The notes below the pieces were generated by a model. The model was not told the DNA's origin. It was given only the letters and a program-made list of their open reading frames with translations, and ran no database searches. The position numbers were made by a program, and so were the translations under genes. Positions 1-64,000 of a stretch of DNA of 64,000 nucleotides are shown piece after piece; the first letter of the stretch is position 1, and the number at the start of each line of letters is the position of its first letter. The stretch comes from Escherichia phage phiWec179. The stretch lies in sequence record LC739533.1. One strand, written 5' to 3'.

Positions 1-35
1 GATTTAGCCATGATGTTAATCTCTTTTTCAGTGAG

Positions 36-94
36 GCGGGAACTATTCCCGCGCCCTATGTAATACAGTTTACTCTTTTTATTCGTGCTGTCAA
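36..94 (-). promoter_or_regulatory. Early promoter (TTGACA-N16-TAAACT) with conserved 5' leader hairpin, copy 1
   Basis: Minus strand: -35 TTGACA (89-94), 16-nt spacer, -10 TAAACT (67-72), then GTATTACATAGGGCG and perfect hairpin GCGGGAA/TTCCCGC (36-52). ATG of the next leftward gene is at 9-11; that gene runs off the window. Confidence 0.6.
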
Positions 95-100
95 TGCTTT

Positions 101-454
101 TTATAAATCTTTTTTACGTTTTACATCGCTTGCATGACTGTATACAGCGATCCCATTATCACGACAAAAACGGGTAAGGTATGATCCGCGTGAAAACTCT
201 TTCCCTTCCAGGTCAACAACCTTGCTAAATTCTTCCAGGGCAACGGTATCAAAATGATCACCATAACCATATTGAAACGGCACGTTAACAACTTCAATCA
301 ATTTACCGCCGATCTCAACGTCCACGCTTAAAGAAAAATATGTGTTACCGTAGGACTGTTGAAACCAGCGACGGGCGCTAATGTGAACGGCTTCAATCTC
401 ACCAATTTTAAATTGAGTGTTACCCAGGATCGCAACGTTGATATTTTTAGCCAT
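101..454 (-). CDS. Hypothetical protein (117 aa)
   Basis: Intact ORF in the leftward early cluster; no motif recognised. Confidence 0.6.
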   Translation of the reverse strand: MAKNINVAILGNTQFKIGEIEAVHISARRWFQQSYGNTYFSLSVDVEIGGKLIEVVNVPFQYGYGDHFDTVALEEFSKVVDLEGKEFSRGSYLTRFCRDNGIAVYSHASDVKRKKDL

Positions 455-550
455 GATTTTTTCTCTCTTTTTGGTTAGTGGGAAGTGTTCCCGATAAAAG
501 TTATTATGCTTATACTATCGTTTTTTGTCAATAGTATAAGACTAAAACTT

Positions 551-730
551 TTAACGATAATCATCGTAGGCTTTATTAACCTGGCGAATATAACATTCGA
601 AAGCGAGATCAATAGAATCATATTCCCGCACATAATCCCCGTAAGAAACTACATACACACCTTTTTGATCCTCAAACGTCATGATGATAGAATCCAGGCC
701 GATGATTTCAGTTTTAGCGATGATAGTCAT
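551..730 (-). CDS. Small hypothetical protein (59 aa)
   Basis: ORF MTIIAKTEIIGLD...; just downstream of promoter copy 2; not in the ORF track (<60 aa). Confidence 0.45.
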   Translation of the reverse strand: MTIIAKTEIIGLDSIIMTFEDQKGVYVVSYGDYVREYDSIDLAFECYIRQVNKAYDDYR

Positions 731-751
731 AATAATAACCTTTTTATTGTT

Positions 752-808
752 GGCGGCACCATTGCCGCCCTACGTGATAAACTATACCAGAATTTTAAAC
801 AGTGTCAA
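752..808 (-). promoter_or_regulatory. Early promoter (TTGACA-N16-TATAGT) with conserved 5' leader hairpin, copy 2
   Basis: Minus strand: -35 (803-808), -10 (781-786), then TTATCACGTAGGGCGG and perfect 7-bp hairpin GGCGGCA-AUGG-UGCCGCC (752-769). Confidence 0.6.
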
Positions 809-818
809 ACGTTTTTTC

Positions 819-1064
819 TTAGTTTGCGAAATATGGCGCGGCGGCTGATGCCGTTAATCTCCAAGTGATTTGGCTATCGATCAAGTATTCTTCATTCTTG
901 ATCCGCACGGTATCAATCGAGAAGTTACTGAAAGGCTTGCTCTTGATTTTACGAACAACCGTTACACGACGGTTATTTTTCATCTCTTTTAACTGAATCC
1001 AGGCGTAACCTTTTTCATTGACAAATATTTCATTGTGATTGGTGATAGATGATAAGTGTTTCAT
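819..1064 (-). CDS. Hypothetical protein (81 aa)
   Basis: ORF directly downstream of promoter copy 3. Confidence 0.55.
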   Translation of the reverse strand: MKHLSSITNHNEIFVNEKGYAWIQLKEMKNNRRVTVVRKIKSKPFSNFSIDTVRIKNEEYLIDSQITWRLTASAAAPYFAN

Positions 1065-1087
1065 GATTTTTCTCTCTTCTGTTTTGA

Positions 1088-1147
1088 GCGGTGGACCATT
1101 CCGCCGCCCTATGTGTTACATCTTACTACTTTTTTAAACATTGTCAA
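1088..1147 (-). promoter_or_regulatory. Early promoter (TTGACA-N16-TAAGAT) with conserved 5' leader hairpin, copy 3
   Basis: Minus strand: -35 (1142-1147), -10 (1120-1125), then GTAACACATAGGGCGGCGG and hairpin (1088-1107, one mismatch). Confidence 0.6.
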
Positions 1148-1155
1148 GGATATTT

Positions 1156-1437
1156 TTAACTATATGATCCACATCGTTCGCAGTAGTGATCATCGTCGTC
1201 ATCTGCTACCTGGCTGATAAAATGATCTACCTTTGCTTTCAAATTATTATAATTGCTTTCTACTTCCTGTAGTCGTCGTTGGTAGTATTCCAGGGCTTGC
1301 ACATAGGCCATTTGTTCGGTTTTAGCTTGCATAGCTAAATTCATGCCACGCGTTTCATCGTATAACCAATAACCATCATTACATTCACTAATAGATAGTG
1401 TAGGGCTTAGTTTTTCGTGACGGATAACCTTGCTCAT
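1156..1437 (-). CDS. Hypothetical protein (93 aa)
   Basis: Intact ORF; acidic DDDDD stretch followed by CxxC near the C-terminus. Confidence 0.55.
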   Translation of the reverse strand: MSKVIRHEKLSPTLSISECNDGYWLYDETRGMNLAMQAKTEQMAYVQALEYYQRRLQEVESNYNNLKAKVDHFISQVADDDDDHYCERCGSYS

Positions 1438-1447
1438 AGTGTGCCCC

Positions 1448-1558
1448 TTACTTCAAAATGATTGTTGTGATAACTGCTACGGTGATCCAGAATGGAACAA
1501 CTAAGATAATAGCGTTAATCGTTCCAACTGTCAAACTATTTTCTTTCTTGATCATCAT
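1448..1558 (-). CDS. Putative small hydrophobic peptide (36 aa)
   Basis: MMIKKENSLTVGTINAIILVVPFWITVAVITTIILK; AAGGA RBS. The longer track ORF 1448..1681 would run through the promoter hairpin. Confidence 0.35.
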   Translation of the reverse strand: MMIKKENSLTVGTINAIILVVPFWITVAVITTIILK

Positions 1559-1565
1559 GTTTTCC

Positions 1566-1649
1566 TTACAGTGTCCAAAGAATGATTTCAAGTGCAGCAC
1601 GGAAACCAGGAATAAAATTGATTGCAAAAAACAGGGAAGTAGTAAACAT
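1566..1649 (-). CDS. Putative tiny hydrophobic peptide (27 aa)
   Basis: MFTTSLFFAINFIPGFRAALEIILWTL; ATG about 20 nt downstream of the copy 4 hairpin. Confidence 0.25.
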   Translation of the reverse strand: MFTTSLFFAINFIPGFRAALEIILWTL

Positions 1650-1671
1650 TTTTCTATCCTTTCAGTTGTGA

Positions 1672-1727
1672 GCGGCACCATTGCCGCCTGATGAGTTAAC
1701 TATAAGGGATCACGTTTTACCTGTCAA
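1672..1727 (-). promoter_or_regulatory. Early promoter (TTGACA-N17-TATAGT) with conserved 5' leader hairpin, copy 4
   Basis: Minus strand: -35 (1722-1727), -10 (1699-1704), then TAACTCATCAGGCGG and hairpin GCGGCAAUGGUGCCGC (1672-1687). Confidence 0.55.
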
Positions 1728-2281
1728 CCTAAATCATCAAAATAAAGATAATTTTTTTCGGCTTCTTTCTTCTCTTCCTGTGATGCCTCAAAGACTGGGA
1801 GAAAGTGATCAAAGGCGACGCACTCAACCGCTTGATCGTCTTCCTCTTCCTGGTCTTCCTCCTGGGCTATGGCTGCAATTTTGGCTAATTTCCTTTCAGC
1901 CTGGATCAGCTTACCATCTAAAACGCTTTTAGCGGTGCTGTACGCCGTCCAAGTGATGCGCTTACTTTCCAGCGCGGCATCAAGCGCCGCTATCTTGCTG
2001 GGGTATTCATCCAGGACACGAAAAGCCGGATCTACCTTGTACAGCGGATTATCTTTCGCGCCGTCGCTATCATCTGCGGCGCTTGCAATGTCAGCGTTAC
2101 CATTCGCCAGCCAACCAGGGCGATCGCTGCGTGTTTTGGTATTCCCATGACTACGCGCCGATCTGTTGCCTACTTGCTCGCCACTATAGCCAGGAGCATG
2201 ATCGATCATGTCGTCCGGTATAATGCGCGGATCATTAACGTCATGTTTTACCCAGGACTGGATCACATATTCGCGCCCCAT
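1724..2281 (-). CDS. Hypothetical protein (185 aa)
   Basis: Intact ORF with acidic C-terminal region (EEDQEEEDD); no motif recognised. Confidence 0.6.
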   Translation of the reverse strand: MGREYVIQSWVKHDVNDPRIIPDDMIDHAPGYSGEQVGNRSARSHGNTKTRSDRPGWLANGNADIASAADDSDGAKDNPLYKVDPAFRVLDEYPSKIAALDAALESKRITWTAYSTAKSVLDGKLIQAERKLAKIAAIAQEEDQEEEDDQAVECVAFDHFLPVFEASQEEKKEAEKNYLYFDDLG

Positions 2282-2541
2282 TATACACCCCTTTTAACAA
2301 TCATTTCACACACAAGAAATAAGCTGGCGGAATCACGGCAAGGATAGAAAGATGTACGATAATCTCTCACCCCTGCTTTTATGATCTCCGTGGTTTTACC
2401 TGATAGCACATTGTAAATAGTGTAACTTGTCGGACTGTTTTTATATACCTTGCCAGGGTAGATCATAACATAACGAGCAAGGTTATAAAATTCCTCGTTA
2501 CGAAAGGCTATGATCTTCCCGCATACCTTAAGAAAGTGCAC
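2281..2541 (-). CDS. Hypothetical protein (86 aa), GTG start
   Basis: GTG at 2539-2541 preceded by AAGGGGG RBS; stop overlaps the start of the downstream gene. Confidence 0.45.
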   Translation of the reverse strand: MHFLKVCGKIIAFRNEEFYNLARYVMIYPGKVYKNSPTSYTIYNVLSGKTTEIIKAGVRDYRTSFYPCRDSASLFLVCEMIVKRGV

Positions 2542-2551
2542 GTTAGCCCCC

Positions 2552-2824
2552 TTACAGCAAAAAGTTTACTTGTCTTGCTGTTAATGTAGTATCAACCATT
2601 TTCGGGCTTTTATAATTGACAAAACGCGCGGTTTTTTCAATAGCGAAGCCGAGATAATCTTGTTTGTTGAAATTACATTCTTTCTTAAATGTTTCCCGTG
2701 CAATGGCGATCGCTGCGTCCAGGGATAAACGCCCGTCAATATTGATATTTGCGAAAGATCCGCCACCGCTCATAGGTTTACCAGTGGTGCCCGTTACGAT
2801 CATTGTTGCGCTATATGATGCCAT
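2552..2824 (-). CDS. Hypothetical protein (90 aa)
   Basis: Start taken at the internal Met (MASYSATMIV...) downstream of the copy 5 hairpin; the track start at 2860 lies inside the hairpin. Confidence 0.55.
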   Translation of the reverse strand: MASYSATMIVTGTTGKPMSGGGSFANINIDGRLSLDAAIAIARETFKKECNFNKQDYLGFAIEKTARFVNYKSPKMVDTTLTARQVNFLL

Positions 2825-2846
2825 GATGATAATCTCTCTTAGTTGT

Positions 2847-2908
2847 GAGCGGTGGACCATTCCGCCGCTCTACGTGATACATCTTATCAGGTTGTTGCCT
2901 GTTGTCAA
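2847..2908 (-). promoter_or_regulatory. Early promoter (TTGACA-N16-TAAGAT) with conserved 5' leader hairpin, copy 5
   Basis: Minus strand: -35 (2903-2908), -10 (2881-2886), then GTATCACGTAGAGCGGCGG and hairpin 2847-2870. Confidence 0.6.
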
Positions 2909-2914
2909 TACTTT

Positions 2915-3112
2915 TTATTCAAGCCCTACGATATGTAAGACACGGCGATTAGCAATAGCGTGCTGGTCTTCTGTTATAACGCCCATTTCTACCAGTGAAT
3001 CAAGAAAGGAAAGCACCGTGATATATTCGTCATCGGGTACACTCATTTCATTAGTACCGTTTACCACTACGTTGATTTGTCCTGCTTTCGCTACAATGTG
3101 CAATGTTGCCAT
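2915..3112 (-). CDS. Hypothetical protein (65 aa)
   Basis: Intact ORF with GGAG RBS; first gene of the leftward small-gene cluster. Confidence 0.5.
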   Translation of the reverse strand: MATLHIVAKAGQINVVVNGTNEMSVPDDEYITVLSFLDSLVEMGVITEDQHAIANRRVLHIVGLE

Positions 3113-3309
3113 GATCTTAACTCCAGGTGATGAATGATGTTTTTTGTTGGTTGACGGTGGATTATGGAGATCCTCACCTTTGCCCGTCCTGCATTGCGCC
3201 CTCCTGTTGTTTATTGTCGTTGTGCCTCGCCCCCCTCGACAAGATTAATACTACGCTACCAGGTGCGGAACGTCAACGACTTTTTCAATCTTTTTTATTT
3301 TCTTTTTGC

Positions 3310-3338
3310 TTGCTATATATAAAGGAAAGGGCTATCAT
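3310..3338 (+). promoter_or_regulatory. Putative sigma70-like promoter (TTGCTA-N17-TATCAT)
   Basis: Hexamers at 3310-3315 and 3333-3338, upstream of the rightward ORF at 3387. Confidence 0.35.
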
Positions 3339-3386
3339 CTTTCTACCGCGCCAACCAGGGCGCACAACAGAAGAAAGGGCGACACC

Positions 3387-3653
3387 ATGACAACTACTAC
3401 ATTACACCTTATGCACTCGTTAGGCTGGCAAGGCGGCACGGTCCACCAGGTAGCAAGCGCAACGGGCTTAAAGGTTGAAACAGTTCTCAACCTGGGCGAT
3501 CATAAAGTGGAAGAGATAGACCATTTTGATCCGTTCGCTGATGGTTATCTCTGGGCTTGCAGTGGCGGCGGGGAAAGCAAGATACCGCCAGCCGCGCGGG
3601 GCGATATGCATTTTTGGTTAGGTGTTCTCTCCTGGCAAGAAAACAAAAAATAA
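3387..3653 (+). CDS. Hypothetical protein (88 aa)
   Basis: ORF MTTTTLHLMHSLGWQGG...; divergent from the leftward cluster. Confidence 0.45.
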   Translation: MTTTTLHLMHSLGWQGGTVHQVASATGLKVETVLNLGDHKVEEIDHFDPFADGYLWACSGGGESKIPPAARGDMHFWLGVLSWQENKK

Positions 3654-3655
3654 TC

Positions 3656-3684
3656 TTGACAAGCCCAGGGATCGGGCTTATACT
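3656..3684 (+). promoter_or_regulatory. Consensus sigma70 promoter (TTGACA-N17-TATACT) firing into a non-coding region
   Basis: Perfect -35 at 3656-3661, 17-nt spacer, -10 TATACT at 3679-3684. No credible ORF with an RBS lies downstream before about 4470. Confidence 0.6.
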
Positions 3685-3908
3685 GTTTTACATACAGAAG
3701 AGGAAGCGCCACCCCACGGCGTAAAGGCGGGGCTAACATACCAGGGGCACTGGTTGGAAGGTCGATCGCCGGGAGGCTGGGCGCTATATATTTGTAAAGA
3801 AATGTAAAGATAAAATAATCGCTTGCTTTCCTGGCTGGATCTGTTATTCTTATTACATGGCGAGGGGACACGGGAGCGCGAGACAATCACCGGACCTGCC
3901 CGTCATTC

Positions 3909-4020
3909 TGCAAATGAGAAAAATTCTCATTTGCAAATAAGACTCATTCGCATTTAATAATTGAATGAGAATCATTCTCATTCTCATTCGTATTTCGATT
4001 TTAAGTGAGAATAATTCTCA
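3909..4020. repeat. Three palindromic operator-like sites with core TGAGAA-N1-3-TTCTCA
   Basis: Palindromes at 3909-3935 (12-bp arms), 3963-3983 (10-bp arms) and 4006-4020 (7-bp arms). Confidence 0.7.
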
Positions 4021-4034
4021 TTTCGGTAATTTTC

Positions 4035-4219
4035 ACGTAAACTTTAGAATTTGCTTTTCAACTTTCACTTTTGTAAAAGCAAAAAAACTTTAAATACCTG
4101 GTGCGCGCGACTTTTTAAAAAATTTTTCTCGGTTTTTTGCTTTGAAATCTGGCCCACCAATTTGAGATAGTGTACGTAAACTTTAGAATTTGGTTTTGGA
4201 TTCTCACTTTTGTAAACTC
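4035..4219. repeat. Imperfect ~46-bp direct repeat pair plus TTGAGATA triplet
   Basis: ACGTAAACTTTAGAATTT identical at 4035-4052 and 4174-4191, with similar extensions ending ACTTTTGTAAA. TTGAGATA occurs at 4162, 4248 and 4271. AT-rich context. Confidence 0.7.
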
Positions 4220-4375
4220 GTAAAAAGTTTAAATAATTGTAGGGATTTTGAGATAGTTTGCTTGTAAGGTTTGAGATAATCCTTCCCGAAGATGTTACGC
4301 AGCCTACAGCCTACCTGAATGCTCGTCTAACGAGATTAACTCTAAAAGATGAGTGTTGGTGTAGCTAAAGAGAAA

Positions 4376-4402
4376 AGGCTCTCTACGGTGTTGTAGGAGC
4401 CT
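4376..4402. terminator. Intrinsic terminator hairpin, probably bidirectional
   Basis: Stem AGGCUC/GAGCCU with extended CUAC/GUAG pairing; T-rich tail on the minus strand (UUUUCUCUUU) after the leftward operon, weaker T-tract on plus. Confidence 0.55.
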
Positions 4403-4473
4403 TATTTCTGTGGCACAAAGTTGACGTATTCTTTTTAAAAACGAATTTTTTCAAAATATCACGAATATCGCCT

Positions 4474-5001
4474 TTATGGTATTTTGGCTGGGAACAGGAT
4501 TTTAATCAGATTGTTGTGGTATTGTCCTAAAAGATTCTGCCCTTTCCAGTTGGCAGGATTAAGCACCCCTGGTTCGTACATACCCATTCCAATTCCGTAA
4601 ACCTTATCATAAGGACTCGCCTCAACGAACGTTTTGAATTGGTACAGTCGCAAGTCAGAATAAAGATCAGGGTTCTGTGTATACTTCAAGCATAAGCCTC
4701 GCATTACGATACGCTCTCGGTACTCTTCCCACATGTCATTATTAAAACCAGACACCGCTCGACCCATGCGCTTGTAGTATGCCTGTCCCTTCTCGTCGTC
4801 ACGCTTCATTGAGTGATCAAGGATAGCTGCTGCGATTACCTGATCCTTGAACAGCAAAGCCTTACGCCACATCATGTATTGCTCTACACAACAGAAAGTT
4901 TCATTGTACCCTGGTTCCGTCTCTGTGAATGGTGCAATGTACCAATTGCTAAACACATCTTTATGTGAAAAGAAGAATACATATTCATTAGTTATTCGCA
5001 T
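4474..5001 (-). CDS. NADAR (YbiA-like, DUF1768) domain protein; candidate ADP-ribosyl-guanine hydrolase
   Basis: Recalled YbiA/NADAR family motifs: FFFSHKDVFSNWY, CCVEQYMMWRKALLF, RMGR, YTQNPDL...FVEASPYD..YGIGMG...NLLGQ. Confidence 0.8.
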   Translation of the reverse strand: MRITNEYVFFFSHKDVFSNWYIAPFTETEPGYNETFCCVEQYMMWRKALLFKDQVIAAAILDHSMKRDDEKGQAYYKRMGRAVSGFNNDMWEEYRERIVMRGLCLKYTQNPDLYSDLRLYQFKTFVEASPYDKVYGIGMGMYEPGVLNPANWKGQNLLGQYHNNLIKILFPAKIP

Positions 5002-5176
5002 TTTTCATGCCTCTTAAGACTTCAGCTTGCCCGTCTTGAAAAGCTTTCATCAGAACTATCTTAAGATTGACTTCCAAGCGTTCTTCATCCTCTTTATAAC
5101 AATCCAACACTGCCTTAAGTTCATCATAGTGGTTCAGAATAGGTTTAAAGATTTCATGATCTGCTAAACGTGCCAT
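4988..5176 (-). CDS. Hypothetical protein (62 aa)
   Basis: Start at MARLADHEIF with AAGGAG RBS; the track's upstream Met at 5212 has no RBS. Confidence 0.5.
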   Translation of the reverse strand: MARLADHEIFKPILNHYDELKAVLDCYKEDEERLEVNLKIVLMKAFQDGQAEVLRGMKNANN

Positions 5177-5189
5177 AGTTTCTCCTTTG

Positions 5190-5555
5190 TTAGTCCATCC
5201 ACCAGTAGCCATAAACTGCGTCTGCGTCGATGAGTTTGTGTTTGTTGTTCCGCATGTAGTCTAAGATAAGTAGACGTTTATTGTATCTGGAGAGATTATG
5301 ACCCTCTTTTCCGCCATAGTCAAAATATTTTGCAAGACTTTTACACTCAAACAAAATCAGTTCGGGAGTTTCTTCACATTGGTCTGTCTGGTACACTTGA
5401 CGGATGATCATGTATACGTCATCGTCTTCCGCTAAGTGCTCTACTGGTCCACACCCAGCAGGAATAAATTCATAGTCCCATCGAATCAGATGTTTCTCTA
5501 CTGCTTCAAAGAAATCCATTTTTTCGCTACGCATGATCTGAACATCAATTAACAT
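5190..5555 (-). CDS. Hypothetical protein (121 aa)
   Basis: ORF with AGGAGG RBS; overlaps the stop of the upstream gene. Confidence 0.55.
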   Translation of the reverse strand: MLIDVQIMRSEKMDFFEAVEKHLIRWDYEFIPAGCGPVEHLAEDDDVYMIIRQVYQTDQCEETPELILFECKSLAKYFDYGGKEGHNLSRYNKRLLILDYMRNNKHKLIDADAVYGYWWMD

Positions 5556-6561
5556 AATTTTCCTCCTGTCTCATTATTCCACCTGCTTGGTTGATAGCAC
5601 TTAAGACAACAGCCAAATCCTCACGCAGGAAGGTTTCACTATGACCGTCTTTCATGTGCAACGCTTCCACACAGCCGATAGACGGTAGGATCTGATCAGT
5701 CTTAGATTTTAGCTTACTCTCTAACGCCCTGCAAGCCTGGTAGGACGGCAGATCAAACAATGCTACACGTTGCATAAAGTAGTTATTATTTGCATTCTGA
5801 ATCTTCAAACGTATATCACTATCCTTTGCAATCCCCAGCTTGAAAGCTCCCGTATCTTCTCCATACTCATCAAGGATAACGTTGATGTAAAATTCTTGCT
5901 GTGATCTGCCTTTACATTCAGAACAACCATTCCCACTTAGATACTTATTAGGTGTTATCGTTTGTTCTCCGTGCTCACTACATAAATATTTAAACTTAGA
6001 CATGGTTCCCACCTTACCAACGAACCCTATAAACTGGTCCCCTCGTTCCTGGCAAGCTTCAGTCATACGGAAAATCCATTGCGCAGGAGTGTAACGATGG
6101 TTTTTAGAACAACGGCAAGCAAGCAGCCCATCTCTAAGACTGCTCCTCGTTACTTCAAACCTACCGTTACACACGCCAGCCTTTACATATTCGTCATGAG
6201 AACATACGGAACACTTAACTATCCAATAAGCCGCCCATCCTTTACTATCTAATCTATCACTACGATAATACTCACGCGGAACGTTATCAGGACACGCTTT
6301 GTTAAAGGTTGTGATATGGATTGAATCATCAATTAAACATGTTTGCCTTATTGCTTCCACCCTACAACCTTTACAACCACTTCCTATTTTAGCATTATCT
6401 ATAGAAGTTGTTCTCCATTCCCCATGTATAGAACATTCACAGGTTAGTTTAGTGCGTGCCCCCTTCCATTCACCATGCCACCCCGTAATGGTCCACGGTT
6501 TATCCTGGTAAGCTTGTTCTATTTCTTCCTGATATTCCTCCCAACTTTTAGCCCTCATCAT
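5545..6561 (-). CDS. T5orf172-type (GIY-YIG superfamily) domain protein with N-terminal Cys-rich repeats; homing-endonuclease-like
   Basis: C-terminus FKLGIAKDSDIRLKIQN...ACRALESKL...KDGHSETF fits the T5orf172 pattern; CxxC / C..HG repeats in the N-terminal part. Paralog of 10129..11082. Confidence 0.6.
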   Translation of the reverse strand: MMRAKSWEEYQEEIEQAYQDKPWTITGWHGEWKGARTKLTCECSIHGEWRTTSIDNAKIGSGCKGCRVEAIRQTCLIDDSIHITTFNKACPDNVPREYYRSDRLDSKGWAAYWIVKCSVCSHDEYVKAGVCNGRFEVTRSSLRDGLLACRCSKNHRYTPAQWIFRMTEACQERGDQFIGFVGKVGTMSKFKYLCSEHGEQTITPNKYLSGNGCSECKGRSQQEFYINVILDEYGEDTGAFKLGIAKDSDIRLKIQNANNNYFMQRVALFDLPSYQACRALESKLKSKTDQILPSIGCVEALHMKDGHSETFLREDLAVVLSAINQAGGIMRQEENYVN

Positions 6562-6575
6562 CCCCCCTACAACAA

Positions 6576-6593
6576 ATGCCCCTTGCGGGGCAT
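6576..6593 (-). terminator. GC hairpin (AUGCCCC-UUGC-GGGGCAU), terminator-like
   Basis: Between the AAA+ ATPase stop and the T5orf172 start; weak U-tract on the minus strand. Same GCCCCTTGCGGGGC core as the late terminator at 49347-49360. Confidence 0.35.
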
Positions 6594-6598
6594 CTTTA

Positions 6599-7738
6599 TT
6601 AGAACACGCTACTTAAGGTTGCAGATCGTGTAGTGGTTGGTTCCAGAACCACACGGAACGTATCCCCAGGTTTATCGCTCACTACTACAATCTTACCACC
6701 TTCGATCAGGTCACACTTCAAACCTTCGGCAGTAGCTTTCAGGTCGATGCGTGGATCGCCATCATCATCCAGGATAACGTAGCTGCTATCTTCGAGAGGC
6801 TCCAGTTCTTCGTCTTTCACGGCTTCCAGGTAGATGTTCAGTTCACATGCACCAGACAAGAACTTGGTAGGAGTGAACTCATGCCAGTTGTTGACCCAGT
6901 TAGGCTTGATAGCTTTACCGTTGACAACAATAGAGCTAATCGTCCAGCGTGCATCGTTACCCAGAGAGATACCCATCATCTCCAGACAGGTCTTGAACGT
7001 CATTTTCGGATAGAAGTTTAACTCTTCTACGATCCCTTGAATAACATCGAAAGACAGTTCAGTGCTAACATCCCACAAACGTTGGAAGCTTTCAACATGT
7101 TTGCGATTCTTCAGATTCTTGTCCAGGTAGTCCAGCATAGTTTCAATAGACAGTTTGTCGTAGTTGAAGCTATAGAAGATACGGCTCGGACGGTTGACGA
7201 AGTATTCCGAGATGTATCCGCTGTTCTTTGTCAGCATGAACAGTTTGTTACCGCTACCTGTGCCATCCAGCAGAGTCAGCAGTGCTTCCTGATCTTCCTT
7301 CTTGGAATACACTTTGTCGAACTCATCGAACAGTACTACTGCGCGTTCAGAGATCTTACTCATGAACTCCAGGAAATTGGCATCAGAATATGGCTGCGTT
7401 ACCAGAATAGTTGGGATTCCCAGGTCTTCCGCTTCCAACAGAGTGTTACTGATCAGTTTTGCCAGCATTGTCTTGCCACTGCCTTTTGTACCCGACAACA
7501 GGACACCTGTGTTCTTACCTTCTTTACTACGACGAGCGAAGGTACGGATAACGTGGGCTGCACGTTCTTTGGTTTCCCCGTACAGGCGATCAGGAATCGT
7601 GAACTTATCAGCGCGACTAAGAGAATAGTTACCATGTGGATCACAATTGACAGTCCAAACGCCAGCGGGGAGTTTATCAACCTCTACACCAAAATCTTTA
7701 TTAACAATTGCAACATCCCCATAAACTGTGTATTTCAT
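6599..7738 (-). CDS. AAA+ family ATPase
   Basis: Walker A GTKGSGKT, Walker B VVLFDEFD, downstream arginine-containing segment NRPSRI. Confidence 0.75.
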   Translation of the reverse strand: MKYTVYGDVAIVNKDFGVEVDKLPAGVWTVNCDPHGNYSLSRADKFTIPDRLYGETKERAAHVIRTFARRSKEGKNTGVLLSGTKGSGKTMLAKLISNTLLEAEDLGIPTILVTQPYSDANFLEFMSKISERAVVLFDEFDKVYSKKEDQEALLTLLDGTGSGNKLFMLTKNSGYISEYFVNRPSRIFYSFNYDKLSIETMLDYLDKNLKNRKHVESFQRLWDVSTELSFDVIQGIVEELNFYPKMTFKTCLEMMGISLGNDARWTISSIVVNGKAIKPNWVNNWHEFTPTKFLSGACELNIYLEAVKDEELEPLEDSSYVILDDDGDPRIDLKATAEGLKCDLIEGGKIVVVSDKPGDTFRVVLEPTTTRSATLSSVF

Positions 7739-7763
7739 TTACTTTCTCCTCTTCTGTTGGAAT

Positions 7764-7798
7764 AGACGTATTATCTCTTGTCTAATACGTCTTGTCAA
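7764..7798 (-). promoter_or_regulatory. Promoter (TTGACA-N17-GATAAT) embedded in a 10-bp inverted repeat
   Basis: Minus strand: -35 (7793-7798), -10 (7770-7775). Perfect inverted repeat AGACGTATTA (7764-7773) / TAATACGTCT (7783-7792) spans the -10 box. Confidence 0.5.
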
Positions 7799-7806
7799 TA
7801 CTTGTT

Positions 7807-8166
7807 TTAGATCCCTTCGCCTTTAGTGATGATAGCTTCCATCACCACAGCTTTCTTCTTACGTTGAACATCTTGACGGATCAGGAGGCTACCACCTTGA
7901 TCATCCTTATACTGCTTCATGATGATGAAGTTGTTGCCACACACAGCGCCGATAGCCACGTATGGGCGATTAGAATTATCCACATCCGCAGATGGGGTTA
8001 CATCCGTGCAAGTAAAGAACTTGCCATCAGGATCAGTATAAGCAAAGTGGCCTTTAGCAGTTACTGCAACTTCTCCGGTGCTTGTGGACTGTGCAGCCAC
8101 AAACGGTGCAGCAGATGCTACGAAACTTGCAGACAGCAGGGCTACAGCTAAAATAATCTTTTTCAT
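7807..8166 (-). CDS. Secreted protein with N-terminal signal peptide (119 aa)
   Basis: MKKIILAVALLSASFVASA then mature domain; AGAGGAG RBS. Confidence 0.65.
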   Translation of the reverse strand: MKKIILAVALLSASFVASAAPFVAAQSTSTGEVAVTAKGHFAYTDPDGKFFTCTDVTPSADVDNSNRPYVAIGAVCGNNFIIMKQYKDDQGGSLLIRQDVQRKKKAVVMEAIITKGEGI

Positions 8167-8178
8167 GGTGATCTCCTC

Positions 8179-8340
8179 TTATTCCAACAACATACACAAT
8201 GCAGCTACAACCAAGAACAGAGTAGCCACGCTTAAAGCGATAAACATTCCTAATTGAGAATGAAATTCGCCTATGATAGGTGCAGACAACGCACTTAGCA
8301 AACAACCTGTCAAACTTGCTTTGATAATAAGATCTAACAT
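8179..8340 (-). CDS. Small hydrophobic membrane protein (53 aa)
   Basis: MLDLIIKASLTGCLLSALSAPIIGEFHSQLGMFIALSVATLFLVVAALCMLLE; strong AGGAGG RBS; not in the ORF track. Confidence 0.45.
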   Translation of the reverse strand: MLDLIIKASLTGCLLSALSAPIIGEFHSQLGMFIALSVATLFLVVAALCMLLE

Positions 8341-8348
8341 ATTACCTC

Positions 8349-8600
8349 CTACAATTCCACAATAGTTTTATCTAAGTGGTGTGCCTCAACTTGAGATAAG
8401 GTTAGCACTTCAACCAAACCTCTGTCAATACCTAATTTGATCACTTGCAAATAATCACCGAAAAGATCAGAGATTTCAATCTGGTGTTCAGTAACCACCA
8501 CGACCTCGTTACCCTTGGTATACTCTCTCCAGATTCGTCCACACTTATAAATGAAATCTTTCTGGTCTTCACTGATCATCTTAGGCTTAACGCTTAACAT
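8349..8600 (-). CDS. Hypothetical protein (83 aa)
   Basis: Intact ORF with GGGAG RBS; ATG overlaps the upstream stop. Confidence 0.55.
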   Translation of the reverse strand: MLSVKPKMISEDQKDFIYKCGRIWREYTKGNEVVVVTEHQIEISDLFGDYLQVIKLGIDRGLVEVLTLSQVEAHHLDKTIVEL

Positions 8601-8938
8601 TACATACTCCCGTAGTCTGGTTCAATATGGTGTTTACGACAAATAGCATCCCAACGTTCACTACCGAAACCCCGTCCGTGTAGTGCATCGTATGCGAAAT
8701 GTTCTGCCAACCACAATACTACACCATCTGGTTCAGTGTCAAGCGGAATTCGAAATTCTCGATCATAACGCATACGGAGAACAAACTCATTACCGTCTTC
8801 CAGGAGATGCATGTGACTTTTCGCTCGTGATGCCAAGTCAAAGAAAGGTGCCTCGTCTTTCCAAACCTGGCGCTCAACCTCAATACCGTGATCAACTACC
8901 AGGGTAGCAATCACATCTTTCATTTCTTTACTAAACAT
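8600..8938 (-). CDS. Hypothetical protein (112 aa)
   Basis: Start at MFSKEMKDV with AGGAGGG RBS; the track start at 8968 would overlap the upstream gene by 22 nt. Confidence 0.55.
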   Translation of the reverse strand: MFSKEMKDVIATLVVDHGIEVERQVWKDEAPFFDLASRAKSHMHLLEDGNEFVLRMRYDREFRIPLDTEPDGVVLWLAEHFAYDALHGRGFGSERWDAICRKHHIEPDYGSM

Positions 8939-8946
8939 ATTCCCTC

Positions 8947-9192
8947 CTAATAATGTTTTAAAGTCCACTCAATACCTGACGGGTAACTGCCTCGACAAAT
9001 CTTACCATCGGAATGCCAGTTAATGCTATCAGGGAAAGTATGATTTAGTGTTTTTTCATGAGGAAGCCATTCTGTAGGCTTCTCTCCACCATTGATCCAT
9101 ACAAAACCTTCGTCTTCCAGTAAACCTAAAGCAAACTCCATCTCTTCTGCATCGTGAACCGTTACTTTCTGACCTTTCTGTAATTTAATCAT
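8947..9192 (-). CDS. Hypothetical protein (81 aa)
   Basis: Intact ORF in the leftward operon. Confidence 0.55.
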   Translation of the reverse strand: MIKLQKGQKVTVHDAEEMEFALGLLEDEGFVWINGGEKPTEWLPHEKTLNHTFPDSINWHSDGKICRGSYPSGIEWTLKHY

Positions 9193-9201
9193 ATTACCCC
9201 C

Positions 9202-9375
9202 TTAACCAATTAGTTGGACTGCCTTGCAGATGTAAATCCAAACAGGACTAAGCATAAGTGCTACAATACTGGGGTAAATCCCTTTTGGCTCTATCTCAAT
9301 TATTGATAAGATTAAGGTGACAGCACTGATAAACATATAAGCTCCCAAGAAAGCCAGCGTCAAGAATTCAGACAT
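9202..9375 (-). CDS. Small membrane protein (57 aa)
   Basis: Start at MSEFLTLAFLGAYMFISAVTLIL with GGAG RBS; two hydrophobic segments. Confidence 0.5.
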   Translation of the reverse strand: MSEFLTLAFLGAYMFISAVTLILSIIEIEPKGIYPSIVALMLSPVWIYICKAVQLIG

Positions 9376-9377
9376 AA

Positions 9378-9710
9378 TTAGCTCCACAAGTTATGAAAAT
9401 ATTCAGCAAACAGGCAACGACCTTCGATTTTATCCGTTTTGGTCATAACGGATTCAGGTTTAAAACCTTCAATCATTTGATCAATAATGGATAACCACTC
9501 CACTGTAGCTTCCCGCTCCTGCTCTTCTGTTAGTTTACGGTAATCTGACACATATTTAGCCCAAATCTTAGATGGGATAAGGATATCCCCTCGTTCCACA
9601 ATACGTGCCTTGAACGCGTACAGTCCAGCACAGATAATCGCGGAGAACGTATCATCCAGGTCTTGCAGATCTTCTACGCCAAATTGTAATTCATCATGGA
9701 TAATTTTCAT
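9378..9710 (-). CDS. Hypothetical protein (110 aa)
   Basis: Intact ORF; 4-nt overlap with the upstream gene. Confidence 0.6.
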   Translation of the reverse strand: MKIIHDELQFGVEDLQDLDDTFSAIICAGLYAFKARIVERGDILIPSKIWAKYVSDYRKLTEEQEREATVEWLSIIDQMIEGFKPESVMTKTDKIEGRCLFAEYFHNLWS

Positions 9711-9994
9711 TTTGTTTCTCCCCGCTCTGCGTCTAATTTCAATAAGAAGGCTGCATACTCTTCCGAACCTTTGTGTAAGAACATACGATAAGAACTCACC
9801 AGTTTCTTCGTTGTTGTATAACGCTCCATTCCGCCGACAACCCCTGTACCGAGAGTGTAGAGAACAACACCTTCAACCCCAACATGGGTTACGACTTCAA
9901 CCATGTCCGTGTTATCCCAGTGATATTTAGGGGATACAATAAGATCGCCAACTGCTAATTTGATGTTTGCCGCTTCGTCTTGTGAATAGTACAT
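9707..9994 (-). CDS. Hypothetical protein (95 aa)
   Basis: First gene of the leftward operon, downstream of the divergent promoter. Confidence 0.6.
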   Translation of the reverse strand: MYYSQDEAANIKLAVGDLIVSPKYHWDNTDMVEVVTHVGVEGVVLYTLGTGVVGGMERYTTTKKLVSSYRMFLHKGSEEYAAFLLKLDAERGETK

Positions 9995-10039
9995 TTTGTT
10001 CTCCTCTCACATTAGGACACGTTTTGTGTCGATGGGTGT

Positions 10040-10104
10040 AGATTACGTGAGCACAAAGGGGTTGTCAACTACTTATTGACAAAAATTTCTAAACGTTGTA
10101 AATT
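10040..10104. promoter_or_regulatory. Divergent back-to-back sigma70-like promoters
   Basis: Plus: TTGACA (10076-10081)-N17-TAAATT (10099-10104). Minus: TTGACA (10063-10068)-N17-TAATCT (10040-10045). The -35 boxes form the palindrome TTGTCAA-N7-TTGACAA (10062-10082). Confidence 0.6.
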
Positions 10105-10128
10105 AAAAACATCTACAAAGGAGGAAAC

Positions 10129-11082
10129 ATGAAATACGAAGATTTTAAACAAATAGTTAAAGACGATGTGGTATTTGAGAACTTACAGGAAGGTTGTGAA
10201 GTCTTAGGTTGGACAGAAAGAGATAGAAACTTTGCAAAAATATACGTAATACGTTGTAGTGTTTGTGCCAAAGACCCCGAAATGTATGGAGATGGTCTTT
10301 TTACAGCTACAAAAGGGCGTTTAGTGAAAGGTCAGAAATGTTGCGCGTGCGCTGTATCCTTTAAATACAGTCAAAACCAACACCTAATTCTGCTAAACAG
10401 GCATTTAAGTGTCGCAGGGTACAGCATAGTTTCTATTGGTGCTTGGGAGTGTTCTAAGACGAGAATAGAGTTTAGTTGTGAGAATGGACACACGAAGAAC
10501 AGAACCCTGGCTCAAGCAAAGGTAGTAGAACCTTGTAAACAGTGTCTTGAAGAAGGCTGTACAAAACACAAACAAGATGAGGCAGAGGCAAAAATTATGA
10601 AGATAATAGAAGATAAATGTTTACCTTATGTATTTGTAGGGTGGGATACTTCTTACAAGAATGTAACTTCAAAATTCAACCTCATCTGTTCGGATCACGG
10701 TTTAAAAACAATAAGATACGCTTGTTTCCTAAATGGTCATTTTTGTAACGAGTGTTCTGGTAGAAATTGCCTAAGTCTTTATTTATTAGGAGTTTATGAT
10801 AGAGACTTGTTGGTAGGTTTAAAATTTGGCATCTCTCAGAGTCCAGTAAGAAGGGTTCAACAGTTAAATAAAAGGAACTTATTTAAATGTAAAATACTAC
10901 AGATTTGGACTTTTACATCACATGATCAAGCTGTACGGATGGAAACATTATTAAAGAACACATTGCGAACTGGAATATTTACTAAAAGAGAGATGAAAGA
11001 TGGTCATACAGAAACCACAGAAGTTACTAATTTAGAAACCATAATGGACCTTATGACCTCATCTCATGGATTGGTTAGTTAA
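10129..11082 (+). CDS. T5orf172-type (GIY-YIG superfamily) domain protein with N-terminal Cys-rich repeats; homing-endonuclease-like
   Basis: C-terminus LKFGISQSPVRRVQQLN...AVRMETLLKN...KDGHTET; CxxC / C..HG repeats. Paralog of 5545..6561. Confidence 0.6.
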   Translation: MKYEDFKQIVKDDVVFENLQEGCEVLGWTERDRNFAKIYVIRCSVCAKDPEMYGDGLFTATKGRLVKGQKCCACAVSFKYSQNQHLILLNRHLSVAGYSIVSIGAWECSKTRIEFSCENGHTKNRTLAQAKVVEPCKQCLEEGCTKHKQDEAEAKIMKIIEDKCLPYVFVGWDTSYKNVTSKFNLICSDHGLKTIRYACFLNGHFCNECSGRNCLSLYLLGVYDRDLLVGLKFGISQSPVRRVQQLNKRNLFKCKILQIWTFTSHDQAVRMETLLKNTLRTGIFTKREMKDGHTETTEVTNLETIMDLMTSSHGLVS

Positions 11083-11377
11083 CAAAAACCTTAACATTTC
11101 CGATGTTCTTGCTGACTTCTTGTGAGAACATTGAAAGTACCTTGTCAAGCAGTTTTACTAATTCATTTGTAATTTGTTCCTCTGAACGAGAAGAAGTAAG
11201 TACCTTACTCTCACCAACGATGTGCATCACCTTGATAGGAGCATTCAGGATAACATTGTGCTTTTCATCTTCTTCGAAAGATGCTAACCACTTCTCATTA
11301 TTCCCGTGCAAAGCCACGATAACACCAAAACCGTTAATAGTTTGTGAAATGTTCTTAGTTGCTAATGTAATGTTCAT
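11075..11377 (-). CDS. Hypothetical protein (100 aa), antisense-oriented within the rightward block
   Basis: Own promoter and AGAGAGG RBS; 3' end overlaps the 3' end of 10129..11082 by 8 nt. Confidence 0.55.
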   Translation of the reverse strand: MNITLATKNISQTINGFGVIVALHGNNEKWLASFEEDEKHNVILNAPIKVMHIVGESKVLTSSRSEEQITNELVKLLDKVLSMFSQEVSKNIGNVKVFVN

Positions 11378-11405
11378 TGTTCACCTCTCTTAATAATGTA
11401 GGGCT

Positions 11406-11433
11406 ATTGTACACTAAAAATATTTCAGGTCAA
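11406..11433 (-). promoter_or_regulatory. Promoter (TTGACC-N16-TACAAT) for 11075..11377
   Basis: Minus strand: -35 (11428-11433), -10 (11406-11411). Confidence 0.5.
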
Positions 11434-11494
11434 GTGTTGACAAGCTTTTTGGTTCTGTTATGATTAGCTCATACTAAATGAGAGGAGAAAACAA

Positions 11495-11932
11495 ATGCAA
11501 AACATCAAACTGACTTGGACCGAAGCTAAAGAAGCAATGAAGGAAGGTAGACGTGTTAAACACGAGTATTTCTGTGGTGGGGAATGGTTTGAGATGCAAT
11601 ATGGTGTTATTCTGGACGAACATGGTTATAATATGACTGATTGGTATCGTGACGAAGCTTGGCAGGATGATGGTTGGTCTGTGGTTGAGAAAGAAGGTAA
11701 TGAGGAAGAAGGACTGTTGTCTAATGTAGAGCGCGAAATGCGGGAAACAAAGGTGCCCGAACTGGACTACCATCACCTGGAACTTCTTGTGGCAGCATCT
11801 TTCGCTACTGGAGATACAATGTGGCAAACTCCGGTGTCCCGTGTCGATAACCAAAATAAACCGTCTGCCCGTAATCACAAGCTTTACAAAGGTAAAGGTC
11901 ATAACAAACTGAAGAAAGGAAAGAAGAAATGA
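11495..11932 (+). CDS. DUF2829-like protein (the family that includes anti-Thoeris Tad2) with Lys-rich C-terminal extension
   Basis: N-terminus LTWTEAKEAMKEGRRVKHEYF and later WQDDGWSVV resemble the recalled DUF2829 pattern; family call is from memory. Confidence 0.4.
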   Translation: MQNIKLTWTEAKEAMKEGRRVKHEYFCGGEWFEMQYGVILDEHGYNMTDWYRDEAWQDDGWSVVEKEGNEEEGLLSNVEREMRETKVPELDYHHLELLVAASFATGDTMWQTPVSRVDNQNKPSARNHKLYKGKGHNKLKKGKKK

Positions 11933-12075
11933 TCTACAAAAACAAGTTCACTGGTTGTCTACGTAAGTTTGTCGATAAAAAAGGTTATGTTTCGCTTGAC
12001 AACGGGACTACATGGGTGCAGAATGGGACTTCAGAACAATTGATCAAGGCTCTGCCTTACTACGAGGAGGTTTAA
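11929..12075 (+). CDS. Small hypothetical protein (48 aa)
   Basis: ATGA-coupled to the upstream gene; ends immediately before the next ATG; not in the ORF track. Confidence 0.4.
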   Translation: MIYKNKFTGCLRKFVDKKGYVSLDNGTTWVQNGTSEQLIKALPYYEEV

Positions 12076-12399
12076 ATGTCCAACAATCTGTTTAGCGTGT
12101 CAATCGCACCGCGTGTTAATATTCGCTGTCAGTTTGTTACCTTGCCAGGCGTGACACACATTACTTTAGAGTATGATCCTCGTTCACGAGAGAACCCAAT
12201 TACAGGCAAGATTGATTCAGCCTACGGCGACTTCCTAATGGATCACCAAGCGATCTTATGTTGTGTGCAACGCTTACAGGCAGGGTCTTTATACATCTTT
12301 AAGAAGTCTGTGTTCCAAGAGATTGCTCAAGCAGTTGAAAGCGGTATGGAGACTCTTAACGCTATGATTGAAGCAGCCAACAAGAAGGAGGTTTTATGA
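12076..12399 (+). CDS. Hypothetical protein (107 aa)
   Basis: Tightly coupled operon member with GAGGAGG RBS. Confidence 0.6.
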   Translation: MSNNLFSVSIAPRVNIRCQFVTLPGVTHITLEYDPRSRENPITGKIDSAYGDFLMDHQAILCCVQRLQAGSLYIFKKSVFQEIAQAVESGMETLNAMIEAANKKEVL

Positions 12400-12653
12400 C
12401 ACTCTATCACGTAACCACTGAAGGCGATACCGAAGGTCGTACTACAAAAGACTTAGGGTATGTTGAAGCAGATTCGCCTGAACATGCAATCAAGTATCTG
12501 CACTCTATAGGGAAGTATGCAGGGTATAAATATGACATTCAAGAAGTTGAAGTCAACCCTGTACAAGTGGCAACACCTATGGTAGAGTTGCAGTATCTTA
12601 AAGCCAAGGTTACACCTGGGCCTTTGGGCGGTTATAAGGGAGAGGTAAAATGA
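12396..12653 (+). CDS. Hypothetical protein (85 aa)
   Basis: 4-nt overlap coupling; AAGGAGG RBS. Confidence 0.6.
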   Translation: MTLYHVTTEGDTEGRTTKDLGYVEADSPEHAIKYLHSIGKYAGYKYDIQEVEVNPVQVATPMVELQYLKAKVTPGPLGGYKGEVK

Positions 12654-12859
12654 GCGGTTGGATTAAGGTATCTGGCACCGAAGATGTTCCTGTAGGAGAG
12701 TGGCTTGTCATCATGGCAGACGGCAAGAAGGGCTTCTGTGAGGTGCACAAAGCCGCAAAAGGGACAATAGCAGTCATTAACCGTTTATTTTACTTTGACT
12801 GTGAACCTGTAATAGCGTATCATGCATTACCAACTTATGAAGAGGAGACTAACAAATGA
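12650..12859 (+). CDS. Hypothetical protein (69 aa)
   Basis: 4-nt overlap coupling. Confidence 0.55.
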   Translation: MSGWIKVSGTEDVPVGEWLVIMADGKKGFCEVHKAAKGTIAVINRLFYFDCEPVIAYHALPTYEEETNK

Positions 12860-13152
12860 GCCTTACCACTATGCACAAAACACTGCTCAAACTATTTAAC
12901 AATCAACGTAATCTTTTGATCGAAGATTTCCGTAGCTTTAAACGTAACAAGGTCAATCGTGCCTACATGCCTCATTCAGCCTTTGATGCCACGTTAAAAG
13001 AGTTTCGTAACCGTATCTCTGAAATGGATGCTTACATCCGTGGCACAAAGCTTGCACGCACAGTAACTATCCAAACAGGATTGTTGCACTTTTATGATGG
13101 AACTACCGGATCGATCTACAATCCAGACAGCATAGAGAATTATTTAAAATAG
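12856..13152 (+). CDS. Hypothetical protein (98 aa)
   Basis: 4-nt overlap coupling; last gene before the structured intergenic region. Confidence 0.55.
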   Translation: MSLTTMHKTLLKLFNNQRNLLIEDFRSFKRNKVNRAYMPHSAFDATLKEFRNRISEMDAYIRGTKLARTVTIQTGLLHFYDGTTGSIYNPDSIENYLK

Positions 13153-13354
13153 TTGTTGACTTTGATATACGAAGTATGCTACCCTACCCACGAAGTGCCG
13201 AGCGGGAGCGAGGTATAAGTGTTACCCTCCCGTTAGGGTAGAGGGTAGTAATTATAGTTTCTATCGTTAGATTGTTCGAAGAACAGAAACTTAGATCTTG
13301 TTCTTATCGTTAGATGATCGTAAGATCAAGAACATAATATAGAGGAGATAAAGA

Positions 13355-13891
13355 ATGAAATTGTTAGACTATGCGATGGTTATGGATCTTAGTGTGCTTC
13401 GTGACGATGCTCAATACATGACACAGAACCAGGATGGCACCTTAAACCTGTATTCTGCCTATCCACGTAATCATGGTCCAGTTACAACTTACGGTTGGGG
13501 TGATAGCAACTTCCTGGATTACTACCCAGCACCACGTAGCCTGGAAACTGCTGAAGATTGGTTCCACTCTATTATCAACTTGCAAGCAATCCGTGACTAC
13601 CAAGAGAGTGGGTCAGATAGCAACCTGGCAAATACATTGGGAACGTTGAATACCATCTCTTACAAAGAGAAGCCGCCTAAGCTTTACTTCCTGCGGGATA
13701 TTCCAGAAGGCACTTTCTTTGTCTATGGCGGTGCTGACGCTTCTGGTGAGCCTCCTATCTGGCAGAAAGTAGATGGCGGTTTAGCAGTTATGTTTGATAC
13801 AGGGATCACTTCTCCGCAAGATACTTTCTCTCAAGATCGTGTGTGGAAAATCTTGAAAGCGCATCTGACTGTTAGCCCAATCCGAGAATAA
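13355..13891 (+). CDS. Hypothetical protein (178 aa)
   Basis: Intact ORF with GAGGAG RBS. Confidence 0.6.
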   Translation: MKLLDYAMVMDLSVLRDDAQYMTQNQDGTLNLYSAYPRNHGPVTTYGWGDSNFLDYYPAPRSLETAEDWFHSIINLQAIRDYQESGSDSNLANTLGTLNTISYKEKPPKLYFLRDIPEGTFFVYGGADASGEPPIWQKVDGGLAVMFDTGITSPQDTFSQDRVWKILKAHLTVSPIRE

Positions 13892-13911
13892 TCCTAATCT
13901 GCAAATAAGTC

Positions 13912-13940
13912 TTGATCACGAGGTTGTATTCTGATAGAAT
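13912..13940 (+). promoter_or_regulatory. sigma70-like promoter (TTGATC-N17-TAGAAT)
   Basis: Hexamers at 13912-13917 and 13935-13940, upstream of the ORF at 13970. Confidence 0.5.
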
Positions 13941-13969
13941 GCAATCTCACTAAACAAAAGGAGATTTAA

Positions 13970-14167
13970 ATGGCTACGAAGAAACAAAAAATGAAGTGTC
14001 TGTCACTGACTCAACTGGGGCATAGTTCTGGTTGTGTGACGATCGGAAAAACCTACTCCACCACTTTGAATAAAGAGAACAACAGCTTTACATTCAAAGA
14101 TGACAATGGTAACATGCAAGTGGGGATTTACCCTGAGTGTGCATTCGGTACTTGGGAAAAAGTTTAA
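13970..14167 (+). CDS. Hypothetical protein (65 aa)
   Basis: ORF with AAGGAG RBS. Confidence 0.5.
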   Translation: MATKKQKMKCLSLTQLGHSSGCVTIGKTYSTTLNKENNSFTFKDDNGNMQVGIYPECAFGTWEKV

Positions 14168-14186
14168 TTAACTGATCGGAGGGAGT

Positions 14187-14360
14187 ATGCAAGACAAGAA
14201 AAACAATGTTCGTTATGCTTTGTACGGACGTATGGGCGTAGACTGCGAATGGAGACTTCTGTTACAGCGTATTCCCTCTTATCAAGAAGCTATGACGAAG
14301 AGAGAACATTATAAGAAGACGTGGAGACACGTTGTTTGCAAACATTACGAGGAGGCATAA
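14187..14360 (+). CDS. Small hypothetical protein (57 aa)
   Basis: MQDKKNNVRYALYGRMGVDCEWRLL...; GGAGGGAG RBS; stop overlaps the next ATG (TAATG); not in the ORF track. Confidence 0.4.
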   Translation: MQDKKNNVRYALYGRMGVDCEWRLLLQRIPSYQEAMTKREHYKKTWRHVVCKHYEEA

Positions 14361-14668
14361 TGAGCACATTATCAACAGCAGTCAAGTTCCACCAGGATTA
14401 TGAAGAAGCTGTCAAAGATGCTGACAATCCTTCCTCATTAGTGTTTGAGGATCGTACAGGTTTGAAGTGGGTTAAATCTTTCGATGAGATCTATTTCTGG
14501 TATCCGCAGGGAGCCACAAGCAATAGTTCTCTGTATAGCTACGAACTGGAATACCGTGGCCCTGTAGACGAAGATGAAAACTTTATCATGTATTTCGTAA
14601 ATAATGGTTGCGGTGAAACGTTTAATGTTGTATTCTCTAAAGCAGATGAGTCTGACGAGGAGGTGTAA
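14360..14668 (+). CDS. Hypothetical protein (102 aa), tandem paralog 1
   Basis: Start at MSTLSTAVKF after GAGGAGG RBS; shares ELEYRGPVDEDENFIMYFVNNGCGETFNVVF with the next gene. Confidence 0.6.
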   Translation: MSTLSTAVKFHQDYEEAVKDADNPSSLVFEDRTGLKWVKSFDEIYFWYPQGATSNSSLYSYELEYRGPVDEDENFIMYFVNNGCGETFNVVFSKADESDEEV

Positions 14669-14973
14669 TGCAGTACAATACGACTTTAAGTTTGGCAGTT
14701 GCAGCCCACATGCTGTACAATGATTCTGTGAAGGATGAGTTGTCGCCTGTGAGTTTAGCTTTCTATCTGATAGAAAGGGATTGGATGTTCTCTGGTGAGG
14801 ACGAAATCTACTACGTAAATTCGCGCGGTTTTATTGAAAGTTTTGAACTTGAACATCGCGCACCGACAGCAGAAGATGATCGTTTTATTATGTTCTGTGT
14901 AAATGATGGTTACGGAGAGGTATATGACGTAGTATTCTTCAAAAACCGACAGAAGACTGAAGAGGAATTCTAA
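14668..14973 (+). CDS. Hypothetical protein (101 aa), tandem paralog 2
   Basis: Carries ELEHRAPTAEDDRFIMFCVNDGYGEVYDVVF, matching the previous gene. Confidence 0.6.
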   Translation: MQYNTTLSLAVAAHMLYNDSVKDELSPVSLAFYLIERDWMFSGEDEIYYVNSRGFIESFELEHRAPTAEDDRFIMFCVNDGYGEVYDVVFFKNRQKTEEEF

Positions 14974-15336
14974 ATGAAAAAGCTACTTTGTGTCCTGATG
15001 TTGATGATTGCCACCAATGCTACAGCCGCCCGTGACGGTTTCAAGATTGGGGTGGAAGGTAGCCAATTCTTCACTTGGTACGGTGGTGAAGCTGTCTACC
15101 AGGTGGATGATAAAAAGTATAACTGTAAGTTTGATCGTATAGATCGTGGAGTAGATAATTGGGGCGACGCTTATAAAGCAACAGGTTTTTATTGCACCAA
15201 AGAAATCTACATTACGGTCAAAGAACCACAAGACAACAGAAAGGTGTTGTTTATTGTGATAAACCCTGCTAAATTTGAAGAACGTAAAGCTTACTATGCA
15301 GATATGTTCATTGAATACAAAAAGGAGGAAAAATGA
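14974..15336 (+). CDS. Secreted protein with signal peptide (120 aa)
   Basis: MKKLLCVLMLMIATNATAA signal peptide. Confidence 0.6.
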   Translation: MKKLLCVLMLMIATNATAARDGFKIGVEGSQFFTWYGGEAVYQVDDKKYNCKFDRIDRGVDNWGDAYKATGFYCTKEIYITVKEPQDNRKVLFIVINPAKFEERKAYYADMFIEYKKEEK

Positions 15337-15695
15337 GAGAAACAATCGTAGATGTTGTTATTAATGGACAACGTTATGTACCTGTTATAGAGAAAGCTGA
15401 ACCAGACGCTTTAGATGTTGTCTTTGAAGATGATGATCTTGGCACTGTTACTGTGCGTGAATATTTCAGACGACTACTCTCTACACTTTGGGAAGAAGAA
15501 GACAGTTTTAGTGGAAAACGACCTTTTGGTAACTCTTGCTGGCAGTTCGATTTGATTATCGGTTTGATCGATGCTGGCTACCTGGAGGGTAAAGTTTATC
15601 GTGACGAAGATGGAGGTATAGAAGATACCGACTATGATCGTGAAGAAGCAGATAAACTCATTCAAGGTCTAATTTCACGTATGTGTTTGGGGTAA
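15333..15695 (+). CDS. Hypothetical acidic protein (120 aa)
   Basis: 4-nt overlap coupling; acidic composition. Confidence 0.55.
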   Translation: MRETIVDVVINGQRYVPVIEKAEPDALDVVFEDDDLGTVTVREYFRRLLSTLWEEEDSFSGKRPFGNSCWQFDLIIGLIDAGYLEGKVYRDEDGGIEDTDYDREEADKLIQGLISRMCLG

Positions 15696-15696
15696 T

Positions 15697-16065
15697 ATGA
15701 AAGTCTTGAACTTCTACCATTTAGGTAAAGTTGTTCCCGACACTGCAATATACATTGGACGCGCGATGCCCCACTTCGGGTTGAAAGCGTCAAAGTTTGC
15801 CAACCCGTTCAAACTGAAAGAGGATGAACCAAGAGGTGCTACCATTCAAAGATACAAAGAGTGGTTGTGGGATCAGATCCGTTCTGGTAAGATAACTCTT
15901 GAAGATTTGTTGGAGTTGGAAGGTAAAGATGTAGTCTGCTTTTGCTCGCCCCAGAAATGTCATGGAGATGTGCTCGTTGCAGCCGTGGCATGGGCGCGAA
16001 GGGAATACGATAGACGTAATCCACCGTTTACGGATGGGTATTGGAACTGGGAGGAAAATCTATGA
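15697..16065 (+). CDS. DUF4326-like protein
   Basis: Recalled family motifs IYIGRAMPHFGL, FANPF, VCFCSPQKCHGDVL. Confidence 0.45.
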   Translation: MKVLNFYHLGKVVPDTAIYIGRAMPHFGLKASKFANPFKLKEDEPRGATIQRYKEWLWDQIRSGKITLEDLLELEGKDVVCFCSPQKCHGDVLVAAVAWARREYDRRNPPFTDGYWNWEENL

Positions 16066-16415
16066 AGAATATTATTGCGGTGGATGTATTTGGTGCAAGC
16101 GTCTTGCAAGACAAGCAAGCTATGCTGTACCACTATGAAGAAGATAAGCTTACGTACATTTATGTCGGGTCAGAAAAGTATCGTATCTTTGATTTGGCTT
16201 TGTTGAAAGAGGGTGATCTCCCTTTAACAGAGAAGCTATATGGCTTCAAATTCAGACGAGATGTAAAGCTTGATGGGAAGATTGCAGTGATTCAAGTTGA
16301 CGCGTATTATATCATTACCTTTGTCACCCCTGTGTTCAGCGATCTGAACGGAGAAGGTGCTATTAATGATGTGATCGTCCTGAAAGTAGGTAATGCATTG
16401 CACGATGTGAAATAA
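16062..16415 (+). CDS. Hypothetical protein (117 aa)
   Basis: Start at MKNIIAVDV with GGGAGG RBS; overlaps the upstream stop. Confidence 0.55.
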   Translation: MKNIIAVDVFGASVLQDKQAMLYHYEEDKLTYIYVGSEKYRIFDLALLKEGDLPLTEKLYGFKFRRDVKLDGKIAVIQVDAYYIITFVTPVFSDLNGEGAINDVIVLKVGNALHDVK

Positions 16416-16426
16416 CAGGAGGTAGT

Positions 16427-16936
16427 ATGTTCTTTGACGTAGATTCCTTATTCGTTGCCACTGCTGGACAATCTGCGGTTAACGCAGAGTTTGAAGAAAG
16501 GGAGGCGTGGATTGATGCTCATAACTATGATCCTACAAACCTAAACTGGTGCTGTATGGATATCAAAGGTATGAGCAGGGATAGTGCGTTTAGGGCATAC
16601 TACGCTGTATATACTCTTGACAATCTTTATCAGTATTTTGTATTCCGTAATATGATTGTCAACCTTAATCTTGCTGGGAGACTAAAGAACAAAAAAGAGT
16701 TTACTTTAGGGCACTACATACCGTTCAAAAAAGGTGGTGAACATTTTCCTTCCAACTGGACAGTGCAAATAAGAGTTGAAAATAACAACGCAGGTGATAC
16801 AATACCAAAAGTCAAAACAAAATGGTCATGGGAGAAACAGGAACGTTATATACGTTCCCATCTCCCACCAAACCTGAGAGAGCCGTATGCGAGTCGGGCC
16901 TTTCATTTAATGAATATTGTCAAGAGTTTTTACTAA
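16427..16936 (+). CDS. Hypothetical protein (169 aa)
   Basis: Intact ORF with AGGAGG RBS. Confidence 0.6.
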   Translation: MFFDVDSLFVATAGQSAVNAEFEEREAWIDAHNYDPTNLNWCCMDIKGMSRDSAFRAYYAVYTLDNLYQYFVFRNMIVNLNLAGRLKNKKEFTLGHYIPFKKGGEHFPSNWTVQIRVENNNAGDTIPKVKTKWSWEKQERYIRSHLPPNLREPYASRAFHLMNIVKSFY

Positions 16937-16946
16937 GGAGGATTTA

Positions 16947-18548
16947 GTGTCTAATACTTTGAGTTTCACTCCAACCGAAGAGCAATTTGCTATTGAGCGT
17001 GCTTTCGGGGAAAACCGTTTTGTAACTATTCAAGCAAAATCTGGTTCGGGGAAAACATCTACTCTATACATGTTGGCAAATGGCACAGACAAGAGCATCC
17101 TGTACCTGGCATTCAATAAGAGCATGGCGGAAGAGGCGCGTCGCAAGATGCCGCACAATGTAGAGTGTCGAACTCTGCACTCAATCTGCTATCAGAAGCT
17201 TCCACAAAACTTACGTCACAAACTCTCGCGTCCTGAAGGGAAGTATGTGAATGTGGCGGGAACAGGTAGCGAAATTGCCAAGAAGTTTAAGATCCAAAAC
17301 CTTATTGATAAAAACGGAAAGACTTTGGTCACTCGTGCTATGATCGGTTTAATGGTTAAACAAACTTTGGCTAAATATGAGTTTTCAGATGATGAGCATA
17401 TCTCTTTGAAACACTTCCCTAAAATGCACATCTCTGATCTGAAACGTAAGAATGTGAATGAGAATAAGCTGATCGCAGAAGTCGTTAAATATGCAAAACA
17501 ATTGTGGCGTGAGCGTATTGATCCTAACTCGGAAACGATCATGACTCATGACACCTATGTGAAACTGTTCGAACTATCGGGCGAAGATTTAGGGTATGAT
17601 ATCATCTTTGGTGATGAGTTCCAGGATGTTAACCCTGCATTCCTGTCTATCCTACGTAACGCAGAAAAGGCCAGTCGTATTGTGGTTGTAGGCGATGAGT
17701 TCCAGAGTATTTATCAGTTCCGAGGTAGTCAGAACATGATGAAAGAGACGGCTCAATATGGTGTAGAATTACCATTGACAGCATGTTTCCGTTTTGGTCC
17801 TAAAGTGGCAGACATTGCTAATGCGATCCTTAGCGATAAAACTCCACTGGCCCATCCACTGGTAGGGAAAGGGTATAACACGGTGACAGGTAGCTTCCAC
17901 TCGGATATAGTGGACTTCTCCAAACCGTACACAATCATCTTCCGTAAAAACCTGACGTTGCTTATGGATGCAATGGATCGTATTGCGAACGGAGAAGATA
18001 TCAATATTAACGTTGACACCAAAGATTTTATTGCTATGGTGGACAGTGTGAATGCGTTGCGTCGAGGAGATATTGACAAAGTGAAGCATGAAACCGTTCT
18101 ACCGTATGCAGACTGGCAGGAGTTTGTGGATTGTGCGGAATCAGATCCAGACGCTAAACGTCTACTGAATATTGTTGTTTCAGGTAAGGCTAACAACATT
18201 GCGTACACACTCCGTATGCACCGTAACTCACCTACAGCAAAGGTGACACTGACCACAGCACACAAATCGAAAGGTTTGGAATGGGACCAAGTTATTGTTG
18301 CAAATGACTTCCCTTCGAACTATGATAAGAAGACACGCGAGTGGGTAGGGCTGGAAGAATCTGAACGTAACCTTCTATATGTTGCTCACACACGTTGTAT
18401 TAAATGTTTGCAGTGGAATGAGACAGTGCATGAGATCTTAACCATGCAGCAATTAGGAGGAGACACATCTCCTAAAATGACGGAAGAAGATGAGATGGTT
18501 GCAGCATTGGCTCGTAAGATCAAGCAGATTCGATGCGAGGAGTATTAA
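16947..18548 (+). CDS. UvrD/Rep/PcrA-like superfamily 1 DNA helicase
   Basis: GTG start after AAGGAGG. Motif I AKSGSGKTST, motif II GDEFQDVN, motif III VVVGDEFQSIYQFRGS, motif VI VAHTRC. Confidence 0.8.
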   Translation: MSNTLSFTPTEEQFAIERAFGENRFVTIQAKSGSGKTSTLYMLANGTDKSILYLAFNKSMAEEARRKMPHNVECRTLHSICYQKLPQNLRHKLSRPEGKYVNVAGTGSEIAKKFKIQNLIDKNGKTLVTRAMIGLMVKQTLAKYEFSDDEHISLKHFPKMHISDLKRKNVNENKLIAEVVKYAKQLWRERIDPNSETIMTHDTYVKLFELSGEDLGYDIIFGDEFQDVNPAFLSILRNAEKASRIVVVGDEFQSIYQFRGSQNMMKETAQYGVELPLTACFRFGPKVADIANAILSDKTPLAHPLVGKGYNTVTGSFHSDIVDFSKPYTIIFRKNLTLLMDAMDRIANGEDININVDTKDFIAMVDSVNALRRGDIDKVKHETVLPYADWQEFVDCAESDPDAKRLLNIVVSGKANNIAYTLRMHRNSPTAKVTLTTAHKSKGLEWDQVIVANDFPSNYDKKTREWVGLEESERNLLYVAHTRCIKCLQWNETVHEILTMQQLGGDTSPKMTEEDEMVAALARKIKQIRCEEY

Positions 18549-18549
18549 T

Positions 18550-18801
18550 ATGGCGGGTTATCATTTAATAGATATTGAGAAACAACCTTACGGCAGTATT
18601 GAAAAGATTCAGGAAGAAGTTTATGAACTTTTTGATGCTGTCGAACAGGATTGCAAAGTTATGCAATTGGTTGAATTGTCTGATATTGTGGGTGCTGTTG
18701 AAGGTGTGCTGGAGACACAGTTTCCTGGGATGACGTTGCAAGATTTGATCACCATGTCAGACATTACCAAACGTGCTTTCCGCACAGGAGGAAGATCATG
18801 A
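18550..18801 (+). CDS. Putative MazG-like nucleotide pyrophosphohydrolase (small, all-alpha)
   Basis: EEVYELFDAVEQD...ELSDIVGAVEGV resembles the MazG EExxE...E..D pattern. Confidence 0.35.
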   Translation: MAGYHLIDIEKQPYGSIEKIQEEVYELFDAVEQDCKVMQLVELSDIVGAVEGVLETQFPGMTLQDLITMSDITKRAFRTGGRS

Positions 18802-19361
18802 ATGGGGAAGTCATTGCCAATGCGATCCACTATTACGGACGCTATGCACAAATGATTCAAGTACCTTACCTGGTAGATGCAGATATTCTTGCATACACAC
18901 TACCAGAAGGTAAAGAGGATCGCCCTTTGGGGCATCCTAATGGGAGATTCTATGTTGCCAGCGCAGAACAATCCTTCCTCCAGATGGAGAAAGATGGTTT
19001 TGAGTTTGTAGCAGAGCATCCTTATATGGCATTGACACCATGTTACCGCACAGAAGATGTTCTTGATGAAAGTCATTTTAACATCTTTCTGAAACTGGAA
19101 CTAATTGAGTTTTATCCGAAACATGGGCCTATAGCATATGCAAAGGATATGTGTAATTTTCTTTGGACCTATTATAGTCTGGAAACACGTATAGTAAAAA
19201 CTGAAATAGGGTTTGACGTGGAAGACAAATATGGGTTAGAATTAGGATCATTCGGGATGAAGAATTCTCCGAAAGGTCATCCGTACATGTATGCCACAGG
19301 CATAGCAGAACCACGAGCATCTATTGCTCTTAACCACAGAGAGGGGTTTATTTATGAATAA
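18798..19361 (+). CDS. Hypothetical protein (187 aa)
   Basis: Intact coupled ORF; weak resemblance to class II ligase motifs (see findings). Confidence 0.55.
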   Translation: MNGEVIANAIHYYGRYAQMIQVPYLVDADILAYTLPEGKEDRPLGHPNGRFYVASAEQSFLQMEKDGFEFVAEHPYMALTPCYRTEDVLDESHFNIFLKLELIEFYPKHGPIAYAKDMCNFLWTYYSLETRIVKTEIGFDVEDKYGLELGSFGMKNSPKGHPYMYATGIAEPRASIALNHREGFIYE

Positions 19362-20853
19362 GTCGATGGAAGAATTAGTTAAATATTATGTCCACACAGA
19401 AGACCTGACAGACGCAGAGTTTACCAAGATTTATGATCTGTGCGAACAGCTTCAACCTGGCCCGTGGAACAGTGAAGAAGACTTCCGTGCCGATGTTAAT
19501 CAAGATACAGGGTTTTTGTTCTTCGATCCTGCTAATGGCATTGATGCCGTACACAACGAAGATTATATCCCAGCAGGTCTTTCTGTTACCACTACAGAGC
19601 ATTTCGTTGATCTGCTTTTGGAGACAGCTTGGTGTGATTCCAAACCAATCTACTACTGCATGAAGGATACGCTACGTATGGCAGCAAGTCGCCTGTATGA
19701 CGGGAACTCTCGCTTATATACGGCTGTAGCCGAGCTTTATGGTAATGGTTGGACTGCCGATCAACTCCAAAAAGCTTGGGAAGAAGGGCGTGGTGGGCGT
19801 GACGTTGTTATTTTCTCTGAAGTTTTAGGGGTGGATTCTATCGCTTATGAAAATATTCCACGCTTAGGGACAAAACCAGAAATCATTGATGGAGAAGAAA
19901 TGTTAGATCTTATTTTAGCTAAAGTGGCAGGGCGATCTATTCACGAAGTGTGCGTATCTACCAGAAAGATCTCCACAAGTCAAATGGAATCTCTTTTAAA
20001 GATTTTCACCCTGGTGACTGGTGAAGGGTATTGGAAAGATGCTGAACATTTTCTGATGTATAGTCGTGGTCTGTCTGAACACTACTCTTTCTATAGTTCT
20101 AAGTCGGGGATTGATGGTCACAACAGTCCACAAGGATTAGAAATAGGTGTTGACGAATTTATCAAACTGTTTTTGAAGCATTTAGGTATTGACAATACCG
20201 AGAAATCATTGGAAGATATCCTTGCTGACTTAACAAAAGAAGGAGAAGAAGTGGAAGAGAATACTTTTGAAGTTGAAGAATATGTGGAAGAATACCTTCC
20301 GAACCCTGGGTTCCCTCCAGAGGGTAATCCTTATGTGAAGATCGTCTGCCGTAACGGGCAAACTTTCACAGGTCCAGCCGACGATATGGGTTGGAGGGTC
20401 GATGAGAACCATCCCCATGATCTGGATATGGTGAAATATATGATTGTTCCGCGTGTAGCCAAAGTGGAGGCTGCTCCAGATGAGGTAGTTGCTCCGGTAT
20501 ATGCACCGAAGCCACGTTATCGTAAGACGCGCCAAAAGCCTCCTGTAGGTAAGAAGCCAGTTGTGCGTATTCTCTACACTACACAACAAACGTACATGTT
20601 TAAGAATGTGGACAGTGTGCAGGTTACAGGTGAGAAAGTGTATATCCAGTATGCTCGTAATATTGCAGAAGGTATTGTTGAGTCTGTTGTTTCCGAGATC
20701 GACAGCAATCTGCTTCTCGCAGTGGTGATTGAAGAGAATGGACACCGTGATAATTTCTTAGCTAACATCGACGGTTCTTGGGATTACCAAGGGCATGATG
20801 GTACTGCCGTTAAAGGTGGTAAGCTGATGGGACGACAGTTCCTTTCTAAATAA
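19354..20853 (+). CDS. Hypothetical protein (499 aa)
   Basis: Long ORF followed by an intrinsic terminator; no motif recognised. Confidence 0.6.
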   Translation: MNKSMEELVKYYVHTEDLTDAEFTKIYDLCEQLQPGPWNSEEDFRADVNQDTGFLFFDPANGIDAVHNEDYIPAGLSVTTTEHFVDLLLETAWCDSKPIYYCMKDTLRMAASRLYDGNSRLYTAVAELYGNGWTADQLQKAWEEGRGGRDVVIFSEVLGVDSIAYENIPRLGTKPEIIDGEEMLDLILAKVAGRSIHEVCVSTRKISTSQMESLLKIFTLVTGEGYWKDAEHFLMYSRGLSEHYSFYSSKSGIDGHNSPQGLEIGVDEFIKLFLKHLGIDNTEKSLEDILADLTKEGEEVEENTFEVEEYVEEYLPNPGFPPEGNPYVKIVCRNGQTFTGPADDMGWRVDENHPHDLDMVKYMIVPRVAKVEAAPDEVVAPVYAPKPRYRKTRQKPPVGKKPVVRILYTTQQTYMFKNVDSVQVTGEKVYIQYARNIAEGIVESVVSEIDSNLLLAVVIEENGHRDNFLANIDGSWDYQGHDGTAVKGGKLMGRQFLSK

Positions 20854-20861
20854 TAAATAAG

Positions 20862-20886
20862 AAGGCGCTAAGTGCGCCTTTTTTGA
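20862..20886 (+). terminator. Rho-independent terminator
   Basis: Stem AAGGCGC / GCGCCTT with 5-nt loop, followed by TTTTTT. Confidence 0.7.
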
Positions 20887-20954
20887 TCCTGAACAAAGTC
20901 TTTCGATGGATAAATGGTAAAATAGAATCTCAATCTATTAAATAAGGAACCCAC

Positions 20955-22769
20955 ATGCATAATTTATATCAGGACGTATTTTCTTTTTTGGATAAAACTT
21001 GTGACACATATACACGAGAGAACGCAAACAAACCCTCTCACCTCGTTAACACACATAGGGACTTACTGGCGGGGATTTTAAGTAAGCACATGGCAATGAC
21101 TCAGATATTACCAAAGAACCTCGCAGAATGGCATACAGAAGGTTTTGGACATATCCATGATCTTGATTATCTGTTGTCTCCTCTTACGAATTGTTGTCTG
21201 GTAAACTACCAAGATATGCTGGAGAATGGCTTTAAAATCGGTGCTGCATATATTGAGAAACCTAAGTCCATTGGTGTAGCCACCACAGTGTTGACGCAAA
21301 TCATCCAGGCTGTTGCTTCAAGCCAGTATGGGGGACAAACTTGTGCTCATATTGATCAGGGGTTAAGTCAGTATGTTGAAGCTACCTACCTTAAGAATTT
21401 GAGAGAAACAGAACTACGTTACGGATACCCAGCCTGTAACGAAGCTTTAGCAGCAACAGATAAGGCTGTATATGATGCTATGCAGACATTGCTGTACCAG
21501 GTGAATACACTGATGAGCGTCAATGGACAATCTCCTTTCATCACTATCAGTATGGGATTAGATACAACAGTTTTTGGGAGAATGATCACTAAGAACTATC
21601 TTAAGGTACACAGTGAAGGGTTAGGGAAAGATCATGTCACACCTGTGTTCCCTAAAGTTGTGTTCTTCCTGGAGGAAGGTGTTAACATGGCAACTGAAGA
21701 TCCTAATTACGATCTGAAAAAACAAGCTTTAGAGTGTTGTGCAGATCGAATCTATCCTGACTTCATTTCTGTGCCTCTTAACAAGGAAGTGACAGGCTCT
21801 ACGAAAGGAAATGTTACCAGTATGGGGTGCCGTTCGTTCCTGTCTTACTACACTACAGAACAGGGAGAGAAGTATGATGGACGTTTTAATTTAGGAGTTG
21901 TGTCAATAAACTTACCATTAATTGCAGCTAAAGCAAAAACAGAAGGATATTGTTTCTCTGACCTACTTGATGAACATATGCGTCTGGCTTACGATGCTCA
22001 TATGCTTCGGGTGGAACGCCTACGTCATACACGCGCATCAGAGAACCCTATCCTGTTTATGGAAGGGGCTTTAGCACGTCTCAATGCTGACGATGAGATT
22101 GGAGTTTTGTTTGAGGGTGGGTATGCTTCAATCAGTATTGGGTATGTAGGATTGTCCGAAGCTTTGGAGATCTTATACTCTGAAGAAGCGGATAAGAAAG
22201 AGATGGGCAAAGCTATTCTGCAATACATGAAAGACACTTGTGCAGAGTTTAAAGAGTTGTCTAATCTGCCTTTCAGTTTGTATGGCACTCCTGCGGAATC
22301 CTTGTGCTACAAGTTTGCCACAGCTTTAAATAAAAATTATCCTAATCTGCATGTACGGGATTACCTGACCAACTCGTTCCATCAACCTGTTTGGGAGGTT
22401 ACAAATCCTTTTGAGAAGTGGGACTACGAAACAGGTTTTGCTCAAATCAGTAATGGCGGGAATATTAGTTATGTAGAAACTCCCAACCTGAAGAACAACT
22501 TGGAAGCTTTAGAAGCTTTGGTCGATTATGCTTATGAGCGCATCCATTACTTTGGCATCAATCAACCAGTGGATCAATGTTTCAAATGCAACTTTCATGG
22601 GGAGTTTAAAGCTACAGCAAAAGGTTTTGAATGCCCTTCGTGCGGGAATAATGAAGAAGAAACTATCTCCGTTATTCGTCGTGTTTCCGGTTATCTGTCT
22701 GCCCCTAACTCGCGCCCTTACAACAAAGGGAAAATGCAGGAAGTGTTACAAAGGGAGAAACATCTTTGA
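20955..22769 (+). CDS. nrdD: Anaerobic ribonucleoside-triphosphate reductase (class III RNR)
   Basis: C-terminal glycyl-radical motif RRVSGYL; zinc ribbon CFKCNFHGE...CPSCGN; 604 aa. Confidence 0.85.
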   Translation: MHNLYQDVFSFLDKTCDTYTRENANKPSHLVNTHRDLLAGILSKHMAMTQILPKNLAEWHTEGFGHIHDLDYLLSPLTNCCLVNYQDMLENGFKIGAAYIEKPKSIGVATTVLTQIIQAVASSQYGGQTCAHIDQGLSQYVEATYLKNLRETELRYGYPACNEALAATDKAVYDAMQTLLYQVNTLMSVNGQSPFITISMGLDTTVFGRMITKNYLKVHSEGLGKDHVTPVFPKVVFFLEEGVNMATEDPNYDLKKQALECCADRIYPDFISVPLNKEVTGSTKGNVTSMGCRSFLSYYTTEQGEKYDGRFNLGVVSINLPLIAAKAKTEGYCFSDLLDEHMRLAYDAHMLRVERLRHTRASENPILFMEGALARLNADDEIGVLFEGGYASISIGYVGLSEALEILYSEEADKKEMGKAILQYMKDTCAEFKELSNLPFSLYGTPAESLCYKFATALNKNYPNLHVRDYLTNSFHQPVWEVTNPFEKWDYETGFAQISNGGNISYVETPNLKNNLEALEALVDYAYERIHYFGINQPVDQCFKCNFHGEFKATAKGFECPSCGNNEEETISVIRRVSGYLSAPNSRPYNKGKMQEVLQREKHL

Positions 22770-23236
22770 ATTGTTCAGGCTATGAAGCAACAGACATGCT
22801 TAACGGAGAAGGGGTGAGATGCTCTCTATGGGTCAGTGGATGTAGCCACGGATGCAGAGGATGTTTCAATCAGAAAGCCTGGTCATACTCTTACGGCGCA
22901 GCTTTCACAGAAGCAGATGTAGAACGTGTGTTAGCAGATTTGGCACGACCTTTCATTAAAGGTGTAACAATCTTAGGGGGAGAACCTTTAGACCCACAGA
23001 ATATTGATGAAGTTTATAAGTTGATACTCCGAATCAAGGAAGTGTACGGGGAAGATAAGGATGTGATGGTGTATACAGGATATTTGTTTGAAGACATTCC
23101 TTCCCACATCAAGAATGTTGTGGATACAATCATGGATGGTAAATATGATTTAAATCAACCAACAGCAAAGCCATTCAGAGGTTCTGATAATCAGAGATTA
23201 TGGAACAAGAAGAATGGTATTTGGCAAGCAGATTAA
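22766..23236 (+). CDS. nrdG: Anaerobic RNR activating protein (radical SAM)
   Basis: CSHGCRGC (CxxxCxxC) cluster. Probable TTG start; N-terminus aligns with the E. coli NrdG N-terminus as recalled. Confidence 0.8.
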   Translation: MNCSGYEATDMLNGEGVRCSLWVSGCSHGCRGCFNQKAWSYSYGAAFTEADVERVLADLARPFIKGVTILGGEPLDPQNIDEVYKLILRIKEVYGEDKDVMVYTGYLFEDIPSHIKNVVDTIMDGKYDLNQPTAKPFRGSDNQRLWNKKNGIWQAD

Positions 23237-23249
23237 TACAGGAGATAAT

Positions 23250-23441
23250 ATGGTTACGTATTTTGCAGTTAAAAACGAAGTAGGGACGGCTGGGAAGCTG
23301 ATTCTGGACAGCGATCGAGATACCCGTGAGGTTATTTGTACCCTGATTGATATTTTACAAAGAAAAGAGTTGCTTTCTGATCGGGACATTGCTAATCTAT
23401 TGGATATCGGCGGTGACGAACTCGAACGACTGCCATTCTAA
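23250..23441 (+). CDS. Hypothetical protein (63 aa)
   Basis: Start at MVTYFAVKNEV with AGGAG RBS. Confidence 0.45.
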   Translation: MVTYFAVKNEVGTAGKLILDSDRDTREVICTLIDILQRKELLSDRDIANLLDIGGDELERLPF

Positions 23442-23453
23442 AGGAGACTAACA

Positions 23454-24056
23454 ATGCAACAACTGATCGTTAATATGCCTCGCACTGGTAATGAAGTTTT
23501 TGGCTCACCAGTAGACAAAGTTTGGAAAGCACACTTTCATCTGACCTTAGCCGAGGTAAGTAGTAAAGAGCTTATGCGAGCAGCAAAGATTATCGGTGCA
23601 AAATGCACAACTATCGATCTACATCGGGACACGCAATCACAGCGCGATCGTATGTTAACTAAGTATCAGGGTGGCATTGACACAGGCTTAATGTTGGAAT
23701 GTGTGGCAAAGTTAAAAGCGGCTGGCTTCAAAGTGTTACGCTATAAACTGGAACAAATGTTCAAGGACGTAGAACACGTAATGCAGATGAACCTAAGCAA
23801 AGAACATTACGGAGAAGTACACATCAAGACTCCTGCCTCTATGCCGGAGATTGATACTGGCTTCTTCCGTATCTCTTCTAATGCCGAAGAGGTGGATTAT
23901 CGTTTCTATAATGCCCGTCTGTATACCGAAGAAGATAAGTTGCAGTTCAAGAAAGCTTATGATATGCTTCTGGCAAATGATGTTGAAATAAAGGGCTACC
24001 ATGTAGAACAAGTGGTAGTAGACAGTAATCTTAACTTAGACGCATGGTGGGCTTAA
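23454..24056 (+). CDS. Hypothetical protein (200 aa)
   Basis: Intact ORF with AAGGAG RBS. One H-x-T-x element (HLTL) but no clear second one, so no family call. Confidence 0.55.
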   Translation: MQQLIVNMPRTGNEVFGSPVDKVWKAHFHLTLAEVSSKELMRAAKIIGAKCTTIDLHRDTQSQRDRMLTKYQGGIDTGLMLECVAKLKAAGFKVLRYKLEQMFKDVEHVMQMNLSKEHYGEVHIKTPASMPEIDTGFFRISSNAEEVDYRFYNARLYTEEDKLQFKKAYDMLLANDVEIKGYHVEQVVVDSNLNLDAWWA

Positions 24057-24057
24057 T

Positions 24058-24714
24058 ATGACTATTAAACATATCTCTTTTGATGTATGGAACACACTGA
24101 TCACAGCAAACCCCAATTACGCAGATATGCGAGCGTGGACTATCGCAAAATACGGGGATATTACGGAAGTAGAAGCAAGAGCAGCTTACAAGAAGATCAA
24201 AAAGGAACTGGACAATGCCGCACTTCAGGGAACAGCCGAGTGTGCAGCATATGCCTGGGAAAGACTTGGTTACGAACTTGGGATAACACCTTTGAAGTCT
24301 GCAAAGCTTCGTTTCGAGTGTGAACAGTGGTTCCTTAAGTTTCCACCGCATGTGGCTGTGGATTTACCGATGCACTTGCTGTATCTTTCGGGGCGTTATG
24401 ATTTGAGCATCAAGAGTAATACCAACTTCATATCAGGAGATATCTTGCGACGTGCCTGTAAGTTTGAAGGTTGGAATTGTTTTGAGTTCACACATTTCTC
24501 GGATGAAGCTTTACTTTGTAAACCAGATCCGCGATTCTTTGCTCGCACGATCACTTATTCTCCAATCCCTCTGGTAGGGCAGGAAGTGTTGCACGTAGGT
24601 GATAGTGAAGAATATGATGGAAAATGTGTTGACGTAGGATTTAACTTCTGTCATATTAAGAACCCTAACGACTTGTTAGATAAACTTGCTAAAGGAGAAC
24701 TTGTTAATGCGTAA
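24058..24714 (+). CDS. HAD-superfamily hydrolase-like protein
   Basis: Motif I-like ISFDVWNTLI (second Asp replaced), motif II SIKSNTN, motif III CKPDP, motif IV VGDSEEYD. Confidence 0.5.
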   Translation: MTIKHISFDVWNTLITANPNYADMRAWTIAKYGDITEVEARAAYKKIKKELDNAALQGTAECAAYAWERLGYELGITPLKSAKLRFECEQWFLKFPPHVAVDLPMHLLYLSGRYDLSIKSNTNFISGDILRRACKFEGWNCFEFTHFSDEALLCKPDPRFFARTITYSPIPLVGQEVLHVGDSEEYDGKCVDVGFNFCHIKNPNDLLDKLAKGELVNA

Positions 24715-25534
24715 TCAAACTCAAATCTTTGCTCACAAATTCGATAGTCTGGAAACTGCTCGCTTTGATATTCGTGACTATTCCAAACTGAAGTTTGGCA
24801 GCAACCAGGCGGCTCGCCGTATGGGGCGAACGCTGGCAGTCTCTTTCTATGACTTGGTAGTCAAGAATATGCCGGAAGAAGAATTTGTGGTGATTCCTTC
24901 ACCTTACAACCATGTGCATAACGCAGCAACCATGATGACCAATCAGTTCATCAACTTCCTGAACCTGTTGCTGTTGAATCACAAGGGTAGCCGTGCAGTA
25001 GAATTGGATACGATCCACCGCAAGGTGAGTTACATTAACGATTATGGTTTCCTGGACAAAGCGAGCCGTAAGAAACTGATTGATGGTGACACCTTCTATT
25101 GCAACAAAGATTTTTGGGGCAACAAGAAGCTGATCTTCATTGATGATGTGAACATCACGGGAACTCATGAAGACAAACTGATTGAGATCCTGGATGAAAA
25201 TAAAGTTACGAATGATGTTTACTTCCTGTATTTTGCGAAGTATACTGGTAATCAAGCAGACACAGAGGCTAAACTGAACTTCAACCATATTAACACGACA
25301 GATGCTTTTGTTAAGATGATCAATGAAGAATGTGATGCGCAGTGTCTTGTTCGTCCTATCAAGTATTTGATGGGACAAACACCGGAAGAGTTTAAAATCA
25401 TTCTTTCCCGTTTGCCGCACCAATACGTAGAAGCACTGTTCTTTGGGTGTCTTGGGGAAGGTTATGATAAGATCGAGAAGTATTCTGAAAACTTCGTCTT
25501 CCTGAACCGTTACTTTAACCAGCATATCCTGTAA
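24707..25534 (+). CDS. Type I phosphoribosyltransferase (PRTase) domain protein
   Basis: PRPP-binding loop KLIFIDDVNITGTHED. Start at MRNQTQ after AAAGGAG RBS. Confidence 0.65.
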   Translation: MRNQTQIFAHKFDSLETARFDIRDYSKLKFGSNQAARRMGRTLAVSFYDLVVKNMPEEEFVVIPSPYNHVHNAATMMTNQFINFLNLLLLNHKGSRAVELDTIHRKVSYINDYGFLDKASRKKLIDGDTFYCNKDFWGNKKLIFIDDVNITGTHEDKLIEILDENKVTNDVYFLYFAKYTGNQADTEAKLNFNHINTTDAFVKMINEECDAQCLVRPIKYLMGQTPEEFKIILSRLPHQYVEALFFGCLGEGYDKIEKYSENFVFLNRYFNQHIL

Positions 25535-25543
25535 GGAGGGAAA

Positions 25544-26026
25544 ATGTTGAAGGTTGTTACTGGGAATCTGATCGATGCCGCCAAGAATGGGAAAGTGAAC
25601 GTTATAGCCCACTGTTGTAACTGTATGTGTAATATGGGTGCAGGGATTGCTCCGCAAATTAAACGAGCATTTCCTTATGCATATGCAGCCGACTTGGATA
25701 CAGCGGCAGGTGATCAAAGCAAACTGGGTTCTTTTAGTTTAGGGGTGCCGGAGGAAGTGTCTGACCCACTGGTTTATAACCTGTACGGACAGTACCGTTA
25801 CGGGTATAACGGTAAAGGTCGTCAGTTGGACTATGATGCCCTGTACGATGCTCTTGAGGCTATGGCAAAGGATCTCCACAAATGGGTGAACACATCTGCC
25901 AAACATAAGATTGGTCTACCTATGATCGGAGCAGGGTTGGCAGGAGGTAATTGGGCTATCATTGAAGTGATGATTGAAGAAACTTTAGTAAAAACAGGTC
26001 ACGATGTGACTATTTATAAACTTTAA
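25544..26026 (+). CDS. Macro domain protein, TARG1/OARD1-like (ADP-ribose binding or hydrolysing)
   Basis: VNVIAHCCNCMCNMGAGIAPQIKRAFP and C-terminal LPMIGAGLAGGNWAIIEVMIEE...VTIYKL, close to recalled OARD1 motifs. Confidence 0.7.
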   Translation: MLKVVTGNLIDAAKNGKVNVIAHCCNCMCNMGAGIAPQIKRAFPYAYAADLDTAAGDQSKLGSFSLGVPEEVSDPLVYNLYGQYRYGYNGKGRQLDYDALYDALEAMAKDLHKWVNTSAKHKIGLPMIGAGLAGGNWAIIEVMIEETLVKTGHDVTIYKL

Positions 26027-26039
26027 GAGGAGAAATAAT

Positions 26040-26261
26040 ATGGGTGTTGTTGCAGGTGTTCTGGCAGTAGTTATCGTGTTTGTTCTGGCTTTCCTGATTA
26101 GTATGATTCCAGCATGGCTTCTGCTGCTGGCTTATAACTACGTTGTTGAAATGATGGGTCACACAGATATCACTGTTCCTATCACCTTCTGGACTGTGGT
26201 GTGTGTGGCATTTATCATGGCTGTACTACGTGGGATCTTTTCCTCAAGTTCTTCAAAATAA
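26040..26261 (+). CDS. Small membrane protein (73 aa)
   Basis: Two hydrophobic helices. Confidence 0.5.
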   Translation: MGVVAGVLAVVIVFVLAFLISMIPAWLLLLAYNYVVEMMGHTDITVPITFWTVVCVAFIMAVLRGIFSSSSSK

Positions 26262-26264
26262 GTG

Positions 26265-26323
26265 TTGACAAGGTTTTAGAATAGAGTAAGATGTATCACA
26301 TGAGGCGGGGAGTGGTTCCCCGC
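26265..26323 (+). promoter_or_regulatory. Conserved early promoter (TTGACA-N16-TAAGAT) with 5' leader hairpin, plus-strand copy upstream of terC
   Basis: -35 (26265-26270), -10 (26287-26292), then GTATCACATGAGGCGG and hairpin GCGGGGA/TCCCCGC (26305-26323). Confidence 0.6.
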
Positions 26324-26342
26324 AAAGAGAAAGGAGAAAATA

Positions 26343-27317
26343 ATGCAACTTGGTTTTCCAATCATTGATGTAGTGGTGTTGGTAGGTATTCTTGTTCTGT
26401 CGATCTGTGTTGACTTTTTTGGTCATCGTGAAAACAAGGAGATCTCTTTCAAATCCGCTGTGGCTTGGTCAGTATTCTGGATTGGTGTGTCTTTAGCCTA
26501 CTACGGTTTTGTATACTTCCAGCACGGCGCAGCTTTTGCAAACTTATTCTTGAGTGGATATGTGTTAGAGAAGTCGCTCTCGGTAGATAACTTGGTAGTG
26601 TTTGTAGCAGTGTTCTCCAGTTTCGGGATTAAGAGCACACACTTACAACACAAAATTCTACTCTGGGGTATTGCAGGTGCGATTGTCTTCCGAGGTGTGT
26701 TTGTAGCAGCAGGGACTTATCTGCTAAGTTTGGGTTGGTTTGTTAATATCATCTTCGGTGCTGTTATCCTGTTCTGTGCTTTTAAAATGGTAATGGCTGG
26801 CGGTGATGATGAAGAAGTGGATTACTCTAAACATTGGGCGACACGCTTTGTACGTAAACTATTCCCAGTATCGGATCAGATGGATGGCGAGAAGTTCTTC
26901 ACAATTAAGAATGGTGTTCGTGTAGCAACTCCGGCTCTGGTTTGTGTGTTCGTGATGGAAATGGTGGATGTGATCTTTGCAGTAGACTCGGTTCCGGCTG
27001 TAATTGCAGTGACACAAGAACCACTGCTTGTATTCTCTTCGATGCTCTGTGCAATCTTAGGCTTACGTGCTCTGTTCTTTGTTCTTAGTGTGGCCCTGAA
27101 GTATCTGGTTCACCTGGAAAAAGCAGTTATCGCAGTCCTGGTGTTTGTTGGTGTGAAACTGATGTATCACCCGTTTGCAGAAACGCTGCACGCAAAAGTG
27201 AGCTTCCTGCCAGCGCATATTGACCCGACGATCAGCATGTATATCGTGCTTGGTACTCTGACCCTGGGCGTGATTGCAAGTTTCATCTTCCCTGAAAAAG
27301 AAGAAGCTACCGCTTAA
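26343..27317 (+). CDS. terC: TerC-family integral membrane protein
   Basis: Signature segments EKSLSVDNLVVF and AVDSVPAVIAVTQEPLLVFSSMLCAILGLRALFF; multiple transmembrane helices. Confidence 0.85.
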   Translation: MQLGFPIIDVVVLVGILVLSICVDFFGHRENKEISFKSAVAWSVFWIGVSLAYYGFVYFQHGAAFANLFLSGYVLEKSLSVDNLVVFVAVFSSFGIKSTHLQHKILLWGIAGAIVFRGVFVAAGTYLLSLGWFVNIIFGAVILFCAFKMVMAGGDDEEVDYSKHWATRFVRKLFPVSDQMDGEKFFTIKNGVRVATPALVCVFVMEMVDVIFAVDSVPAVIAVTQEPLLVFSSMLCAILGLRALFFVLSVALKYLVHLEKAVIAVLVFVGVKLMYHPFAETLHAKVSFLPAHIDPTISMYIVLGTLTLGVIASFIFPEKEEATA

Positions 27318-27325
27318 TACCAATG

Positions 27326-27347
27326 AACCTCCTTCGGGAGGTTTCTT
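27326..27347 (+). terminator. Rho-independent terminator
   Basis: Stem AACCTCC / GGAGGTT with TTCG loop, followed by a T-rich tract. Confidence 0.65.
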
Positions 27348-27365
27348 ACTAACATAGGAGGAATT

Positions 27366-27716
27366 ATGTCTGTATATTTTGACGATGTTCAGGAATATGT
27401 TTGGTGTCTTTCTGGCACAATCTCGGAAGTAGAAGCTGCGATTCAAGAGGTTTTTCCTTACGCTTATGTAGAAGTTAAACAGGCACCTCCTATGGATCTT
27501 CCCCCTAATGTGGAAGCTTGTTGTGGTTCCGGCGAGGGTACAGTCATCCCAGTTCTGCGTTACGAACTACAAGCAGCAAGTGCAAATGTCGATGATATTA
27601 TTACAGAAATTAAGGCGTATGGTTTCTGGACCTCTCCTTACGCTAAATGGGATAACTCTGACACTTGGGATTTATTCTTCTGGGATAATGAGACAGATGA
27701 CGAGGTATTTCTGTAA
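27366..27716 (+). CDS. Hypothetical acidic protein (116 aa)
   Basis: Intact ORF with AGGAGG RBS. Confidence 0.55.
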   Translation: MSVYFDDVQEYVWCLSGTISEVEAAIQEVFPYAYVEVKQAPPMDLPPNVEACCGSGEGTVIPVLRYELQAASANVDDIITEIKAYGFWTSPYAKWDNSDTWDLFFWDNETDDEVFL

Positions 27717-27958
27717 TGAAAGTTGTTTGGGTTGTGTTTGAAAATATTTGTTTTGCAATAGGTTTGTTCGTCATACTTTTTGTGTTGACAAACGTGATCA
27801 ATGGTAGTAAAGTATCCCTATACAAAGACGGGGAGCAGATTTACTGCTTCTCTGGAGATTTCAAACACACCTGTGTTAATATGCAGAAAGAAGAAACTCC
27901 ACACCAGAAGTCAAGAGAAGATTTTGATTGGTGGTCACTACTTAATAACTTAAGATGA
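27716..27958 (+). CDS. Small membrane protein (80 aa)
   Basis: N-terminal transmembrane helix VVWVVFENICFAIGLFVILFVL. Confidence 0.5.
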   Translation: MKVVWVVFENICFAIGLFVILFVLTNVINGSKVSLYKDGEQIYCFSGDFKHTCVNMQKEETPHQKSREDFDWWSLLNNLR

Positions 27959-27967
27959 GGAGAAAAT

Positions 27968-28837
27968 ATGAAAAATATTCAGCCATTACCTGTAGTTGGG
28001 GATTTGTATTTCTTATCTGGTACGGGTTATTCCCCAGAAGCATTAGAAGTTAACAAGAACGTCTTCCGAGTGAAAGAAATAAGAGAAGAATGTAATGAAA
28101 TTGTTTTCGAAGGTATTACTAATGGAGTTCTTCAGTATGCAGAGATGCGTAGCTGCTTCCAGCAACCTTTCCGCCCGTTGGCAGACGAGTATAAGATTGC
28201 GGTAAATATTGATGATCTTAAAAAAGAACCAGGGTTCGAAGCGTTCTCTACTTTTATGGAAGATACGTATGTGGATGTAAAGAGATCTAACCTTTTCGCG
28301 GGGGATAATTTCCCTCACTTTGTGTCAGAGAAAAGTGATGGTTTTTCCGACTACGTGGATGCTGTAAACTATGATGTTTCTGAATTGACAGGAGAGCAGG
28401 ATTATCTTCTGCTGTCTCCTAAAGATTTCATGCGCGTAATGTATGCCGTAGCCGAACAGAAAAAGAAGAAAGAAAAGCTTGTAGCCAAAAAAGTTAAAAA
28501 GGTTAAAGGTAAACGTGCCAAAGGTGTTCCAGAACGTAAGCGCACCGTAAATAAGGCGACAGTCTTCTTTACCAGCGGTGAGCAATATACGATCAAAGGT
28601 TTTAAAGAAGTGGGTTACACTGCTGGCGGAAACCTTCTGTTCTTCACAGTTGCAGAAGAAGGAGAAACTTTTATCCGTTTTTCCAATATGTGGGAAATGT
28701 CTGTAGAAGATATTAAAAGTGTTGTTGTTTTAGGTGTACATAAGAGTTTCATTATTAATCAAATCTCTGATTTCAGTGCACACTTGACAGCACCAGATTT
28801 CGAAACTACCACAACAAGCTTTAACTTCAAGGTGTAA
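27968..28837 (+). CDS. Hypothetical protein with central Lys-rich segment (289 aa)
   Basis: Intact ORF with GAGGAG RBS; KKKKEKLVAKKVKKVKGKRAK stretch. Confidence 0.6.
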   Translation: MKNIQPLPVVGDLYFLSGTGYSPEALEVNKNVFRVKEIREECNEIVFEGITNGVLQYAEMRSCFQQPFRPLADEYKIAVNIDDLKKEPGFEAFSTFMEDTYVDVKRSNLFAGDNFPHFVSEKSDGFSDYVDAVNYDVSELTGEQDYLLLSPKDFMRVMYAVAEQKKKKEKLVAKKVKKVKGKRAKGVPERKRTVNKATVFFTSGEQYTIKGFKEVGYTAGGNLLFFTVAEEGETFIRFSNMWEMSVEDIKSVVVLGVHKSFIINQISDFSAHLTAPDFETTTTSFNFKV

Positions 28838-28840
28838 TGC

Positions 28841-29431
28841 ATGAATACCGAGAGAGATTTAAAACTCTTGTGGTGGGAAGTGATGCAGGAGATCAAGGAG
28901 GATTTCCCTGTTTACTACAACATGCTACGTGAAGCTGGATATACGGCTTGCGTTAGGAACAAAGTGAATAACTCTTTCGGTTGGTGCAACTACCGAGAAA
29001 AGATTGTTGTTGTGAATTGGCACTTGCATAAAAACTCCACAAGGGATATGATAGTGGACACAATGAAGCATGAGATTGCTCATGCGATCGACGGTTGTAT
29101 GGGTAAGTTCAGTCGTCATGGACCACACTGGCAAAAGCTGGCAGCAGAGTTGGGAGCCAATCCTAAAGCTACTTCCAAAGAACCGTTAAACCATGAGTAC
29201 AAATATGTTCTTGTTTTGGTGGACAGATTTGCCACAAGATGTGTTAGAGGGTATAATCGTAAACCTAACCGTATGACTCCAGGGAAACAACCACATATTT
29301 GGTTGAAGAGTGATAAAGAGGGGACAGAAGGAAAAATATGGTTGTATAAATGGGAAGATTGGGTTAAAGTAGCTAAAGAATATGGTGTTTCACCTTACAC
29401 AAGAGAAATAGAAGAGGAGAATGAAGAATGA
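28841..29431 (+). CDS. SprT-like zinc metalloprotease domain protein
   Basis: HExxH motif MKHEIAHAI followed by HGPHW. Confidence 0.5.
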   Translation: MNTERDLKLLWWEVMQEIKEDFPVYYNMLREAGYTACVRNKVNNSFGWCNYREKIVVVNWHLHKNSTRDMIVDTMKHEIAHAIDGCMGKFSRHGPHWQKLAAELGANPKATSKEPLNHEYKYVLVLVDRFATRCVRGYNRKPNRMTPGKQPHIWLKSDKEGTEGKIWLYKWEDWVKVAKEYGVSPYTREIEEENEE

Positions 29432-30540
29432 CAAGTCCATTTTTGAAAGCGGCAACTGGTGGTCAAAAGAAATCTGAAACGAGTGTACTGACTGCTACTA
29501 CAGATGCAAGCAAGTCCGTGTTCGCTCCGAGTGTCCTGGATGCAAGTCCAGTGTATGCTCCAGCAGCGCCAAAAGCTGTGCCTACCTTGCCAACAATGTC
29601 TCGTAAAGAGATTGAAGAAGTGGGTGCAGAAGCAGGTTTAACTCTCCGCACGCTGAATGCCGAAGTGTTAAAGCACCAACGTAGCAATCAAGGCGATGAA
29701 ATGAGCCAACGCCTTACCGCGCTGATTAAACAAGCCAAACAGCTTGATCCTGCTTCTATCAAGCAGAGCAAAGGTGTAGGCAAACTTATCAAGAAACTGA
29801 TGGGTATGAAGGAAGATCTGTTCGGGGAATTCGATAATGTGAACAACCGTATCGAAGAACTCGTTAAGAATCTTCAGATGGATATTCGTAAAGAAGAAGA
29901 TTCTCTGGTGTACCTGGAGAAGCTGCACCAGGCGATCGGACAGTACGCCGCAAGCCTGAATCGTGATATGGAATTACTCACAGCAGCTTATGAGCAAGAA
30001 CTGGCTAACTTTGAAGCTACGCCAGAAGATGACGTAGAAGCCCGTCAACGCGTCCGTGACACGCTTGATCTTCTGGAGATACGTATTGCTGACTTGAAGG
30101 CATTACGCTTGCTGTGCGTGCAAATGGGTCCGCGTGTATTGGGTATGCAGAAAGTATCTGCCAGCCTCATGCGTTCTGCTCGTAATATTGTGAACAATGT
30201 GATTCCTGCTTACTCGGCAAACTTCTCGATGTATATTGAAAGTCTGCGCCAGAAGAAAGCAGCAGAAACACAGAACAACGTTCTGGACGAGTTCAACCTG
30301 GCAATCAAACTGGGTAGCGATCTTGCCACACAGAACCAGATCGAAGCAGCAGCACTGGCTAACCGCCAAGTGTTGGATATCGAAACTCTGCGTCACGATC
30401 AGGAGAACTTGGTTAAGATGTTGGAAGAAACTAACCGCATCAATACGGAAGCCCGTGCTGCCCGTGTTGATTACATCAATGAAGTTCAATCTCTCGAAGA
30501 TGGGATGGTTGACGCTGTTAAGAAGGGGTTGGGTAAATGA
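29428..30540 (+). CDS. TelA-like (toxic anion resistance family) coiled-coil protein
   Basis: 370-aa largely helical protein adjacent to TerC and TerD; family call is from recalled profile and context. Confidence 0.45.
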   Translation: MTSPFLKAATGGQKKSETSVLTATTDASKSVFAPSVLDASPVYAPAAPKAVPTLPTMSRKEIEEVGAEAGLTLRTLNAEVLKHQRSNQGDEMSQRLTALIKQAKQLDPASIKQSKGVGKLIKKLMGMKEDLFGEFDNVNNRIEELVKNLQMDIRKEEDSLVYLEKLHQAIGQYAASLNRDMELLTAAYEQELANFEATPEDDVEARQRVRDTLDLLEIRIADLKALRLLCVQMGPRVLGMQKVSASLMRSARNIVNNVIPAYSANFSMYIESLRQKKAAETQNNVLDEFNLAIKLGSDLATQNQIEAAALANRQVLDIETLRHDQENLVKMLEETNRINTEARAARVDYINEVQSLEDGMVDAVKKGLGK

Positions 30541-30743
30541 GAATCCGTGTATACATGCTTGACGAACAAGCTGGAGAAATAGGTGTTCGTTATGATGAAG
30601 AGAAACGCTTTGCCCCAATGACCCAGCTACAAACTCCAGATATTTTTGCAGCTTGTCGTGACGGATATATCTATGAAGGTTGTCGCAACTTTGGCAGATT
30701 TAAAGTTATTTCTGATGTGGAATTTAACGAGGAGGAAGAATGA
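30537..30743 (+). CDS. Hypothetical protein (68 aa)
   Basis: 4-nt overlap coupling. Confidence 0.5.
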   Translation: MRIRVYMLDEQAGEIGVRYDEEKRFAPMTQLQTPDIFAACRDGYIYEGCRNFGRFKVISDVEFNEEEE

Positions 30744-30910
30744 AAACATTGCGTGTGAACATCGAAACTACCTGGCGAGATTTCGAGGTTGTTGATATTG
30801 AGATTGAAGACGATATGTCTCAAGAAGATATCGAAGATCTTGCAAAAGAAACATTTCAGGACTATTGTAATTACGGGTTCCATATTTTAGGGGAGGAAGA
30901 AGATGTTTAA
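30740..30910 (+). CDS. Small acidic hypothetical protein (56 aa)
   Basis: ATG overlaps the upstream stop and the stop overlaps the next ATG; not in the ORF track. Confidence 0.4.
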   Translation: MKTLRVNIETTWRDFEVVDIEIEDDMSQEDIEDLAKETFQDYCNYGFHILGEEEDV

Positions 30911-31301
30911 ACACACAAACGTAAACTTGAAATTAACAGTAACAGATCCGACTCTTTTCATCAATCTTACAAGCGGGGAAGTTTATGAAGTTATCACAGA
31001 CGAGGATGGTTCTTGCTTCCTTAAAGGTTATTATCTCTGTGAATCTGATGAGTTGGTATCTATTATCACCTTGGGAGAATACGAAGAACCAGGCTTCCGT
31101 GTGGAGGTTGTTAAGAATCCCGATATTATCCAGTTGACTCGCCAAGAACTGATCACAATCATGGAAGACGCTTTTATTGATGGATGGAAGACTCAAAACT
31201 ATGATTGGAGTGGCCCAGAAGACTTCCTGCGTCTTCATAAAGAGTATGACGATTCCAGCGAAACTACTATTGCCATTGATAGTATTAAGGCTGGTGTGTA
31301 A
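30903..31301 (+). CDS. Hypothetical protein (132 aa)
   Basis: Intact ORF with GGAGG RBS. Confidence 0.6.
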   Translation: MFKHTNVNLKLTVTDPTLFINLTSGEVYEVITDEDGSCFLKGYYLCESDELVSIITLGEYEEPGFRVEVVKNPDIIQLTRQELITIMEDAFIDGWKTQNYDWSGPEDFLRLHKEYDDSSETTIAIDSIKAGV

Positions 31302-31370
31302 TGAAAAGTGTTGACAACAATCTCCATAAGATGGATAATACCTCCATCGAAAAAACGGGAGGAGATAAGA

Positions 31371-31643
31371 ATGTTTGATTTTAAAATAAAGGATTCAAAA
31401 CCCCAAGATGTAGCAGTTCGTTTCGAAGAGTTGGGGATTGGTGAAACTTTCATGTATTATTCAGCATATGAAGAAAATGGTTTGGATACATTTGCAAACT
31501 TAGTATTCCTTAAAAGCGGCGGCGCGACTGCTGTTTGTTTGAATAGTTCATCAAGAGGGAGTGTCCATACCGTATCCCCAGATGTGCCGATGGTTGCAGT
31601 TCGTTTAGTAGTTACTGATATTACACTTACAGAGGAGAAATAA
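31371..31643 (+). CDS. Hypothetical protein (90 aa), cassette paralog A
   Basis: MFDFKIKDSKPQ...SAYEENGLD; paralog of 32665..32946. Start after GGGAGGAG RBS. Confidence 0.55.
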   Translation: MFDFKIKDSKPQDVAVRFEELGIGETFMYYSAYEENGLDTFANLVFLKSGGATAVCLNSSSRGSVHTVSPDVPMVAVRLVVTDITLTEEK

Positions 31644-31644
31644 T

Positions 31645-32445
31645 ATGTCCAATAAAATTAGCCTGAAGAAACGCCAAGACACCCTGACCATTTCACTGAA
31701 GAAAAAGAAAATTGTCAACGAAGATCAAAAGATCGTTCTGCGTGTTGCAAGCGCACTGGATATCTCCGGCAGCATGTCCAGCCTGTATCGTAACGGTACT
31801 GTAAGTGAGTTTGTTGGTAAGCTGCTTCCGTTTGGTATGCTGTTCGATGATAACGCGCAGATCGATATGTGGGCTTTCAACAATAGCTCTCGTGAAATCA
31901 CTCCAGCAACTGCTGATGTGTATGATGATTACGTTGGTAAATGCATTAATGGTCGTGTAACAGTCCAGGGTGGCACAAGCTATGCACCTGTTATGCAGGA
32001 TATTTACGATTCCTACTTCGGTAGCACCACTAAATATGAAACTGTAGAAACCCCTGTAACCAAAGAAGTTCCTAAGAAAGGTTTCTTCAACCGTTTACTG
32101 GGTAAAACCGAAACTGTAGAAGCTATTGTAGAAAAAACTGTAGCCGTTGCTGTGCCTGGTGTAGACGTTACTCCGGCAGTTGTGTTCTTCCAGACAGATG
32201 GAGAGAACGATGATCCGAGCCGTGTACTCTCCGTACTGGAAAAGAACAAGGGTAAACCTATTTACTGGTTCATGGTGGGTGTTGGTAGTGCTCGTTTCTC
32301 TTTCCTGAAAGATTTGGCTGAAGCTTACGACAACGTAGCATTCATTGGTCTGAACGATCTTTCCTTGACAGACGAGCAGCTTTACGATAAACTCTTGTCT
32401 GAAGAGTTCGGTGAGTGGGTTGAAAAGGTTGGTGCTAAGAAATGA
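31645..32445 (+). CDS. von Willebrand factor A (vWA) domain protein, TerY-like
   Basis: MIDAS motif DISGSMS, downstream GGTSYAP and VVFFQTDGENDD. N-terminus ISLKK...ISLKK resembles the TerD N-terminus. Confidence 0.7.
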   Translation: MSNKISLKKRQDTLTISLKKKKIVNEDQKIVLRVASALDISGSMSSLYRNGTVSEFVGKLLPFGMLFDDNAQIDMWAFNNSSREITPATADVYDDYVGKCINGRVTVQGGTSYAPVMQDIYDSYFGSTTKYETVETPVTKEVPKKGFFNRLLGKTETVEAIVEKTVAVAVPGVDVTPAVVFFQTDGENDDPSRVLSVLEKNKGKPIYWFMVGVGSARFSFLKDLAEAYDNVAFIGLNDLSLTDEQLYDKLLSEEFGEWVEKVGAKK

Positions 32446-32684
32446 TCGACACGCTGATCTCTCAAACGGTGTTGCAAGTGATGCGTGAGAGAGAAGCTTT
32501 CATCATGAAGGGTCTTAAAGATTATTTTGGGACTCTTTCTTTGGAAGAACTCAAACTACGCGTTGAGATCCATGCGTATCCTTCTTATGAAGAATGGATT
32601 GACAAAGCAAATAAAGCTGTTATAATGCGTATCAACAAACCAGAAATCACGACAGGAGGACAAGATGTTAAATTTCGCCATTAA
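32442..32684 (+). CDS. Hypothetical protein (80 aa)
   Basis: 4-nt overlap coupling. Confidence 0.5.
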   Translation: MIDTLISQTVLQVMREREAFIMKGLKDYFGTLSLEELKLRVEIHAYPSYEEWIDKANKAVIMRINKPEITTGGQDVKFRH

Positions 32685-32946
32685 GAAAGATAGCAAACCA
32701 AAGATTCAGACTTGTCGCATTGCAAATCTTACACATGGTGATTTGTTTGTTCTGAAAAGTGCCTACGACGAAGACGGTCTTGATCCAGAAGCAGTCGTCG
32801 TTTATATGGTGTTGCGGCGAGATGAAGACACCAAGCACCCATACAATGCGGTAGAGATGAATTACAATGCAATGTTGTGCTCAATACACTATACGGCAGA
32901 GTTGGTGCAGGTAGAGTTAACAGTTAACGAAATTAAACTTAAATAA
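32665..32946 (+). CDS. Hypothetical protein (93 aa), cassette paralog B
   Basis: MLNFAIKKDSKP...SAYDEDGLD; paralog of 31371..31643; AGGAGG RBS. Confidence 0.55.
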   Translation: MLNFAIKKDSKPKIQTCRIANLTHGDLFVLKSAYDEDGLDPEAVVVYMVLRRDEDTKHPYNAVEMNYNAMLCSIHYTAELVQVELTVNEIKLK

Positions 32947-32961
32947 TAGAGGAGACACATA

Positions 32962-33564
32962 ATGAGCGATAAAATTTCCCTGAAAAAAGGTTCCACCGAG
33001 AAGATTTCCCTGAAGAAAGTTGCTCCGGCACTGAAAGAACTGCGTCTGGAGTTCTCCTGGAAATCAAACTCTAAACTGGATCTGGATGTAAGCGCACTTG
33101 TATGCCGACACAACGCCTCTGGCAACCCTGAAATGCTGTCTGCACGTCATCTGGTTTGTTATGCTAACAAGTTTGATCCAGAACGTTCTGTATTCGCAGG
33201 TGATGATGTTCGTGACGGTACTGGTCAAATGGAACAAATCGATGTAACCTTGGCTAAGATCTCCGATAAAGCCGAAGAGATTGCTTTTGTCCTAACTATT
33301 GATGATGAAACGGGTCAGAAACGTCTGGGTCACGCTACTGAAGGTATGCTGAAGATCTTTGATGCCGAGCGTAACGTTGAGATCCTGGACTTCGACTTCT
33401 TGGCTCCTGAAGTGGCTGGTAATACCATCTGCCACGTAGCTTCCCTGGTTCGTGAAGACGGTGAATGGAAACTGAAAGCTTACGGTGTTGGTAAAGCAGG
33501 TATGGATATCTGTGATGTGGTTATGGCCTTCGGTGGTCAGAAAGAATGGTACGATTGCCCGTAA
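32962..33564 (+). CDS. terD: TerD-domain protein
   Basis: Aligns along its length with recalled TerD: ISLKKGSTEKISLKK, DLDVSAL, GDDVRDGTGQMEQIDV, IAFVLTIDDE, EDGEWKLKAYGVG. Confidence 0.8.
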   Translation: MSDKISLKKGSTEKISLKKVAPALKELRLEFSWKSNSKLDLDVSALVCRHNASGNPEMLSARHLVCYANKFDPERSVFAGDDVRDGTGQMEQIDVTLAKISDKAEEIAFVLTIDDETGQKRLGHATEGMLKIFDAERNVEILDFDFLAPEVAGNTICHVASLVREDGEWKLKAYGVGKAGMDICDVVMAFGGQKEWYDCP

Positions 33565-33584
33565 GATTTAACTGAAATGTTGTT

Positions 33585-33600
33585 GGGGGAGAAATCCCCC
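33585..33600 (+). terminator. GC hairpin (GGGGGA-GAAA-TCCCCC), weak terminator candidate
   Basis: Directly after the terD stop; no clean U-tract. Confidence 0.3.
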
Positions 33601-33601
33601 A

Positions 33602-33630
33602 TTGCAAAAACGCCTCTCATGTGTTATACT
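33602..33630 (+). promoter_or_regulatory. sigma70-like promoter (TTGCAA-N17-TATACT)
   Basis: Hexamers at 33602-33607 and 33625-33630; AAGGAGG RBS and TTG start follow. Confidence 0.55.
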
Positions 33631-33661
33631 GGTAGTTCATTCACCCAAAAGGAGGCAAAAT

Positions 33662-34183
33662 TTGCTGATAAAAAACTTTGTAACAGTTGCGTTACTATCC
33701 TTAACTGCTTTTACATTTACACCTGTCACGGCAACCGCCGAAGCTGCAAACGTAAAGACTGCTAAAGTAGTTCACAAATGTGCAAAGCAAGATACTAAAG
33801 AAAATCTCTTGGCTTGTGCAATTTACGCTGAAAGTCGTAATCAGGGTAAACGTGGGATGTATGCTGTAGGTAATGTAGTATTGAACAGGAAAGGTGATGA
33901 TTACTTCCCTGATAATATTAAAGATATTCTCTTCCAACGAGGACAATTCTCTTACAGGAAGAAGTTTAACGTTACCGAAGCAGAGCGATGGAAAGAAGCT
34001 AAAGCTATCGCAAAACGACTTATATACCTGGATACACACTTCCCTACACTTAGAGAAGCCCAGGACATGACAAAAGGTGCGACATTTTTTAAGAAAGTAA
34101 AAACCCGTGCACACTGGACAAAAGATATGGTCTTAGTGTATCGTTATAAAGAACATCAGTTCTACCTACCGACAAGGAGCTAA
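33662..34183 (+). CDS. Secreted cell-wall hydrolase, SleB/Hydrolase_2-like
   Basis: Probable TTG start. Signal peptide LIKNFVTVALLSLTAFTFTPVTATAEA; motifs AIYAESRNQG, GMYAVGNVVLNR, FPDNIKDILFQRGQF. Confidence 0.6.
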   Translation: MLIKNFVTVALLSLTAFTFTPVTATAEAANVKTAKVVHKCAKQDTKENLLACAIYAESRNQGKRGMYAVGNVVLNRKGDDYFPDNIKDILFQRGQFSYRKKFNVTEAERWKEAKAIAKRLIYLDTHFPTLREAQDMTKGATFFKKVKTRAHWTKDMVLVYRYKEHQFYLPTRS

Positions 34184-34184
34184 T

Positions 34185-34469
34185 ATGCGAGAAGATAATA
34201 CTGTTGTTGTTGCGAGCTATCTCGTTATCGGTTTAACCGAAGAAGATGTGTACTACATTCGTAAAGGTTTGGAAGCTTACGCTACCCTCTTCATGGAAGA
34301 CGAAAGCGATGTTGATAAATATTCCGTGGAGTTGATCAACGACAGTATTTATCCTTGCATAGCTCTTAAAGTAGATGCTGTTCTGTGGGAGCGTTTTGCA
34401 AGAAGTCACGATGCTATTGAATCTTCAATGGTTATGACACAAAACAACATTTTGGGGGTGATTCACTAA
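34185..34469 (+). CDS. Hypothetical protein (94 aa)
   Basis: Intact coupled ORF. Confidence 0.55.
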   Translation: MREDNTVVVASYLVIGLTEEDVYYIRKGLEAYATLFMEDESDVDKYSVELINDSIYPCIALKVDAVLWERFARSHDAIESSMVMTQNNILGVIH

Positions 34470-34699
34470 TGGCAGATATCATTGAGGTAAACTTCCGTAC
34501 TCGGAAGAAAGTAGAGAAATATACAATATTGAAAAGTGTTTGCGTTGTTTGTTTCAATAGTGTAATCTACGATTCAAGAAAGGGCGAAGACGGTAATGAG
34601 CCGTATATCGAACTGTCAAAGGGCAACGGTAGTTGCATTTGTAAAGCTTGTGCTGTTCAGATTAAGGGGGTTGTTGATGAAAACGAATGGGATAAATAA
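34469..34699 (+). CDS. Small Cys-rich protein (76 aa), possible zinc ribbon
   Basis: CVVC...CICKAC pairs. Confidence 0.5.
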   Translation: MADIIEVNFRTRKKVEKYTILKSVCVVCFNSVIYDSRKGEDGNEPYIELSKGNGSCICKACAVQIKGVVDENEWDK

Positions 34700-34871
34700 T
34701 ACAGGGGAACTTTCTCTTGAGAACGTAACAAACGACAAACTGATTAAAATGCGAGATGTAGCTTTGGATCATCTCCAAGACTCCTTCAAGGAATATATGG
34801 AAGCACGGGATCGTGTGCTTGAGATTCGTCAAGCAATGGTTAAACGCGGAATGGTGGTGGATTCTAAATAA
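34677..34871 (+). CDS. Hypothetical protein (64 aa)
   Basis: Start at MKTNGINN after AAGGGG RBS; the track's longer start at 34596 would overlap most of the upstream gene. Confidence 0.45.
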   Translation: MKTNGINNTGELSLENVTNDKLIKMRDVALDHLQDSFKEYMEARDRVLEIRQAMVKRGMVVDSK

Positions 34872-34880
34872 GGGGTCAGT

Positions 34881-35444
34881 ATGATTTATTATATTACCCC
34901 CTATCTAAGTGGAGATATCGGCAAAGCAATTAACGATGCTATTGCCGTTCTTCACGAAGATAGTTGGGTCTGTTTACGTGATATCGATACCATGTTCTTA
35001 CTGCCAGACCAACCTTCTATGTTGGAAGATTTGGTAGCAACCAATCCACCGTTTGATGTGATCGGTGCGTCTTGTAATCGTTTAGGTAGTGGTTATCAAC
35101 TTCTCGGTGGAAAGATTGATGATGATCCTAACATTCTGAACCATATTTCTCATGCCAAAGTTGCTCGTGATTACTATGGTGATGAAATTGAAGAAGTCCC
35201 ACAAGGCACTCCCTTAGCAGGTTTCTTTCTATTGTTCAGGAAATCATTATGGAAGGAGATCCCTTTTGAAGAACGTACCATCCAGTTCGATATAATCTTC
35301 TCAAACACTTTACATGAACGAGGAAAAAGGTTAGGATTGATGCGTGGGATGTATCTCTTCCATATTTACCGTTTAGGTCAAAAAGATCCTCAACGGGCAA
35401 TATCACACCTTATGCATTGTCATGATCACCGGAAAACTATTTAG
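34881..35444 (+). CDS. Putative glycosyltransferase-like protein
   Basis: DxD-like LRDIDTMF; call rests mainly on position at the head of the glycosyltransferase block. Confidence 0.35.
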   Translation: MIYYITPYLSGDIGKAINDAIAVLHEDSWVCLRDIDTMFLLPDQPSMLEDLVATNPPFDVIGASCNRLGSGYQLLGGKIDDDPNILNHISHAKVARDYYGDEIEEVPQGTPLAGFFLLFRKSLWKEIPFEERTIQFDIIFSNTLHERGKRLGLMRGMYLFHIYRLGQKDPQRAISHLMHCHDHRKTI

Positions 35445-35452
35445 GGGGAAAG

Positions 35453-36136
35453 ATGGAAAATATTAAAATTGGGGTTGGCGTTATCACTGTAGGTGTTCGT
35501 CCACTTAAAGATTACATGGTTGCACCTGGTGTAGACTTCAAAGTGTTTCACGATCCCGATCGTAAAGGTGTAGCTTATGCTCGCAACCAATTAATGAAAC
35601 AGTTCTACGATGAAGGTTTTGACTACTGGTTCATTTTTGACGATGATTGCTATCCGGTTAAACGTGGCTGGGAAGAATACTTCGTTAACCAGGCTGTCGA
35701 GAATGGTTGGGACTTCTTCGGTATGCCAGAATACTTCAAAGATACTGTGATAGGTTGTTCTGGAGAAGTAGTCTTCTGGGAATTGGCTATGTGTCAGTTT
35801 GCAATGTATTCTCGTGCAACTGTTGAGACGATGGGTTATTTCCGTCCTTATACACACGGATATGGTTTCGAAGATGCAGAATGGACTAATCGTCTGAAAG
35901 CTTCAGGTTTGAATAAAGGACTCCAGGGCGTACCTTGTCCGATGCGCATTATGGCGTACATTCACCCCGACGATGTTTTCGGTGATAACCCTTTACCTTT
36001 TGCTAATCTGACAAAAGAAGAGAAAGAATCAGCAATCGGGATCAATTGGGAAGAATACAAACTGTCTTTGGAGGATATTAATAATGGCAAAACACACATC
36101 TCTTTTGAAGAGGCTGAAGGATATGGCGTTAAATAA
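35453..36136 (+). CDS. GT-A fold glycosyltransferase
   Basis: DYWFIFDDDCYP (DxD) and GYGFEDAEW segments typical of GT-A enzymes. Confidence 0.6.
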   Translation: MENIKIGVGVITVGVRPLKDYMVAPGVDFKVFHDPDRKGVAYARNQLMKQFYDEGFDYWFIFDDDCYPVKRGWEEYFVNQAVENGWDFFGMPEYFKDTVIGCSGEVVFWELAMCQFAMYSRATVETMGYFRPYTHGYGFEDAEWTNRLKASGLNKGLQGVPCPMRIMAYIHPDDVFGDNPLPFANLTKEEKESAIGINWEEYKLSLEDINNGKTHISFEEAEGYGVK

Positions 36137-37070
36137 GAAACCAACCCTACTGTGTGACAACAAATTCAACAGTGGTTGTGATTACCATCGCATTGTCATG
36201 CCATTTTCTAACACAGAGATCAAGCCACGTACTGATGTACTGGTCTTTAACCGCATCTTCTCGAAGGGTGCTGATGAAGTAGCCAAACTTAAGCGCCAAG
36301 GTGTTAAGATTGTTGTAGATTTGGATGATTTCTATCAATTGAATCCAGAACACTACCTGGCGCATCTGTACGCGCCAAACACCCGCACAATCGTGGAAAT
36401 GGTTAAAATAGCAGATATTGTCATTGTCACAACCGAATACCTGGCGTACAAAGTTCGTCACTTAAACTCTAACGTTGTTGTGATCCGAAATGCTCTACCG
36501 TTTGATGATGGTCAATTCACTCTCTCGAATGATCGTACTTCGGGTACGCCTATCATTTGGGCTGGAGGTGCGAGTCATGAACCGGATTTACGTTTGCTTT
36601 CAAACACTTTTGATGATAGTTTATTGTCTATCGCAGGGTATGAAGCGAGCAGCACAGTGACAGGGCAAGAGTGGGTTAAGATCCGCCGTAGTTTGCCTAA
36701 TGCGCAGTATAAACCTGCTGTAGATTCTTTGAATCATTATATGTCTGCATACGATGGTCATGCTATGGCTGTAGCTCCGTTAGTAGATAACGACTTCAAC
36801 CATTGCAAGAGCAACCTGAAAGTATTAGAAGCTGGTGCTAAAGGCATTCCAATCGTTTGTTCTAAGGTATTACCTTACTACAACCCGATCGATGCCCGTG
36901 CAGTAACCTTCGCAGATAGCAAAGCAGAGTGGCACTATGAAGTTGTAAAACTACTTCGTAATCCAAACTACCGCGAAGATCGTGGACTGTTCTTGGCTGA
37001 ACATGTTCGTACTCACTACAACTTGAAGGATGCAAACGAATTGCGTCGTCAAGTGATCGAAAGTCTGTAG
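36084..37070 (+). CDS. GT-B fold glycosyltransferase, paralog 1
   Basis: C-terminal KSNLKVLEAGAKGIPIVCS nucleotide-sugar binding motif; paralog of 37071..38021. Start has GGAGGA RBS but overlaps the upstream gene by 53 nt. Confidence 0.6.
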   Translation: MAKHTSLLKRLKDMALNKKPTLLCDNKFNSGCDYHRIVMPFSNTEIKPRTDVLVFNRIFSKGADEVAKLKRQGVKIVVDLDDFYQLNPEHYLAHLYAPNTRTIVEMVKIADIVIVTTEYLAYKVRHLNSNVVVIRNALPFDDGQFTLSNDRTSGTPIIWAGGASHEPDLRLLSNTFDDSLLSIAGYEASSTVTGQEWVKIRRSLPNAQYKPAVDSLNHYMSAYDGHAMAVAPLVDNDFNHCKSNLKVLEAGAKGIPIVCSKVLPYYNPIDARAVTFADSKAEWHYEVVKLLRNPNYREDRGLFLAEHVRTHYNLKDANELRRQVIESL

Positions 37071-38021
37071 GTGTTTATGGGACAAATTATTCTTGACAAT
37101 CGTGGTGGAAAAGAATATAGTGTCTGTGATTATCACCGAGTAATGCTGCCTTACACAAGGCAGTTCTCGGCCCAACCGTCACAGAACGTATATGTCTTTA
37201 ACGGTGTCCCTACGAAAGGGAAACAAGGCTTCATAGCCCTTAAGAGCATGGGCTTTAAGATGGTAATGGATTTGGATGACTCTTTAAACATTCCCCAAGG
37301 CCATATGCTGGAAGACATTTTTGATGCAGGTATTCGAGAAGACTTGCAATGGTTCCTCGAACGCAGTGATCTTGTAACGACAACAACCCCTGCTCTCCAG
37401 GTGGAATTGTCCCAGTACAATCCTAACGTGCATATTATCCCAAATGGTTTACCGTTTGACGAGGATCAGTTTACGTTAACTCGTGATCGCTACTCCAAGT
37501 CCCCTGTAGTTTGGGCTGGAAGTGAAACACACAAGCAAGACCTGGCTCTACTACCGAACTTCGGGAGTGACTTAACGATTTGCGGATTCCGCAGAGATAG
37601 TGAAGTGTTAAGTAGTCAGCAATGGACCGATATACGTGAAAAGGTGGCTCCAAGCTGCAAATATGAGGCTGTTAGACCATATGAGAGCTATATGGAATCT
37701 TACGACGGTCATCAGATAATGCTTGCACCTCTAACAGATAACATGTTTAATAACGCTAAGAGTAACCTGAAGATTCTGGAAGCAGGTGCCAAGGGTTTAC
37801 CTTTAGTGTGTTCTCCCCGTGAAAACTACTTCACCGAAGAGTTTAAAGATTTGTTGTTCTTTGCAGAAACAAAAAGCGAGTGGGAAGATATTGTTAATTA
37901 CCTGATCCAGTGTCCTGATGTGGGTATTGAAAAGGGATTAGCTTTAGCTAAGTATGTTCGTAAGCATTACCATATTGATGTGCTGAATGAACGCCGTAGA
38001 TTATTATTTGAGGAGTTATAA
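37071..38021 (+). CDS. GT-B fold glycosyltransferase, paralog 2
   Basis: KSNLKILEAGAKGLPLVCS; shares CDYHR(I/V)(V/M)(M/L)P and other blocks with the previous gene. Start codon GTG 37071 or ATG 37077. Confidence 0.6.
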   Translation: MFMGQIILDNRGGKEYSVCDYHRVMLPYTRQFSAQPSQNVYVFNGVPTKGKQGFIALKSMGFKMVMDLDDSLNIPQGHMLEDIFDAGIREDLQWFLERSDLVTTTTPALQVELSQYNPNVHIIPNGLPFDEDQFTLTRDRYSKSPVVWAGSETHKQDLALLPNFGSDLTICGFRRDSEVLSSQQWTDIREKVAPSCKYEAVRPYESYMESYDGHQIMLAPLTDNMFNNAKSNLKILEAGAKGLPLVCSPRENYFTEEFKDLLFFAETKSEWEDIVNYLIQCPDVGIEKGLALAKYVRKHYHIDVLNERRRLLFEEL

Positions 38022-38299
38022 TGCTGAATACTTTTGATTTTGAATACACTACGAAAAGTGGTTTTAATGTTGTGGTGGAGGTTGACTATTACTACGAAGA
38101 GCCTGATCCACACTCACGGGAAAGTGATTGGGATTACCACGGCGGGTTACTGATCGACGGTATCCGTTTCTATGCGGGTCTGGAACAGATTAATGCGGAA
38201 GACATTAACGTCACCGTAACAGAAATCGCATACCAATTCAAAAAACATATGGAGGCATTAGAAGCCGAGTACATGATGGAAACTAACGAATCATTTTAA
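38021..38299 (+). CDS. Hypothetical acidic protein (92 aa)
   Basis: ATG overlaps the upstream stop. Confidence 0.5.
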   Translation: MLNTFDFEYTTKSGFNVVVEVDYYYEEPDPHSRESDWDYHGGLLIDGIRFYAGLEQINAEDINVTVTEIAYQFKKHMEALEAEYMMETNESF

Positions 38300-38314
38300 C
38301 AGGAGAGGATGACC

Positions 38315-38953
38315 ATGAGGTTAGTACAAGGTTGGGGGATTAATGATATAGGTAGTATCCCTAAAACAGGTTTTATCCGAGTAGCTTACAGGTGTTGGTC
38401 AAGAGTTTTAGAAAGATCTCACAGTAAAGCTTGGAAGAATAAGTATCCTACATACAAGGATGTAACATGTTGCGAAGACTGGAAATATTTTTCAGTATTC
38501 ATGGACTGGATGGAGACACAACCTTGGGAAGGAAACGATTTGGATAAGGATTTGTTAGGAGATGGTAGCTTATACTCCCCTCAAACTTGTGTTTTTATAC
38601 CTCCTGAAATAAATAAAGCTTTAGCTGCAAATAAAAAACAAGGAGAATTCTTATCTGGAGTCTGGTTTCAAACAAAGTCTAAAACTATGGTTAATAGTTT
38701 AAAACGTCCTTGGGCTGTTAAAGCCCATAGACAGGGTAGTAAAAAACCTGTATATTTAGGAAACTATTATTCAGAACAAGAAGCCCATAATGTGTGGTTG
38801 ACTACACGCGCAGAGGATATGTTATGGTGGTGCGACCAATGGGAAAACAACGAGAAGTATAATAAATCTTGGAAACCTGTGTTTAAAGAAGCTTTTAATA
38901 AGAAAGCTGAAGCTTATAGAGGGAGGATAAAAAATGTCATACATTGTCACTAA
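38315..38953 (+). CDS. AP2-domain homing-endonuclease-like protein, paralog A
   Basis: N-terminal W..RC...Y..V.C.DW..F..F..W and LDKDLLGDGSLYSPQTC segment; C-terminal AP2-like VYLGNYYSEQEAHNVW. No catalytic His seen in the HNH-like segment. Confidence 0.5.
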   Translation: MRLVQGWGINDIGSIPKTGFIRVAYRCWSRVLERSHSKAWKNKYPTYKDVTCCEDWKYFSVFMDWMETQPWEGNDLDKDLLGDGSLYSPQTCVFIPPEINKALAANKKQGEFLSGVWFQTKSKTMVNSLKRPWAVKAHRQGSKKPVYLGNYYSEQEAHNVWLTTRAEDMLWWCDQWENNEKYNKSWKPVFKEAFNKKAEAYRGRIKNVIHCH

Positions 38954-40715
38954 GTATGGTTTTGATGTAGATTTAAGCAAAGAGGGGCACACAGGGTGTC
39001 CCCGTTGTATGAAGAACGGAAAAGATAGATCGAAGAATAACTTGATGTGTTATGGGTTGGATTCTAACGATGAGCATAAAGGAGCAAAATGCTTCGCGTG
39101 TGAGTACACAATCCCCAGCGTTGAATGGTTACGAGAGAATGGTGAAGTTTTAGAAGAAGAGGAGGATATTGTGGGTTCGGAATTTAATAAAGAGATTCAT
39201 CGTAAGATTGTAGAAGAAACAGGCACTAACCCACGAGGCTACCGTGGGATCAAGGAAGAATATTCTAAATTCTACGGTGTACGTTACCAGTACAAACAAG
39301 AAGAATCTGGTGTTGTTGTGGAACATACTTTGTATCCAACAACTATCGGTAAAGAACTGGTAGGTTTTAAGCGTCGTATCCACCCTAAAGACTTCTCCAA
39401 GCCCATTGGTCAAGTAGGTAAAGATGTAGATTTGTTTGGACAAGTTCGTTTCCTTGAGCGTTCCCACACCGTAATCATTACTGGTGGTGAACATGATGCC
39501 TTGGCAGCATATCAAATGTTGGCAGAAGGTCTTGACAGGAAATATGAATTACCAGCAGTAGTTAGTGGCACAACTGGTGAAACCAGTATGTACAAACAGG
39601 TACAGGCACAGTACCCTTTCTTTGAGAAGTTCAAGAAGATCATCGTCTGCATGGATAATGATAAGGCAGGTAAAGAAGCTTTTGAGAACATTGTGAAGGT
39701 GTTGCCTCGTAATAAAGTTTACCTGATGAAGATGGAACTGAAAGATGCTAATGAATACCTGGTGCAAGATAAAGCAAAAGATTTTGTGAAAGCTTATTGG
39801 GGTGCAAAACTTTATACCCCAGCGGGTGTTTATGCTTCGAACGAACTTTATGAAGCTGCAATGGACTGTCTGGATGCACAAGTGATCACCCTCCCTCCGT
39901 TCATGCGTACTGCTGCGAACATGTTGGGTGGTGGTCTGGTAGAAGAAGAGATCACAGTTATTCTGGCTAAAACGAGTATCGGTAAGACGTTGATGGTCAA
40001 TGAGATCACCAAACACATTATCGTGGCTCATCCAGAACATGTGCTGGGTATTCTGTCTCTGGAGGCAACGTATAAGAAATACTCCCGTAACCTTCTTTCT
40101 TCGTTCCTGCATATTCCTTTGCATCGTAAGACTAAGGAAGAAAAGGCTGCGATCCTGGAAGAGAACAAGGAAGCTATCAATAACTTCTACGTTCGTGAAG
40201 ATGGTTCTCCTCGCTTCTTTGTTTGTGATGATCGTGGTGCAGACATTGATTCAATCAAGGAGAAAGTGCTGGAGATGATCATCTACTTCGGCATTACCAT
40301 CCTGGTAATTGACCCATACTCGGATCTGTTGTCGGGGATGAGTGTTCAGGAACAAGAAGAGTTGGCAACGTGGTTGAAGCGCATCATGAAAGAATACGGC
40401 ATCACGATCATTGTAATCTCGCACGTTAAGAAAGCTGCCAACAATGGTAACGAACACTTAACAGAAGATGATGCAATGGGTAGTAGCTTCTTGGCTAAAG
40501 GCGCAGGTATTACACTGGCACTGGAACGAGATAAGGCTAACGATGACCCCGTACTTAGAAACACAACTTTTTGTTATATTCTCAAAAACCGAGAGTTTTC
40601 AGAAACTGGTCCGGCTGGGGAGTTTTATTACGATATTAAAACTGCCACGCTACACGACAAAGCACAGTATTTTGCTAACCCTGATAATGCAGGTGGTGCA
40701 GAAGGCGCGTATTGA
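38934..40715 (+). CDS. Bifunctional primase-helicase (T7 gp4-like)
   Basis: N-terminal zinc ribbon CPRC...CFAC, TOPRIM-like VIITGGEHDALAAYQ, DnaB-like Walker A ILAKTSIGKT and IIVISHVKK. Confidence 0.8.
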   Translation: MSYIVTKYGFDVDLSKEGHTGCPRCMKNGKDRSKNNLMCYGLDSNDEHKGAKCFACEYTIPSVEWLRENGEVLEEEEDIVGSEFNKEIHRKIVEETGTNPRGYRGIKEEYSKFYGVRYQYKQEESGVVVEHTLYPTTIGKELVGFKRRIHPKDFSKPIGQVGKDVDLFGQVRFLERSHTVIITGGEHDALAAYQMLAEGLDRKYELPAVVSGTTGETSMYKQVQAQYPFFEKFKKIIVCMDNDKAGKEAFENIVKVLPRNKVYLMKMELKDANEYLVQDKAKDFVKAYWGAKLYTPAGVYASNELYEAAMDCLDAQVITLPPFMRTAANMLGGGLVEEEITVILAKTSIGKTLMVNEITKHIIVAHPEHVLGILSLEATYKKYSRNLLSSFLHIPLHRKTKEEKAAILEENKEAINNFYVREDGSPRFFVCDDRGADIDSIKEKVLEMIIYFGITILVIDPYSDLLSGMSVQEQEELATWLKRIMKEYGITIIVISHVKKAANNGNEHLTEDDAMGSSFLAKGAGITLALERDKANDDPVLRNTTFCYILKNREFSETGPAGEFYYDIKTATLHDKAQYFANPDNAGGAEGAY

Positions 40716-40721
40716 TTCAGA

Positions 40722-40745
40722 AGGGGCGCAAGCCCCTCTTGACTT
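40722..40745 (+). terminator. Terminator-like hairpin (AGGGGC-GCAA-GCCCCT)
   Basis: After the primase-helicase stop; followed by CTTGACTTTTGATT. Confidence 0.45.
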
Positions 40746-40798
40746 TTGATTGAGGAATGTGATACCCTTCAGGTTGAGTTACATAATATGGAGGACTA

Positions 40799-43396
40799 AT
40801 GAGTAAGTTTACATGGGATATTGAAGCAACCGCATTACTGAACAATGACACAATTGATTACCTGGCAAGCCCTTATCGATTGAAAGACACTTTTGGTATG
40901 CATTGTATTTGTCTGGAAAACCACGAAACAGGAGAGATCATTGCTTTTCACGATGGTCCTAAGTACATTTTCGATGGTCGTCCTTATGAAGAGTCTGACG
41001 GTAAGTACACTTATGTACTGAAGGAGTATGTGGCACAAGAATACACACACTTTCCTCTGTCAGATTTTCCAGATTTTGTCAACCATACAGGCAAGTTCGC
41101 AGATAAGCCTGAATACCTCGTAGAAATGGCTGTAGCCCACAACGGCATCAACTATGACCACTTGGCAGTTAAGCTTTACTACGGGCTGAATTACAGCGTT
41201 AAATACAATACTTGGGGTGATTCGAAAGTTAAGATTATTGATACCCTGATCCTTAGTAAAGTATTGAACCCTGATCGCAAGGTTGATGGTAAACCTGGGC
41301 ACAACTTGAATGCTCTTTCTAAAAAAGCTGGCGGTGATGTTAAGATTGATTTCCGTAAAGAGCTTCCAGAAGGAGAACGATTCAAGACTTTCGCAGCAGA
41401 TATGTTGTACTACTGTATCTACGACAACAAGGCAACTACAGCAGTATATTATTACCTCATGGAAGAATGGGGCGATTATAAGAAGTGGCAAGAGCCGTTC
41501 GACTTGGAGCAACGTATTGCGGATATCATCACCCGTCAAGAACACCGTGGCTTTAAGTTCAACATGCAACAAGCTGAACAGAACCTGGAATTCTTGGACA
41601 AAGAAATGGAACGTCTACGTTTGTTGGTAGAGCCTATTCTTCCACCTAAGCCAGCGACTAAAGGTTATCTGAAAGATTTTATTCCGCCGAAACTTCAAAT
41701 CAAGAAGAACGGTGAGCCAACAAACCATATCATCAGGTTTGCGGAGAAACATGGCGGTAGCCTTGAAGAACGTGAAGGTGATTGGTGGCTGCTTGTTTTA
41801 GATAAAGAGTTTAAGTTACCGATCTCAAGTGAAGAACCTATTTGTGAACCTACCATTCCGTCTACGCTGAATGATACGACACACATTAAAAACTGGCTTG
41901 TAGGTTTAGGTTGGGTTCCGTCTGAATATAAAGACAAGGATTTGACGCTTAAATCTGGTTCGAAGATCAAGAAAGATCCTGACGACTTAGAGAAAGGTAT
42001 TCTGTCTTATGTCAAACAGACCTTGGAAAGCAATTTCTGTAATGACCGTTGCGAACACTTACAAGCCGATGCTGAAACACTGGAGCTTAGAATCCGTGAA
42101 CGTCTGGCTAAAGGGAAAGGTCGTGGTCTTAAAGTGCTGACCAACCCATGCTTCACGAAGGGGCAGGAGAAAGAGATTTGTCCTAATCTTGAAGCACTGG
42201 GCGAGAAGTTCCCGTATGCCACACAGATTGTGCAGTACCTGACGTACAAACATCGTCGAAACTCTATTTTGGGCGGTGGTGCAGATTGGGAAGACGATGA
42301 GGAAGATCAAGAATACGACAAAGGTTTCTTGGCAGCAGTTCGTGCCGATGGTCGTATAGCGACTCCAGCGGCTACATGTGACGCTGCAACATCTCGTATG
42401 AAGCATCGCTCTGTTGCTAACGTTCCTCGCGTTACATCGTTGTTTGGGTACGAAATGCGTAACTTGTTTGGGGTAGAAACACCGCGTTACTTCCAGATCG
42501 GTTATGACTTTGACTCCTTGGAAGCAAAGATTGAGTCGCATTATTGTTGGCGCTACGAACCGGAGCCTCATGAATACTGTAACGCTCTCTTGTTGGAGAA
42601 GCCTAACGATGTTCATACCATGATGGCAAGACGTATCACAGAAACTATTGGACGTAAGTTTGAACGTAGTCCAGCTAAATCTGTTAAATACGGGATTACA
42701 TATGGAGCACAGGCAGACAAAGTTGCTAAGACAATTGGTAGTGATAAGTACACAGGACAACTGGTATTTGATGCGTTCTGGGAAGCAGCTTTCCCGTTAG
42801 CACAACTGAAAGAGAAGTTGAATGCTTTCTGGGTTAACACTGGCAAGCAGTATGTTCTCGGTATTGATGGACGTAAAGTTCCAACACGATCTGCACATGC
42901 AATCTTAAACTCCTTGTTCCAAAGTGGCGGGGTTATCTGTGCCAAGCGTGCAATGGTAATCTATGACGATATGATTGAAGAGGAAGGTTTAGCTGTTGAC
43001 TTCTTCGTAGATGACTGGAAGAATAAAGAGTTCGTTCAGCAAATGATTGCTTACCACGATGAAGCGCAGCTTGAAGTATCTCGTAACTTGGTGGAATTTA
43101 AATGGTTCTCCAAAGAGTCTTTAGGTTGGGTTAAAGTGGATGACGAGAAAGAGCAGAAGAAAATAGATGCGGAATGTCTTGCAAAAGCTAATGAATGGAA
43201 GCATAATAAAGAGAAAGAGACAGGGCAGATTTGGGCTAACGTTCACGAATCACCTAAAGGTGGTTGGTTTACCGCTTATAGTCGTGCCGGAGAACTTGCT
43301 TCTCTTGCTGTTATCAAAGCTGGGGAATATTACAAACTAAACGTTCAGCTTACCGCTGGATACGATGTTGGTAGTTCCTGGGCCAGTTGTCATTGA
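40799..43396 (+). CDS. Family A DNA polymerase with 3'-5' proofreading exonuclease
   Basis: Exo I FTWDIEAT; motif A IGYDFDSLEAK; motif B RSPAKSVKYGITYG; motif C IAYHDEAQ. Confidence 0.85.
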   Translation: MSKFTWDIEATALLNNDTIDYLASPYRLKDTFGMHCICLENHETGEIIAFHDGPKYIFDGRPYEESDGKYTYVLKEYVAQEYTHFPLSDFPDFVNHTGKFADKPEYLVEMAVAHNGINYDHLAVKLYYGLNYSVKYNTWGDSKVKIIDTLILSKVLNPDRKVDGKPGHNLNALSKKAGGDVKIDFRKELPEGERFKTFAADMLYYCIYDNKATTAVYYYLMEEWGDYKKWQEPFDLEQRIADIITRQEHRGFKFNMQQAEQNLEFLDKEMERLRLLVEPILPPKPATKGYLKDFIPPKLQIKKNGEPTNHIIRFAEKHGGSLEEREGDWWLLVLDKEFKLPISSEEPICEPTIPSTLNDTTHIKNWLVGLGWVPSEYKDKDLTLKSGSKIKKDPDDLEKGILSYVKQTLESNFCNDRCEHLQADAETLELRIRERLAKGKGRGLKVLTNPCFTKGQEKEICPNLEALGEKFPYATQIVQYLTYKHRRNSILGGGADWEDDEEDQEYDKGFLAAVRADGRIATPAATCDAATSRMKHRSVANVPRVTSLFGYEMRNLFGVETPRYFQIGYDFDSLEAKIESHYCWRYEPEPHEYCNALLLEKPNDVHTMMARRITETIGRKFERSPAKSVKYGITYGAQADKVAKTIGSDKYTGQLVFDAFWEAAFPLAQLKEKLNAFWVNTGKQYVLGIDGRKVPTRSAHAILNSLFQSGGVICAKRAMVIYDDMIEEEGLAVDFFVDDWKNKEFVQQMIAYHDEAQLEVSRNLVEFKWFSKESLGWVKVDDEKEQKKIDAECLAKANEWKHNKEKETGQIWANVHESPKGGWFTAYSRAGELASLAVIKAGEYYKLNVQLTAGYDVGSSWASCH

Positions 43397-43423
43397 CATT
43401 TACTTGATTTTAAAGGAGTTTTT

Positions 43424-44020
43424 ATGCTTACTGTATATGGTGAAGGTATTAATGATCTGGAGGGTGAGAGCACTCTACCTGGTAGTAAGAAACTGACTCC
43501 TCATTATATGAAATGGATGGCTATGTTGGGGAGGTGTTACTCCCCTTGCCAACAAGAACGTGATCCTTGTTATCATGGGGTGCTGGTCTGTGAAGAATGG
43601 AAGCTGTTTTCCAACTTCTATGCTTGGTTAAAAACTTGGGAAGAGTGGGAGAAATTAGAATTAGACAAGGATATTATTGGAGGGGGAGTTTACTCCCCTA
43701 ACACCTGCCTTTTAGTAACAGGAGATCTTAACAAGTTCTTAGCTTATAGAGTGAGTAAAAGATCTCATGGAACTATGGTAGGTTTACATTACGAAAAAGA
43801 TCGTAAGAAGTATAAAGCCAATATTAAAACAGGCTCACGCATGGTAACACTTGGACGTTTTGATACTGAACTTGAGGCGCATCTTTGTTGGTTGAAAGCT
43901 AAAGCAGAACAACTTACAAAGTTTTTTGAAACAGAAGACAAAAGAGTTGTTCCACATCTTAAAGCATTGTATAATGATATGCTTGAACATATTGAACAAC
44001 GTAAGGAGTGGACACGATAG
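43424..44020 (+). CDS. AP2-domain homing-endonuclease-like protein, paralog B
   Basis: W..MLGRC...Y..V.VCEEW..F..F..W, LDKDIIGGGVYSPNTC, AP2-like MVTLGRFDTELEAHLCW; paralog of 38315..38953. Confidence 0.5.
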   Translation: MLTVYGEGINDLEGESTLPGSKKLTPHYMKWMAMLGRCYSPCQQERDPCYHGVLVCEEWKLFSNFYAWLKTWEEWEKLELDKDIIGGGVYSPNTCLLVTGDLNKFLAYRVSKRSHGTMVGLHYEKDRKKYKANIKTGSRMVTLGRFDTELEAHLCWLKAKAEQLTKFFETEDKRVVPHLKALYNDMLEHIEQRKEWTR

Positions 44021-44028
44021 GAGGGTAT

Positions 44029-44223
44029 ATGCGTTACGATTTAGATTACTTTGGTATGCCTTACCTACCCGATGAGTTCGCAGATGAGGCGGAAGATCGT
44101 GAGTGGGATGATGGGGATATCCGTTGTTGGTCTTGTGGTAAAGACATGTCTTACGAACAACACATGCACAACGATGGCTTCTGTCCGCACTGTCAGAATG
44201 AAATAGATTTAGAGGAGGACTAA
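44029..44223 (+). CDS. Small zinc-ribbon protein (64 aa)
   Basis: CWSCGK...CPHCQN; AGGAGG RBS. Confidence 0.5.
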   Translation: MRYDLDYFGMPYLPDEFADEAEDREWDDGDIRCWSCGKDMSYEQHMHNDGFCPHCQNEIDLEED

Positions 44224-44225
44224 TA

Positions 44226-44393
44226 ATGACTTCCGGTATTATGATCTGTTATAAGATCGTTCGTATTGTTGGGGATGAAGTTACTACTCGCCACTTTATG
44301 ATTGAAAATCATGCTGATGAGGTGTATAATGATTGGCTGGAACAAGGCGGATACGACTTCGTATCTAAAGAAACTTTCCACTTAGAAGTATAA
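44226..44393 (+). CDS. Small hypothetical protein (55 aa)
   Basis: GGAGGA RBS then ATG; not in the ORF track. Confidence 0.4.
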   Translation: MTSGIMICYKIVRIVGDEVTTRHFMIENHADEVYNDWLEQGGYDFVSKETFHLEV

Positions 44394-44402
44394 GGAGAAG
44401 AA

Positions 44403-44621
44403 ATGCGTAAATTAGTGAGTTTTAATGTTTCAATTCTGATTGATGAACAAAATGAAGATGTTATTAAAGGTCTTGCAAATAAGATTGAAGGTGGAATGAC
44501 GGAAGCAGAAGTATGGGAAGAATGTGCTCGACTTTATGAAGCAGGTGTTCTTGAAGTCTTGGAAGATGAGATTAATATGGATGATGTTGTTAAAGTAACT
44601 GTGGAGCGTATCAATGACTAA
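44403..44621 (+). CDS. Hypothetical acidic protein (72 aa)
   Basis: AAGGAG RBS. Confidence 0.5.
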   Translation: MRKLVSFNVSILIDEQNEDVIKGLANKIEGGMTEAEVWEECARLYEAGVLEVLEDEINMDDVVKVTVERIND

Positions 44622-45219
44622 ATCAAGCCAGATTACCCTTGCCCGTGAGATCCTTACTGTTCTTAAGATTGCTGATCCTCGTTCAATCCTGGCAGGTGGC
44701 GCGGTCCGTGATTGGTACATGCTGGACATTGCAGGGCGAGATCTGGACTTCTATACATCATTCCAGCCACACCGAAACATAGATCAGGTGATTACGTTTA
44801 TCAAAGAGAATCTTAAAGGCACCAATGTAACCGTGTTAGGTCAGGAGGAAATGGGTGACAACTATGAGTCTATGATCGGACTGAAACATGTGTTTGAGTT
44901 TATCCGTGATGATCAGGTTTGCAATCTCATGATCATGGAACCATGCTACATGAGCAACATCCTGAAAAACTTTGATCTTTCTGTTTGCAAAGCTTCGTTT
45001 GATGGTGTAGAATATTACTTCGATCCTGACTTCCTGGTAACAGATGCAACAAATATTTGCTTCGTGCATAAGGATGTTAAAGTGGATGCGAAACACGTCC
45101 GTAAGATCGCGGATCGCTTCCCGCACATGCGTTTTGTACGTGACTTGGATGTGCAGCGTCGCACGCAAGATAAGGCTCTACCAAAGTTCGAAGATACTGA
45201 TGAAGATATTCCTTGGTAA
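44614..45219 (+). CDS. Minimal nucleotidyltransferase (CCA-adding/poly(A) polymerase head-domain-like) with SSB-tail-like C-terminus
   Basis: ILAGGAVRDWYMLDIAGRDLDFY resembles the GGxVRD...DxD head-domain motif. Protein ends EDTDEDIPW, resembling the SSB tip DDDIPF. Confidence 0.45.
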   Translation: MTKSSQITLAREILTVLKIADPRSILAGGAVRDWYMLDIAGRDLDFYTSFQPHRNIDQVITFIKENLKGTNVTVLGQEEMGDNYESMIGLKHVFEFIRDDQVCNLMIMEPCYMSNILKNFDLSVCKASFDGVEYYFDPDFLVTDATNICFVHKDVKVDAKHVRKIADRFPHMRFVRDLDVQRRTQDKALPKFEDTDEDIPW

Positions 45220-45263
45220 TAAAGCTTGACTTTCACTAATCTTTTATGATAGGATGACAATCA

Positions 45264-45659
45264 ATGACTGAACGTTCAAAAGTAAGTGTTGAAACTGAAT
45301 ACAGCGAATACCTGAACAGTTTGATACTTGTTGAAAAAGATGTAATAGGTCTGGATAACTCGTTCTTCTTTCAAATCCTGATAGGTAAGGGTGGACACCG
45401 AAAGTTATTCTCTCGCGTGGAAGACTCTGACCTATCCGAAACTGAAATAACGGTTAAAGAACTTATTAGCCTACAGGATAACATCCGAAAAGTTATTGAC
45501 ACAGCCGGGAACGCTGTTACAATAAAACTCGACATGCATTCTGTGCAATTTGTTCATTTTCCGAATGGAGAAATTGGAGTTGGAATAGGTAAAGGTAAGT
45601 ACCTTTTAGAAAAAGAAAACGCAGAGCTTCTTCGTGAGTTCTGTGCAAAAACAATGTGA
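45264..45659 (+). CDS. Hypothetical protein (131 aa)
   Basis: Intact ORF. Confidence 0.55.
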   Translation: MTERSKVSVETEYSEYLNSLILVEKDVIGLDNSFFFQILIGKGGHRKLFSRVEDSDLSETEITVKELISLQDNIRKVIDTAGNAVTIKLDMHSVQFVHFPNGEIGVGIGKGKYLLEKENAELLREFCAKTM

Positions 45660-45676
45660 ATATAGAGGAGATAATA

Positions 45677-46585
45677 ATGTCCGTAATTAATACTGAAACT
45701 GATCGTAAAGGCAAAACTGTAACTTATGCAACTGGTGTTGTAGACTACGTTAAACTGGATAAATTCGCAGAGCCTAAAACCTTCCAATGGGATGGTAAGT
45801 CGATTGTTTCTACTCACCGTGCTTCACTCGTTCTGAAAGAAAAGGGTGCCAAGCAGGATGCAAAAGGGACGTGGATTAGCCTGGGTGATATTGAACTGAA
45901 AGAAGGTTACGAAAATCTTCAGGTTAAAGATGGTGATACTTGGATCACTATCGAAAAAGGTGTTGAAGTTAGTATTGATATCGACAAAGTTGATACCAAA
46001 GGCGACAAAACTTACTACAATACCAAGAAATCTCGTATCACTGTTCTTTCTACTGAAGGTGTTCAGAAGAAAGAAAATAAATCTGGTGGGACTGGCGTTT
46101 CAGGTAATACTGGAAACAAACAATCCTTCAAAAAACGTGATACCGTAGGTCTTGAGACTGGTCATGCAGTTAACGGAGCTTTGGAACTGATTCGTAATGG
46201 TGTGAAAGGTGAAGCGTTTGATATTGCAGGTGTGGTTCAGTCTGCTACTGTGACTCTGAAAGCTGAAGTGGCTAAAGAGCGTGGCGTAGATATCAGTGAT
46301 TATGATCTGGGGGCTTCTGTTGGTCACGCTGTTCTGAATGCCTGTAAAGATCATTCCGGTAAGACTGTTTCGGTAGAAGATTTGATTGAAACTGCTCGTG
46401 AAGTTCTGGCACTTTCTGACAAGGTAGCTAATGCCATTCGTGGCGCAGCAGAACAACCTAAGAAAGAAGAAGCCAAGAAAGAGCCTAAGAAGGAAGAACC
46501 GAAGCAGGAGCCTAAACAAGAACCTGCTCCTCAACAAAATCCAGAAGAACCTCCAATGGACTTCGATGATGATATTCCATTCTGA
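45677..46585 (+). CDS. ssb: Putative single-stranded DNA-binding protein
   Basis: C-terminal acidic tail ends MDFDDDIPF, identical to the E. coli SSB tip as recalled; Lys/Glu/Pro-rich linker precedes it. Start at MSVINTETD after GAGGAG. Confidence 0.55.
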   Translation: MSVINTETDRKGKTVTYATGVVDYVKLDKFAEPKTFQWDGKSIVSTHRASLVLKEKGAKQDAKGTWISLGDIELKEGYENLQVKDGDTWITIEKGVEVSIDIDKVDTKGDKTYYNTKKSRITVLSTEGVQKKENKSGGTGVSGNTGNKQSFKKRDTVGLETGHAVNGALELIRNGVKGEAFDIAGVVQSATVTLKAEVAKERGVDISDYDLGASVGHAVLNACKDHSGKTVSVEDLIETAREVLALSDKVANAIRGAAEQPKKEEAKKEPKKEEPKQEPKQEPAPQQNPEEPPMDFDDDIPF

Positions 46586-46619
46586 TCTTATTGATTTATA
46601 AAGAGTTTTTATAAAAGAA

Positions 46620-46648
46620 AAGGGAACCTTTGCGGGTTCCCTTTTTTA
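46620..46648. terminator. Bidirectional intrinsic terminator between convergent early and late genes
   Basis: Stem GGGAACC / GGTTCCC flanked by A-run upstream and TTTTTT downstream, so U-tracts on both strands. Confidence 0.7.
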
Positions 46649-49324
46649 TTAGTCGTAATATTTCAAACCTGTAATAAACTTCGATCCCCAATCCGCACTT
46701 GCGGCGGTGAACGTCAACATCCAAGTTGTAGCTGTACCAGTGAAGACCTCTCGTTGCACAGTACCATCAGTGTGGTAAATGTCCACGCCAGTATGTCCAT
46801 TCTTAGGAATAGTGAAGGTAACAGCACTGGTAGTGTCTCGTGCATAAGAACAAACAAATGGTGTCCCCGCCCAGACTGGATTTGTCAAATCACCCATCTC
46901 AAGTTGTGGAACCCAAGCAATAAGACCTGCCGTACCATCTCCTGCGAAAGTGTCTGATCCACTTGCATTCAAAGCTATAATCTCATAGGTTATAGATGCT
47001 TGTTTGGCAACTGTCACTTTGTGTAGAATTACACGATACCAACCATTCCCCATATCGATTATGTTTGCATCTGCACCTGTAAATGTTCCAGCTACAAGAT
47101 CATAAGTCCCTTCGTTAATCTCATCTCCTGAAGTCAATTTGAGTTTCACTTTAGTGATCCCGTCTGGCTTCAAGAATACGGATGCCGCCCAGTGCTTACC
47201 TGCTGTAATATCAGAAGCTGTATTCACTGCTGATAAAATATGTTGTCCTGAAGTTGTAGAAGGTGTTAACTTGTAAGTGTTAGCCGTAGTTCCAATCGGA
47301 GAGTTGATTGTTGATGCTGTGACTGTCAAGTTCGTCTTCAACCACGGGGAAGCTGTTGTCAAGTTATTGTTGATAAAGATATGTGTACGGTTGGCTGCTA
47401 CAACACGTCTACCTTGTGGAGTTGTACCAACATATTCTAAAGGTGCTACGGGAGCAGAACTCTCTGTAGGTACAAGGATATCTCCAGAAGTCCTGGCATA
47501 ACGGTTACTCCTGTTGACCTTTACATCCACCGGAATAGTTTCTTGCGTCAAATCATAGTCCATCACAATCACCACAGCATTCACTGCGAGATAAGAACTA
47601 TCTTCGGCAGTTACCACGCCTTGATAAGTTGCTCTACAACCAATACGACAATCTCCATCAGTAACCGCTGTAATAACGCCTGTAACGGGGTCAACTGTTG
47701 CTACTGTAGGGTCGTTAGAGAAATACTCAACAACCATACCAGGGAGGTTTTCTGCCCCTGCTGGGGTTATTTCTGCCACCAATGTTTGCGTTGTCCCTTC
47801 ATCCATAGCTGAAAGACTTGGAGTATACACTTCCAACGTTGAAGCATAACCTCCAGAGCTATCTGATAAAGTTGTTCCTGCTGCATTCAGTGCTGTCATC
47901 CCCGCATCAAAACCACCTTCAGCCACAAACGTCATCAAACCAGAAGCAGATATTGTCATGTACGCTGGGGCAGATGTTGTGTAAGCTTCATTGAAGATTT
48001 TGGCTCCTGAAGGACTTACTGAATAGGTTAACTGTTTGCTCCCACCAACAATACAAATACCTAAAGAATCTGTAGTTAAACTGGTAGCCAACTCTGATCC
48101 TAAGATCGAATCTTGTGAAATAGGTGCGAACTTGTTAGAATTCAACGTCCCATTAAACAGAGGATTGGTCTTACCATCAACAGTAACACCAGAGTAAAAC
48201 AGATTACCATCGTAGACAAAGAAAGTTGCATGGTAGCCTAACTGGTTAGTCACATCCAGATTCTGACTGTGGACACTTGTTAGTTTGCTCATGTCCCAAC
48301 TCGGAACACCTTCGGGCTTAAGAGGCTTCTCAACAACCAAAGGATCTGTTGCCAGAGATGCGTAACCAACACCTAAGTTTCCTGTGTAGTTTTTACCTAC
48401 AGCCCACAAACTGTTATTAATACTTAAGAAGAAAGCGTGGCGACTCATTGGGAAACTCCATGCAGAGAAACCGCCAGAGAAGTTGCTTACTTTCGTATAA
48501 GTTGTCGCAGTGTTAGAACGTGCATACAAATAATTCGTTGTTCCAGTACCGCCAGAGGTATCTCCAATTACCAATGTCTGGGAAACTGTGTTAACGTAAT
48601 CTTTCACATAAACTGTTTCGGTAGAAGATATAGTCGCAGTAACGAAAGCTGTTGTTGTACTGTTGTTACCTGCCATACCTTTGCTTGCACCGCAAACACG
48701 TAATGAACCAACGTTGTTAAGGTAAGAACATTGGTTGTATCCTGCATCAAATGCTAAAGCAACAGAAGTTATTTGACGTGGACTTGGGATTTGGTTAGTA
48801 TTACTTGAACCAAGGCTCCCCACTGTGTTTTGTCCTGAACCATAAAGCACTCCATTGTTCATGAGCCACAAGGTATTATTATAACCCCCTTTAACCTCTT
48901 TCAGGTTGGCTAAGGTTATGATTGAGGTAATAGACGATGGGAAGCTGGTCCACGTAGTCATGCAAACATCAGCGCCGCCAGCGGCTGTAGATCCAACAAG
49001 ACCTGCTAACAAGCCAGCATACTGCCAACCACCACTTTGAAGCTTGATAACGAAGCAACGATCTGCCGGAAATATATCTTCTGCTGTTGTTGATGCCAAA
49101 TGGAAGGTAGAGTATTTTGCTGTACGTGTGCCGTCAGCAATCTCTCCGAACACATTATCCCCTTGAGTGAATAAACGCCCATCGTTCAAGAGGAGAGCTA
49201 AACTGGTTTTAGAGTTGCCAGAAGCGTCTGGGTAATCTAAAGTTATTACTTTCTTGATTATTCCTGCTGGAAGTGGAACTACACCTGTGCTGGTCATAAT
49301 CATCATTACTGGAATTGGAAACAT
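46649..49324 (-). CDS. Tail fibre / receptor-binding protein with Ig-like (Big_2-type) domain (891 aa)
   Basis: Segment NDPTVATVDPVTGVITAVTDGDCRIGCRATYQG resembles a bacterial Ig-like domain; Ser/Thr/Gly-rich beta-rich composition; sits in the late fibre block. Confidence 0.65.
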   Translation of the reverse strand: MFPIPVMMIMTSTGVVPLPAGIIKKVITLDYPDASGNSKTSLALLLNDGRLFTQGDNVFGEIADGTRTAKYSTFHLASTTAEDIFPADRCFVIKLQSGGWQYAGLLAGLVGSTAAGGADVCMTTWTSFPSSITSIITLANLKEVKGGYNNTLWLMNNGVLYGSGQNTVGSLGSSNTNQIPSPRQITSVALAFDAGYNQCSYLNNVGSLRVCGASKGMAGNNSTTTAFVTATISSTETVYVKDYVNTVSQTLVIGDTSGGTGTTNYLYARSNTATTYTKVSNFSGGFSAWSFPMSRHAFFLSINNSLWAVGKNYTGNLGVGYASLATDPLVVEKPLKPEGVPSWDMSKLTSVHSQNLDVTNQLGYHATFFVYDGNLFYSGVTVDGKTNPLFNGTLNSNKFAPISQDSILGSELATSLTTDSLGICIVGGSKQLTYSVSPSGAKIFNEAYTTSAPAYMTISASGLMTFVAEGGFDAGMTALNAAGTTLSDSSGGYASTLEVYTPSLSAMDEGTTQTLVAEITPAGAENLPGMVVEYFSNDPTVATVDPVTGVITAVTDGDCRIGCRATYQGVVTAEDSSYLAVNAVVIVMDYDLTQETIPVDVKVNRSNRYARTSGDILVPTESSAPVAPLEYVGTTPQGRRVVAANRTHIFINNNLTTASPWLKTNLTVTASTINSPIGTTANTYKLTPSTTSGQHILSAVNTASDITAGKHWAASVFLKPDGITKVKLKLTSGDEINEGTYDLVAGTFTGADANIIDMGNGWYRVILHKVTVAKQASITYEIIALNASGSDTFAGDGTAGLIAWVPQLEMGDLTNPVWAGTPFVCSYARDTTSAVTFTIPKNGHTGVDIYHTDGTVQREVFTGTATTWMLTFTAASADWGSKFITGLKYYD

Positions 49325-49344
49325 TTTTATCCTCCATAAAAGAA

Positions 49345-49362
49345 AAGCCCCTTGCGGGGCTT
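49345..49362 (-). terminator. Intrinsic terminator between tail-fibre genes
   Basis: Stem AAGCCCC / GGGGCTT with TTGC loop and U-tract on the minus strand; RBS GGAGG of the next gene follows. Confidence 0.6.
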
Positions 49363-49365
49363 CTA

Positions 49366-51411
49366 TTATCGTGTTACAACAACCATGTCCACGATATTAC
49401 CCGCACCTGGATACGTCAACTGTAGAATTGTCACAGCACTTGCTGCTGTTGCTACATCCGTATCGTTCAGTGCTCCGTAAGACGCATCCAGCGTCACGGT
49501 GTGTCCCGTTGTATCTTGCAGAAGGTAAATCATTGCAGAGAAAGCTTTCGGTTTTGTAGCTCCTGTAACTCCAGGCCATGCCCCGATCGTCAATGCATCT
49601 GTAACGTTGACCACGTACATATTGGTCGCCCCAGAAGGAGTCCAAGAAGTACCTGAACTTGCTACGGTAGTAGTTTCAAGTTCAAGATAACCTGCTGTTA
49701 CTTTTGTAGGCGTTATTGCCTCTGTAGGATCGCCAGCCGAGATTTCAATCCAATCACCATCAGAACGCCCGTAGGTCAAACCATCTTCAGGAGCTTCAGG
49801 AATGCTTGGAAGTGTACCAACTTGCGTCCAAACAGTAGCAGCGGTTTTCTTAAAGACAGCCCCTGTTGCAGTGTTGAAAGCGTAGTCGTTAATAACACCT
49901 TCGGCATTGGTTGGGTTGGTTGCAGCTACAAACCATTGCGCCCCGTCCTTACCATCTGTTCCATTAGTCCCTGGTGTACCGTTAGTTCCGTTTGTCCCGT
50001 TAGTACCTGCTGGACCTGGATCACCCTTATCCCCTTTGTCACCTTTATCGCCTTTTATGCTACCCATGTCAACAAAAGAGGCGGTGTTCGTATCTTTGTC
50101 GTAAGTGTAAATATAAAGGTTACTGGTGTCTTCTGTCAGATAAGCATCGCCATAGTTGTTGTACGTTGGCAGCGCAGAACCGTTTGGTACATGACCTTTG
50201 GCAGTGATAGATGTTCCACCAAGGCTTCCTACGTTCATCCAGTCTGTAGCGCCTTCTACCCAAACATACAAGTTGTTGTTGATAATATATGCATCACCAA
50301 CTTCCCCTGTTGCTGGGAGTTCAGATTCATTAGAGAGAACGTCTAAGATTTCCAAGCCAGAGCCTGTTGCCCCAACTGGACCTTGCGGACCTATTTCACC
50401 CTGATCGCCCTGTTCACCTTGAATCCCTTGGTCGCCTTTCTCACCTTTGATCGCTGCGATAAAATCTACTTCCGTCCCTGTGTTACCAATATCTAACCAA
50501 GATTGGTAAGCTGACTTCCCTTCGTCACCATCTGTCCCATCAAGACCATCAGTACCTGCTTCACCCTGCGGACCTTGTGGGCCTACAATGTTACCCATGT
50601 TAACCCAGTCTTCACCATTGGAGACATAAAGATATCCACCAATAGAGTAAGCTTGGCTTACGTTATTTGGGTTAGCTGCTGGTAGGTTAGCAGTAGAGTC
50701 AAGATCCCCACGGTAATCAAAACCGTTCGCATTAAGACCTGCTGCCCCTTGTGGACCTTGAGGACCAACGTCTCCTCGATCTCCTTTCAGAGATGCCAAG
50801 TAGTCGTAAATTGTACCAGTATTACCTACTGACAACCACACTTGGTACGCTGACTTCCCTTCTGGACCCAAAGAAGAAATCATTTTCCAAGTTGCGCCGT
50901 CCCAAGCGTAAATGGCATCTCCGACAATCCAACCGTCCCCTAAAGCATTACCTGTTGTAGGTAATTGGTTGATGTTGTTCAAAGATCCTTTGATATTTAA
51001 TTGTGCGCCAGTGTCACCTTTAAGAGACGCTAACCATTGTTGTTCTGTGCCTACGAAACCATTATCCAGAGCAATCTGGTAGGCTGATTTCCCAGCTTCA
51101 GGGATTTGAGTAGAGATGTTATTGATCTCTTGCTGCATTATTGCAAAACGGGCATTAATTACTGCGATATCATCAGCAGTACCTACGCTCTCCCATCCAG
51201 TGGAGTTAATACCACCTGTGCTTGCCGGAGTAGAGTTCTCAGGAACAACTTTCGGAAAAGCACCTTTCCATTTATAATAGTTACCGTCATCATCTAAAAG
51301 CAGAACTTCACGGGCATTACGTAAAGTAAATCCCGCTGCAAAGCTTCGACGTTTACGGTACGTAGCTTCGACCATATCTGCAATCGAGCTATTCGGTCTT
51401 GTTAAAAGCAT
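49366..51411 (-). CDS. Tail fibre protein with collagen-like Gly-X-Y tracts and phage tail-fibre repeats (681 aa)
   Basis: GDKGDKGDKGDPGPAGTNGTNGTNGTPGTNGTDGKDG, GPQGPQGEAGTDGLDGTDGDEG, GEKGDQGIQGEQGDQGEIGPQGPVG; three copies of GKSAYQ.WL..GNTGT...D(Y/F)(L/I)A.(L/I)KG. Confidence 0.75.
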   Translation of the reverse strand: MLLTRPNSSIADMVEATYRKRRSFAAGFTLRNAREVLLLDDDGNYYKWKGAFPKVVPENSTPASTGGINSTGWESVGTADDIAVINARFAIMQQEINNISTQIPEAGKSAYQIALDNGFVGTEQQWLASLKGDTGAQLNIKGSLNNINQLPTTGNALGDGWIVGDAIYAWDGATWKMISSLGPEGKSAYQVWLSVGNTGTIYDYLASLKGDRGDVGPQGPQGAAGLNANGFDYRGDLDSTANLPAANPNNVSQAYSIGGYLYVSNGEDWVNMGNIVGPQGPQGEAGTDGLDGTDGDEGKSAYQSWLDIGNTGTEVDFIAAIKGEKGDQGIQGEQGDQGEIGPQGPVGATGSGLEILDVLSNESELPATGEVGDAYIINNNLYVWVEGATDWMNVGSLGGTSITAKGHVPNGSALPTYNNYGDAYLTEDTSNLYIYTYDKDTNTASFVDMGSIKGDKGDKGDKGDPGPAGTNGTNGTNGTPGTNGTDGKDGAQWFVAATNPTNAEGVINDYAFNTATGAVFKKTAATVWTQVGTLPSIPEAPEDGLTYGRSDGDWIEISAGDPTEAITPTKVTAGYLELETTTVASSGTSWTPSGATNMYVVNVTDALTIGAWPGVTGATKPKAFSAMIYLLQDTTGHTVTLDASYGALNDTDVATAASAVTILQLTYPGAGNIVDMVVVTR

Positions 51412-51455
51412 TTATTTACTCCTGATTAATCATTCGTTTATCGTTGGGAGTTAAA

Positions 51456-51476
51456 AAGGGGGACAAGCCCCCTTTC
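51456..51476 (-). terminator. Intrinsic terminator after the tailspike gene
   Basis: Stem AAGGGGG / CCCCCTT with 5-nt loop and U-tract on the minus strand. Confidence 0.6.
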
Positions 51477-51478
51477 AC

Positions 51479-54400
51479 TTATGTCGTCGGAGTATCAATC
51501 ACCGGAGTAGGACGAATTACCGCAGTGTTACCAACCGCAACGTTGCTTGCGCTATTAGGAATAGTTGTGATACGTACTCCTGCTGCTGTCGCTGTTTGGA
51601 TAGGATCTGCGATATCCACCTTCACTGGGTTGGTCCAAGTATCGTTATCCTGATAAGGGGCACGAGTGATTACTGTGTCCAAATCAGATCCACCTGGACC
51701 TGCACCTGCGATACGGATACGTGTACCTGCTGACAGTGGGTAATGATATAACCAAGAAGCATTTGTCGCTGTACCGTTAGGTGTCAGGTTCTGCACAATC
51801 GATTTATCACCAACATTTGTCGCTCGGATACCGAAGGCTGGAATGTCTGGAATGTACGCACCACTTGTTGTTACAAGGAAGAACGTATTGTCTGCTTTAA
51901 CGATAATATCCCCTTTATCGAATTCTTTCCCAGTTGGGAAGTGCATCCCGTCAATGTTGCGACCTGGGATTGCTTCGATGTAGTAAGATTTACCAGTAGA
52001 GCCTACCAGAGCACCAATACCACCTGCGATGTTCGTATACATGTTCGCTTCAACGTTACAGTTGATACGATGAATATCCGAGTAACGGCAACGACTCCAT
52101 TGAGGACGTCCAGTTACCATTGTGTTTCCATTCGGATAGCAGTTTACGTTCACCATTTCCAGAACTGACTTCTCTCTACGGAAGAATCCATCGTAGAAAG
52201 TACCTGGACCAGATTCCGGTTGACCTACACACTCGAAAGAGTTACAAGTGATGTTAGCCATTGACAACCAAGAAGCGATACCAAACAATTGCAGAGCGTT
52301 ACAACGGATGTTATCGAAGCTAACGCGGTTCTCAAAACCTGGACCCGCTGATACACCTGCGAAGACACGTCCTGTAGCTGTATGTACGTTACGTACCGAG
52401 TAATTGAAGCAAGGGTTTGATGGGCGACCCTGTGCAGGAACAACAGGTTTACCATCCTCGCCTAAAACTGCGTTCGTACCCCATTCCAGATAGATCATAC
52501 GGATTGCACTTGGCAACGTATTGTCGTCTGTAATAGGCTCACCATAAACACCATCGATCGTGAAATCTTTACAGCCGTACATTACAACAGCGCCTGTTGC
52601 AAGCCCTGTACCAACAGAAACTGTCTGGTCAGGATCACCGTGGATGTTCTGGATAGAAATGTTACGACCAACTTCTACGTGAACAATCTGGCGGCAACGT
52701 TTCGCAAATACGTTACGGATTGTAATGTTCTTACAATACTGCGTATCTGGAATGTCATAACCGTATGGACCTTTACCTGCTACACCGATACCGATACCCC
52801 AGTTAGAAAGAGGAATTGGTGCGTTCGTTCCGTCGATGTGAGACAAGTAGATGTTCTCAATAACACAACCTTCATCGTAGTGCTTGTTGATTACGTTCAG
52901 TTCGATTGCATCGCCCTGCATATCCATAAACGTCAAGTTACGGAAGACACCGCGACTAACTGGTTCGCCAGTACCTTGTTGAAGGATACCGTAAAGTCCG
53001 TTTTTAAATGTACAGTTGTCAATCTCAAAAGTACCTGGAATTGGGTTGCCCTGGAATACCAAGCTACCAACCTGTCCTGGACGAGGTGCACCATCCCACA
53101 AGCAGTCATAGATACGCACATCGCCACCCCAATACATTACACGGGAGTTGCGGAAAGTCGTACCTTCCACTTTACAGTTCTGTAGACGGTAGTCACGTTG
53201 TCCACGGAAGACACCACCAAGGAGGGTGATCCCAGTAATATCAAAAGAACTTGTAGTGAAGGTCATATCACAACCATAAGCATTCAGGATCTTGCTCTTG
53301 GTTGCTGCTGTTGCCACGAGAGCCGCTTGGAAAGCTGCTTCTTGAGTAGCGTACACTGCACTGTTTGCAAACTCGGACAGGTAAACAACATCAAACAGAT
53401 CGTCAAACTTACCACCGTGTGGAGTTAACAGACCTTCTGTGTTTGTCAGTACCCAAGCATTTGGACCTACGCCACCAGAGGAGGCAAGGGTGTCACTCGC
53501 AGAGAGAGTTTTTGGCAAAGTGCCAGCCCAACGGTAACGACCTGCACCCATACCAATAGTCTGGTGTTTAAGGGTCAGGGTAATTTCATTACCGAAACTG
53601 GTAGGCAGATGTACATATTGCTGACGTTCAACTGCTAATGCTGCCAAGTCAACAGTACCAGAAGAGTGGGTAAGAACACCAGTATCTGATAAGCTAACAA
53701 ATGTCCCAGTTAAACCAGGTGGCAGGGTGTAAGCTATTTGGTTAGTGGCATCATACAGGGCTTTCAGACCTATTAAAGCTTGTCCTGATTTTGCGTAAGC
53801 CACTTCATAATTCAGGAAACCATATTTACGAGCGATTGTCTGAAGAGGAACAGCGTTCATATCTTCGGTCAATGTTTCAGTAGTTGTTTCCAGGTTAGAA
53901 ATTCGGTTTTCGAGGTTAGGATCGTTTTCTGCGCTTGCTACAATCTTACCGATGTAAGCAAACAACTGATTAGGTAATCCGGTTGCAGGATCATGTCCAA
54001 GTGGTTCGGACAAGATGATCTGACTGTTCTCAATACGGAATGCATCACCCACAATCTGGATAACGCCGTTGATAGTCACAATAGCACTATCGAACACGTA
54101 AGGAGGACTGATTACTTTTTCATAACCTGTTGCAGAGGTATACAACCAAGGAATAACTTCACTTGGGAGTTGTTCAGTCTGCATTCCCCACAGCACCCAG
54201 TTATTGTCCCCGACTGGAGTCCCTTGCATTGGGATAGGGTTCACCAGTGTTGCTGCTGGAGCGTAGTAGTATCCACTCAAGATTCCGTTCTGATAAAAAC
54301 GGAGTTGGTTGAATACTGTTTCATTAGTCCCTTGCGCCCAGGCAATAGGACTTTTGAAGTAAAAGTTATCAACCAAAGCCTTACGTAAAGTCGGAATCAA

Positions 54401-54529
54401 TCCTGATTCCGTATCAATACTTTCTGTTGCGCTTCCGTTGATGATATCGTGTATCTGGTTAGAAGAAAAGATTACCAGATCTACGCCCTGTTCCAGGGAC
54501 GTAGCGGGATATGTTGGGAATAGTGTCAT
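51479..54529 (-). CDS. Tailspike-like protein with right-handed beta-helix (depolymerase candidate) (1016 aa)
   Basis: Long run of short beta-strand repeats rich in N, G, C and aromatics (NCTFKNG, NITIRNV, NISIQNI), typical of pectate-lyase-fold tailspikes. Confidence 0.6.
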   Translation of the reverse strand: MTLFPTYPATSLEQGVDLVIFSSNQIHDIINGSATESIDTESGLIPTLRKALVDNFYFKSPIAWAQGTNETVFNQLRFYQNGILSGYYYAPAATLVNPIPMQGTPVGDNNWVLWGMQTEQLPSEVIPWLYTSATGYEKVISPPYVFDSAIVTINGVIQIVGDAFRIENSQIILSEPLGHDPATGLPNQLFAYIGKIVASAENDPNLENRISNLETTTETLTEDMNAVPLQTIARKYGFLNYEVAYAKSGQALIGLKALYDATNQIAYTLPPGLTGTFVSLSDTGVLTHSSGTVDLAALAVERQQYVHLPTSFGNEITLTLKHQTIGMGAGRYRWAGTLPKTLSASDTLASSGGVGPNAWVLTNTEGLLTPHGGKFDDLFDVVYLSEFANSAVYATQEAAFQAALVATAATKSKILNAYGCDMTFTTSSFDITGITLLGGVFRGQRDYRLQNCKVEGTTFRNSRVMYWGGDVRIYDCLWDGAPRPGQVGSLVFQGNPIPGTFEIDNCTFKNGLYGILQQGTGEPVSRGVFRNLTFMDMQGDAIELNVINKHYDEGCVIENIYLSHIDGTNAPIPLSNWGIGIGVAGKGPYGYDIPDTQYCKNITIRNVFAKRCRQIVHVEVGRNISIQNIHGDPDQTVSVGTGLATGAVVMYGCKDFTIDGVYGEPITDDNTLPSAIRMIYLEWGTNAVLGEDGKPVVPAQGRPSNPCFNYSVRNVHTATGRVFAGVSAGPGFENRVSFDNIRCNALQLFGIASWLSMANITCNSFECVGQPESGPGTFYDGFFRREKSVLEMVNVNCYPNGNTMVTGRPQWSRCRYSDIHRINCNVEANMYTNIAGGIGALVGSTGKSYYIEAIPGRNIDGMHFPTGKEFDKGDIIVKADNTFFLVTTSGAYIPDIPAFGIRATNVGDKSIVQNLTPNGTATNASWLYHYPLSAGTRIRIAGAGPGGSDLDTVITRAPYQDNDTWTNPVKVDIADPIQTATAAGVRITTIPNSASNVAVGNTAVIRPTPVIDTPTT

Positions 54530-54535
54530 TTATAA

Positions 54536-54871
54536 TTAACCCTTACTCTGTGTACGTTTAGTAATATCCTCTAACATCATCTGGATCGTTGCATTCTTGA
54601 GGTCCATGATTTTTTCAATCTTCTGCTCAAGAGTAGTATTGTTCGCCAGTAATGTAGAGTTAATCTGATTCAGCATTTGAGTAAGTTCAGCTTTCGTTGC
54701 GTAAGTGGATTCGACGAAAACAAGTTTCTTTTCCAACTCACGGGCCTTGTCTTCGACCTTCTCCAAATCAACACCAAACTTATCTATTTTTTGTTTAAAC
54801 AGGAACCAGATTAAACCGATTAGAGGGATGATTGCGTCCTTAGCAAGACCCCAGACTTCTTGAAATTCCAT
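54536..54871 (-). CDS. Hypothetical protein with N-terminal hydrophobic segment and coiled coil (111 aa)
   Basis: AIIPLIGLIWFLF then helical heptad-like region. Confidence 0.5.
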   Translation of the reverse strand: MEFQEVWGLAKDAIIPLIGLIWFLFKQKIDKFGVDLEKVEDKARELEKKLVFVESTYATKAELTQMLNQINSTLLANNTTLEQKIEKIMDLKNATIQMMLEDITKRTQSKG

Positions 54872-54882
54872 ATTTGCATCCC

Positions 54883-55428
54883 TTATTTTGTTGGTAAGGT
54901 AGGCCAGTTAACCTCGTAAGGATATCCCTCTTGAACAGGAACACGGTTCAATTCCACAACATAAACCTGGAGTTGCTTCAGTTCCGCAAGTTCTTCGGGT
55001 GTCGCTATCTCAAGGTCTTTTGCATATTGCAAAGGAGTGATAAGGGCAACGGCTGCTTCTTGCTTATTCTTTATTTCAGCAGAAACCTTGACAATCATTT
55101 GTTCACGACTGTACTCTTTATCTTTCAGTGTAAGAGTTTCTAAGTCTAAAACCTTGTCACGGATATCTTCGAAACTTGTAATCTCAAAATCAACTTGTGC
55201 AAGAGACATGTTTTCGGGACACAACAGAGTAGGATCTGTGTTCCAAAAAACTATACGGTTCTGATCGTCAAACACAACTTTCATTTTGTCGTTTTTTAAC
55301 AGACCATCGCGTAATTCATACCAATCAAAACCCTGGTCGCAAAGTAGGAACAAAATGTTCTCTACTTCTACGAGTTCTCTTAGGGCGGGATCTTCTGGGA
55401 TATACTTCTTAAAATTAGTGTAGAGCAT
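54883..55428 (-). CDS. Hypothetical protein, possible tail-fibre assembly factor (181 aa)
   Basis: Sits immediately downstream of a fibre gene; function inferred from position only. Confidence 0.4.
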   Translation of the reverse strand: MLYTNFKKYIPEDPALRELVEVENILFLLCDQGFDWYELRDGLLKNDKMKVVFDDQNRIVFWNTDPTLLCPENMSLAQVDFEITSFEDIRDKVLDLETLTLKDKEYSREQMIVKVSAEIKNKQEAAVALITPLQYAKDLEIATPEELAELKQLQVYVVELNRVPVQEGYPYEVNWPTLPTK

Positions 55429-56490
55429 TTAGCCTCCAATATCGTACCAGTTTCCGTTCACGTTTCGCTGGAGACGTTTGAAGTAAACACCACCAATGTT
55501 ATCCGCAGAACTACGGCCTGTTTCCTGAACAATAATACCAGAAAGAACATAGCCGGAAGAACAAACGTATGTCCAAGACACTTCGTTACCTGGTGGGTAA
55601 TATACGCCTTGGCTGGTATAACGTATGTCACGAACAAAGTTACCATTCGCATAGTTATAGTTGTTACTGATCTGGTTTTGCAAGTTACTGTTCACGCTGT
55701 CAATACGTGAGTTTAAGTTGTTGTTAACGTTGTTCAGGTTGTTTTGAACAGAGTTAATATTCGTTTGCAAGGTGTTCTGTAAAGAGCTTAAACGCGAGTT
55801 CAAGTAATCTAAACGAACCAGAGCATTGCCGTTCCCAGTATCTTGTCCACTATTAGATCGTGGATTATCAATCAGAACATAACCGCCATCATACAAACGT
55901 ACTGCACAGGATACGTTACCATTGGTAGGGTTCCTGCGATATATGTAAAGGTGTCCTCCGTTATTATATTCGGAAGAGATTTCACCGTTAGTTTGACCTG
56001 CAAAGTTTTTAAAGAAGATAGTAGCAGGATCTGAAGTAGATGTACCATTTACATAAATATCTCCACCATAGATAGCACCGCCGCCATCGCGTTTAACCAA
56101 CACGTTAGGGGTTACTGTCGTGCTTGTTGCATCTGTGATGTTTGAAGATAAGTGGTTGTGGCTATTATCTACAACTTGAATAGAAAGTGTTACTGCTGCA
56201 TTCCCGTTCCAGGTTACTTCACCTGTTGCATCCCCTGACATTGTTATTTTAGTACCAACCAGAGGAAGATACGTATTTGGTAATGTTGGAAGAAACTCGT
56301 CAACCAGATAACGAATCCATAATCCGTTATTGTTGAGTACCCAATTCATTTCTTCACAGGTCATGATTTGACCGTAATCCATACCCACGGTACGAATAAT
56401 TTCTTTAGGTCGAATCTTGTTTAAGTTTTGTGTTCCTGGGAGGGTAACTGTTTCTACAGCCCAATCAGGATAGTATATTGGCTTCGCCAT
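55429..56490 (-). CDS. Tail fibre protein (353 aa)
   Basis: Asn/Ser/Gln-rich helical repeat region (NSRLSSLQNTLQTNINSVQNNLNNVNNNLNSRIDSVNSNLQNQ) flanked by Gly/Thr-rich beta regions. Confidence 0.6.
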   Translation of the reverse strand: MAKPIYYPDWAVETVTLPGTQNLNKIRPKEIIRTVGMDYGQIMTCEEMNWVLNNNGLWIRYLVDEFLPTLPNTYLPLVGTKITMSGDATGEVTWNGNAAVTLSIQVVDNSHNHLSSNITDATSTTVTPNVLVKRDGGGAIYGGDIYVNGTSTSDPATIFFKNFAGQTNGEISSEYNNGGHLYIYRRNPTNGNVSCAVRLYDGGYVLIDNPRSNSGQDTGNGNALVRLDYLNSRLSSLQNTLQTNINSVQNNLNNVNNNLNSRIDSVNSNLQNQISNNYNYANGNFVRDIRYTSQGVYYPPGNEVSWTYVCSSGYVLSGIIVQETGRSSADNIGGVYFKRLQRNVNGNWYDIGG

Positions 56491-56499
56491 TGGAACTCC

Positions 56500-57129
56500 T
56501 TAATCGATTTGTTTCAGAAGCATACACATGCGTCCAGTTTCATCCCCTGTGGATTCCAAGTACAAGGAACCCAAACCACCAATACCATGAGGATCTTTGG
56601 TAGCGTAATAAGAGGTGAATCCAAAAGCTGATCCGGCTTTAGCTCCCAGTCGGTAGTTGCTTATAATTGGGAACACACTTAAAAGTTGCTCAAGAGCTTG
56701 ATCAGACTGAAGACACAAGTTATAAAAGAACACATCAAAGGATTTATTCAATCCCACATATGTGTTAATTGTATCTCGTTTTGTACCTGTGAAACGGGCG
56801 AAGATATCAATAATGTCCCCACGAGTCCCCGAAGAGGCAACACGATAAGCCCTGATTTTTAAAATTGTGCGGTACTCTTCATCATCAGAACCATTTCGTT
56901 CAATACCCATCTCTTCACCAAGGAGATCAAGATAATCTCCCGTGGCTGTAGATATTAAACGGTGTTTAGCAAGATAGATCATTGCCTGATCTATCTTTTG
57001 CTTTTCACTTGATACGATGTAGAGGAGCTTGACAATGTTAGGGGAAGATTTAAAATCTTCAATCAACAGATCTTTAACGTCTTCATTGATATTCTCCCAA
57101 GTCGTTACATGGTCAACACTCACTGCCAT
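56500..57129 (-). CDS. Baseplate-associated structural protein (209 aa)
   Basis: Position between the fibre gene and the large baseplate-like gene; composition consistent with a baseplate component. Confidence 0.45.
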   Translation of the reverse strand: MAVSVDHVTTWENINEDVKDLLIEDFKSSPNIVKLLYIVSSEKQKIDQAMIYLAKHRLISTATGDYLDLLGEEMGIERNGSDDEEYRTILKIRAYRVASSGTRGDIIDIFARFTGTKRDTINTYVGLNKSFDVFFYNLCLQSDQALEQLLSVFPIISNYRLGAKAGSAFGFTSYYATKDPHGIGGLGSLYLESTGDETGRMCMLLKQID

Positions 57130-57131
57130 TT

Positions 57132-58619
57132 TTAGACTCCATACTCGTAGGAAATGTTATCAAGGTCGAAAGACGGGACAATATTGTAGGCAGGAACAAT
57201 GTTCCCTTCTGTATATTTACTGTCGTCTTCATTATTAAGTTTAACATAAACACGGAGAGAAGTCAAGCGCCCAAAAGCAAGTGCTGCATAAATAACGCCT
57301 TTAATCTGGTCGTTAGTTACAGAAGAACCCAATTCGAAGTAGGCTTGCAGGTTATCCAGTGCTTTAACAATGTTTTCTTTCTCTGTTCCACTTAACGTTG
57401 TACCATTGATTGTCTGGTATACAAGTTTCAAGGAGTACGTTGCAGTAGCACCAGGAGAGAAGCGGATAATCTCTTGTCCACCGTCTTCCGTCATGACAGT
57501 AATGTTAGTTGTGCCATACGTCAAGGTATTGATTGGTTTAGTGTCGTAAATCACTTTAGCGACTTCTTCGGCACTCCCACCGTACACGATTGTCTGGAAA
57601 CTCATTGCAGGTGCATGTTCCTGATCGTGGATTGTCGGGTTGTCGTAAATCTTAACCTTAGTTACGCCATCAGTTTGCAACAAGGCTTTAACGATAGCTG
57701 CGCGTGTACCTGCGTTTGCTTCATCAAGGTTATCGTTGAAACGTGAGCGGAACTCTGCGTCTGTCTCTACATCTCGTCCTGAAGAGAAAGCATAGAAGTT
57801 ACCAGAATCAAGGTAGCCTGTGAAGGTTGAAGAGATTCCCGAAATGGATTCCACACCTACCGGATTGTACCCTGCTTCCGCCCCTACCACCGGAATTTCA
57901 CTCCACTTCATCCCAACAGGGACAGAAGCGTAGAATTTTATTGGTGTTACCAAACCAACAGGTTCTGCATCTCCCGCTGCTGCGAAGCCAACATAAACGT
58001 TACTTGCGTCTGTGTGGATTAAACCCTGATCCGTAGTGGAGAGGTTGTCTCGAATAAAGTTTGCAAGATCTGTAATGAATGTCGAAGACGCTGGAGAGAG
58101 TACACGACTGTTCAGACCACCATCATTTGCACTTTGTGCGTAGAAAGTTATGTTAGCCACACCTGTAGCTGTTGCATTCGCACGCGAGATTTGATATGCT
58201 GCGATCTTAGCATTCAACATGGTAGGTGCGCTGACATAATAGTTCATGTCGTTGTCTGCATTAAAATACGTATCTGTACCAAGTTCAAAAGTCCAAGGGG
58301 CTTTGTTGTTGCTTTTCACATAAGCAAAACCTGAACCAGGTGCAGCGGCTGAACGGTAGAAACCACGTTTGGAGAAGATCTCATCAAGGTAGATACCTTC
58401 GGCACCATCCAGTGTCTGGGTATTATAAACCCCTTGCATTCCTTCCCATAAGGTGTAGTCGGTATAAGCAATAATACGGAACAACTGCCCGAAGACAGTA
58501 TCCTCCGAAGTCGCTGCATCAGCACCAAAGGTGTTCTTAAGTGCAGTCATGTAGTTGTTAAGTACATCGTCGAATGTCGGGATTACAAATCCCGCATCGG
58601 TTAAACCATATTCATCCAT
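57132..58619 (-). CDS. Baseplate wedge protein (gp6/J-like candidate) (495 aa)
   Basis: Large structural ORF in the baseplate block, coupled to neighbours; family call is positional. Confidence 0.5.
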   Translation of the reverse strand: MDEYGLTDAGFVIPTFDDVLNNYMTALKNTFGADAATSEDTVFGQLFRIIAYTDYTLWEGMQGVYNTQTLDGAEGIYLDEIFSKRGFYRSAAAPGSGFAYVKSNNKAPWTFELGTDTYFNADNDMNYYVSAPTMLNAKIAAYQISRANATATGVANITFYAQSANDGGLNSRVLSPASSTFITDLANFIRDNLSTTDQGLIHTDASNVYVGFAAAGDAEPVGLVTPIKFYASVPVGMKWSEIPVVGAEAGYNPVGVESISGISSTFTGYLDSGNFYAFSSGRDVETDAEFRSRFNDNLDEANAGTRAAIVKALLQTDGVTKVKIYDNPTIHDQEHAPAMSFQTIVYGGSAEEVAKVIYDTKPINTLTYGTTNITVMTEDGGQEIIRFSPGATATYSLKLVYQTINGTTLSGTEKENIVKALDNLQAYFELGSSVTNDQIKGVIYAALAFGRLTSLRVYVKLNNEDDSKYTEGNIVPAYNIVPSFDLDNISYEYGV

Positions 58620-58876
58620 TACTCATCCTCTTTGTTGTGTTCAGGGGTGGAAGACCTACCCCAACGCAGGTCTATTAGATTTTTCATTAGTCGTGAGGGA
58701 GTGACCATAAAAACAAAAGCCCAGCCCATCCATTCAGGAATTTCTTTTTCTATTCCTAAAAAGATGAACATGCCTGTCATTGTCATCATACCTACGGCGT
58801 TCCATACTTTAGTGGAACTTACCCCGTTCCCAGGGTAAGTGCAGAACATGCCACGTAAAAATTTTTTAATGCTCAT
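58619..58876 (-). CDS. Small membrane protein within the structural block (85 aa)
   Basis: Two predicted transmembrane segments (VWNAVGMMTMTGMFIFLGI, WMGWAFVFMV). Confidence 0.5.
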   Translation of the reverse strand: MSIKKFLRGMFCTYPGNGVSSTKVWNAVGMMTMTGMFIFLGIEKEIPEWMGWAFVFMVTPSRLMKNLIDLRWGRSSTPEHNKEDE

Positions 58877-58877
58877 A

Positions 58878-61709
58878 TTATGGCCTCAAATCAATACCGA
58901 TGTTTGGTAAGCTGGATTGTGCATTGCTTCGACGATACAAAGCGTACAGACCAAAGCCACGGAGGATTTCTCCAGAGTGGAAACCAAACGCCGGAGCGTT
59001 ATCATTTGCAGAATCAGGGTTAGAACTCCAAGAACCGTTCATTACATGGTTAGGACCAGCAACAACATAATTCTCTTGCAGGAGGTCAAAGCAACGATCC
59101 GCTACGATGGAAATATTAGGGATCTGGTTTTCCAGATTAGCCAACCCGATATAACAACAACCTGCCAAGAACAACGCAGACATGTGTGATGTAAAGTCCC
59201 ACGTAGGAGCCGAGACTGTGCCATCAGGCATGAAGATTGTAGGGGTACGCCCTTCGTTGTTGTCTTGGAACCACTTCAGATAGTTCACCCAGTTCTTAGT
59301 TACTGTCATGAGTTTGGCTGGAATAGGTTCACCACGAGCTTGCAGTTCATGCAAACAACGAGCACCACAATAGAATGCACGAGCTTCATATCCGTCCCAA
59401 GCTTTTTCATTCCAGTGTTTCATTGTGAACTGGTTCTTTTCCCCGTACTTCAATGCATCCCAACGATCCCATACAAAGGCTTGAGCCATTGGTCCAGGCA
59501 TAACCGGATCAAATGTTTCATAGAACCACATTTGAGAGTCATAAAGGAAGTTGATACTTTCTGTTAAGCGTGTATACTCAATATTCTCACCAGCAAAGCA
59601 ATACAATACTGGGTACTGATATCCAGGGTAGGGCAGTCCACGCCAACCATCAAAGAGCGCCGTATTAGGATCGCTAATGTTGGAGAATGGAATAATACCT
59701 GGTGTGTAATGGAGGCTATTCAGTTTGTAGTCAACAATTACGCAGTCGCCAAGTTTCGCGCTGTATGGATTTTGTGCTTGCAAAGAGATGCGGAAATACA
59801 TTGTGTAATCATCACCATTTGCAGAAGAATACCGAGTAGGCACTTCATTCACACAATACCAATCAAACTGTGCGTTAACACCATTAACAGGATCAGTGTC
59901 CAGCCCAATGTTGATTTGGTCGAGAGCACTAATGTCGATAGTTGCAGGTTTAGGATCTGTTTCTGGGTGATTCGGTTGCCAAGAGCTTAACTGGAAACTT
60001 GCCGCAGTTATTGTCTTAGTTACCCAAGTCCCACCAGTTTTCTCCAACATAGCCCACCATCTCCATCCGTCTTTATCCGTCAATGTGATATTGAAATCAT
60101 CATTGTAAGTACGGTAAGATAAAGATTGGAGTGGTGCTACTTCTTCATCCAGTAGCCAGAAGCCAATAGAGATTCCACCGTCAGTATCCATAACCGCAGT
60201 GCAAATCTGATCGCTAATGTTGGCAGGTAAAATATTCGTCGTATACTGGAAGTTTACCACAGTATTGTCACCCCAGTCAATAACATTTCGCGGATCAGCA
60301 ACAATATACTGTCCACCGCCTGGAGGTGTCGAACGAATAAAACTGGATAATGGAATATCCATTGATTGGATAGAGGTTGTCGCTGTCGGAATACCGCAAC
60401 GATAATCTACCAAATCGTCATTCGTTTTTGTCTTACTCAAAGACAATTCAGGACGGAAGATAACAGGGACACCCGCATCATCCACACCTGCAAACTCTAC
60501 ACGCAATTTGGAATTATTATCCACACGGAACCAAATAGCTTGTTGCTCCATTGTCGTCTGTGCAGCCACCTTCTGACGAATGGTAATGTACCCTTGAGCA
60601 TCACGACCAAAATCAGCCGTAGATCCTGATGGATAGTAATAATCATAACTAATACCATCTGTGAACGGAATACTTGCCAATGTGGATTTACGGAAGAACT
60701 TGTCGAAACGGTCGATATCAGAGTAATCAATACAAACCATCAAAGAAGACTTCCACGCCAGACGATACTTTTCTTCTCCGGTGATCTTGTACATCATGTA
60801 ACAAGCATCGCACCACCAAGTTTCAGCATCGGAAGCATTATCTGCAAACGAAATATCAATCGGAACGTTTACAGGGCGGTTATGCCACATTTCGTTACGT
60901 CCGATCAGATAACCACCTTTGTCTACAGGGTTGCATGTTGCGTAGTTGAACTTATAGTTTCCAGTGACTGTCTTATTTTTCAGTTGAACCGTACCATACT
61001 CGGAAAGAGAGTGTCCAGTAGAAAGAATGTTTCCGTCCCAGTCTACTTTACGTCCCAGACGATCAATAATCCAATCCACATCCCACTGACTGCCCTTAAC
61101 ATCCCAATCTGTTGATCCGTCTGCTTTGGTGCCATACACTGTAGCGTTTACAGAGTTCCATCCCAGATTACCGTTGAAAGCAAACCAAGCTTTATCCAGG
61201 TATTCTCCCCAATGCGGAGCGCCTTTAGGAATCACTGTACGTCCGTTGGTCCAAGTCATCACGCTTCCTTTAAAGCCGCCGTGAGTTGGATACCCATCGT
61301 CTGTCAGAGGGTAGTGAGCCAAACGAGGCTCCTTTCCGTTGATGATCCAGTTAGGACGATATTTTGCCGGAGGATTAGGGATTGGCTGACCACCAAAAAA
61401 GTGGTCAATGTAAGCTTGCCAGTAAGTTTTAGCCAGGTCAAGATACTTAACATCGCCAGTCCCCAAATAAGCATAAGCACACCCCAGAACTAAAACAGAT
61501 TGACCTTCTGTGGTCGCATCTCCGTTGGGCTGTCCTTCCTGTCCAGTCCAGTTGATGAAGTGTCGGTTGTTTGCAAGAACATGCTCTGGGTTGATAAGGT
61601 AGTGCTGTACCGTTGGATCGATTGTCAAACCTGTGCTTCTTTCCATGAACTGGACATGACCATCAATCAGTTGGAAAGCATTATCAATATTGTGCTTAAT
61701 TTGAGACAT
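58878..61709 (-). CDS. Large structural protein, baseplate or tail-associated (943 aa)
   Basis: Long ORF rich in W, Y, G, N and D in the late block; no specific motif recognised. Confidence 0.55.
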   Translation of the reverse strand: MSQIKHNIDNAFQLIDGHVQFMERSTGLTIDPTVQHYLINPEHVLANNRHFINWTGQEGQPNGDATTEGQSVLVLGCAYAYLGTGDVKYLDLAKTYWQAYIDHFFGGQPIPNPPAKYRPNWIINGKEPRLAHYPLTDDGYPTHGGFKGSVMTWTNGRTVIPKGAPHWGEYLDKAWFAFNGNLGWNSVNATVYGTKADGSTDWDVKGSQWDVDWIIDRLGRKVDWDGNILSTGHSLSEYGTVQLKNKTVTGNYKFNYATCNPVDKGGYLIGRNEMWHNRPVNVPIDISFADNASDAETWWCDACYMMYKITGEEKYRLAWKSSLMVCIDYSDIDRFDKFFRKSTLASIPFTDGISYDYYYPSGSTADFGRDAQGYITIRQKVAAQTTMEQQAIWFRVDNNSKLRVEFAGVDDAGVPVIFRPELSLSKTKTNDDLVDYRCGIPTATTSIQSMDIPLSSFIRSTPPGGGQYIVADPRNVIDWGDNTVVNFQYTTNILPANISDQICTAVMDTDGGISIGFWLLDEEVAPLQSLSYRTYNDDFNITLTDKDGWRWWAMLEKTGGTWVTKTITAASFQLSSWQPNHPETDPKPATIDISALDQINIGLDTDPVNGVNAQFDWYCVNEVPTRYSSANGDDYTMYFRISLQAQNPYSAKLGDCVIVDYKLNSLHYTPGIIPFSNISDPNTALFDGWRGLPYPGYQYPVLYCFAGENIEYTRLTESINFLYDSQMWFYETFDPVMPGPMAQAFVWDRWDALKYGEKNQFTMKHWNEKAWDGYEARAFYCGARCLHELQARGEPIPAKLMTVTKNWVNYLKWFQDNNEGRTPTIFMPDGTVSAPTWDFTSHMSALFLAGCCYIGLANLENQIPNISIVADRCFDLLQENYVVAGPNHVMNGSWSSNPDSANDNAPAFGFHSGEILRGFGLYALYRRSNAQSSLPNIGIDLRP

Positions 61710-62182
61710 TAGATCACTCCCGCCATCACCATACTTCCAATCCAGGAAGCACCGTTGTCTAAACTGATAAATTCAAAAGTATCGATCGCACCTTGACGAT
61801 AACTCAAAACAGGTGCACGCCCAAAACTCCACTTAACCGACGCTGGCCATACCACTTTATTCGCCCCACTACCCTGACGCAAAGCCAGACTAAAGTTTAA
61901 AACTGTTGCTGTGGTAACGGGAATGTTTGTAAAGCTGATCGTACAAGTAGCAGAAGAGAGGGTAGCATAAAAATACTCTGCTGATCCCACATCTAAAGCT
62001 AAGGTACTGGTGGCGGTGCCACGGGTACTTAAACGGTTACGAGTAACCCCAGCACCATTCAAAAGAACACGAAGGGACGTTTTCTTAGTTATCCCTGCCT
62101 GATCCGTTACAAAGAAATCTGTATCTGAAACAGACGTGGTTTGAACCAAATCTGTAACTTTGATAGTTGTTAAATCTGCCAT
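61709..62182 (-). CDS. Structural protein (157 aa)
   Basis: Thr/Ser-rich beta-type ORF coupled to neighbours. Confidence 0.5.
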   Translation of the reverse strand: MADLTTIKVTDLVQTTSVSDTDFFVTDQAGITKKTSLRVLLNGAGVTRNRLSTRGTATSTLALDVGSAEYFYATLSSATCTISFTNIPVTTATVLNFSLALRQGSGANKVVWPASVKWSFGRAPVLSYRQGAIDTFEFISLDNGASWIGSMVMAGVI

Positions 62183-62183
62183 C

Positions 62184-62804
62184 TTATACTCCTGTCATAG
62201 CCGTAAGGCCGAAGTTATTACTTGTTGAAAGAACTGAACCAGAATCGCTAACCATCATGCGTTCAACAGCAGTTTCCGTCGCCCACTCATTCCACCAAGT
62301 AGAATATGTATTTTCAGGCAGACCAACAAAGTTAATGAAGCGGTACAGACGGTTAGAAGATTCAACAATGGTATATGCTTCACAAGTGATTGCTGCATTA
62401 TCATCGCCAGCTTCTGGGTAAATAAATTCTTCAGAAGGTTGGGTGTTGAAACTTGTTGTTACTGTGTCTGCGCCTACTGTGACAACAACATCCATATTAT
62501 AATAGCGTTGGTCACGATCGTAATAAGATTTGTAAGAATTGATTGTGTCAATATAAATGTTCTTGGCAATCTCTGCCAGGAAGATTCGGTCCACAATATC
62601 TTTCTTTCGTGCTACACCGATAATCTCTTGCAGGTAAGGAACACCGAACGTGGTGTTAAGGAACCATTCCCCACGATATGTTTTGAGGGTGATCCCTAAT
62701 GTCTGCGCTGCAATCTCGGTACGAGTGGTTGTCAAAACAAGATCCCCATCATCCATGATGAGGTCGTTGTCTGATCCCAATTTTAAATCATATGGGATAC
62801 CCAT
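62184..62804 (-). CDS. Baseplate protein candidate (206 aa)
   Basis: Located between the spike-like gene and other structural genes; family call is positional. Confidence 0.45.
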   Translation of the reverse strand: MGIPYDLKLGSDNDLIMDDGDLVLTTTRTEIAAQTLGITLKTYRGEWFLNTTFGVPYLQEIIGVARKKDIVDRIFLAEIAKNIYIDTINSYKSYYDRDQRYYNMDVVVTVGADTVTTSFNTQPSEEFIYPEAGDDNAAITCEAYTIVESSNRLYRFINFVGLPENTYSTWWNEWATETAVERMMVSDSGSVLSTSNNFGLTAMTGV

Positions 62805-62806
62805 TA

Positions 62807-63541
62807 TTATGCTCCTGAAGGTTTCAAGGATTCCGCACTTGAGCTTCCGCTCTGAATGTTGCGAACCGTATGGGTGTGGGTATGGAAGCCAATACCATTA
62901 CCGTCTGTCATCAATCCGTTCTGATCAATCTGTAGTCCGTTAATGTTTGCAGACGTGCCTTTGAAAGTCATGACACCACCTGTCAAATCCAGGGTGCCGG
63001 AACCGTCTGTCATTGTTATTCCAGAAGGAGTAATATCAATCTTCATTCCTTGACTATTCCATATCGATATAGTGCCAGAAGGATCGAAAGATGCATACGT
63101 GTTTTTGTTATTTGAAATAACTACCTTCTCGGAATCTACTGCTTCTGTTGAATCGGTGCCTGTGGAAATCTTAGGAATAAAGCAAATCGGATATAAACCG
63201 CAAGGCTGCATTAATGTAGTCGTTGTGGCTGCTTCTCCAGAAGTTTGCATTGCATTCGAAGGATCTCGTTCAGAGAAAATAACAACACCAATATCACCGG
63301 ATTTAATAGGGAAGGAGATACGCCCTGTACCTCCTCCATTAACCATAAAAGGAACATCGTGGAAGGTTGGATAGTCGATAGAATCTTCTTCTGATCGCGT
63401 ATTCTTCACAATGGATTCCAGTGTCAGTGTTTTTGCACCGTAATTAACACCTGTAACTCGCACTGGTAATGAGGTATGCACCTCTGCCAGTTGTTCTGTC
63501 ATCATGCCACGCATTGCTGTGACAAAGTTCAAAGCATCCAT
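62807..63541 (-). CDS. Baseplate central spike-like protein (gpV/gp5-like candidate) (244 aa)
   Basis: Gly/Thr/Ser-rich repeats (GGGTGRISFPIKSGDIG, TPSGITMTDGSGTLDLTGG) and His-rich HTHTHT near the C-terminus. Confidence 0.5.
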   Translation of the reverse strand: MDALNFVTAMRGMMTEQLAEVHTSLPVRVTGVNYGAKTLTLESIVKNTRSEEDSIDYPTFHDVPFMVNGGGTGRISFPIKSGDIGVVIFSERDPSNAMQTSGEAATTTTLMQPCGLYPICFIPKISTGTDSTEAVDSEKVVISNNKNTYASFDPSGTISIWNSQGMKIDITPSGITMTDGSGTLDLTGGVMTFKGTSANINGLQIDQNGLMTDGNGIGFHTHTHTVRNIQSGSSSAESLKPSGA

Positions 63542-64000
63542 TATTTACCTTCCTTCGTCATGATCGCAGATACAGATACGCACTCAACCTCGGTAATCCA
63601 CTCACTACCTTCCTTGTCTCCATGATGCGATACCGACACCACTTTAAATGGTCCATCGTAATCACGACTCTTCAGCCAGATAGTTTTTTCAGGTAAGATT
63701 GCACCATTCATTTGACATTTGAACTTCACACCGTCTGTAGGTTTCTTGGCTTTCTTAGAAGCTTTAGTCACCTTCTTGGCAGGTTTGATATCGTTGTGGA
63801 ATGGTTCTGGGCTTCCTATCAACCCTGTTTCAGGACTGATGTAGGCGCTTCTTGCGTTGGACATTTGTGAACGAGGTGTAACATAAACAGACCCATCTTG
63901 AATAGACACGTTATGATCAATACTCTTACAAATGTGTTCCAGGTAGTGTGAAGTATTTCCACACATCGCTGTCGCAGAAGAAAGGGTCTGATCATTGTCG
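63541..64000 (-). CDS. Structural protein, partial (5' end beyond the window)
   Basis: The reading frame stays open upstream of the Met at 63966 to the window edge and that Met has no RBS. Confidence 0.45.
   Translation of the reverse strand, partial: DNDQTLSSATAMCGNTSHYLEHICKSIDHNVSIQDGSVYVTPRSQMSNARSAYISPETGLIGSPEPFHNDIKPAKKVTKASKKAKKPTDGVKFKCQMNGAILPEKTIWLKSRDYDGPFKVVSVSHHGDKEGSEWITEVECVSVSAIMTKEGK

Follow-up and report, generated by a model that had tools for sequence, protein, structure and literature searches.

Promoter-hairpin cassettes ahead of small early genes of a Phapecoctavirus coliphage: a PeSL-like design with a candidate mRNA-stabilising leader

The Phapecoctavirus coliphage phiWec179 (LC739533.1) carries a repeated cassette, composed of a host-type promoter and a transcribed GC hairpin, ahead of its small early genes. 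The T4-like phages RB49/phi1, PST and nt-1 have similar units, known as PeSL (promoter-early stem-loop) mobile regulatory cassettes (Arbiol et al., 2010, PMC2839356; Comeau et al., 2014, PMC4122927), and the design found here is a variant of these. As to function, we give about even chances to the reading that these are PeSL-like early expression cassettes, in which the hairpin, once transcribed, gives the mRNA a more stable 5' end. Promoter activity, the precise point of initiation and stabilisation by the hairpin are all predictions from the nucleotide sequence. Our analysis covered a window of 64,000 nucleotides, with reference to the whole genome and to related phages. The first-pass annotation of this window had recognised the repeats but missed their resemblance to PeSLs, their role in recombination and their spread to other phage lineages.

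Each unit contains, in this order, a stop codon with an A-tract, TTGACA, a spacer of 16-17 nt, a -10 box, the segment GTATCACRTAG, a GC-rich hairpin with a stem of 7-12 bp, a Shine-Dalgarno sequence (SD) and ATG (Table 1). About 85 bp of similar sequence is repeated in this way every 300-600 bp, and TAAAAAG(N)TTGACA, with the upstream stop codon embedded in an A-rich tract, is present in most intergenic regions. The predicted promoters are of near-consensus sigma-70 type (TTGACA, 16-17 nt, TAnnnT), matching 10-11 of the 12 consensus positions, and TGn often precedes the -10 box. The genes behind the cassettes gave no Pfam hit and matched PHROGs families of unknown function only, and some of them are common to other phage families.

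Table 1. Predicted promoter-hairpin cassettes and related promoters in the window (window positions; hairpins written as 5' arm-loop-3' arm)
Feature	Position	Strand	Promoter	Hairpin	Other elements
Cassette 1	12..106	-	-35 94-89, spacer 16 nt, -10 TAAACT 72-67	GGGCGCGGGAA-TAG-TTCCCGCCTC at 56-33	upstream-gene stop codon and A-tract; SD; ATG 11-9
Cassette 2	731..818	-	-35 808-803, spacer 16 nt, extended -10 TGgTATAGT, TATAGT 786-781	773-749; core GGCGGCA-ATGG-TGCCGCC 769-752	SD; ATG at 730
Cassette 3	1065..1155	-	-35 1147-1142, spacer 16 nt, -10 TAAGAT 1125-1120	GGGCGGCGGA-ATGG-TCCACCGCTC at 1109-1086; internal C.A mismatch	SD; ATG at 1064
Cassette 4	1652..1735	-	-35 1727-1722 (TTGACA, includes TGA stop of upstream ORF), spacer 17 nt, -10 TATAGT 1704-1699	GGCGGCA-ATGG-TGCCGCT at 1688-1671; outermost pair G.U	SD; ATG at 1651
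Cassette 5	2825..2914	-	-35 2908-2903, spacer 16 nt, extended -10 TGaTAAGAT, TAAGAT 2886-2881	2873-2845; core GAGCGGCGGA-ATGG-TCCACCGCTC	SD; ATG at 2824
Sixth leftward copy, missed earlier	455..550	-	-35 531-526; -10 CATAAT 508-503	GGGAA-CAC-TTCCC at 492-480; short and weak, -5.5 kcal/mol	
First leftward promoter	3113..3290	-	TTGACG 3276-3271; TAGTAT 3253-3248		
Plus-strand copy	26250..26342	+	-35 26265-26270; -10 TAAGAT 26287-26292; GTATCACATGAG	GCGGGGA-GTGGT-TCCCCGC at 26305-26323	SD; precedes TerC-family membrane protein gene (26343-27317)

It is evident that the repeats are a real family. The pattern TTGACA-N15-18-TANNNT-N5-10-RGGCG matched five times in the window and not once in 100 shuffles. 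Among strict contexts of promoter, SD and ATG, a hairpin was present in 12 of the 20 in the early cluster by an automatic rule and in 17 of the 20 by eye, against 3 of the 66 outside the cluster (whole genome; Fisher p = 3e-7). All five minus-strand copies of the first-pass annotation were recovered at the coordinates that it had given. That count was incomplete, since a sixth leftward copy and a plus-strand copy also lie in the window and about 16 further ones lie to the left of its edge, giving seven in the window and a total of about 22-23 in the whole genome. The copies are not near-identical, as had been proposed; their pairwise identity is 46-73%, and what they share is the architecture. 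Cassettes 1 and 4 deviate from the consensus quoted for the five. Nor do the small leftward genes all have a promoter of their own, as had been said of nearly every one; the window has seven promoters for about ten leftward genes. The family hairpin was not found in the 135-nt leader of the first leftward promoter; at the orthologous site phAPEC8, phiWec188 and nepoznato have a GGGCGGCAATGGTGCCGC hairpin. Hairpins without a promoter are rare (one in this phage at record positions 41300-41343, one in ASO2A and one in Tr1), and one orthologous gene of phage alia has the promoter without a hairpin. The hairpin is therefore neither strictly bound to a 5' end nor indispensable.

The likeness to PeSLs lies in the composition and in the surroundings. 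Both are repeats of about 85-100 bp that combine an A-rich tract containing the upstream stop codon with a near-consensus sigma-70 early promoter, a stable GC stem-loop, and an SD with a start codon; both are dense in a plastic early region, ahead of small genes of unknown function, and both bound single-gene indels between close relatives. On the other hand, the position of the stem-loop differs. In PeSLs it may precede the -35 box, lie in the spacer, overlap one of the boxes, or follow the -10 box without reaching the start site, and in the RB49 PeSLs that we examined it is between or across the promoter boxes, whereas the family hairpin is transcribed, being located at the predicted start site or beyond it, 8-13 nt past the -10 box, and has no terminator-like tail. 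Embedded stem-loops like those of RB49 do exist in this phage at four other promoters (record positions 46699-46776, 42824-42905 and 39046-39184; window position 531), the last being that of the sixth copy, where an inverted repeat of 10-12 bp surrounds the -35 box in addition to the downstream hairpin. We found no sequence similarity to the RB49 PeSLs, and the similarity search returned no T4-like records. The lineages differ too: PeSLs belong to Straboviridae, whereas the present design occurs in Stephanstirmvirinae, Vequintavirinae and Asteriusvirus. Beyond Phapecoctavirus we found it in Justusliebigvirus, in Vequintavirus and in Asteriusvirus, a jumbo phage genus.

The spacing between promoter and hairpin is tight. 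The first paired base is located 8-13 nt past the -10 box, with a mode of 11, and this distance holds in Vequintavirus and Asteriusvirus and also in the weak sixth copy. The first-pass annotation had placed the hairpin about 10-30 nt into the transcript; it is predicted instead to start at about +1 to +5 and to end at about +22 to +28. If transcription starts at the 7th-8th nucleotide counted from the -10 box, a conserved purine, about 0-4 unpaired nucleotides would be left at the 5' end, judging from promoter geometry alone. Folded as RNA, the five hairpins have energies of -11.9 to -16.4 kcal/mol (z of -2.0 to -4.5 against dinucleotide shuffles), and the SD region is unpaired in every minimum-energy fold.

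The hairpin is conserved as a structure, not as a sequence. We distinguished 19 inner-stem classes among 43-50 distinct hairpins from 18 loci. The native arms fold with a mean of -12.9 kcal/mol, compared with -8.4 kcal/mol for chimeric arms combined between classes, and canonical pairs account for 93% of the first seven positions, versus 65% (maximum 74%) when partners were shuffled 2000 times. At pair positions 2, 5 and 6 the bases switch among G-C, C-G and A-U, and the loops vary both in length (3-6 nt) and in sequence (UAG, UGG, UGU, AAC, ACA, CAC, ACAAG, AUGG and others). At orthologous loci the hairpin is retained while its type is swapped: relatives have GGGCGCGGGAA/TTCCCGCC, GAGAGCGGGAA-CAC-TTCCCGCC or GGCGGCGGA/TCCACCGCC at the gene of cassette 1, and PsgM04F has a repaired C-G pair where cassette 5 has its C.A mismatch. 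The comparison of strands gave a mixed result. The sense strand was the more stable one in 34 of 44 hairpins, which are interrelated, and the C.A mismatch of the common type GCGG-C-GGA/TCC-A-CCGC becomes G.U in the antisense RNA. Moreover, the 5' arm RTAGGGCGG is conserved at the level of sequence, which could reflect a constraint on the DNA or on the initial transcribed sequence and not on RNA structure.

These features bear on the RNA-level function that the first-pass annotation suggested for the transcribed element. Its core reading held, with sigma-70-type early promoters that form a family and a structured element in each transcript that would act as RNA, and of the three functions it offered leader stabilisation fits best, in view of the predicted position at the 5' end, the free sequence with kept pairing and the unpaired SD. 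Unmodified host RNA polymerase would read the near-consensus sigma-70 promoter behind an A-rich, UP-like tract, and transcription would begin inside the conserved GTATCAC-R-TAG segment. RNA nucleotides 1 to 22-28 would then fold into the GC hairpin, preceded by very few free nucleotides and followed by an unpaired A-rich spacer with the SD and by the start codon of the small gene. Such a hairpin would most probably serve as a 5'-terminal protective structure that prolongs the life of the early mRNA, because both RppH and the RNase E 5' sensor depend on a single-stranded 5' end, a requirement that explains the long-known stabilisation by 5' structures (PMC3997798). It may also insulate the ribosome site from the upstream context, irrespective of the gene that follows. 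Comparable systems are the hairpins in the 5' UTRs of ompA and papA (Emory, Bouvet and Belasco, 1992, cited in PMC3997798) and the T4 gene 32 leader (Gorski et al., 1985, cited in PMC8948821), the latter mRNA being stabilised by a 5' hairpin according to the citing paper. These leaders have in common with our cassettes a hairpin at or a few nucleotides from the (here predicted) 5' end, a dependence on pairing and not on sequence (here as an evolutionary signature only) and an open ribosome site downstream. However, they are single, gene-specific leaders shown by experiment, whereas about 20 leaders per genome, all of one design at a fixed distance from the promoter, are known here from sequence. 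In the literature on phages of this group we found no reports of start sites, RNA half-lives or reporter assays.

The other two functions offered by the first-pass annotation, a processing site and a polymerase-modifying RNA of the nut/put kind, are not supported. RNase III sites of the T7 early-region type comprise some 20 bp of double-stranded RNA, or about two turns of the helix, and at 7-12 bp the stems of the family are too short for this enzyme. Lambdoid nut (boxA/boxB) and HK022 put likewise place a transcribed hairpin close to the promoter in an early phage transcript, but loops and stems vary in our family, copies are many per genome, a single simple hairpin takes the place of the two-stem put fold, and the conserved GNRA-like pentaloop of boxB is absent. 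No boxA-like sequence was matched with 1-3 mismatches allowed, and Rfam gave no hit at the gathering threshold or at E<=1. It is unlikely, in a wider sense, that the hairpin binds a phage or host RNA-binding protein, be it as a nut/boxB-like signal, as a translational operator for early-gene shut-off or as an endonuclease processing signal. The presence of the element in many early transcripts of three phage lineages is what a shared trans-acting factor would lead one to expect, an A-U pair closes the loop in 37 of 43 hairpins, AAU(A/G)GU forms many of the apical parts, and some types retain a bulge or mismatch. However, loop length, loop sequence and stems vary freely, and whole types interchange at orthologous sites while the gene stays unchanged, which is hard to reconcile with sequence-specific recognition. 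Besides, immediate-early expression necessarily precedes any phage protein.

With regard to termination, the first-pass annotation had named a motif acting as the 3' terminator of the upstream gene as the result that would speak against it. This reading fails, as no U-tract follows any hairpin; the 3' flanks are CACAAC, CAACAA or CUAACA. The wider possibility, that the hairpin terminates or attenuates transcription arriving from upstream, or attenuates that from its own promoter pending relief by a phage factor, seems to us improbable. The GenBank record of ASO2A does label the same hairpins 'rho-independent terminator (WebGeSTer)', a PeSL stem-loop cut the expression of a lacZ reporter as strongly as rrnB T1 (PMC2839356), and damping of upstream transcription has been proposed and partly shown for the RB49/phi1 stem-loops. 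Moreover, undamped read-through from strong promoters every 300-600 bp would build up. Intrinsic terminators share with the family a GC-rich hairpin of 7-12 bp, but the family hairpin is without the U-tract and is situated between a promoter and the gene served by it, which efficient termination would silence, whereas the true RB49 stem-loop is within the promoter and not in the transcript. Our terminator scan flagged no minus-strand hairpin, with four sites overall against 4.0 expected from shuffles, and canonical terminators with a T-run do exist in the same cluster, where they lie upstream of promoters (record positions 45446-45503, 39046-39184, 43092-43289 and 39866-40116).

A role at the other end of the message, as a REP-like intercistronic stabiliser that would form the 3' end of the upstream cistron after cleavage in the A-rich spacer and block 3' exonucleases, is very improbable, though it could act alongside 5' protection of the downstream cistron. 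Most cassettes have no preceding terminator, so that read-through transcripts must contain internal hairpins, intergenic hairpins without promoters exist, and the A/U-rich single-stranded flanks are of the type preferred by RNase E. Nevertheless, the tight conserved spacing relates to the -10 box and not to the upstream stop codon, and about 95% of the hairpins are accompanied by a promoter.

Apart from their predicted role in leader stabilisation, the cassettes act as substrates of homologous recombination, because similar sequence of about 85 bp recurs at such short intervals; single genes are added, removed or swapped, and even hairpins exchanged. A like shuffling of genes by recombination has been suggested for the PeSLs of T4-like phages. 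An alternative, to our mind an improbable one, is that the hairpin itself does nothing and is a passenger in a recombination-prone or mobile promoter cassette, kept by descent and gene conversion, or that it acts on the level of DNA only, as a recombination hotspot, an operator or a phage-specific promoter. The last is annotated in the phAPEC8 record, where the 20-mer RTAGGGCGGCAATGGTGCCG is a 'putative promoter determined with PHIRE'. The conserved 5' arm, the marking of indel junctions by cassettes, hybrid cassettes whose promoter half and hairpin half go with different relatives, and the sharing of genes together with cassettes by unrelated phage lineages are all in favour of it. Against a passenger, the compensatory variation across the stem classes and the persistence of some hairpin at the same position after replacement argue for selection on pairing itself. 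Recombination needs homology and not a palindrome, a dimeric DNA-binding protein would require conserved half-sites and these vary, and PHIRE flags any repeated 20-mer, while the element is at a fixed distance 3' of a complete sigma-70 promoter with no -10-like sequence after it.

The region is plastic, as relatives cover only 40-74% of it. In comparison with four relatives, 23 of 58 boundaries of alignment blocks lay inside a cassette or no more than 15 bp from one, where chance predicts 22%, a moderate enrichment in which the indel events are shared among relatives and hence not independent. Clean junctions from cassette to cassette were found at record positions 44963/45209, 47023/47410, 41632/41694 and 42275/42617, and these four overlap by 6-64 nt.

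The family of early promoters with a GC-rich hairpin behind them is real, and it is much larger than first reported. All five minus-strand copies of the first-pass annotation were found where it had placed them (cassettes 1-5 in the table), with the promoter architecture that it described. Their promoters have a -35 box TTGACA, a spacer of 16-17 nt and a -10 box TAAACT, TATAGT or TAAGAT, preceded by a TGn extension in two of the five. The GC-rich hairpin was likewise confirmed after the conserved segment GTATCAC-R-TAG, with folding energies of -11.9 to -16.4 kcal/mol and z-scores of -2.0 to -4.5 against shuffles. When the search pattern was limited to the promoter and the start of the 5' arm, the window gave five matches and 100 shuffles gave none. 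On the other hand, the description of the copies as near-identical does not hold: they share one architecture, but their pairwise identity is 46-73% over ~85 nt. The count of five was also incomplete, as a sixth leftward member and a plus-strand member had been overlooked. The genome-wide motif count that had been proposed gave, by profile search, 21 good matches in record 39.9-51.0 kb (including copies with weaker -35 boxes) and the plus-strand copy; one decayed hairpin and one hairpin without promoter are among the weaker matches. In the early cluster, the hairpin is present at 12 of 20 strict contexts of promoter, Shine-Dalgarno sequence and ATG by an automatic rule (17 of 20 by eye), compared with 3 of 66 such contexts in the rest of the genome.

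Positions of cassettes, related stem-loops and cassette junctions (window, stretch under study; record or L001, whole genome of the same phage; L004 and L109, phages ASO2A and Tr1)
Feature	Position	Strand	Detail
Cassette 1	window 12..106	-	
Cassette 2	window 731..818	-	
Cassette 3	window 1065..1155	-	
Cassette 4	window 1652..1735	-	
Cassette 5	window 2825..2914	-	
Sixth leftward member	window 531->455	-	short hairpin GGGAA-CAC-TTCCC at identical distance from -10 box
Plus-strand member	window 26265-26323	+	upstream of TerC-family gene
RB49-type embedded stem-loop	record 46699-46776		across -10 box
RB49-type embedded stem-loop	record 42824-42905		between boxes
RB49-type embedded stem-loop	record 39046-39184		across -35 box
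RB49-type embedded stem-loop	window 531		around -35 box
Promoter-less family-type hairpin (e.g. GGGGCGGCAACGCCCC)	L001 41300-41343		between two genes
Promoter-less family-type hairpin	L004 2383-2414		between two genes
Promoter-less family-type hairpin	L109 upstream of CDS 1002-1139		between two genes
Cassette junction	record 44963/45209		gene 44971-45171 missing in phiWec188; 17 nt overlap
Cassette junction	record 47023/47410		two genes missing in nepoznato; 64 nt overlap; one hybrid cassette left
Cassette junction	record 41632/41694		cassette duplicated around extra gene in PsgM04F
Cassette junction	record 42275/42617		boundaries both within cassettes

Window 1-3400 matches Escherichia phage phiWec181 at 100% identity (LC739534.1, 48119-51518); this myovirus has a genome of 154.5 kb and belongs to the genus Phapecoctavirus, subfamily Stephanstirmvirinae. 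The whole genome was reassembled from the window and two flanking stretches, and the five cassettes lie where a block of small leftward genes, which spans record 16.9 kb to 51.5 kb, ends on the right; every gene of the block is annotated as 'hypothetical protein'. About 1.5 kb without any annotated gene (record 37081-38625) separates the cassette-poor from the cassette-rich early region; a comparable 'non-coding' box was described in rV5 (rV5 paper).

The anatomy of the unit was derived from all intergenic regions of the cluster. It begins with the stop codon of the upstream gene within an A-rich tract (TAAAAAG), followed by TTGACA, the spacer, the -10 box and GTATCAC-R-TAG, and continues with the hairpin, (C)UCACAAC, a purine-rich Shine-Dalgarno sequence GAAGAGAGA and AUC-AUG. 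The Shine-Dalgarno region is unpaired in all folds. Pairing begins 8-13 nt after the -10 hexamer, most often at 11 nt. Because E. coli RNA polymerase usually starts at a purine 7-8 nt past the -10 box and the conserved R is the eighth nucleotide after it, the RNA is predicted to start 0-4 nt before the stem, and in several copies its first two bases (GU) lengthen that stem. Our literature search found no start-site or transcriptome data for Phapecoctavirus, Justusliebigvirus, Vequintavirus or Asteriusvirus. The hairpin loop AAUGGU (window 1681 and 2860, minus strand) holds an ATG that shares the reading frame of the downstream gene, so that mechanical ORF prediction calls two genes too long and lets them reach into the hairpin (ORFs 1448-1681 and 2552-2860); their Shine-Dalgarno-backed starts lie at 1651 and 2824. 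At the first leftward gene, the leader (window 3113-3247, minus strand) carries no family hairpin and has a 6-codon mini-ORF ATGCAGGACGGGCAAAGGTGA after a strong AGGAGG site; at the same locus phAPEC8, phiWec188 and nepoznato have a short leader and a GGGCGGCAATGGTGCCGC hairpin.

These features recall the promoter-early stem-loops (PeSLs) of the T4-like phages RB49 and phi1, in which sigma-70 early promoters with an A-T-rich upstream region containing the previous stop codon are combined with a stable stem-loop and SD/ATG, are densely packed ahead of ORFans in hyperplastic regions and mediate the shuffling of modules (PMC2839356, PMC4122927). The RB49 PeSL sequences that we inspected have the form TAAAAAGTTGTTGACAGGGGATCACCGATCCCCTATAAT, and their stem-loop either spans the -10 box or lies between the two boxes, that is, within the promoter and absent from its own transcript. 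The cassettes of our phage share all these features except that their stem-loop is predicted to be transcribed and to form the 5' end of the mRNA. Judged from sequence, a PeSL-like cassette for early expression with a putatively transcribed 5' hairpin is the best description of the family. Embedded stem-loops of the RB49 type also occur in our genome (see the table). At window 495-551 (minus strand) a 10-12 bp inverted repeat CTTATACTAT...ATAGTATAAG flanks the -35 box of the promoter at 531.

To judge selection on the hairpin, promoter-anchored contexts were collected from 18 loci in our own genome, phAPEC8, ASO2A, phiWec188, nepoznato, PsgM04F, Citrobacter phage Tr1, Justusliebigvirus alia, Vequintavirus FV3/slur16, Asteriusvirus slurp01, and IMG/VR contigs; the 76 contexts contain 50 hairpins that differ from one another, and the 43-44 GC-rich ones among them were tested. 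They fall into 19 inner-stem classes such as CGGCA/TGCCG, GGGAA/TTCCC, GGGCG/CGCCC, GGGGA/TCCCC, GGAAA/TTTCC and GAGAA/TTCTC, and their loops, 3-6 nt long, vary in sequence as well. MAFFT plus RNAalifold on 40 hairpin contexts predicted no pairs, which we treat as an alignment artefact because MAFFT placed gaps only in the 5' arm and brought the arms out of register; loop-anchored pair counts and arm-swap folding were used in its place. The mean folding energy was -12.9 kcal/mol for native hairpins against -8.4 kcal/mol for chimeras with the 5' half of one class and the 3' half of another. Over the first seven positions, a loop-anchored count without a folding program found canonical pairs in 93% of native hairpins' positions against 65% after partner shuffling, and none of 2000 shuffles exceeded 74%. 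Moreover, at orthologous loci the gene and the promoter half are the same and yet the hairpins differ between relatives. At the cassette 1 locus, relatives carry hairpins of the GGGCGCGGGAA-TAG-TTCCCGCC, GAGAGCGGGAA-CAC-TTCCCGCC or GGCGGCGGA-ATGG-TCCACCGCC type; at the cassette 5 locus, alia has the GGCGGCA/TGCCGC type, and in PsgM04F a C.A mismatch is replaced by C-G. A hairpin is retained in place while its sequence is swapped, and these loci are the strongest evidence for structural selection. The variable palindromes exclude a sequence-specific dimeric DNA-binding protein. Stability favours the sense RNA over the antisense for 34 of the 44 distinct hairpins (Wilcoxon p = 0.002), but this counts only as a lean towards the sense RNA, because the hairpins are mutually related and the common GCGG-C-GGA/TCC-A-CCGC type runs the opposite way.

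As to function, we put about half of our weight on a 5'-terminal mRNA stabiliser, a candidate role suggested by the position and pairing of the hairpins, and divide the rest among readings as a terminator or attenuator, a protein-binding site, a purely DNA-level element or a 3' protector. RppH and the 5' sensor of RNase E require a single-stranded 5' end, which accounts for the stabilisation by 5' secondary structure that has long been known (PMC3997798), and T4 gene 32 mRNA is stabilised by a 5' hairpin according to work cited in PMC8948821. Four observations agree with what protection of the 5' end would predict: the hairpin keeps a fixed place at the predicted 5' end, its pairing is conserved and its sequence is free, the ribosome site stays open, and nearly all early units carry a hairpin. 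Its weak points are that the 5' arm is conserved at the sequence level, that the strand test is mixed, that one orthologue has the promoter without the hairpin, and that rare hairpins lack a promoter; the last may be either decayed cassettes or a sign of a role within read-through transcripts.

A rho-independent terminator is what the ASO2A GenBank record makes of the same hairpins ('rho-independent terminators (WebGeSTer)'), where they stand directly after annotated promoters. However, no T-run follows any of our hairpins, which also argues against the 3' terminator of the upstream gene that the first-pass annotation had named as the finding that would overturn its view. The hairpin lies between a promoter and that promoter's own gene, and ordinary terminators in the cluster, e.g. 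AAGGGCGCAAATAGCGCCCTTTCTT (record 45446-45503), stand ahead of promoters, not behind them. The phAPEC8 GenBank record labels the sigma-70 part 'host dependent promoter (MEME)' and the hairpin 20-mer RTAGGGCGGCAATGGTGCCG 'putative promoter determined with PHIRE'. The element had therefore already been noticed and is mislabelled in database records, with automatic and conflicting labels; in practice GenBank calls one element both a promoter and a terminator. Our literature search, with the phAPEC8 and PVP-SE1 genome papers outside its scope, found no paper discussing the hairpin.

A boxA/boxB reading was rejected since the loops vary in length and sequence, and the nut, put and RNase III signal readings were all rejected as well. 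Rfam gave no match in the whole window at gathering thresholds, and in window 1-3600 at E<=1 only a chance match, of mir-7637 to the palindrome that surrounds the promoter at 531. A Srd-like protein was sought because it would fit a scheme in which host mRNA is degraded and phage mRNA is protected; T4 Srd, compared by tblastn with the complete genome, gave nothing below E = 1.3. A probable Srd homologue was reported in rV5 by PSI-BLAST (rV5 paper).

A 95-nt cassette query found 672 places in 151 phage records of Phapecoctavirus, Justusliebigvirus and Vequintavirus; alia has 13 copies within 9 kb, and FV3 and slur16 have several each with other stems. In the 348-kb jumbo phage slurp01 (Asteriusvirus), one gene and its leader share 81-83% identity with an early gene of our phage (record 47890-48129). 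Several neighbouring slurp01 genes (L108 500-3300) have CTTGCA-17-TATAAT, GTTTTACATC and then GAGAGCGGGAA-NNN-TTCCCGC, and their leaders match the phapecoctavirus cassettes in architecture and spacing (promoter, hairpin, SD). An IMG/VR scan with the promoter plus TAGGGCGG gave at least 84 loci among the matches listed (97 matching stretches); almost all were isolated chance matches, and the useful ones came only from the phapecoctavirus-like contigs L038, L046, L053, L040 and L066.

A wider reading, to which we assign a low probability, is that the promoter and 5'-hairpin leader are a horizontally shared early-mRNA tag in at least three unrelated large virulent coliphage lineages, with a role beyond generic stabilisation, moving as a self-contained expression module with its gene between phage families. 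The lineages are phAPEC8/phi92-like, rV5-like and jumbo PBECO4-like Asteriusvirus. Such a tag could let early transcripts escape RNA decay that is induced by infection or related to defence, or could make them recognisable to a conserved factor. If the hairpins protect 5' ends, the cassette would be a ~85 bp standard part, combining promoter, stabiliser and ribosome site, with which any small gene could be expressed immediately on entry, and would double as a recombination joint for small-gene exchange. The PeSL idea would then extend past T4-like phages with an added RNA-level component. Many cassette-driven early genes probably have host-takeover or anti-defence functions, and the cassettes may serve as ready-made strong expression parts in E. 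coli.

To get insights into recombination, record 39.5-51.3 kb was compared with phiWec188, nepoznato, PsgM04F and one IMG/VR relative. Single-gene indels are numerous across the four, and 23 of 58 block boundaries fall inside a cassette or no more than 15 bp from one, where chance would give 22% (p = 0.002, with events that are shared and non-independent). Four are clean cassette-to-cassette junctions with overlapping alignment ends; of the remaining boundaries, some lie at stop codons without a cassette. The expectation that the cassette-rich region is the more plastic was refuted, as in most relatives ~25-30% of the cassette-poor region (record 17-37 kb) is covered compared with 40-74% of the cassette-rich one. 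Cassettes thus contribute to plasticity and are not required for it.

Some other features of the genome and its relatives may be mentioned. In CLB_P1 (L110 1501-1770), a T7-like podovirus of Kayfunavirus, gp0.15 is a homologue of the gene at record 39632-39865 with 88% nucleotide identity, an early gene common to very different phages; no family cassette lies upstream of gp0.15. The early region has 85-96% identity with unannotated 'Campylobacter phage' records (MG0656xx), 'Pseudomonas phage PsgM04F' and 'Acinetobacter phage vB_AbaM_ABPW7', and the host labels of these records look doubtful. Genes for a macro-domain protein, a small membrane ORF and a TerC-family membrane protein lie together at window 25544-27317 (plus strand), the TerC-family gene being preceded by its own early-type cassette. 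Window 3656-4470 is ORF-free for ~800 nt, and a feature at 3656-3685 (plus strand) is directed rightwards into it. This stretch holds four copies of the 21-nt palindrome AAATGAGAAnnATTCTCATTT (3912-3932, 3935-3955, 3963-3983 and 4003-4023), which is Fur-box-like (TGAGAAT-N-ATTCTCA), and two 62-nt direct repeats (4035-4096 and 4174-4235, 84% identical). Candidate roles for the repeats and palindromes of window 3900-4240 are those of an operator array, an origin or an sRNA locus.

Follow-up and report, generated by a model that had tools for sequence, protein, structure and literature searches.

Organization and conservation of the locus

The window, that is, the whole 64,000-nucleotide stretch of Escherichia phage phiWec179 DNA analyzed here (LC739533.1), belongs to a Phapecoctavirus and is 100% identical to phage phiWec181. 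Its longest stretch without an ORF of at least 60 amino acids runs from 3891 to 4473, and the most AT-rich 200 to 300 bp of the 64 kb lie at 3903-4250. The neighboring genes encode NADAR, CapR-domain, AAA, and unknown proteins, none of which is a recognizable initiator, and no tRNA or tmRNA genes were detected. The features of the locus and its borders are listed in Table 1.

TABLE 1 Features of the phiWec179 noncoding locus, in window coordinates
Feature	Position	Strand	Remarks
88-aa gene	3387..3653	+	Sole + strand gene here; opens the rightward unit; directly upstream of P1
Promoter P1, TTGACA-N17-TATACT	3656..3684	+	11/12 consensus match; top score in 2800-5200
GC-rich hairpin in P1 spacer, then T-rich run	3661..3679	+	Terminator scan hit; terminator-like for the upstream 88-aa gene
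RNA1, 82-nt GC-rich conserved element	3694..3775	+	58 invariant columns among 21 distinct sequences
GTAAA-N5-GTAAA direct repeat	3794..3808	+	Matches CpxR-box consensus; just upstream of P2; unique in 64 kb
Promoter P2, TTGCTT-N16-TATTCT	3823..3850	+	Weak in the window, 7/12; missed by consensus scan
RNA2, ~50-nt 5' hairpin	3857..3907	+	Outer stem AUGGCG../..CGUCAU; conserved loop GAGACAAUCACC
Predicted Fur box 1, AATGAGAAAAATTCTCATT	3913..3931		Inside 27-bp perfect palindrome 3909-3935; 18/19 to AATGAKAATNATTMTCATT
Predicted Fur box 2, degenerate, AATAAGACTCATTCGCATT	3936..3954		16/19 to AATGAKAATNATTMTCATT
Predicted Fur box 3, AATGAGAATCATTCTCATT, plus one further ATTCTC hexamer	3964..3988		19/19 to Xanthomonas Fur consensus
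Predicted Fur box 4, AGTGAGAATAATTCTCATT	4004..4022		18/19 to AATGAKAATNATTMTCATT; overlaps -35 position of DR1's TAGAAT -10-like element
Direct repeat DR1, AT-rich	4035..4096	+	62 nt, 84% identical to DR2; -10-like TAGAAT at 4045-4050; motif AAACTTTAAATA
Inverted repeat AAAGCAAAAAA/TTTTTTGCTTT	4076..4143		11-nt arms, 100% complementary; flanks GCGCGC island and palindrome TTTTTAAAAAATTTTT
Two overlapping promoter-like sites	4142..4189	+	TTGAAA-N18-(TG)-GATAGT, 9/12 with TG; TTGAGA-N16-TAGAAT, 10/12
Three TTTGAGATA(G/A)T motifs	4161..4280 (at 4161, 4247, 4270)	+	No others in 64 kb
Direct repeat DR2, AT-rich	4174..4235	+	62 nt; conserved in relatives
Bidirectional intrinsic terminator	4376..4402		+ strand -20.7 kcal/mol (z -4.4); - strand -17.2 kcal/mol (z -5.0)
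AAATATCA-type repeats, AAAATATCACGAATATCG	4454..4473		Adjoin stop codon of convergent NADAR gene

A sequence-only reading of this region had reported a consensus promoter firing into DNA devoid of a credible ORF, a GC-rich segment, three palindromes (3909-3935, 3963-3983, and 4006-4020), two direct repeats, three copies of TTTGAGATA(G/A)T, and a terminator hairpin. All of these were recovered. The GC content at 3700-3799 is 0.60, a fourth, degenerate palindrome was added at 3935-3955, and the direct repeats proved longer than described. The count of promoter-like sites in 2800-5200 was 11, compared with 4.4 ± 1.9 in shuffled sequence.

Genome comparisons place the locus in a syntenic module common to the Stephanstirmvirinae and Vequintavirinae, with a fixed order of elements: P1, RNA1, the GTAAA-N5-GTAAA box, P2, the RNA2 hairpin, one to four palindromes, long AT-rich direct repeats, TTTGAGATA motifs, and the terminator. 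Megablast matched the locus to 145 phage records, 67 of which cover at least 80% of the query, and blastn found the 3687-3980 part in 403 records (Justusliebigvirus, Vequintavirus, Certrevirus, Seunavirus, and Mydovirus). It lies within the same unannotated gap of ~900 bp, flanked by - strand genes, in all records examined. Its position in the record varies among deposits, consistent with arbitrary record starts. RNA1, RNA2, and the palindrome array had no blastn match in 5,426 complete E. coli genomes, indicating that they are not captured host sequence. A literature search retrieved no transcriptome for this phage group.

Two promoter-leader units

P1 keeps its hexamers and their spacing in all genera, with a spacer of variable sequence. 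The hairpin inside the spacer is predicted at -8.8 kcal/mol with a z score of only -1.3, and other genera carry GC-rich dyads at the same place. RNA1, found at 25 + 1 + 14 loci, comprises a Shine-Dalgarno-like 5' segment (ACAGAAGAGGAA), a hairpin with stem CGCC/GGCG and loop ACCCCAC, and a helix (GGCGG/UCGCC) closing a variable hairpin (ACCAG..CUGGU). It contains no start codon, and its loop indels are not multiples of 3. P2 likewise conserves hexamers and spacing around a variable spacer; it reads TTGCAA-N17-TATATT in other genera, and identical hexamers recur in a second module of KNP2. RNA2 gave nhmmer hits in ~30 loci, and its G.U pairs fit the + strand only.

Covariation supports the predicted RNA1 and RNA2 structures weakly. 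In the RNA1 alignment, 97.7% of cells are paired, but 15 of the 19 pairs are invariant and one covaries (AU:13/GC:8); metagenomic variants added two uncompensated pair disruptions. The 5' and 3' outer-stem variants of RNA2 assort independently, so covariation is not demonstrated there. A variable RNA2 triplet (GGG, ACC, or CCC after CACCGG) showed no covariation with the RNA2 5' strand or the RNA1 loop, since every combination occurs. Rfam returned no hits for 3000-5000 at E ≤ 1; at E ≤ 10, the sole match for 3686-3940 was a chance mir-246 (17 bits against a threshold of 60), and RNA1 and RNA2 match no family. We also considered whether RNA1 is a widespread bacterial riboswitch-like element. 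When GTDB representative genomes were scanned with the RNA1 core, the single true hit was a phage contig in a MAG and the other four were chance matches within GC-rich coding DNA, which argues that it is not.

Early genes in this phage group begin with a leader hairpin, described for phAPEC8-like phages as "20-mer PHIRE promoters." RNA1 and RNA2 resemble these leaders in starting 7 nt past a sigma-70 -10 box and in beginning with ACAUA/G.. and a GC-rich hairpin. RNA1 also carries the ribosome-binding-site context of real early genes, ACAGAAGAGG; its 5' end repeats ACAGAAGAG, the context found at 1074 and 7749. Unlike those leaders, neither RNA is followed by a start codon or ORF, and RNA1, at 82 nt, greatly exceeds them in length and is far better kept across subfamilies than the surrounding coding genes. 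The two elements are separated or duplicated independently in some relatives, and L020 has a 197-aa ORF inserted between them. This ORF has the look of a homing endonuclease, an assignment not upheld by any Pfam match.

The GTAAA-N5-GTAAA repeat is kept, with variable N5, in all RNA2-bearing genera except Vequintavirus, and in KNP2 it also precedes another early promoter. It agrees with the CpxR box of Cpx-activated promoters in its exact consensus, in having direct repeats one helical turn apart, and in being centered about 46 to 56 bp upstream of the P2 start. It differs in being a phage-borne candidate site that the rV5 version of the locus lacks. The repeat might just as well serve as an UP-like element or be bound by a phage protein.

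The sequence-only reading had proposed, as one of three interpretations, an RNA of ~700 nt made from one promoter. The promoter stands, but a single RNA is too simple for a locus with at least two conserved promoter-leader units. P1/RNA1, P2/RNA2, and the promoter-like elements inside the AT-rich repeats all complicate the single-transcript picture.

The palindromes match Fur-family operators

The palindromes match the Fur-family operator consensus, and we newly identify them as predicted Fur boxes. Four sites form 19-bp dyads of the 9-1-9 or 7-1-7 (TGATAAT-N-ATTATCA) type, agreeing with AATGAKAATNATTMTCATT at 16 to 19 of 19 positions, and every Fur-type match of 15/19 or better in the 64-kb window falls within 3913-4022. 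The 19/19 match at 3964-3982 is to the published Fur consensus AATGAgAATcATTctCATT of Xanthomonas. One phage site is identical to TGAGAATGATTCTCA, the Fur box of E. faecalis, and box 2 resembles the feoAB1 operator cocrystallized with Fur (..GCAACTCATTCGCAA..). Work on Listeria, Acinetobacter, and siderophore clusters has reported the same strings as Fur boxes. With the classical E. coli 19-mer GATAATGATAATCATTATC as reference, the top scores are 15/19 (3967) and 14/19 (3961), where shuffled sequence gives ~2.8 hits of at least 14 per 64 kb. This weaker match is due to half-sites with G for T: most have G at a position where T is common to the 7-1-7 motifs of Fur, PerR, and Zur. Box 3 attains its 15/19 to this reference when read as three hexamers in the classic arrangement, GAGAAT-GAGAAT-G-ATTCTC.

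Boxes 1, 3, and 4 show no variation at the TGA...TCA and ATT/AAT positions, which, by inspection, fit the conserved G/T contacts and AT-rich center. Fur reads its sites through Arg57, Tyr56, and Lys15 and a narrow-groove AT-rich center (PMC4506495). Between phages, T- and G-type half-sites swap freely, even inside one box (TGAGAAT-G-ATTATCA). Every genus has one to four boxes (a single one in SSE121 and L013), spaced exactly 29 bp apart in most genera, and box 1 stands at a constant distance past RNA2 in all of them. A promoter, an RNA2-like hairpin, and a Fur box form a recurring unit that is arranged in tandem in rV5 and dispersed in KNP2.

The sites share with Fur operators the dyad AATGA(G/T)AAT-N-ATT(C/A)TCATT. 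They depart from them as a phased array in a virulent phage, mostly with G for the enterobacterial T, and in lying downstream of a promoter with no gene beyond. The boxes begin ~55 nt past the P2 start. Their one overlap with a promoter-like element, itself weak, is that of box 4, and no promoter of an iron-regulated gene is overlapped by them. In a literature search, nothing connected Fur with T5 or with lytic phages. A hub bound by a dimeric repressor, another interpretation of the sequence-only reading, comes closest of the three, given putative Fur-family boxes that match at up to 19/19 and keep their number, phasing, and position across genera.

AT-rich repeats and terminator

Every genus has two or three long repeats analogous to DR1 and DR2, and the DR1 core is strongly kept in phAPEC8 and P3322. 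The palindrome AAAAATTTTTT also occurs in the repeats of the Vequintavirinae. Seunavirus, Mydovirus, and L013 have a clear extended -10 promoter (TTGACA..TGTGAGAAAAT and similar) in the region equivalent to the overlapping promoter-like sites. KNP2 and FENT2 carry copies of TTTGAGATA at the same relative place. The TTTGAGATA(G/A)T motifs may be either extended -10-like elements or protein-binding sites; the extended -10 reading, TTTGAGATAAT, fits some copies, and its final T is not conserved in KNP2.

The terminator is stable on both strands and has the better T-run on the - strand, indicating a bidirectional terminator that serves the convergent NADAR-domain gene as well. It is annotated as a - strand terminator in phAPEC8 and is nearly invariant in relatives. 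Beyond it, two to four copies of CAAATATCA stand at the NADAR-gene boundary in all genera.

A proposed Fur-gated early transcription unit

Our preferred reading, which we advance tentatively and at somewhat less than even confidence, is that the locus is a conserved early control region with a host-factor switch at its core: an early noncoding transcription unit gated by host Fur. Host sigma-70 RNA polymerase would start at P1 and P2 early in infection and produce short structured leader RNAs in the style of phage early mRNA leaders, with no ORF behind them. Iron-loaded Fur dimers would sit on the phased boxes, from ~55 nt past the P2 start to the -35 position of the next promoter-like element, and would block or repress rightward transcription entering the AT-rich repeats. 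Where Fur is iron free or titrated by replicating phage DNA, transcription would continue to the terminator. The locus would thereby tie a noncoding early transcript, or the role of the AT-rich repeats, to host iron status, and the GTAAA-N5-GTAAA box might add an envelope-stress (CpxR) input to P2.

Several observations argue for this reading: the conserved synteny, the nonrandom clustering of the high-scoring sites, the presence of boxes in every genus, the recurrence of the promoter-hairpin-box module, and the sharing of the boxes by the independent T5 lineage. P1 is close to consensus, the hexamers of both promoters are conserved around variable spacers, and the leaders follow the style of early genes. 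Against it, the best score to the classical E. coli GATAATGATAATCATTATC is just 15/19, and, contrary to ordinary Fur operators, no iron-related or other gene lies downstream. The boxes are downstream of P2 rather than over it, and we know of no established mode of Fur roadblock repression. P2 itself is weak in the window, past the boxes the promoter-like elements are either weak or variable in position, and the RNA structures have thin covariation behind them.

Alternative readings

The third interpretation of the sequence-only reading was an origin with transcriptional activation. Transcription-activated origins are familiar in phages, among them the primary origin of T7, oriF and oriG of T4, and lambda ori. 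The unwinding region here would be the AT-rich DNA into which the tandem promoters fire, either the long direct repeats or the palindromes would act as iterons for a phage initiator, and the G-rich RNA1 or RNA2 could form an R-loop primer. An AT-rich region, repeats, and inward-firing promoters are all present: the locus combines the most AT-rich 200 to 300 bp with the largest ORF-free gap of the 64 kb, two or three long direct repeats accompany a phased palindrome array in every genus, rightward promoters, two at a minimum and probably four or more, are aimed into the region, and the transcribed strand has a positive GC skew at 3700-3850. Tandem promoters lead into the region's most AT-rich DNA, as they do at the primary origin of T7 with its tandem promoters and AT-rich segment. 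As at lambda ori, with four dyad iterons and an AT-rich segment, there are four dyad repeats at roughly regular spacing, here with additional direct repeats.

These general properties stand; no origin-specific one was found. The window and 12 orthologous loci contain no DnaA or IHF consensus sites bar one chance-level hit, and the neighbors are the NADAR, CapR-domain, and AAA proteins. Unlike the T7 and lambda origins, the locus has no initiator gene around or adjacent to it and no sites for host replication factors; its dyads match a host repressor instead of a phage-specific iteron, and a strong terminator ends the unit after 700 bp. The authors of the rV5 genome found skew changes solely at switches of transcription direction and none at the equivalent site. 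The analogous region of T5 also lies elsewhere than the mapped T5 origins. An origin is thus possible because the region is AT-rich and repeat-rich with promoters firing in, but it is unsupported for want of DnaA/IHF sites, a recognizable initiator gene, or a skew signal, and we consider it unlikely.

Two further readings, both improbable in our estimation and to a like degree, take the palindromes as protein-binding sites with another purpose. The array could act without any cis role as a sponge, amplified phage DNA titrating Fur so that the iron-uptake regulon of the host is derepressed and iron becomes available to phage processes that depend on it. That Fur boxes in multiple copies titrate Fur is established, being the basis of the classical Fur titration assay. 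The clustered high-scoring boxes with no regulated gene downstream agree with a sponge, as does the same arrangement in noncoding DNA of the unrelated T5-like phages, where the array is present twice per genome because it lies inside the terminal repeat. However, the fixed position of box 1 past RNA2 and the recurring promoter-hairpin-box module argue for a cis relationship, and the genera with a single box, such as SSE121 and L013, would make a poor sponge.

Alternatively, the palindromes could be operators of a phage-encoded dimeric DNA-binding protein, Fur-like in look only, that works an internal, iron-independent early-to-middle switch. The G for T in most half-sites is systematic, a conserved uncharacterized small protein is encoded directly upstream on the same strand, and numerous early genes of unknown function are close by. 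However, the interchange of T and G half-sites fits the tolerant readout of Fur (PMC4506495), and the T5-like phages share the boxes though they are otherwise unrelated. The 88-aa protein had no match to a helix-turn-helix or other DNA-binding fold in a fold-match search, and it is without annotation in CR8 and SSE121, both of which retain the boxes.

The T5 comparison raises another possibility. T5-like phages (T5 and bobsandoy) carry the same 19-mers at up to 19/19, and blastn ties 3905-3997 to this group. In T5 Repeat Region 3, direct repeat C and palindromes E to I (9473-9630) are the same Fur-type boxes; both loci have four or five (T5) or four such palindromes in conserved noncoding DNA followed by other direct-repeat families, and the flanks are alike too (T5 CTTAAATGAGAATCATTATCATTTGCATTTCAC, phAPEC8 CTTAAATGCGAATCATTATCATTTGCATTTCCAC). 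Davison's calculated first-step-transfer shear point (9618) and the 7.9% nick (9661-9668) fall in or next to the T5 array. By analogy, the phiWec179 locus might be a cis-acting DNA-entry or packaging site at which bound host proteins pause transfer or mark a terminus. The T5 boxes, however, go with DnaA boxes, a nick site, and a terminal-repeat boundary, whereas those of phiWec179 go with two promoter-leader units; TTWTNCACA, as paired in T5 IRD'/IRC', is absent from 3300-4500 and from the orthologous loci. A literature search found no terminus mapping, two-step injection, or defined termini for this phage group, and the differing record positions are what arbitrary starts would give. We regard an entry or packaging role as quite improbable.

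Least credible, to the point of being very nearly dismissed, is a missed protein-coding gene, either the - strand ORF at 3545-3886 (annotated as the 113-aa gp009 in phAPEC8) or small ORFs in the AT-rich part such as the several tiny PHANOTATE calls in FENT2, one of which has a PHROG number: the 3545-3886 ORF matches nothing in Pfam or PHROG, indels of 1 to 6 nt disrupt its frame in relatives, and both a real + strand gene and a pair of conserved promoters overlap it. The strongest conservation falls on promoter hexamers, palindromes, and repeats and follows no codon pattern, and no conserved protein-coding gene spanning the region was found in relatives, in keeping with the noncoding status first proposed for it.

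Returning to gating by host Fur, the T5 parallel allows a wider proposition, which we hold to be conceivable though rather unlikely: at least three virulent enterobacterial phage lineages (phAPEC8-like, rV5-like, and T5-like) might carry phased arrays of host Fur sites in conserved noncoding DNA as an iron-status switch or Fur sink, gating two hitherto undescribed, deeply conserved early RNAs (RNA1 and RNA2) here and forming part of the injection-stop signal in T5. If host Fur does bind, strictly lytic phages from several families would be connected to host iron sensing by plain DNA sites rather than genes, which genome annotation does not see. The same sites in the T5 injection-stop region would suggest that phages may read or manipulate host iron status. 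This would offer a handle on how iron limitation, the normal condition in the gut and in infection, alters phage development, a matter relevant to therapy with rV5-like and phAPEC8-like phages, and also on the conserved T5 injection-stop repeats and two abundant, unclassified, highly conserved phage RNA elements. Even without Fur binding, no noncoding module of this phage group is better conserved than the locus.

A gene-free locus conserved across phage genera

The window comes from a Phapecoctavirus that is 100% identical over the query to phiWec181 and ~83% identical to phAPEC8, both Escherichia phages. The locus is flanked on both sides by blocks of minus-strand genes, with small early genes carrying host-type promoters to its left and, to its right, a convergent NADAR-domain gene (Pfam E value of 1e−33) followed by genes for CapR-domain and AAA proteins. 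Several relatives' GenBank records label the NADAR gene "GTP cyclohydrolase II," a probable misannotation. An 88-aa ORF is the sole plus-strand gene in the neighborhood, and promoter P1 begins three bases past its stop codon.

All features that a sequence-only reading had listed for the locus were found where it placed them, with two corrections: a fourth palindrome accompanies the three it described, and the direct repeats, given as ~46 bp long, reach 62 nt at 84% identity. P1 scores 11/12, and its region holds 11 promoter-like sites versus 4.4 ± 1.9 in shuffles. Within the P1 spacer, a GC-rich hairpin precedes a T-rich run, suggesting a terminator-like element of the upstream gene nested in the next promoter; in other genera, the spacer is likewise filled by GC-rich dyads. 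TTTGAGATA(G/A)T occurs in three copies and nowhere else in the window, and the terminator hairpin is stable on both strands (z = −4.4 and −5.0). The claim that the region has no credible ORF was borne out, as 3891 to 4473 is the longest ORF-free gap of the 64 kb; the most AT-rich stretch is 3903 to 4250.

The locus is present in 145 phage records by megablast, and its left third (~3687 to 3980) is present in 403 records by blastn, in the genera Justusliebigvirus, Vequintavirus (rV5), Certrevirus (CR8), Seunavirus (SSE121), and Mydovirus (KNP2), at 70 to 88% identity despite differing genera and subfamilies. In every record examined, the match lay within the same ~900-bp unannotated gap with minus-strand genes on either side. 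Alignment of orthologous phage loci and IMG/VR contigs showed a fixed order of elements (see table). By profile search, RNA1 was detected in 25 loci, and the unit of P2, RNA2, and first palindrome was detected in ~30. A metagenome scan yielded 14 further RNA1 loci, all 14 followed by RNA2, while RNA1 occurred on one phage contig only among GTDB representative genomes. The locus is real and conserved; its functional role is putative.

Features of the locus, in conserved order where numbered, and related sites (window coordinates unless another sequence is named)
Order	Feature	Position	Remarks
1	P1	3656-3684	TTGACA-N17-TATACT; hexamers conserved; spacer variable, GC-rich, dyad-containing
2	RNA1	3694-3775
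3	GTAAA-N5-GTAAA box		CpxR-type
4	P2	3823-3850
5	RNA2 hairpin	3857-3907
6	Palindromes	3913-4022	one to four
7	Clear extended −10 promoter		several genera only
8	Long AT-rich direct repeats	4035-4096, 4174-4235	two or three
9	TTTGAGATA-type motifs
10	AAATATCA repeats		at boundary with convergent gene
	Terminator hairpin	4376-4402
	88-aa ORF	3387-3653	+ strand
	NADAR-domain gene	4477-5001	− strand
	PHIRE leader hairpin	~753	− strand
	PHIRE leader hairpins	phAPEC8 (L002) 92-111, 524-543, 1378-1397, 2394-2413, 3283-3302, 3922-3941
	Unit copy in place of RNA1	rV5 (L007) 1417-1476
	Second unit copy	KNP2 (L034, NC_048647) 2880-3420	− strand
	197-aa ORF	IMG/VR contig L020 6420-7013	− strand
	Repeat C copies, palindromes E-I	T5 (L035, AY587007) 9473-9630
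	Fur-type boxes	bobsandoy (L023) 1462-1597

Palindromes as putative Fur boxes

By consensus match, we identify the palindromes as putative Fur boxes. The site at 3964 to 3982, AATGAGAATCATTCTCATT, is the same as the Fur consensus published for Xanthomonas campestris, AATGAgAATcATTctCATT (PMC1790865), and TGAGAATGATTCTCA is the Fur box of iron-transport operons in Enterococcus faecalis (PMC6056675). The same strings are given in the literature as Fur boxes for Listeria, Acinetobacter, and siderophore clusters. On the other strand, 3967 to 3985 reads GAGAAT-GAGAAT-G-ATTCTC, the classical three-hexamer layout with G replacing T, and matches the E. coli Fur consensus at 15/19 positions; every match of at least 15/19 to the Fur-type 19-mer in the window falls within the palindrome region. 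In the aerobactin promoter of E. coli, the primary Fur site presumably contains AATGAGAATCATTATT, for which the sole, indirect support is that this string surfaces in literature on virulence genes of uropathogenic E. coli. T- and G-type half-sites swap between genera (e.g., TGAGAAT-G-ATTATCA), and box spacing is exactly 29 bp in most genera. In a Fur-DNA crystal study, readout was reported to involve only a G, certain T's, and a narrow groove rich in AT (PMC4506495), and the degenerate box at 3936 to 3954 resembles the feoAB1 operator of that study.

Weak blastn matches to T5-like phages led to the noncoding Repeat Region 3 of T5, where the copies annotated as "direct repeat C" and the palindromes E to I read as the same near-consensus Fur boxes (e.g., AATGAGAATCATTATCATT), as do sites in phage bobsandoy. 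The T5 boxes adjoin DnaA boxes and straddle the first-step-transfer shear point calculated at 9618, just ahead of the 7.9% nick. Davison's analysis describes the T5 repeats as conserved and of no known function and does not mention Fur, and the searchable literature corpus has no paper connecting Fur to the T5 injection-stop signal.

RNA1, RNA2, and the promoter-hairpin-box unit

RNA1 has 58 invariant columns across 21 distinct sequences, lacks a start codon, and varies in length in one loop only. Its 5′ end, ACAGAAGAGGAA, is a copy of the context in which real genes at 1074 and 7749 have their ribosome-binding sites. The consensus fold, a hairpin plus a helix closing a variable hairpin, is 97.7% paired, with 15 of 19 pairs invariant and just one covarying (AU in 13, GC in 8); newly found variants add two uncompensated changes. 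RNA2 is a 5′ hairpin of ~50 nt with the conserved loop GAGACAAUCACC, G·U pairs compatible with the plus strand only, and stem variants that assort independently. In its 3′ strand (3888 to 3900 and homologues), the triplet after CACCGG toggles among GGG, ACC, GCC, CCC, and AGG, independently in several genera, and neither RNA2 nor RNA1 changes to compensate. With GGG, the DNA reads CACC-NNN-GGTG. Neither RNA matched Rfam or the E. coli chromosome. Contig L020 carries an ORF (MKKVYGVGVND..., no Pfam match) inserted exactly between RNA1 and RNA2, suspected to be a homing-endonuclease-like mobile insertion. Another compared sequence, L013, has a ~45-nt insertion inside RNA2.

What phAPEC8 annotates as "putative promoters determined with PHIRE" proved not to be promoters but a conserved leader hairpin (ACAUAGGGCGGCAAUGGUGCCGCUCA) that begins ~7 nt beyond the early genes' sigma-70 −10 boxes. 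This placement indicates a 5′ RNA element common to early transcripts, and RNA1 and RNA2 thus resemble early leader units that lack ORFs. The unit of promoter, RNA2-like hairpin, and Fur box behaves as a module. In rV5, two tandem copies replace RNA1 and RNA2, and KNP2 has a dispersed second copy, 7 kb off, with promoter hexamers the same as those of P2.

Possible roles of the locus

What has been shown is anatomy, conservation, and consensus matches; the role that we infer, and consider quite possible, is host-Fur-gated early transcription. Early in infection, host RNA polymerase would initiate at both P1 and P2, phased boxes filled by iron-loaded Fur would limit rightward transcription into the AT-rich repeats, and loss or titration of Fur would permit read-through as far as the terminator. 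Against this role, no regulated gene lies downstream of the boxes, the boxes lie downstream of P2, not over it, their match to the E. coli consensus is moderate, and P2 is weak in this phage (7/12).

An origin of replication is unlikely: AT-richness, repeats, and inward promoters fit, but DnaA and IHF sites were not found, no neighbor is initiator-like, the 88-aa protein matched no DNA-binding fold, and the equivalent site in rV5 shows no skew change. A Fur sponge is improbable, and we judge it equally improbable that the palindromes are Fur-box mimics serving as operators of a phage protein. It is highly improbable that the locus is a site of DNA entry or a terminus like that of T5. A hidden gene can practically be dismissed, the minus-strand ORF annotated in phAPEC8 across P1, RNA1, and P2 having no family match and a frame disrupted by 1- to 6-nt indels in relatives. 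Several of these readings can hold together.

Each part is of a known kind, whether sigma-70 promoter, Fur box, CpxR-type box, or terminator. Judging by the corpus, three things are undescribed: the way these parts are combined, in virulent phages, into a deeply conserved hub free of genes; the two unclassified conserved RNA elements; and the putative identification of the palindromes and of T5's direct repeat C as Fur boxes.

Vequintavirinae are reported to form the largest cluster among virulent phages found to persist in E. coli isolates, which also include the Phapecoctavirus/Justusliebigvirus cluster (bioRxiv 10.1101/2024.12.31.630880); a putative environment-sensing noncoding hub may conceivably be tied to such persistence. 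Across the Vequintavirinae comparison loci (L004, L005, L006, L007, L016, L017, L028, L029, and L032), the long repeats are three ~95-bp units, AAAAATTTTTT ... ATACG-[hairpin of varying sequence]-CGATCGAGAAC, whose hairpins vary in sequence and keep their pairing. GATC is absent from the window's repeats and abundant in these.

Follow-up and report, generated by a model that had tools for sequence, protein, structure and literature searches.

The window analysed here, a 64,000-nt stretch of Escherichia phage phiWec179 (LC739533.1), contains one ORF encoding a NADAR-domain protein. By sequence identity and gene order, this gene is the syntenic orthologue of AdfN^Bas60, a validated anti-DarTG1 factor from a sister genus in the same phage subfamily. 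With a probability of about 0.75, the phage protein is an orphan, antitoxin-like counter-defence factor of the AdfN class, which would remove the guanine-linked ADP-ribose that DarT1 places on phage DNA. The region shows complete (100%) identity to Escherichia phages phiWec181 and phiWec186 (LC739534/5), and the first position of the window corresponds to position 48119 of those records. GenBank taxonomy assigns phiWec181 to Phapecoctavirus, Stephanstirmvirinae; the authors who described the phage propose a new genus, 'Wecvirus', and NADAR is absent from their text (PMC12695924). In the phiWec181 record the product of the ORF, BDU12427.1, is labelled 'hypothetical protein', and orthologues in related records carry the labels 'hypothetical protein', 'GTP cyclohydrolase II', or 'YbiA-like N-glycosidase'. 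At a threshold of E<1e-40, 126 Stephanstirmvirinae-type phage records contain the gene.

The match to the NADAR family is far above chance. The ORF list gives a minus-strand coding sequence of 175 amino acids, with an ATG start and the stop codon included (Table 1), and the Pfam NADAR profile (PF08719) matches the protein at E=1.2e-33, with 117.1 bits where the gathering score is 35.1; the match extends over residues 11-161 and over profile positions 3-154 of 163. The preliminary description had read a YbiA/NADAR pattern along the whole ORF and had proposed this profile search as a check; the near full-length match on the minus strand bears that reading out. The protein also scores 109.7 bits with the NCBIfam domain model TIGR02464, above its cut-off of 73.7, matches PHROG 1017 at E=2.4e-48, and matches the structure of the P. 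nicotianae NADAR with bound ADP-ribose (PnNADAR; PDB 8BAU) at E=1e-13. An AlphaFold2 model, built with 50 homologues as input, has a mean pLDDT of 96.7 and a pTM of 0.90. Searched against the PDB with Foldseek, the model aligns with 8BAU (TM 0.81) and with E. coli YbiA (2B3W; TM 0.71), and with nothing else below E=1. Membership in the NCBIfam 'NADAR family anti-phage protein' (DS32_2) was considered and rejected, as the protein's score of 13.8 bits falls short of the cut-off, 240.

Table 1. Features of the window discussed in the text (positions are those of the 64,000-nt window)
Feature	Position	Strand	Remarks
Hairpin AAGGCUCCUAC-AACACC-GUAGAGAGCCUU followed by UUCUCUUU	4375..4403	-	About 70 nt past the NADAR stop; U-rich tail
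NADAR CDS	4474..5001	-	Predicted guanine-ADP-ribose DNA glycohydrolase; AdfN^Bas60 orthologue; E40, K47, E127
Two small ORFs	4988..5555	-	121 aa at 5190-5555; 74 aa at 4988-5212
Shine-Dalgarno-like AAGAGG	5010..5015	-	8 nt 5' of the NADAR ATG; read from the sequence
CapR-homology-repeat protein gene	5545..6561	-	Endonuclease-like (PHROG); 38% identical to bas60_0110
AAA+ ATPase gene ('FtsH-like protease' in Bas60)	6599..7738	-	First gene of the sub-operon; 67% identical to bas60_0109
Sigma-70-type promoter, TTGACA-17-GATAAT	7770..7798	-	11/12 consensus; directly 5' of the AAA ATPase gene
Macro-domain CDS	25544..26026	+	160 aa; ALC1-like/SCO6735 type; Q83 at the essential Gln85 position

The residues expected of an active enzyme are in place. 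Residues E43, K50, and E125 of PnNADAR are important for guanine-ADP-ribose hydrolysis and for rescue from DarT1 (Schuller et al., 2023; PMC11543638). The first two correspond to E88 and K95 of the E. coli C7 NADAR, and the third position is occupied by Asp in DarG1 and by His in the T4-type phage NADARs (PMC11543638). The HMMER alignment to 8BAU (chain numbering shifted by 2) places these three residues opposite E40, K47, and E127 of the phage protein. Loss of the catalytic residues, which had been named as an observation that would count against the assignment, is thus not what the alignment recovers: all three are kept and are invariant in the 50 aligned homologues, which span 37-94% identity, and this invariance points to selection on catalysis. 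Published mutants illustrate what these positions contribute. Substitutions at E88, K95, and D171 of the C7 NADAR give no rescue (PMC11543638), and AdfN^T4 E36A and K43A rescue only partially. A further DarG1 residue, the lysine K115 (E. coli C7 NADAR), is also required for rescue in cells.

Several NADAR families share this fold, and the phage protein is, from its sequence features, a member of the stand-alone Glu-type 'NADAR' family, and not of the DarG1, T4, or YbiA type, because of its clade-profile scores, its low similarity to YbiA and gp30.3, and its restriction to the core domain. The clade profile scores 125 bits against PnNADAR and 66 bits against YbiA, and at E≤1 recovers only 8BAU and YbiA from the PDB, with no DarG1 structure. 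PnNADAR is accordingly the best match among solved structures and shares the three active-site residues; it differs in being eukaryotic, in having only ~28% identity to the phage protein, and in not being known as a counter-defence factor. DarG1 (E. coli C7, G. lovleyi) hydrolyses guanine-N2-ADP-ribose on DNA and opposes the same toxin, but it has an N-terminal extension, an Asp at the position equivalent to Glu127, and an adjacent darT1; the phage protein is a bare core domain without such an extension, retains Glu127, and has no ART or darT gene among its neighbours. It has, instead, the arrangement that characterizes AdfN proteins, being phage-encoded, stand-alone, and unlinked to any darT gene. 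AdfN^T4 (gp30.3) belongs to the same superfamily, has the Glu-x6-Lys pair, and is likewise proposed to remove guanine-ADP-ribose (G-ADPr) against DarTG1, but the T4 type has His for Glu127 and needs the T-even infection context for full activity; BLASTP of the phage protein against gp30.3 gives no significant similarity (E=2.1), with an aligned identity of 14%. YbiA resembles the phage protein in its NADAR fold and Glu-type active site and has G-ADPr activity in vitro. However, it is the product of a LexA-regulated chromosomal housekeeping gene, gives no DarT1 rescue in cells, and is only 27-28% identical to the phage protein, which is encoded in a phage operon and has a clade profile that favours PnNADAR, although it still passes the generic TIGR02464 model. 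An E. coli NADAR linked to the sigma-70 operon gives partial DarT1 rescue (PMC11125620); in the rpsU-dnaG-rpoD locus of one O157:H7 genome we found no NADAR gene.

The closest characterized relative is the NADAR of BASEL phages Bas60-62, named AdfN^Bas60 (Johannesman et al., 2025, Nat Commun 16:1598; PMC11825919). These phages—PaulScherrer, EmilieFrey, and JohannJBalmer—are phi92-like members of Justusliebigvirus. The phage protein is 57% identical over its full length to bas60_0111 (QXV83846.1), and this is the only NADAR ORF found in Bas60 when 150,000 of its 150,425 bases are searched with the clade profile, YbiA, and gp30.3 as probes. The two phages also share a gene order, running from the AAA+ ATPase gene through the CapR protein gene and the NADAR gene to a long non-coding gap. 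It is on this combination of identity, conserved gene order, and the lack of any second NADAR ORF in the searched part of Bas60 that the assignment of orthology is made. Both proteins are stand-alone core NADARs from Stephanstirmvirinae phages, encoded at the end of an operon, with the same residues at E40, K47, and E127. The two also differ: the protein described here is 8 residues shorter and is without a 6-7-residue insertion after residue 33, its last ~10 residues diverge, and its gene, in a phage of the proposed genus 'Wecvirus', is preceded by two extra small ORFs.

In uninfected E. coli, AdfN^Bas60 needs no other phage factor to neutralise DarT1, and the T-even infection context is not needed for its activity; phages RB69, T5, and Bas25 return to full titre on DarTG1 cells when it is supplied (PMC11825919). 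It does not help T5 on DarTG2 cells, and all tested phage NADARs failed against DarTG2, which modifies thymidine (PMC11825919). These results divide a claim that had been made for the phage gene in general terms, namely counter-defence against DarTG-like systems: the part concerning DarTG1 is supported, as the 57% identical AdfN^Bas60 rescues from it, while the part concerning DarTG2 is not, given the failure of the tested phage NADARs there. Rescue by the protein described here would thus be expected on DarTG1 only. We infer for it the same activity and role as for AdfN^Bas60, with the reservation that a shift in specificity is possible at 57% identity.

Under this reading, a DarT1-type toxin would ADP-ribosylate guanine at N2 in phage DNA after infection and so block replication. 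The phage NADAR would bind the ADP-ribose moiety, K47 contacting the phosphates and E40 and E127 the distal ribose, and would hydrolyse the N-glycosidic bond between ribose and guanine. ADP-ribose would be released and unmodified phage DNA restored, so that the template could again be replicated. The biochemical activity may not be sufficient in itself. Both YbiA and T4 gp30.3 are active on G-ADPr in vitro, yet neither counteracts DarT1 in cells that are not infected (Cihlova et al., 2024; PMC11125620), and hydrolysis in vitro is therefore no guarantee of protection in the cell.

It is also conceivable, although unlikely, that the main natural substrate is a different ADP-ribose conjugate, whether guanosine- or cytidine-linked ADP-ribose left on RNA or DNA by other ART toxins, or a soluble immune signal derived from ADP-ribose. 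The Glu-type 'NADAR' and YbiA families remove cytidine-ADP-ribose (C-ADPr) and act on RNA, and C-ADPr removal is absent in the DarG1 and T4 types (PMC12945103; PMC11833690); the phage protein falls on the Glu side of this division, both by E127 and by the preference of the clade profile for PnNADAR over YbiA. Soluble targets were favoured by Iyer et al., and Bas60 is rich in genes of NAD and ADP-ribose metabolism, with a macro-PRTase-HAD cluster (also present in the window), a sirtuin, and Prs and NAMPT. Against this, AdfN^Bas60 alone suffices for full rescue from DarTG1 (PMC11825919), and neither defence systems based on C-ADPr nor NADARs that degrade soluble immune signals are known. Activity on such a conjugate could, moreover, accompany the anti-DarT1 role as an additional capacity.

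A housekeeping role as an N-glycosidase acting on intermediates of the riboflavin pathway, in the manner of YbiA/RibX, is very improbable. It would account for the score against TIGR02464, whose name is 'riboflavin biosynthesis intermediates N-glycosidase', and for the GenBank labels 'YbiA-like N-glycosidase' and 'GTP cyclohydrolase II' on relatives. But the low identity to E. coli YbiA and the preference of the clade profile for PnNADAR both argue against it, AdfN^Bas60 is itself grouped by Johannesman et al. with the non-YbiA bacterial NADARs (PMC11825919), and no riboflavin genes occur among the NADAR neighbours examined. The label 'GTP cyclohydrolase II' was also considered as an identity and rejected, as the protein consists of a NADAR domain only (PF08719 match). 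Records with this label bear the note 'Uncharacterized domain COG3236 / GTP cyclohydrolase II', and the label was presumably inherited from fusion proteins. Finally, a purely non-catalytic action, in which the protein would bind and block a host effector, has a precedent in a phage NADAR that needs no enzymatic activity (Retron-Eco1, 2024; cited in PMC11825919), but is hardly credible given the invariance of E40, K47, and E127 across 50 homologues and the impaired rescue by the AdfN^T4 and C7 NADAR mutants described above.

The genomic setting is consistent with early expression of the predicted anti-DarTG1 factor. Near 10,000-10,130 the rightward replication genes diverge from a leftward cluster of closely spaced genes, which ends with the NADAR gene; the NADAR start lies within the 3' end of the upstream ORF (4988..5212), an overlap of 14 nt. 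The sigma-70-type promoter in Table 1 is likely the proximal promoter for a transcript comprising, in order, the AAA ATPase gene, the CapR protein gene, orf121, orf74, and the NADAR gene. The two small ORFs separate the NADAR gene from the CapR protein gene and lack a Bas60 counterpart at that position; in Bas60 the CapR protein gene lies directly 5' of the NADAR gene. The neighbouring block at 1-3137 has strong minus-strand sigma-70-like promoters 5' of many of its small genes, with 19 sites where 8.2 are expected. Many promoters fronting small genes are a pattern typical of an early region. Early transcription of the NADAR gene by the host polymerase is plausible, because of the sigma-70-like promoter and the position of the gene. 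Beyond the NADAR stop, the minus strand of 4355-4475 folds at -29.4 kcal/mol (z=-3.8), and the hairpin within it, also listed as an inverted repeat, is probably the intrinsic terminator of the operon; as it is palindromic, it could also halt plus-strand transcription out of the intergenic region.

That intergenic region, an 820-nt non-coding gap (3654-4473) directly downstream of the NADAR gene, has features of its own. A strong plus-strand promoter is predicted at 3656-3684, followed by a core of ~100 nt at about 3694-3790 whose sequence hardly varies between Stephanstirmvirinae and Vequintavirinae. Identity to Justusliebigvirus is 88% over the initial ~300 nt of the gap, whereas for the neighbouring NADAR protein it is only 57%. 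A 21-nt palindrome, AAATGAGAAnnATTCTCATTT, is repeated four times at 3912-4023, and a 62-nt direct repeat is present in two copies, at 4035-4096 and 4174-4235. Rfam returns no match for the gap at E≤1, and ARAGORN detects no tRNA in the window or in related loci; a 'tRNA-Ile/tRNA-Met' annotated on the homologous stretch of Klebsiella phage K45PH128C2 is not confirmed by ARAGORN either. The predicted RNA fold of the conserved core has a z-score of +0.16, with compensatory change in none of its 29 predicted pairs among nine sequences.

A second gene in the window may complement the NADAR. The preliminary description had placed a macro domain gene at the position given in Table 1, and homology sustains this: the protein barely passes the Pfam Macro threshold of 22, with 23 bits, but aligns at E=6e-13 with 5E3B, the macrodomain of S. 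coelicolor SCO6735, and also matches the T. aquaticus DarG macrodomain (E=2.6e-7) and TARG1 (about 7e-7). SCO6735 cleaves thymidine-ADP-ribose on DNA, and its essential Gln85 replaces the lysine of DarG and TARG1 (PMC9411070). Aligned to 5E3B, the phage protein has GQY opposite GQH and conserves MIGAGLAGG, the glycine-rich diphosphate loop; it keeps Gln83 (SCO6735 Gln85), His23, and Asn26, and SCO6735 Lys34 and Lys89 are not conserved. The protein is, further, 35% identical to T4 ORF 60.5 (E=6e-23), which we identify as tk.4 from the annotation 'tk.4' given to its orthologues in phages of the T4 type. In a recent preprint, tk.4 is reported to be AdfM, a macrodomain with anti-DarTG2 activity that T4 requires in order to grow on DarTG2 (10.1101/2025.11.20.689424). 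T4 Tk.4/AdfM and SCO6735 are its closest known relatives; unlike DarG2 and TARG1, the phage protein is without their catalytic Lys, and without the DarT-binding domain of DarG2. The gene lies in the rightward replication and nucleotide-metabolism cluster, beside genes for a ComF-like PRTase and a HAD hydrolase, and the same macro-PRTase-HAD trio is present in Bas60.

From these similarities, the macro protein is a probable second eraser of ADP-ribose, acting on thymidine-ADP-ribose. The suggestion that the phage carries two separate ADP-ribose erasers appears reasonable, because T4 already pairs AdfN with AdfM. A broader reading may be offered as speculation, and is on balance doubtful: as a stand-alone Glu-type NADAR, unlike the His-type AdfN of T4 and the Asp-type DarG1, the phage protein may erase cytidine-ADP-ribose as well as guanine-ADP-ribose, on DNA or RNA. 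Together with a thymidine-specific macrodomain, it would then form a pair of enzymes able to act on three of the four bases, and might pre-empt ADP-ribosylating defences yet to be discovered, for example cytidine-specific ones.

The family, its mechanism, the counter-defence role of phage NADARs, and the pairing of NADAR and macro domains were all described in the literature of 2023-2025; what is new here is only the membership of one unannotated gene, from a proposed new genus, in the AdfN class. The gain is nonetheless one of annotation. A gene labelled 'hypothetical protein' in phiWec181, and wrongly called 'GTP cyclohydrolase II' or 'N-glycosidase' in many records of related phages, could now be named as a predicted AdfN-type anti-DarTG1 factor, and the macro-domain gene as a candidate AdfM-type anti-DarTG2 factor. 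Such assignments help to predict which E. coli defences can be beaten by the broad-host-range, therapy-relevant phages of the Stephanstirmvirinae.

The 820-nt non-coding gap directly downstream of the NADAR gene contains, on the plus strand of the window, a near-consensus promoter and after it a conserved, ORF-free core of ~100 nt (see table) that includes …CGCCACCCCACGGCGTAAAGGCGGGGCTAACATACCAG…CTGGTTGGAAGGTCGATCGCCGG…. Between Stephanstirmvirinae and Vequintavirinae (Mydovirus) this core is nearly unchanged, whereas the genes on either side are divergent. An ACCAG/CTGGT hairpin within it keeps its stem, with a loop of variable length; no compensatory changes were found among 9 sequences, the fold z-score was +0.16, and the core matched nothing in Rfam or in a tRNA search. 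A conserved small RNA is one possible reading of the core; a signal acting at the DNA level is another. In the homologous locus of Klebsiella phage vB_Kpn_K45PH128C2, the stretch corresponding to the core is covered by an annotated 'tRNA-Ile' and 'tRNA-Met' (716-869 of the locus); ARAGORN recovers neither there, and these annotations are probably artefacts.

Features in and around the NADAR region and the macro-domain cluster (window coordinates)
Feature	Position	Strand	Remarks
Small-gene array	1-3137	-	many of the genes directly preceded by a near-consensus sigma-70 promoter (for example at 531, 808, 1147, 1534, 1727 and 2908)
Near-consensus sigma-70 promoter	3656-3684	+	TTGACA-17-TATACT
Promoter with conserved core	3656-3800	+	core is the ORF-free stretch of ~100 nt downstream of promoter
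21-nt palindrome AAATGAGAAnnATTCTCATTT, 4 copies	3912-4023		starts 3912, 3935, 3963, 4003
62-nt direct repeat, 2 copies	4035-4096 and 4174-4235
Two small ORFs, 121 aa (phrog_24465) and 74 aa (phrog_22330)	4988-5555	-	between CapR-protein and NADAR genes
CapR-homology-repeat protein	5545-6561	-	three repeats; PHROG 'endonuclease'
AAA+ ATPase	6599-7738	-	'FtsH-like protease' in Bas60
Conserved gene string with macro domain	24058-27317	+

The same gap holds two sets of repeats. The palindrome array resembles a set of operator or iteron sites for a dimeric DNA-binding protein. The copies of the longer direct repeat share 84% identity at a spacing of 139 nt; the second ends in a promoter-like TTGTAA-16-AATAAT (4210-4237), and the first carries the same ending in weaker form. 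Beyond the gap, the small-gene array at the start of the window looks like an early host-takeover region, with 19 promoter-like sites observed on the minus strand against 8.2 expected.

On the other side of the NADAR gene, the CapR-repeat protein and the AAA+ ATPase are kept immediately upstream in both genera, that of this phage and that of its sister phage Bas60; the two small intervening ORFs have no counterpart at the corresponding Bas60 position. In related GenBank records (e.g. OR352955.1, OM386656.1, LR597654.1), orthologues of the 175-aa NADAR-only protein are labelled 'GTP cyclohydrolase II'. Fusion proteins are the probable origin of this label, given that the accompanying notes read 'Uncharacterized domain COG3236 / GTP cyclohydrolase II'. 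Similarly, NCBIfam TIGR02464 would name such a protein riboflavin N-glycosidase.

The macro-domain gene lies in a string encoding, in order, a HAD-like hydrolase, a ComF-like phosphoribosyltransferase (PF15610, E=7e-41), the macro domain, a small membrane ORF and a TerC-family membrane protein. Because the HAD–phosphoribosyltransferase–macro trio recurs in Bas60 (bas60_0070-0072), the arrangement suggests that the macro gene does not stand alone and is part of a joint ADP-ribose or phosphoribosyl-processing module. Elsewhere in Bas60, two regions (7000-7812 and 43141-45839) encode a sirtuin-family protein, a PRPP-synthetase-like protein with a nicotinamide phosphoribosyltransferase, and an RNA ligase with a polynucleotide kinase. 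With the additional genes named from Bas60, the NAD/ADP-ribose toolkit of the Stephanstirmvirinae is a rich one.
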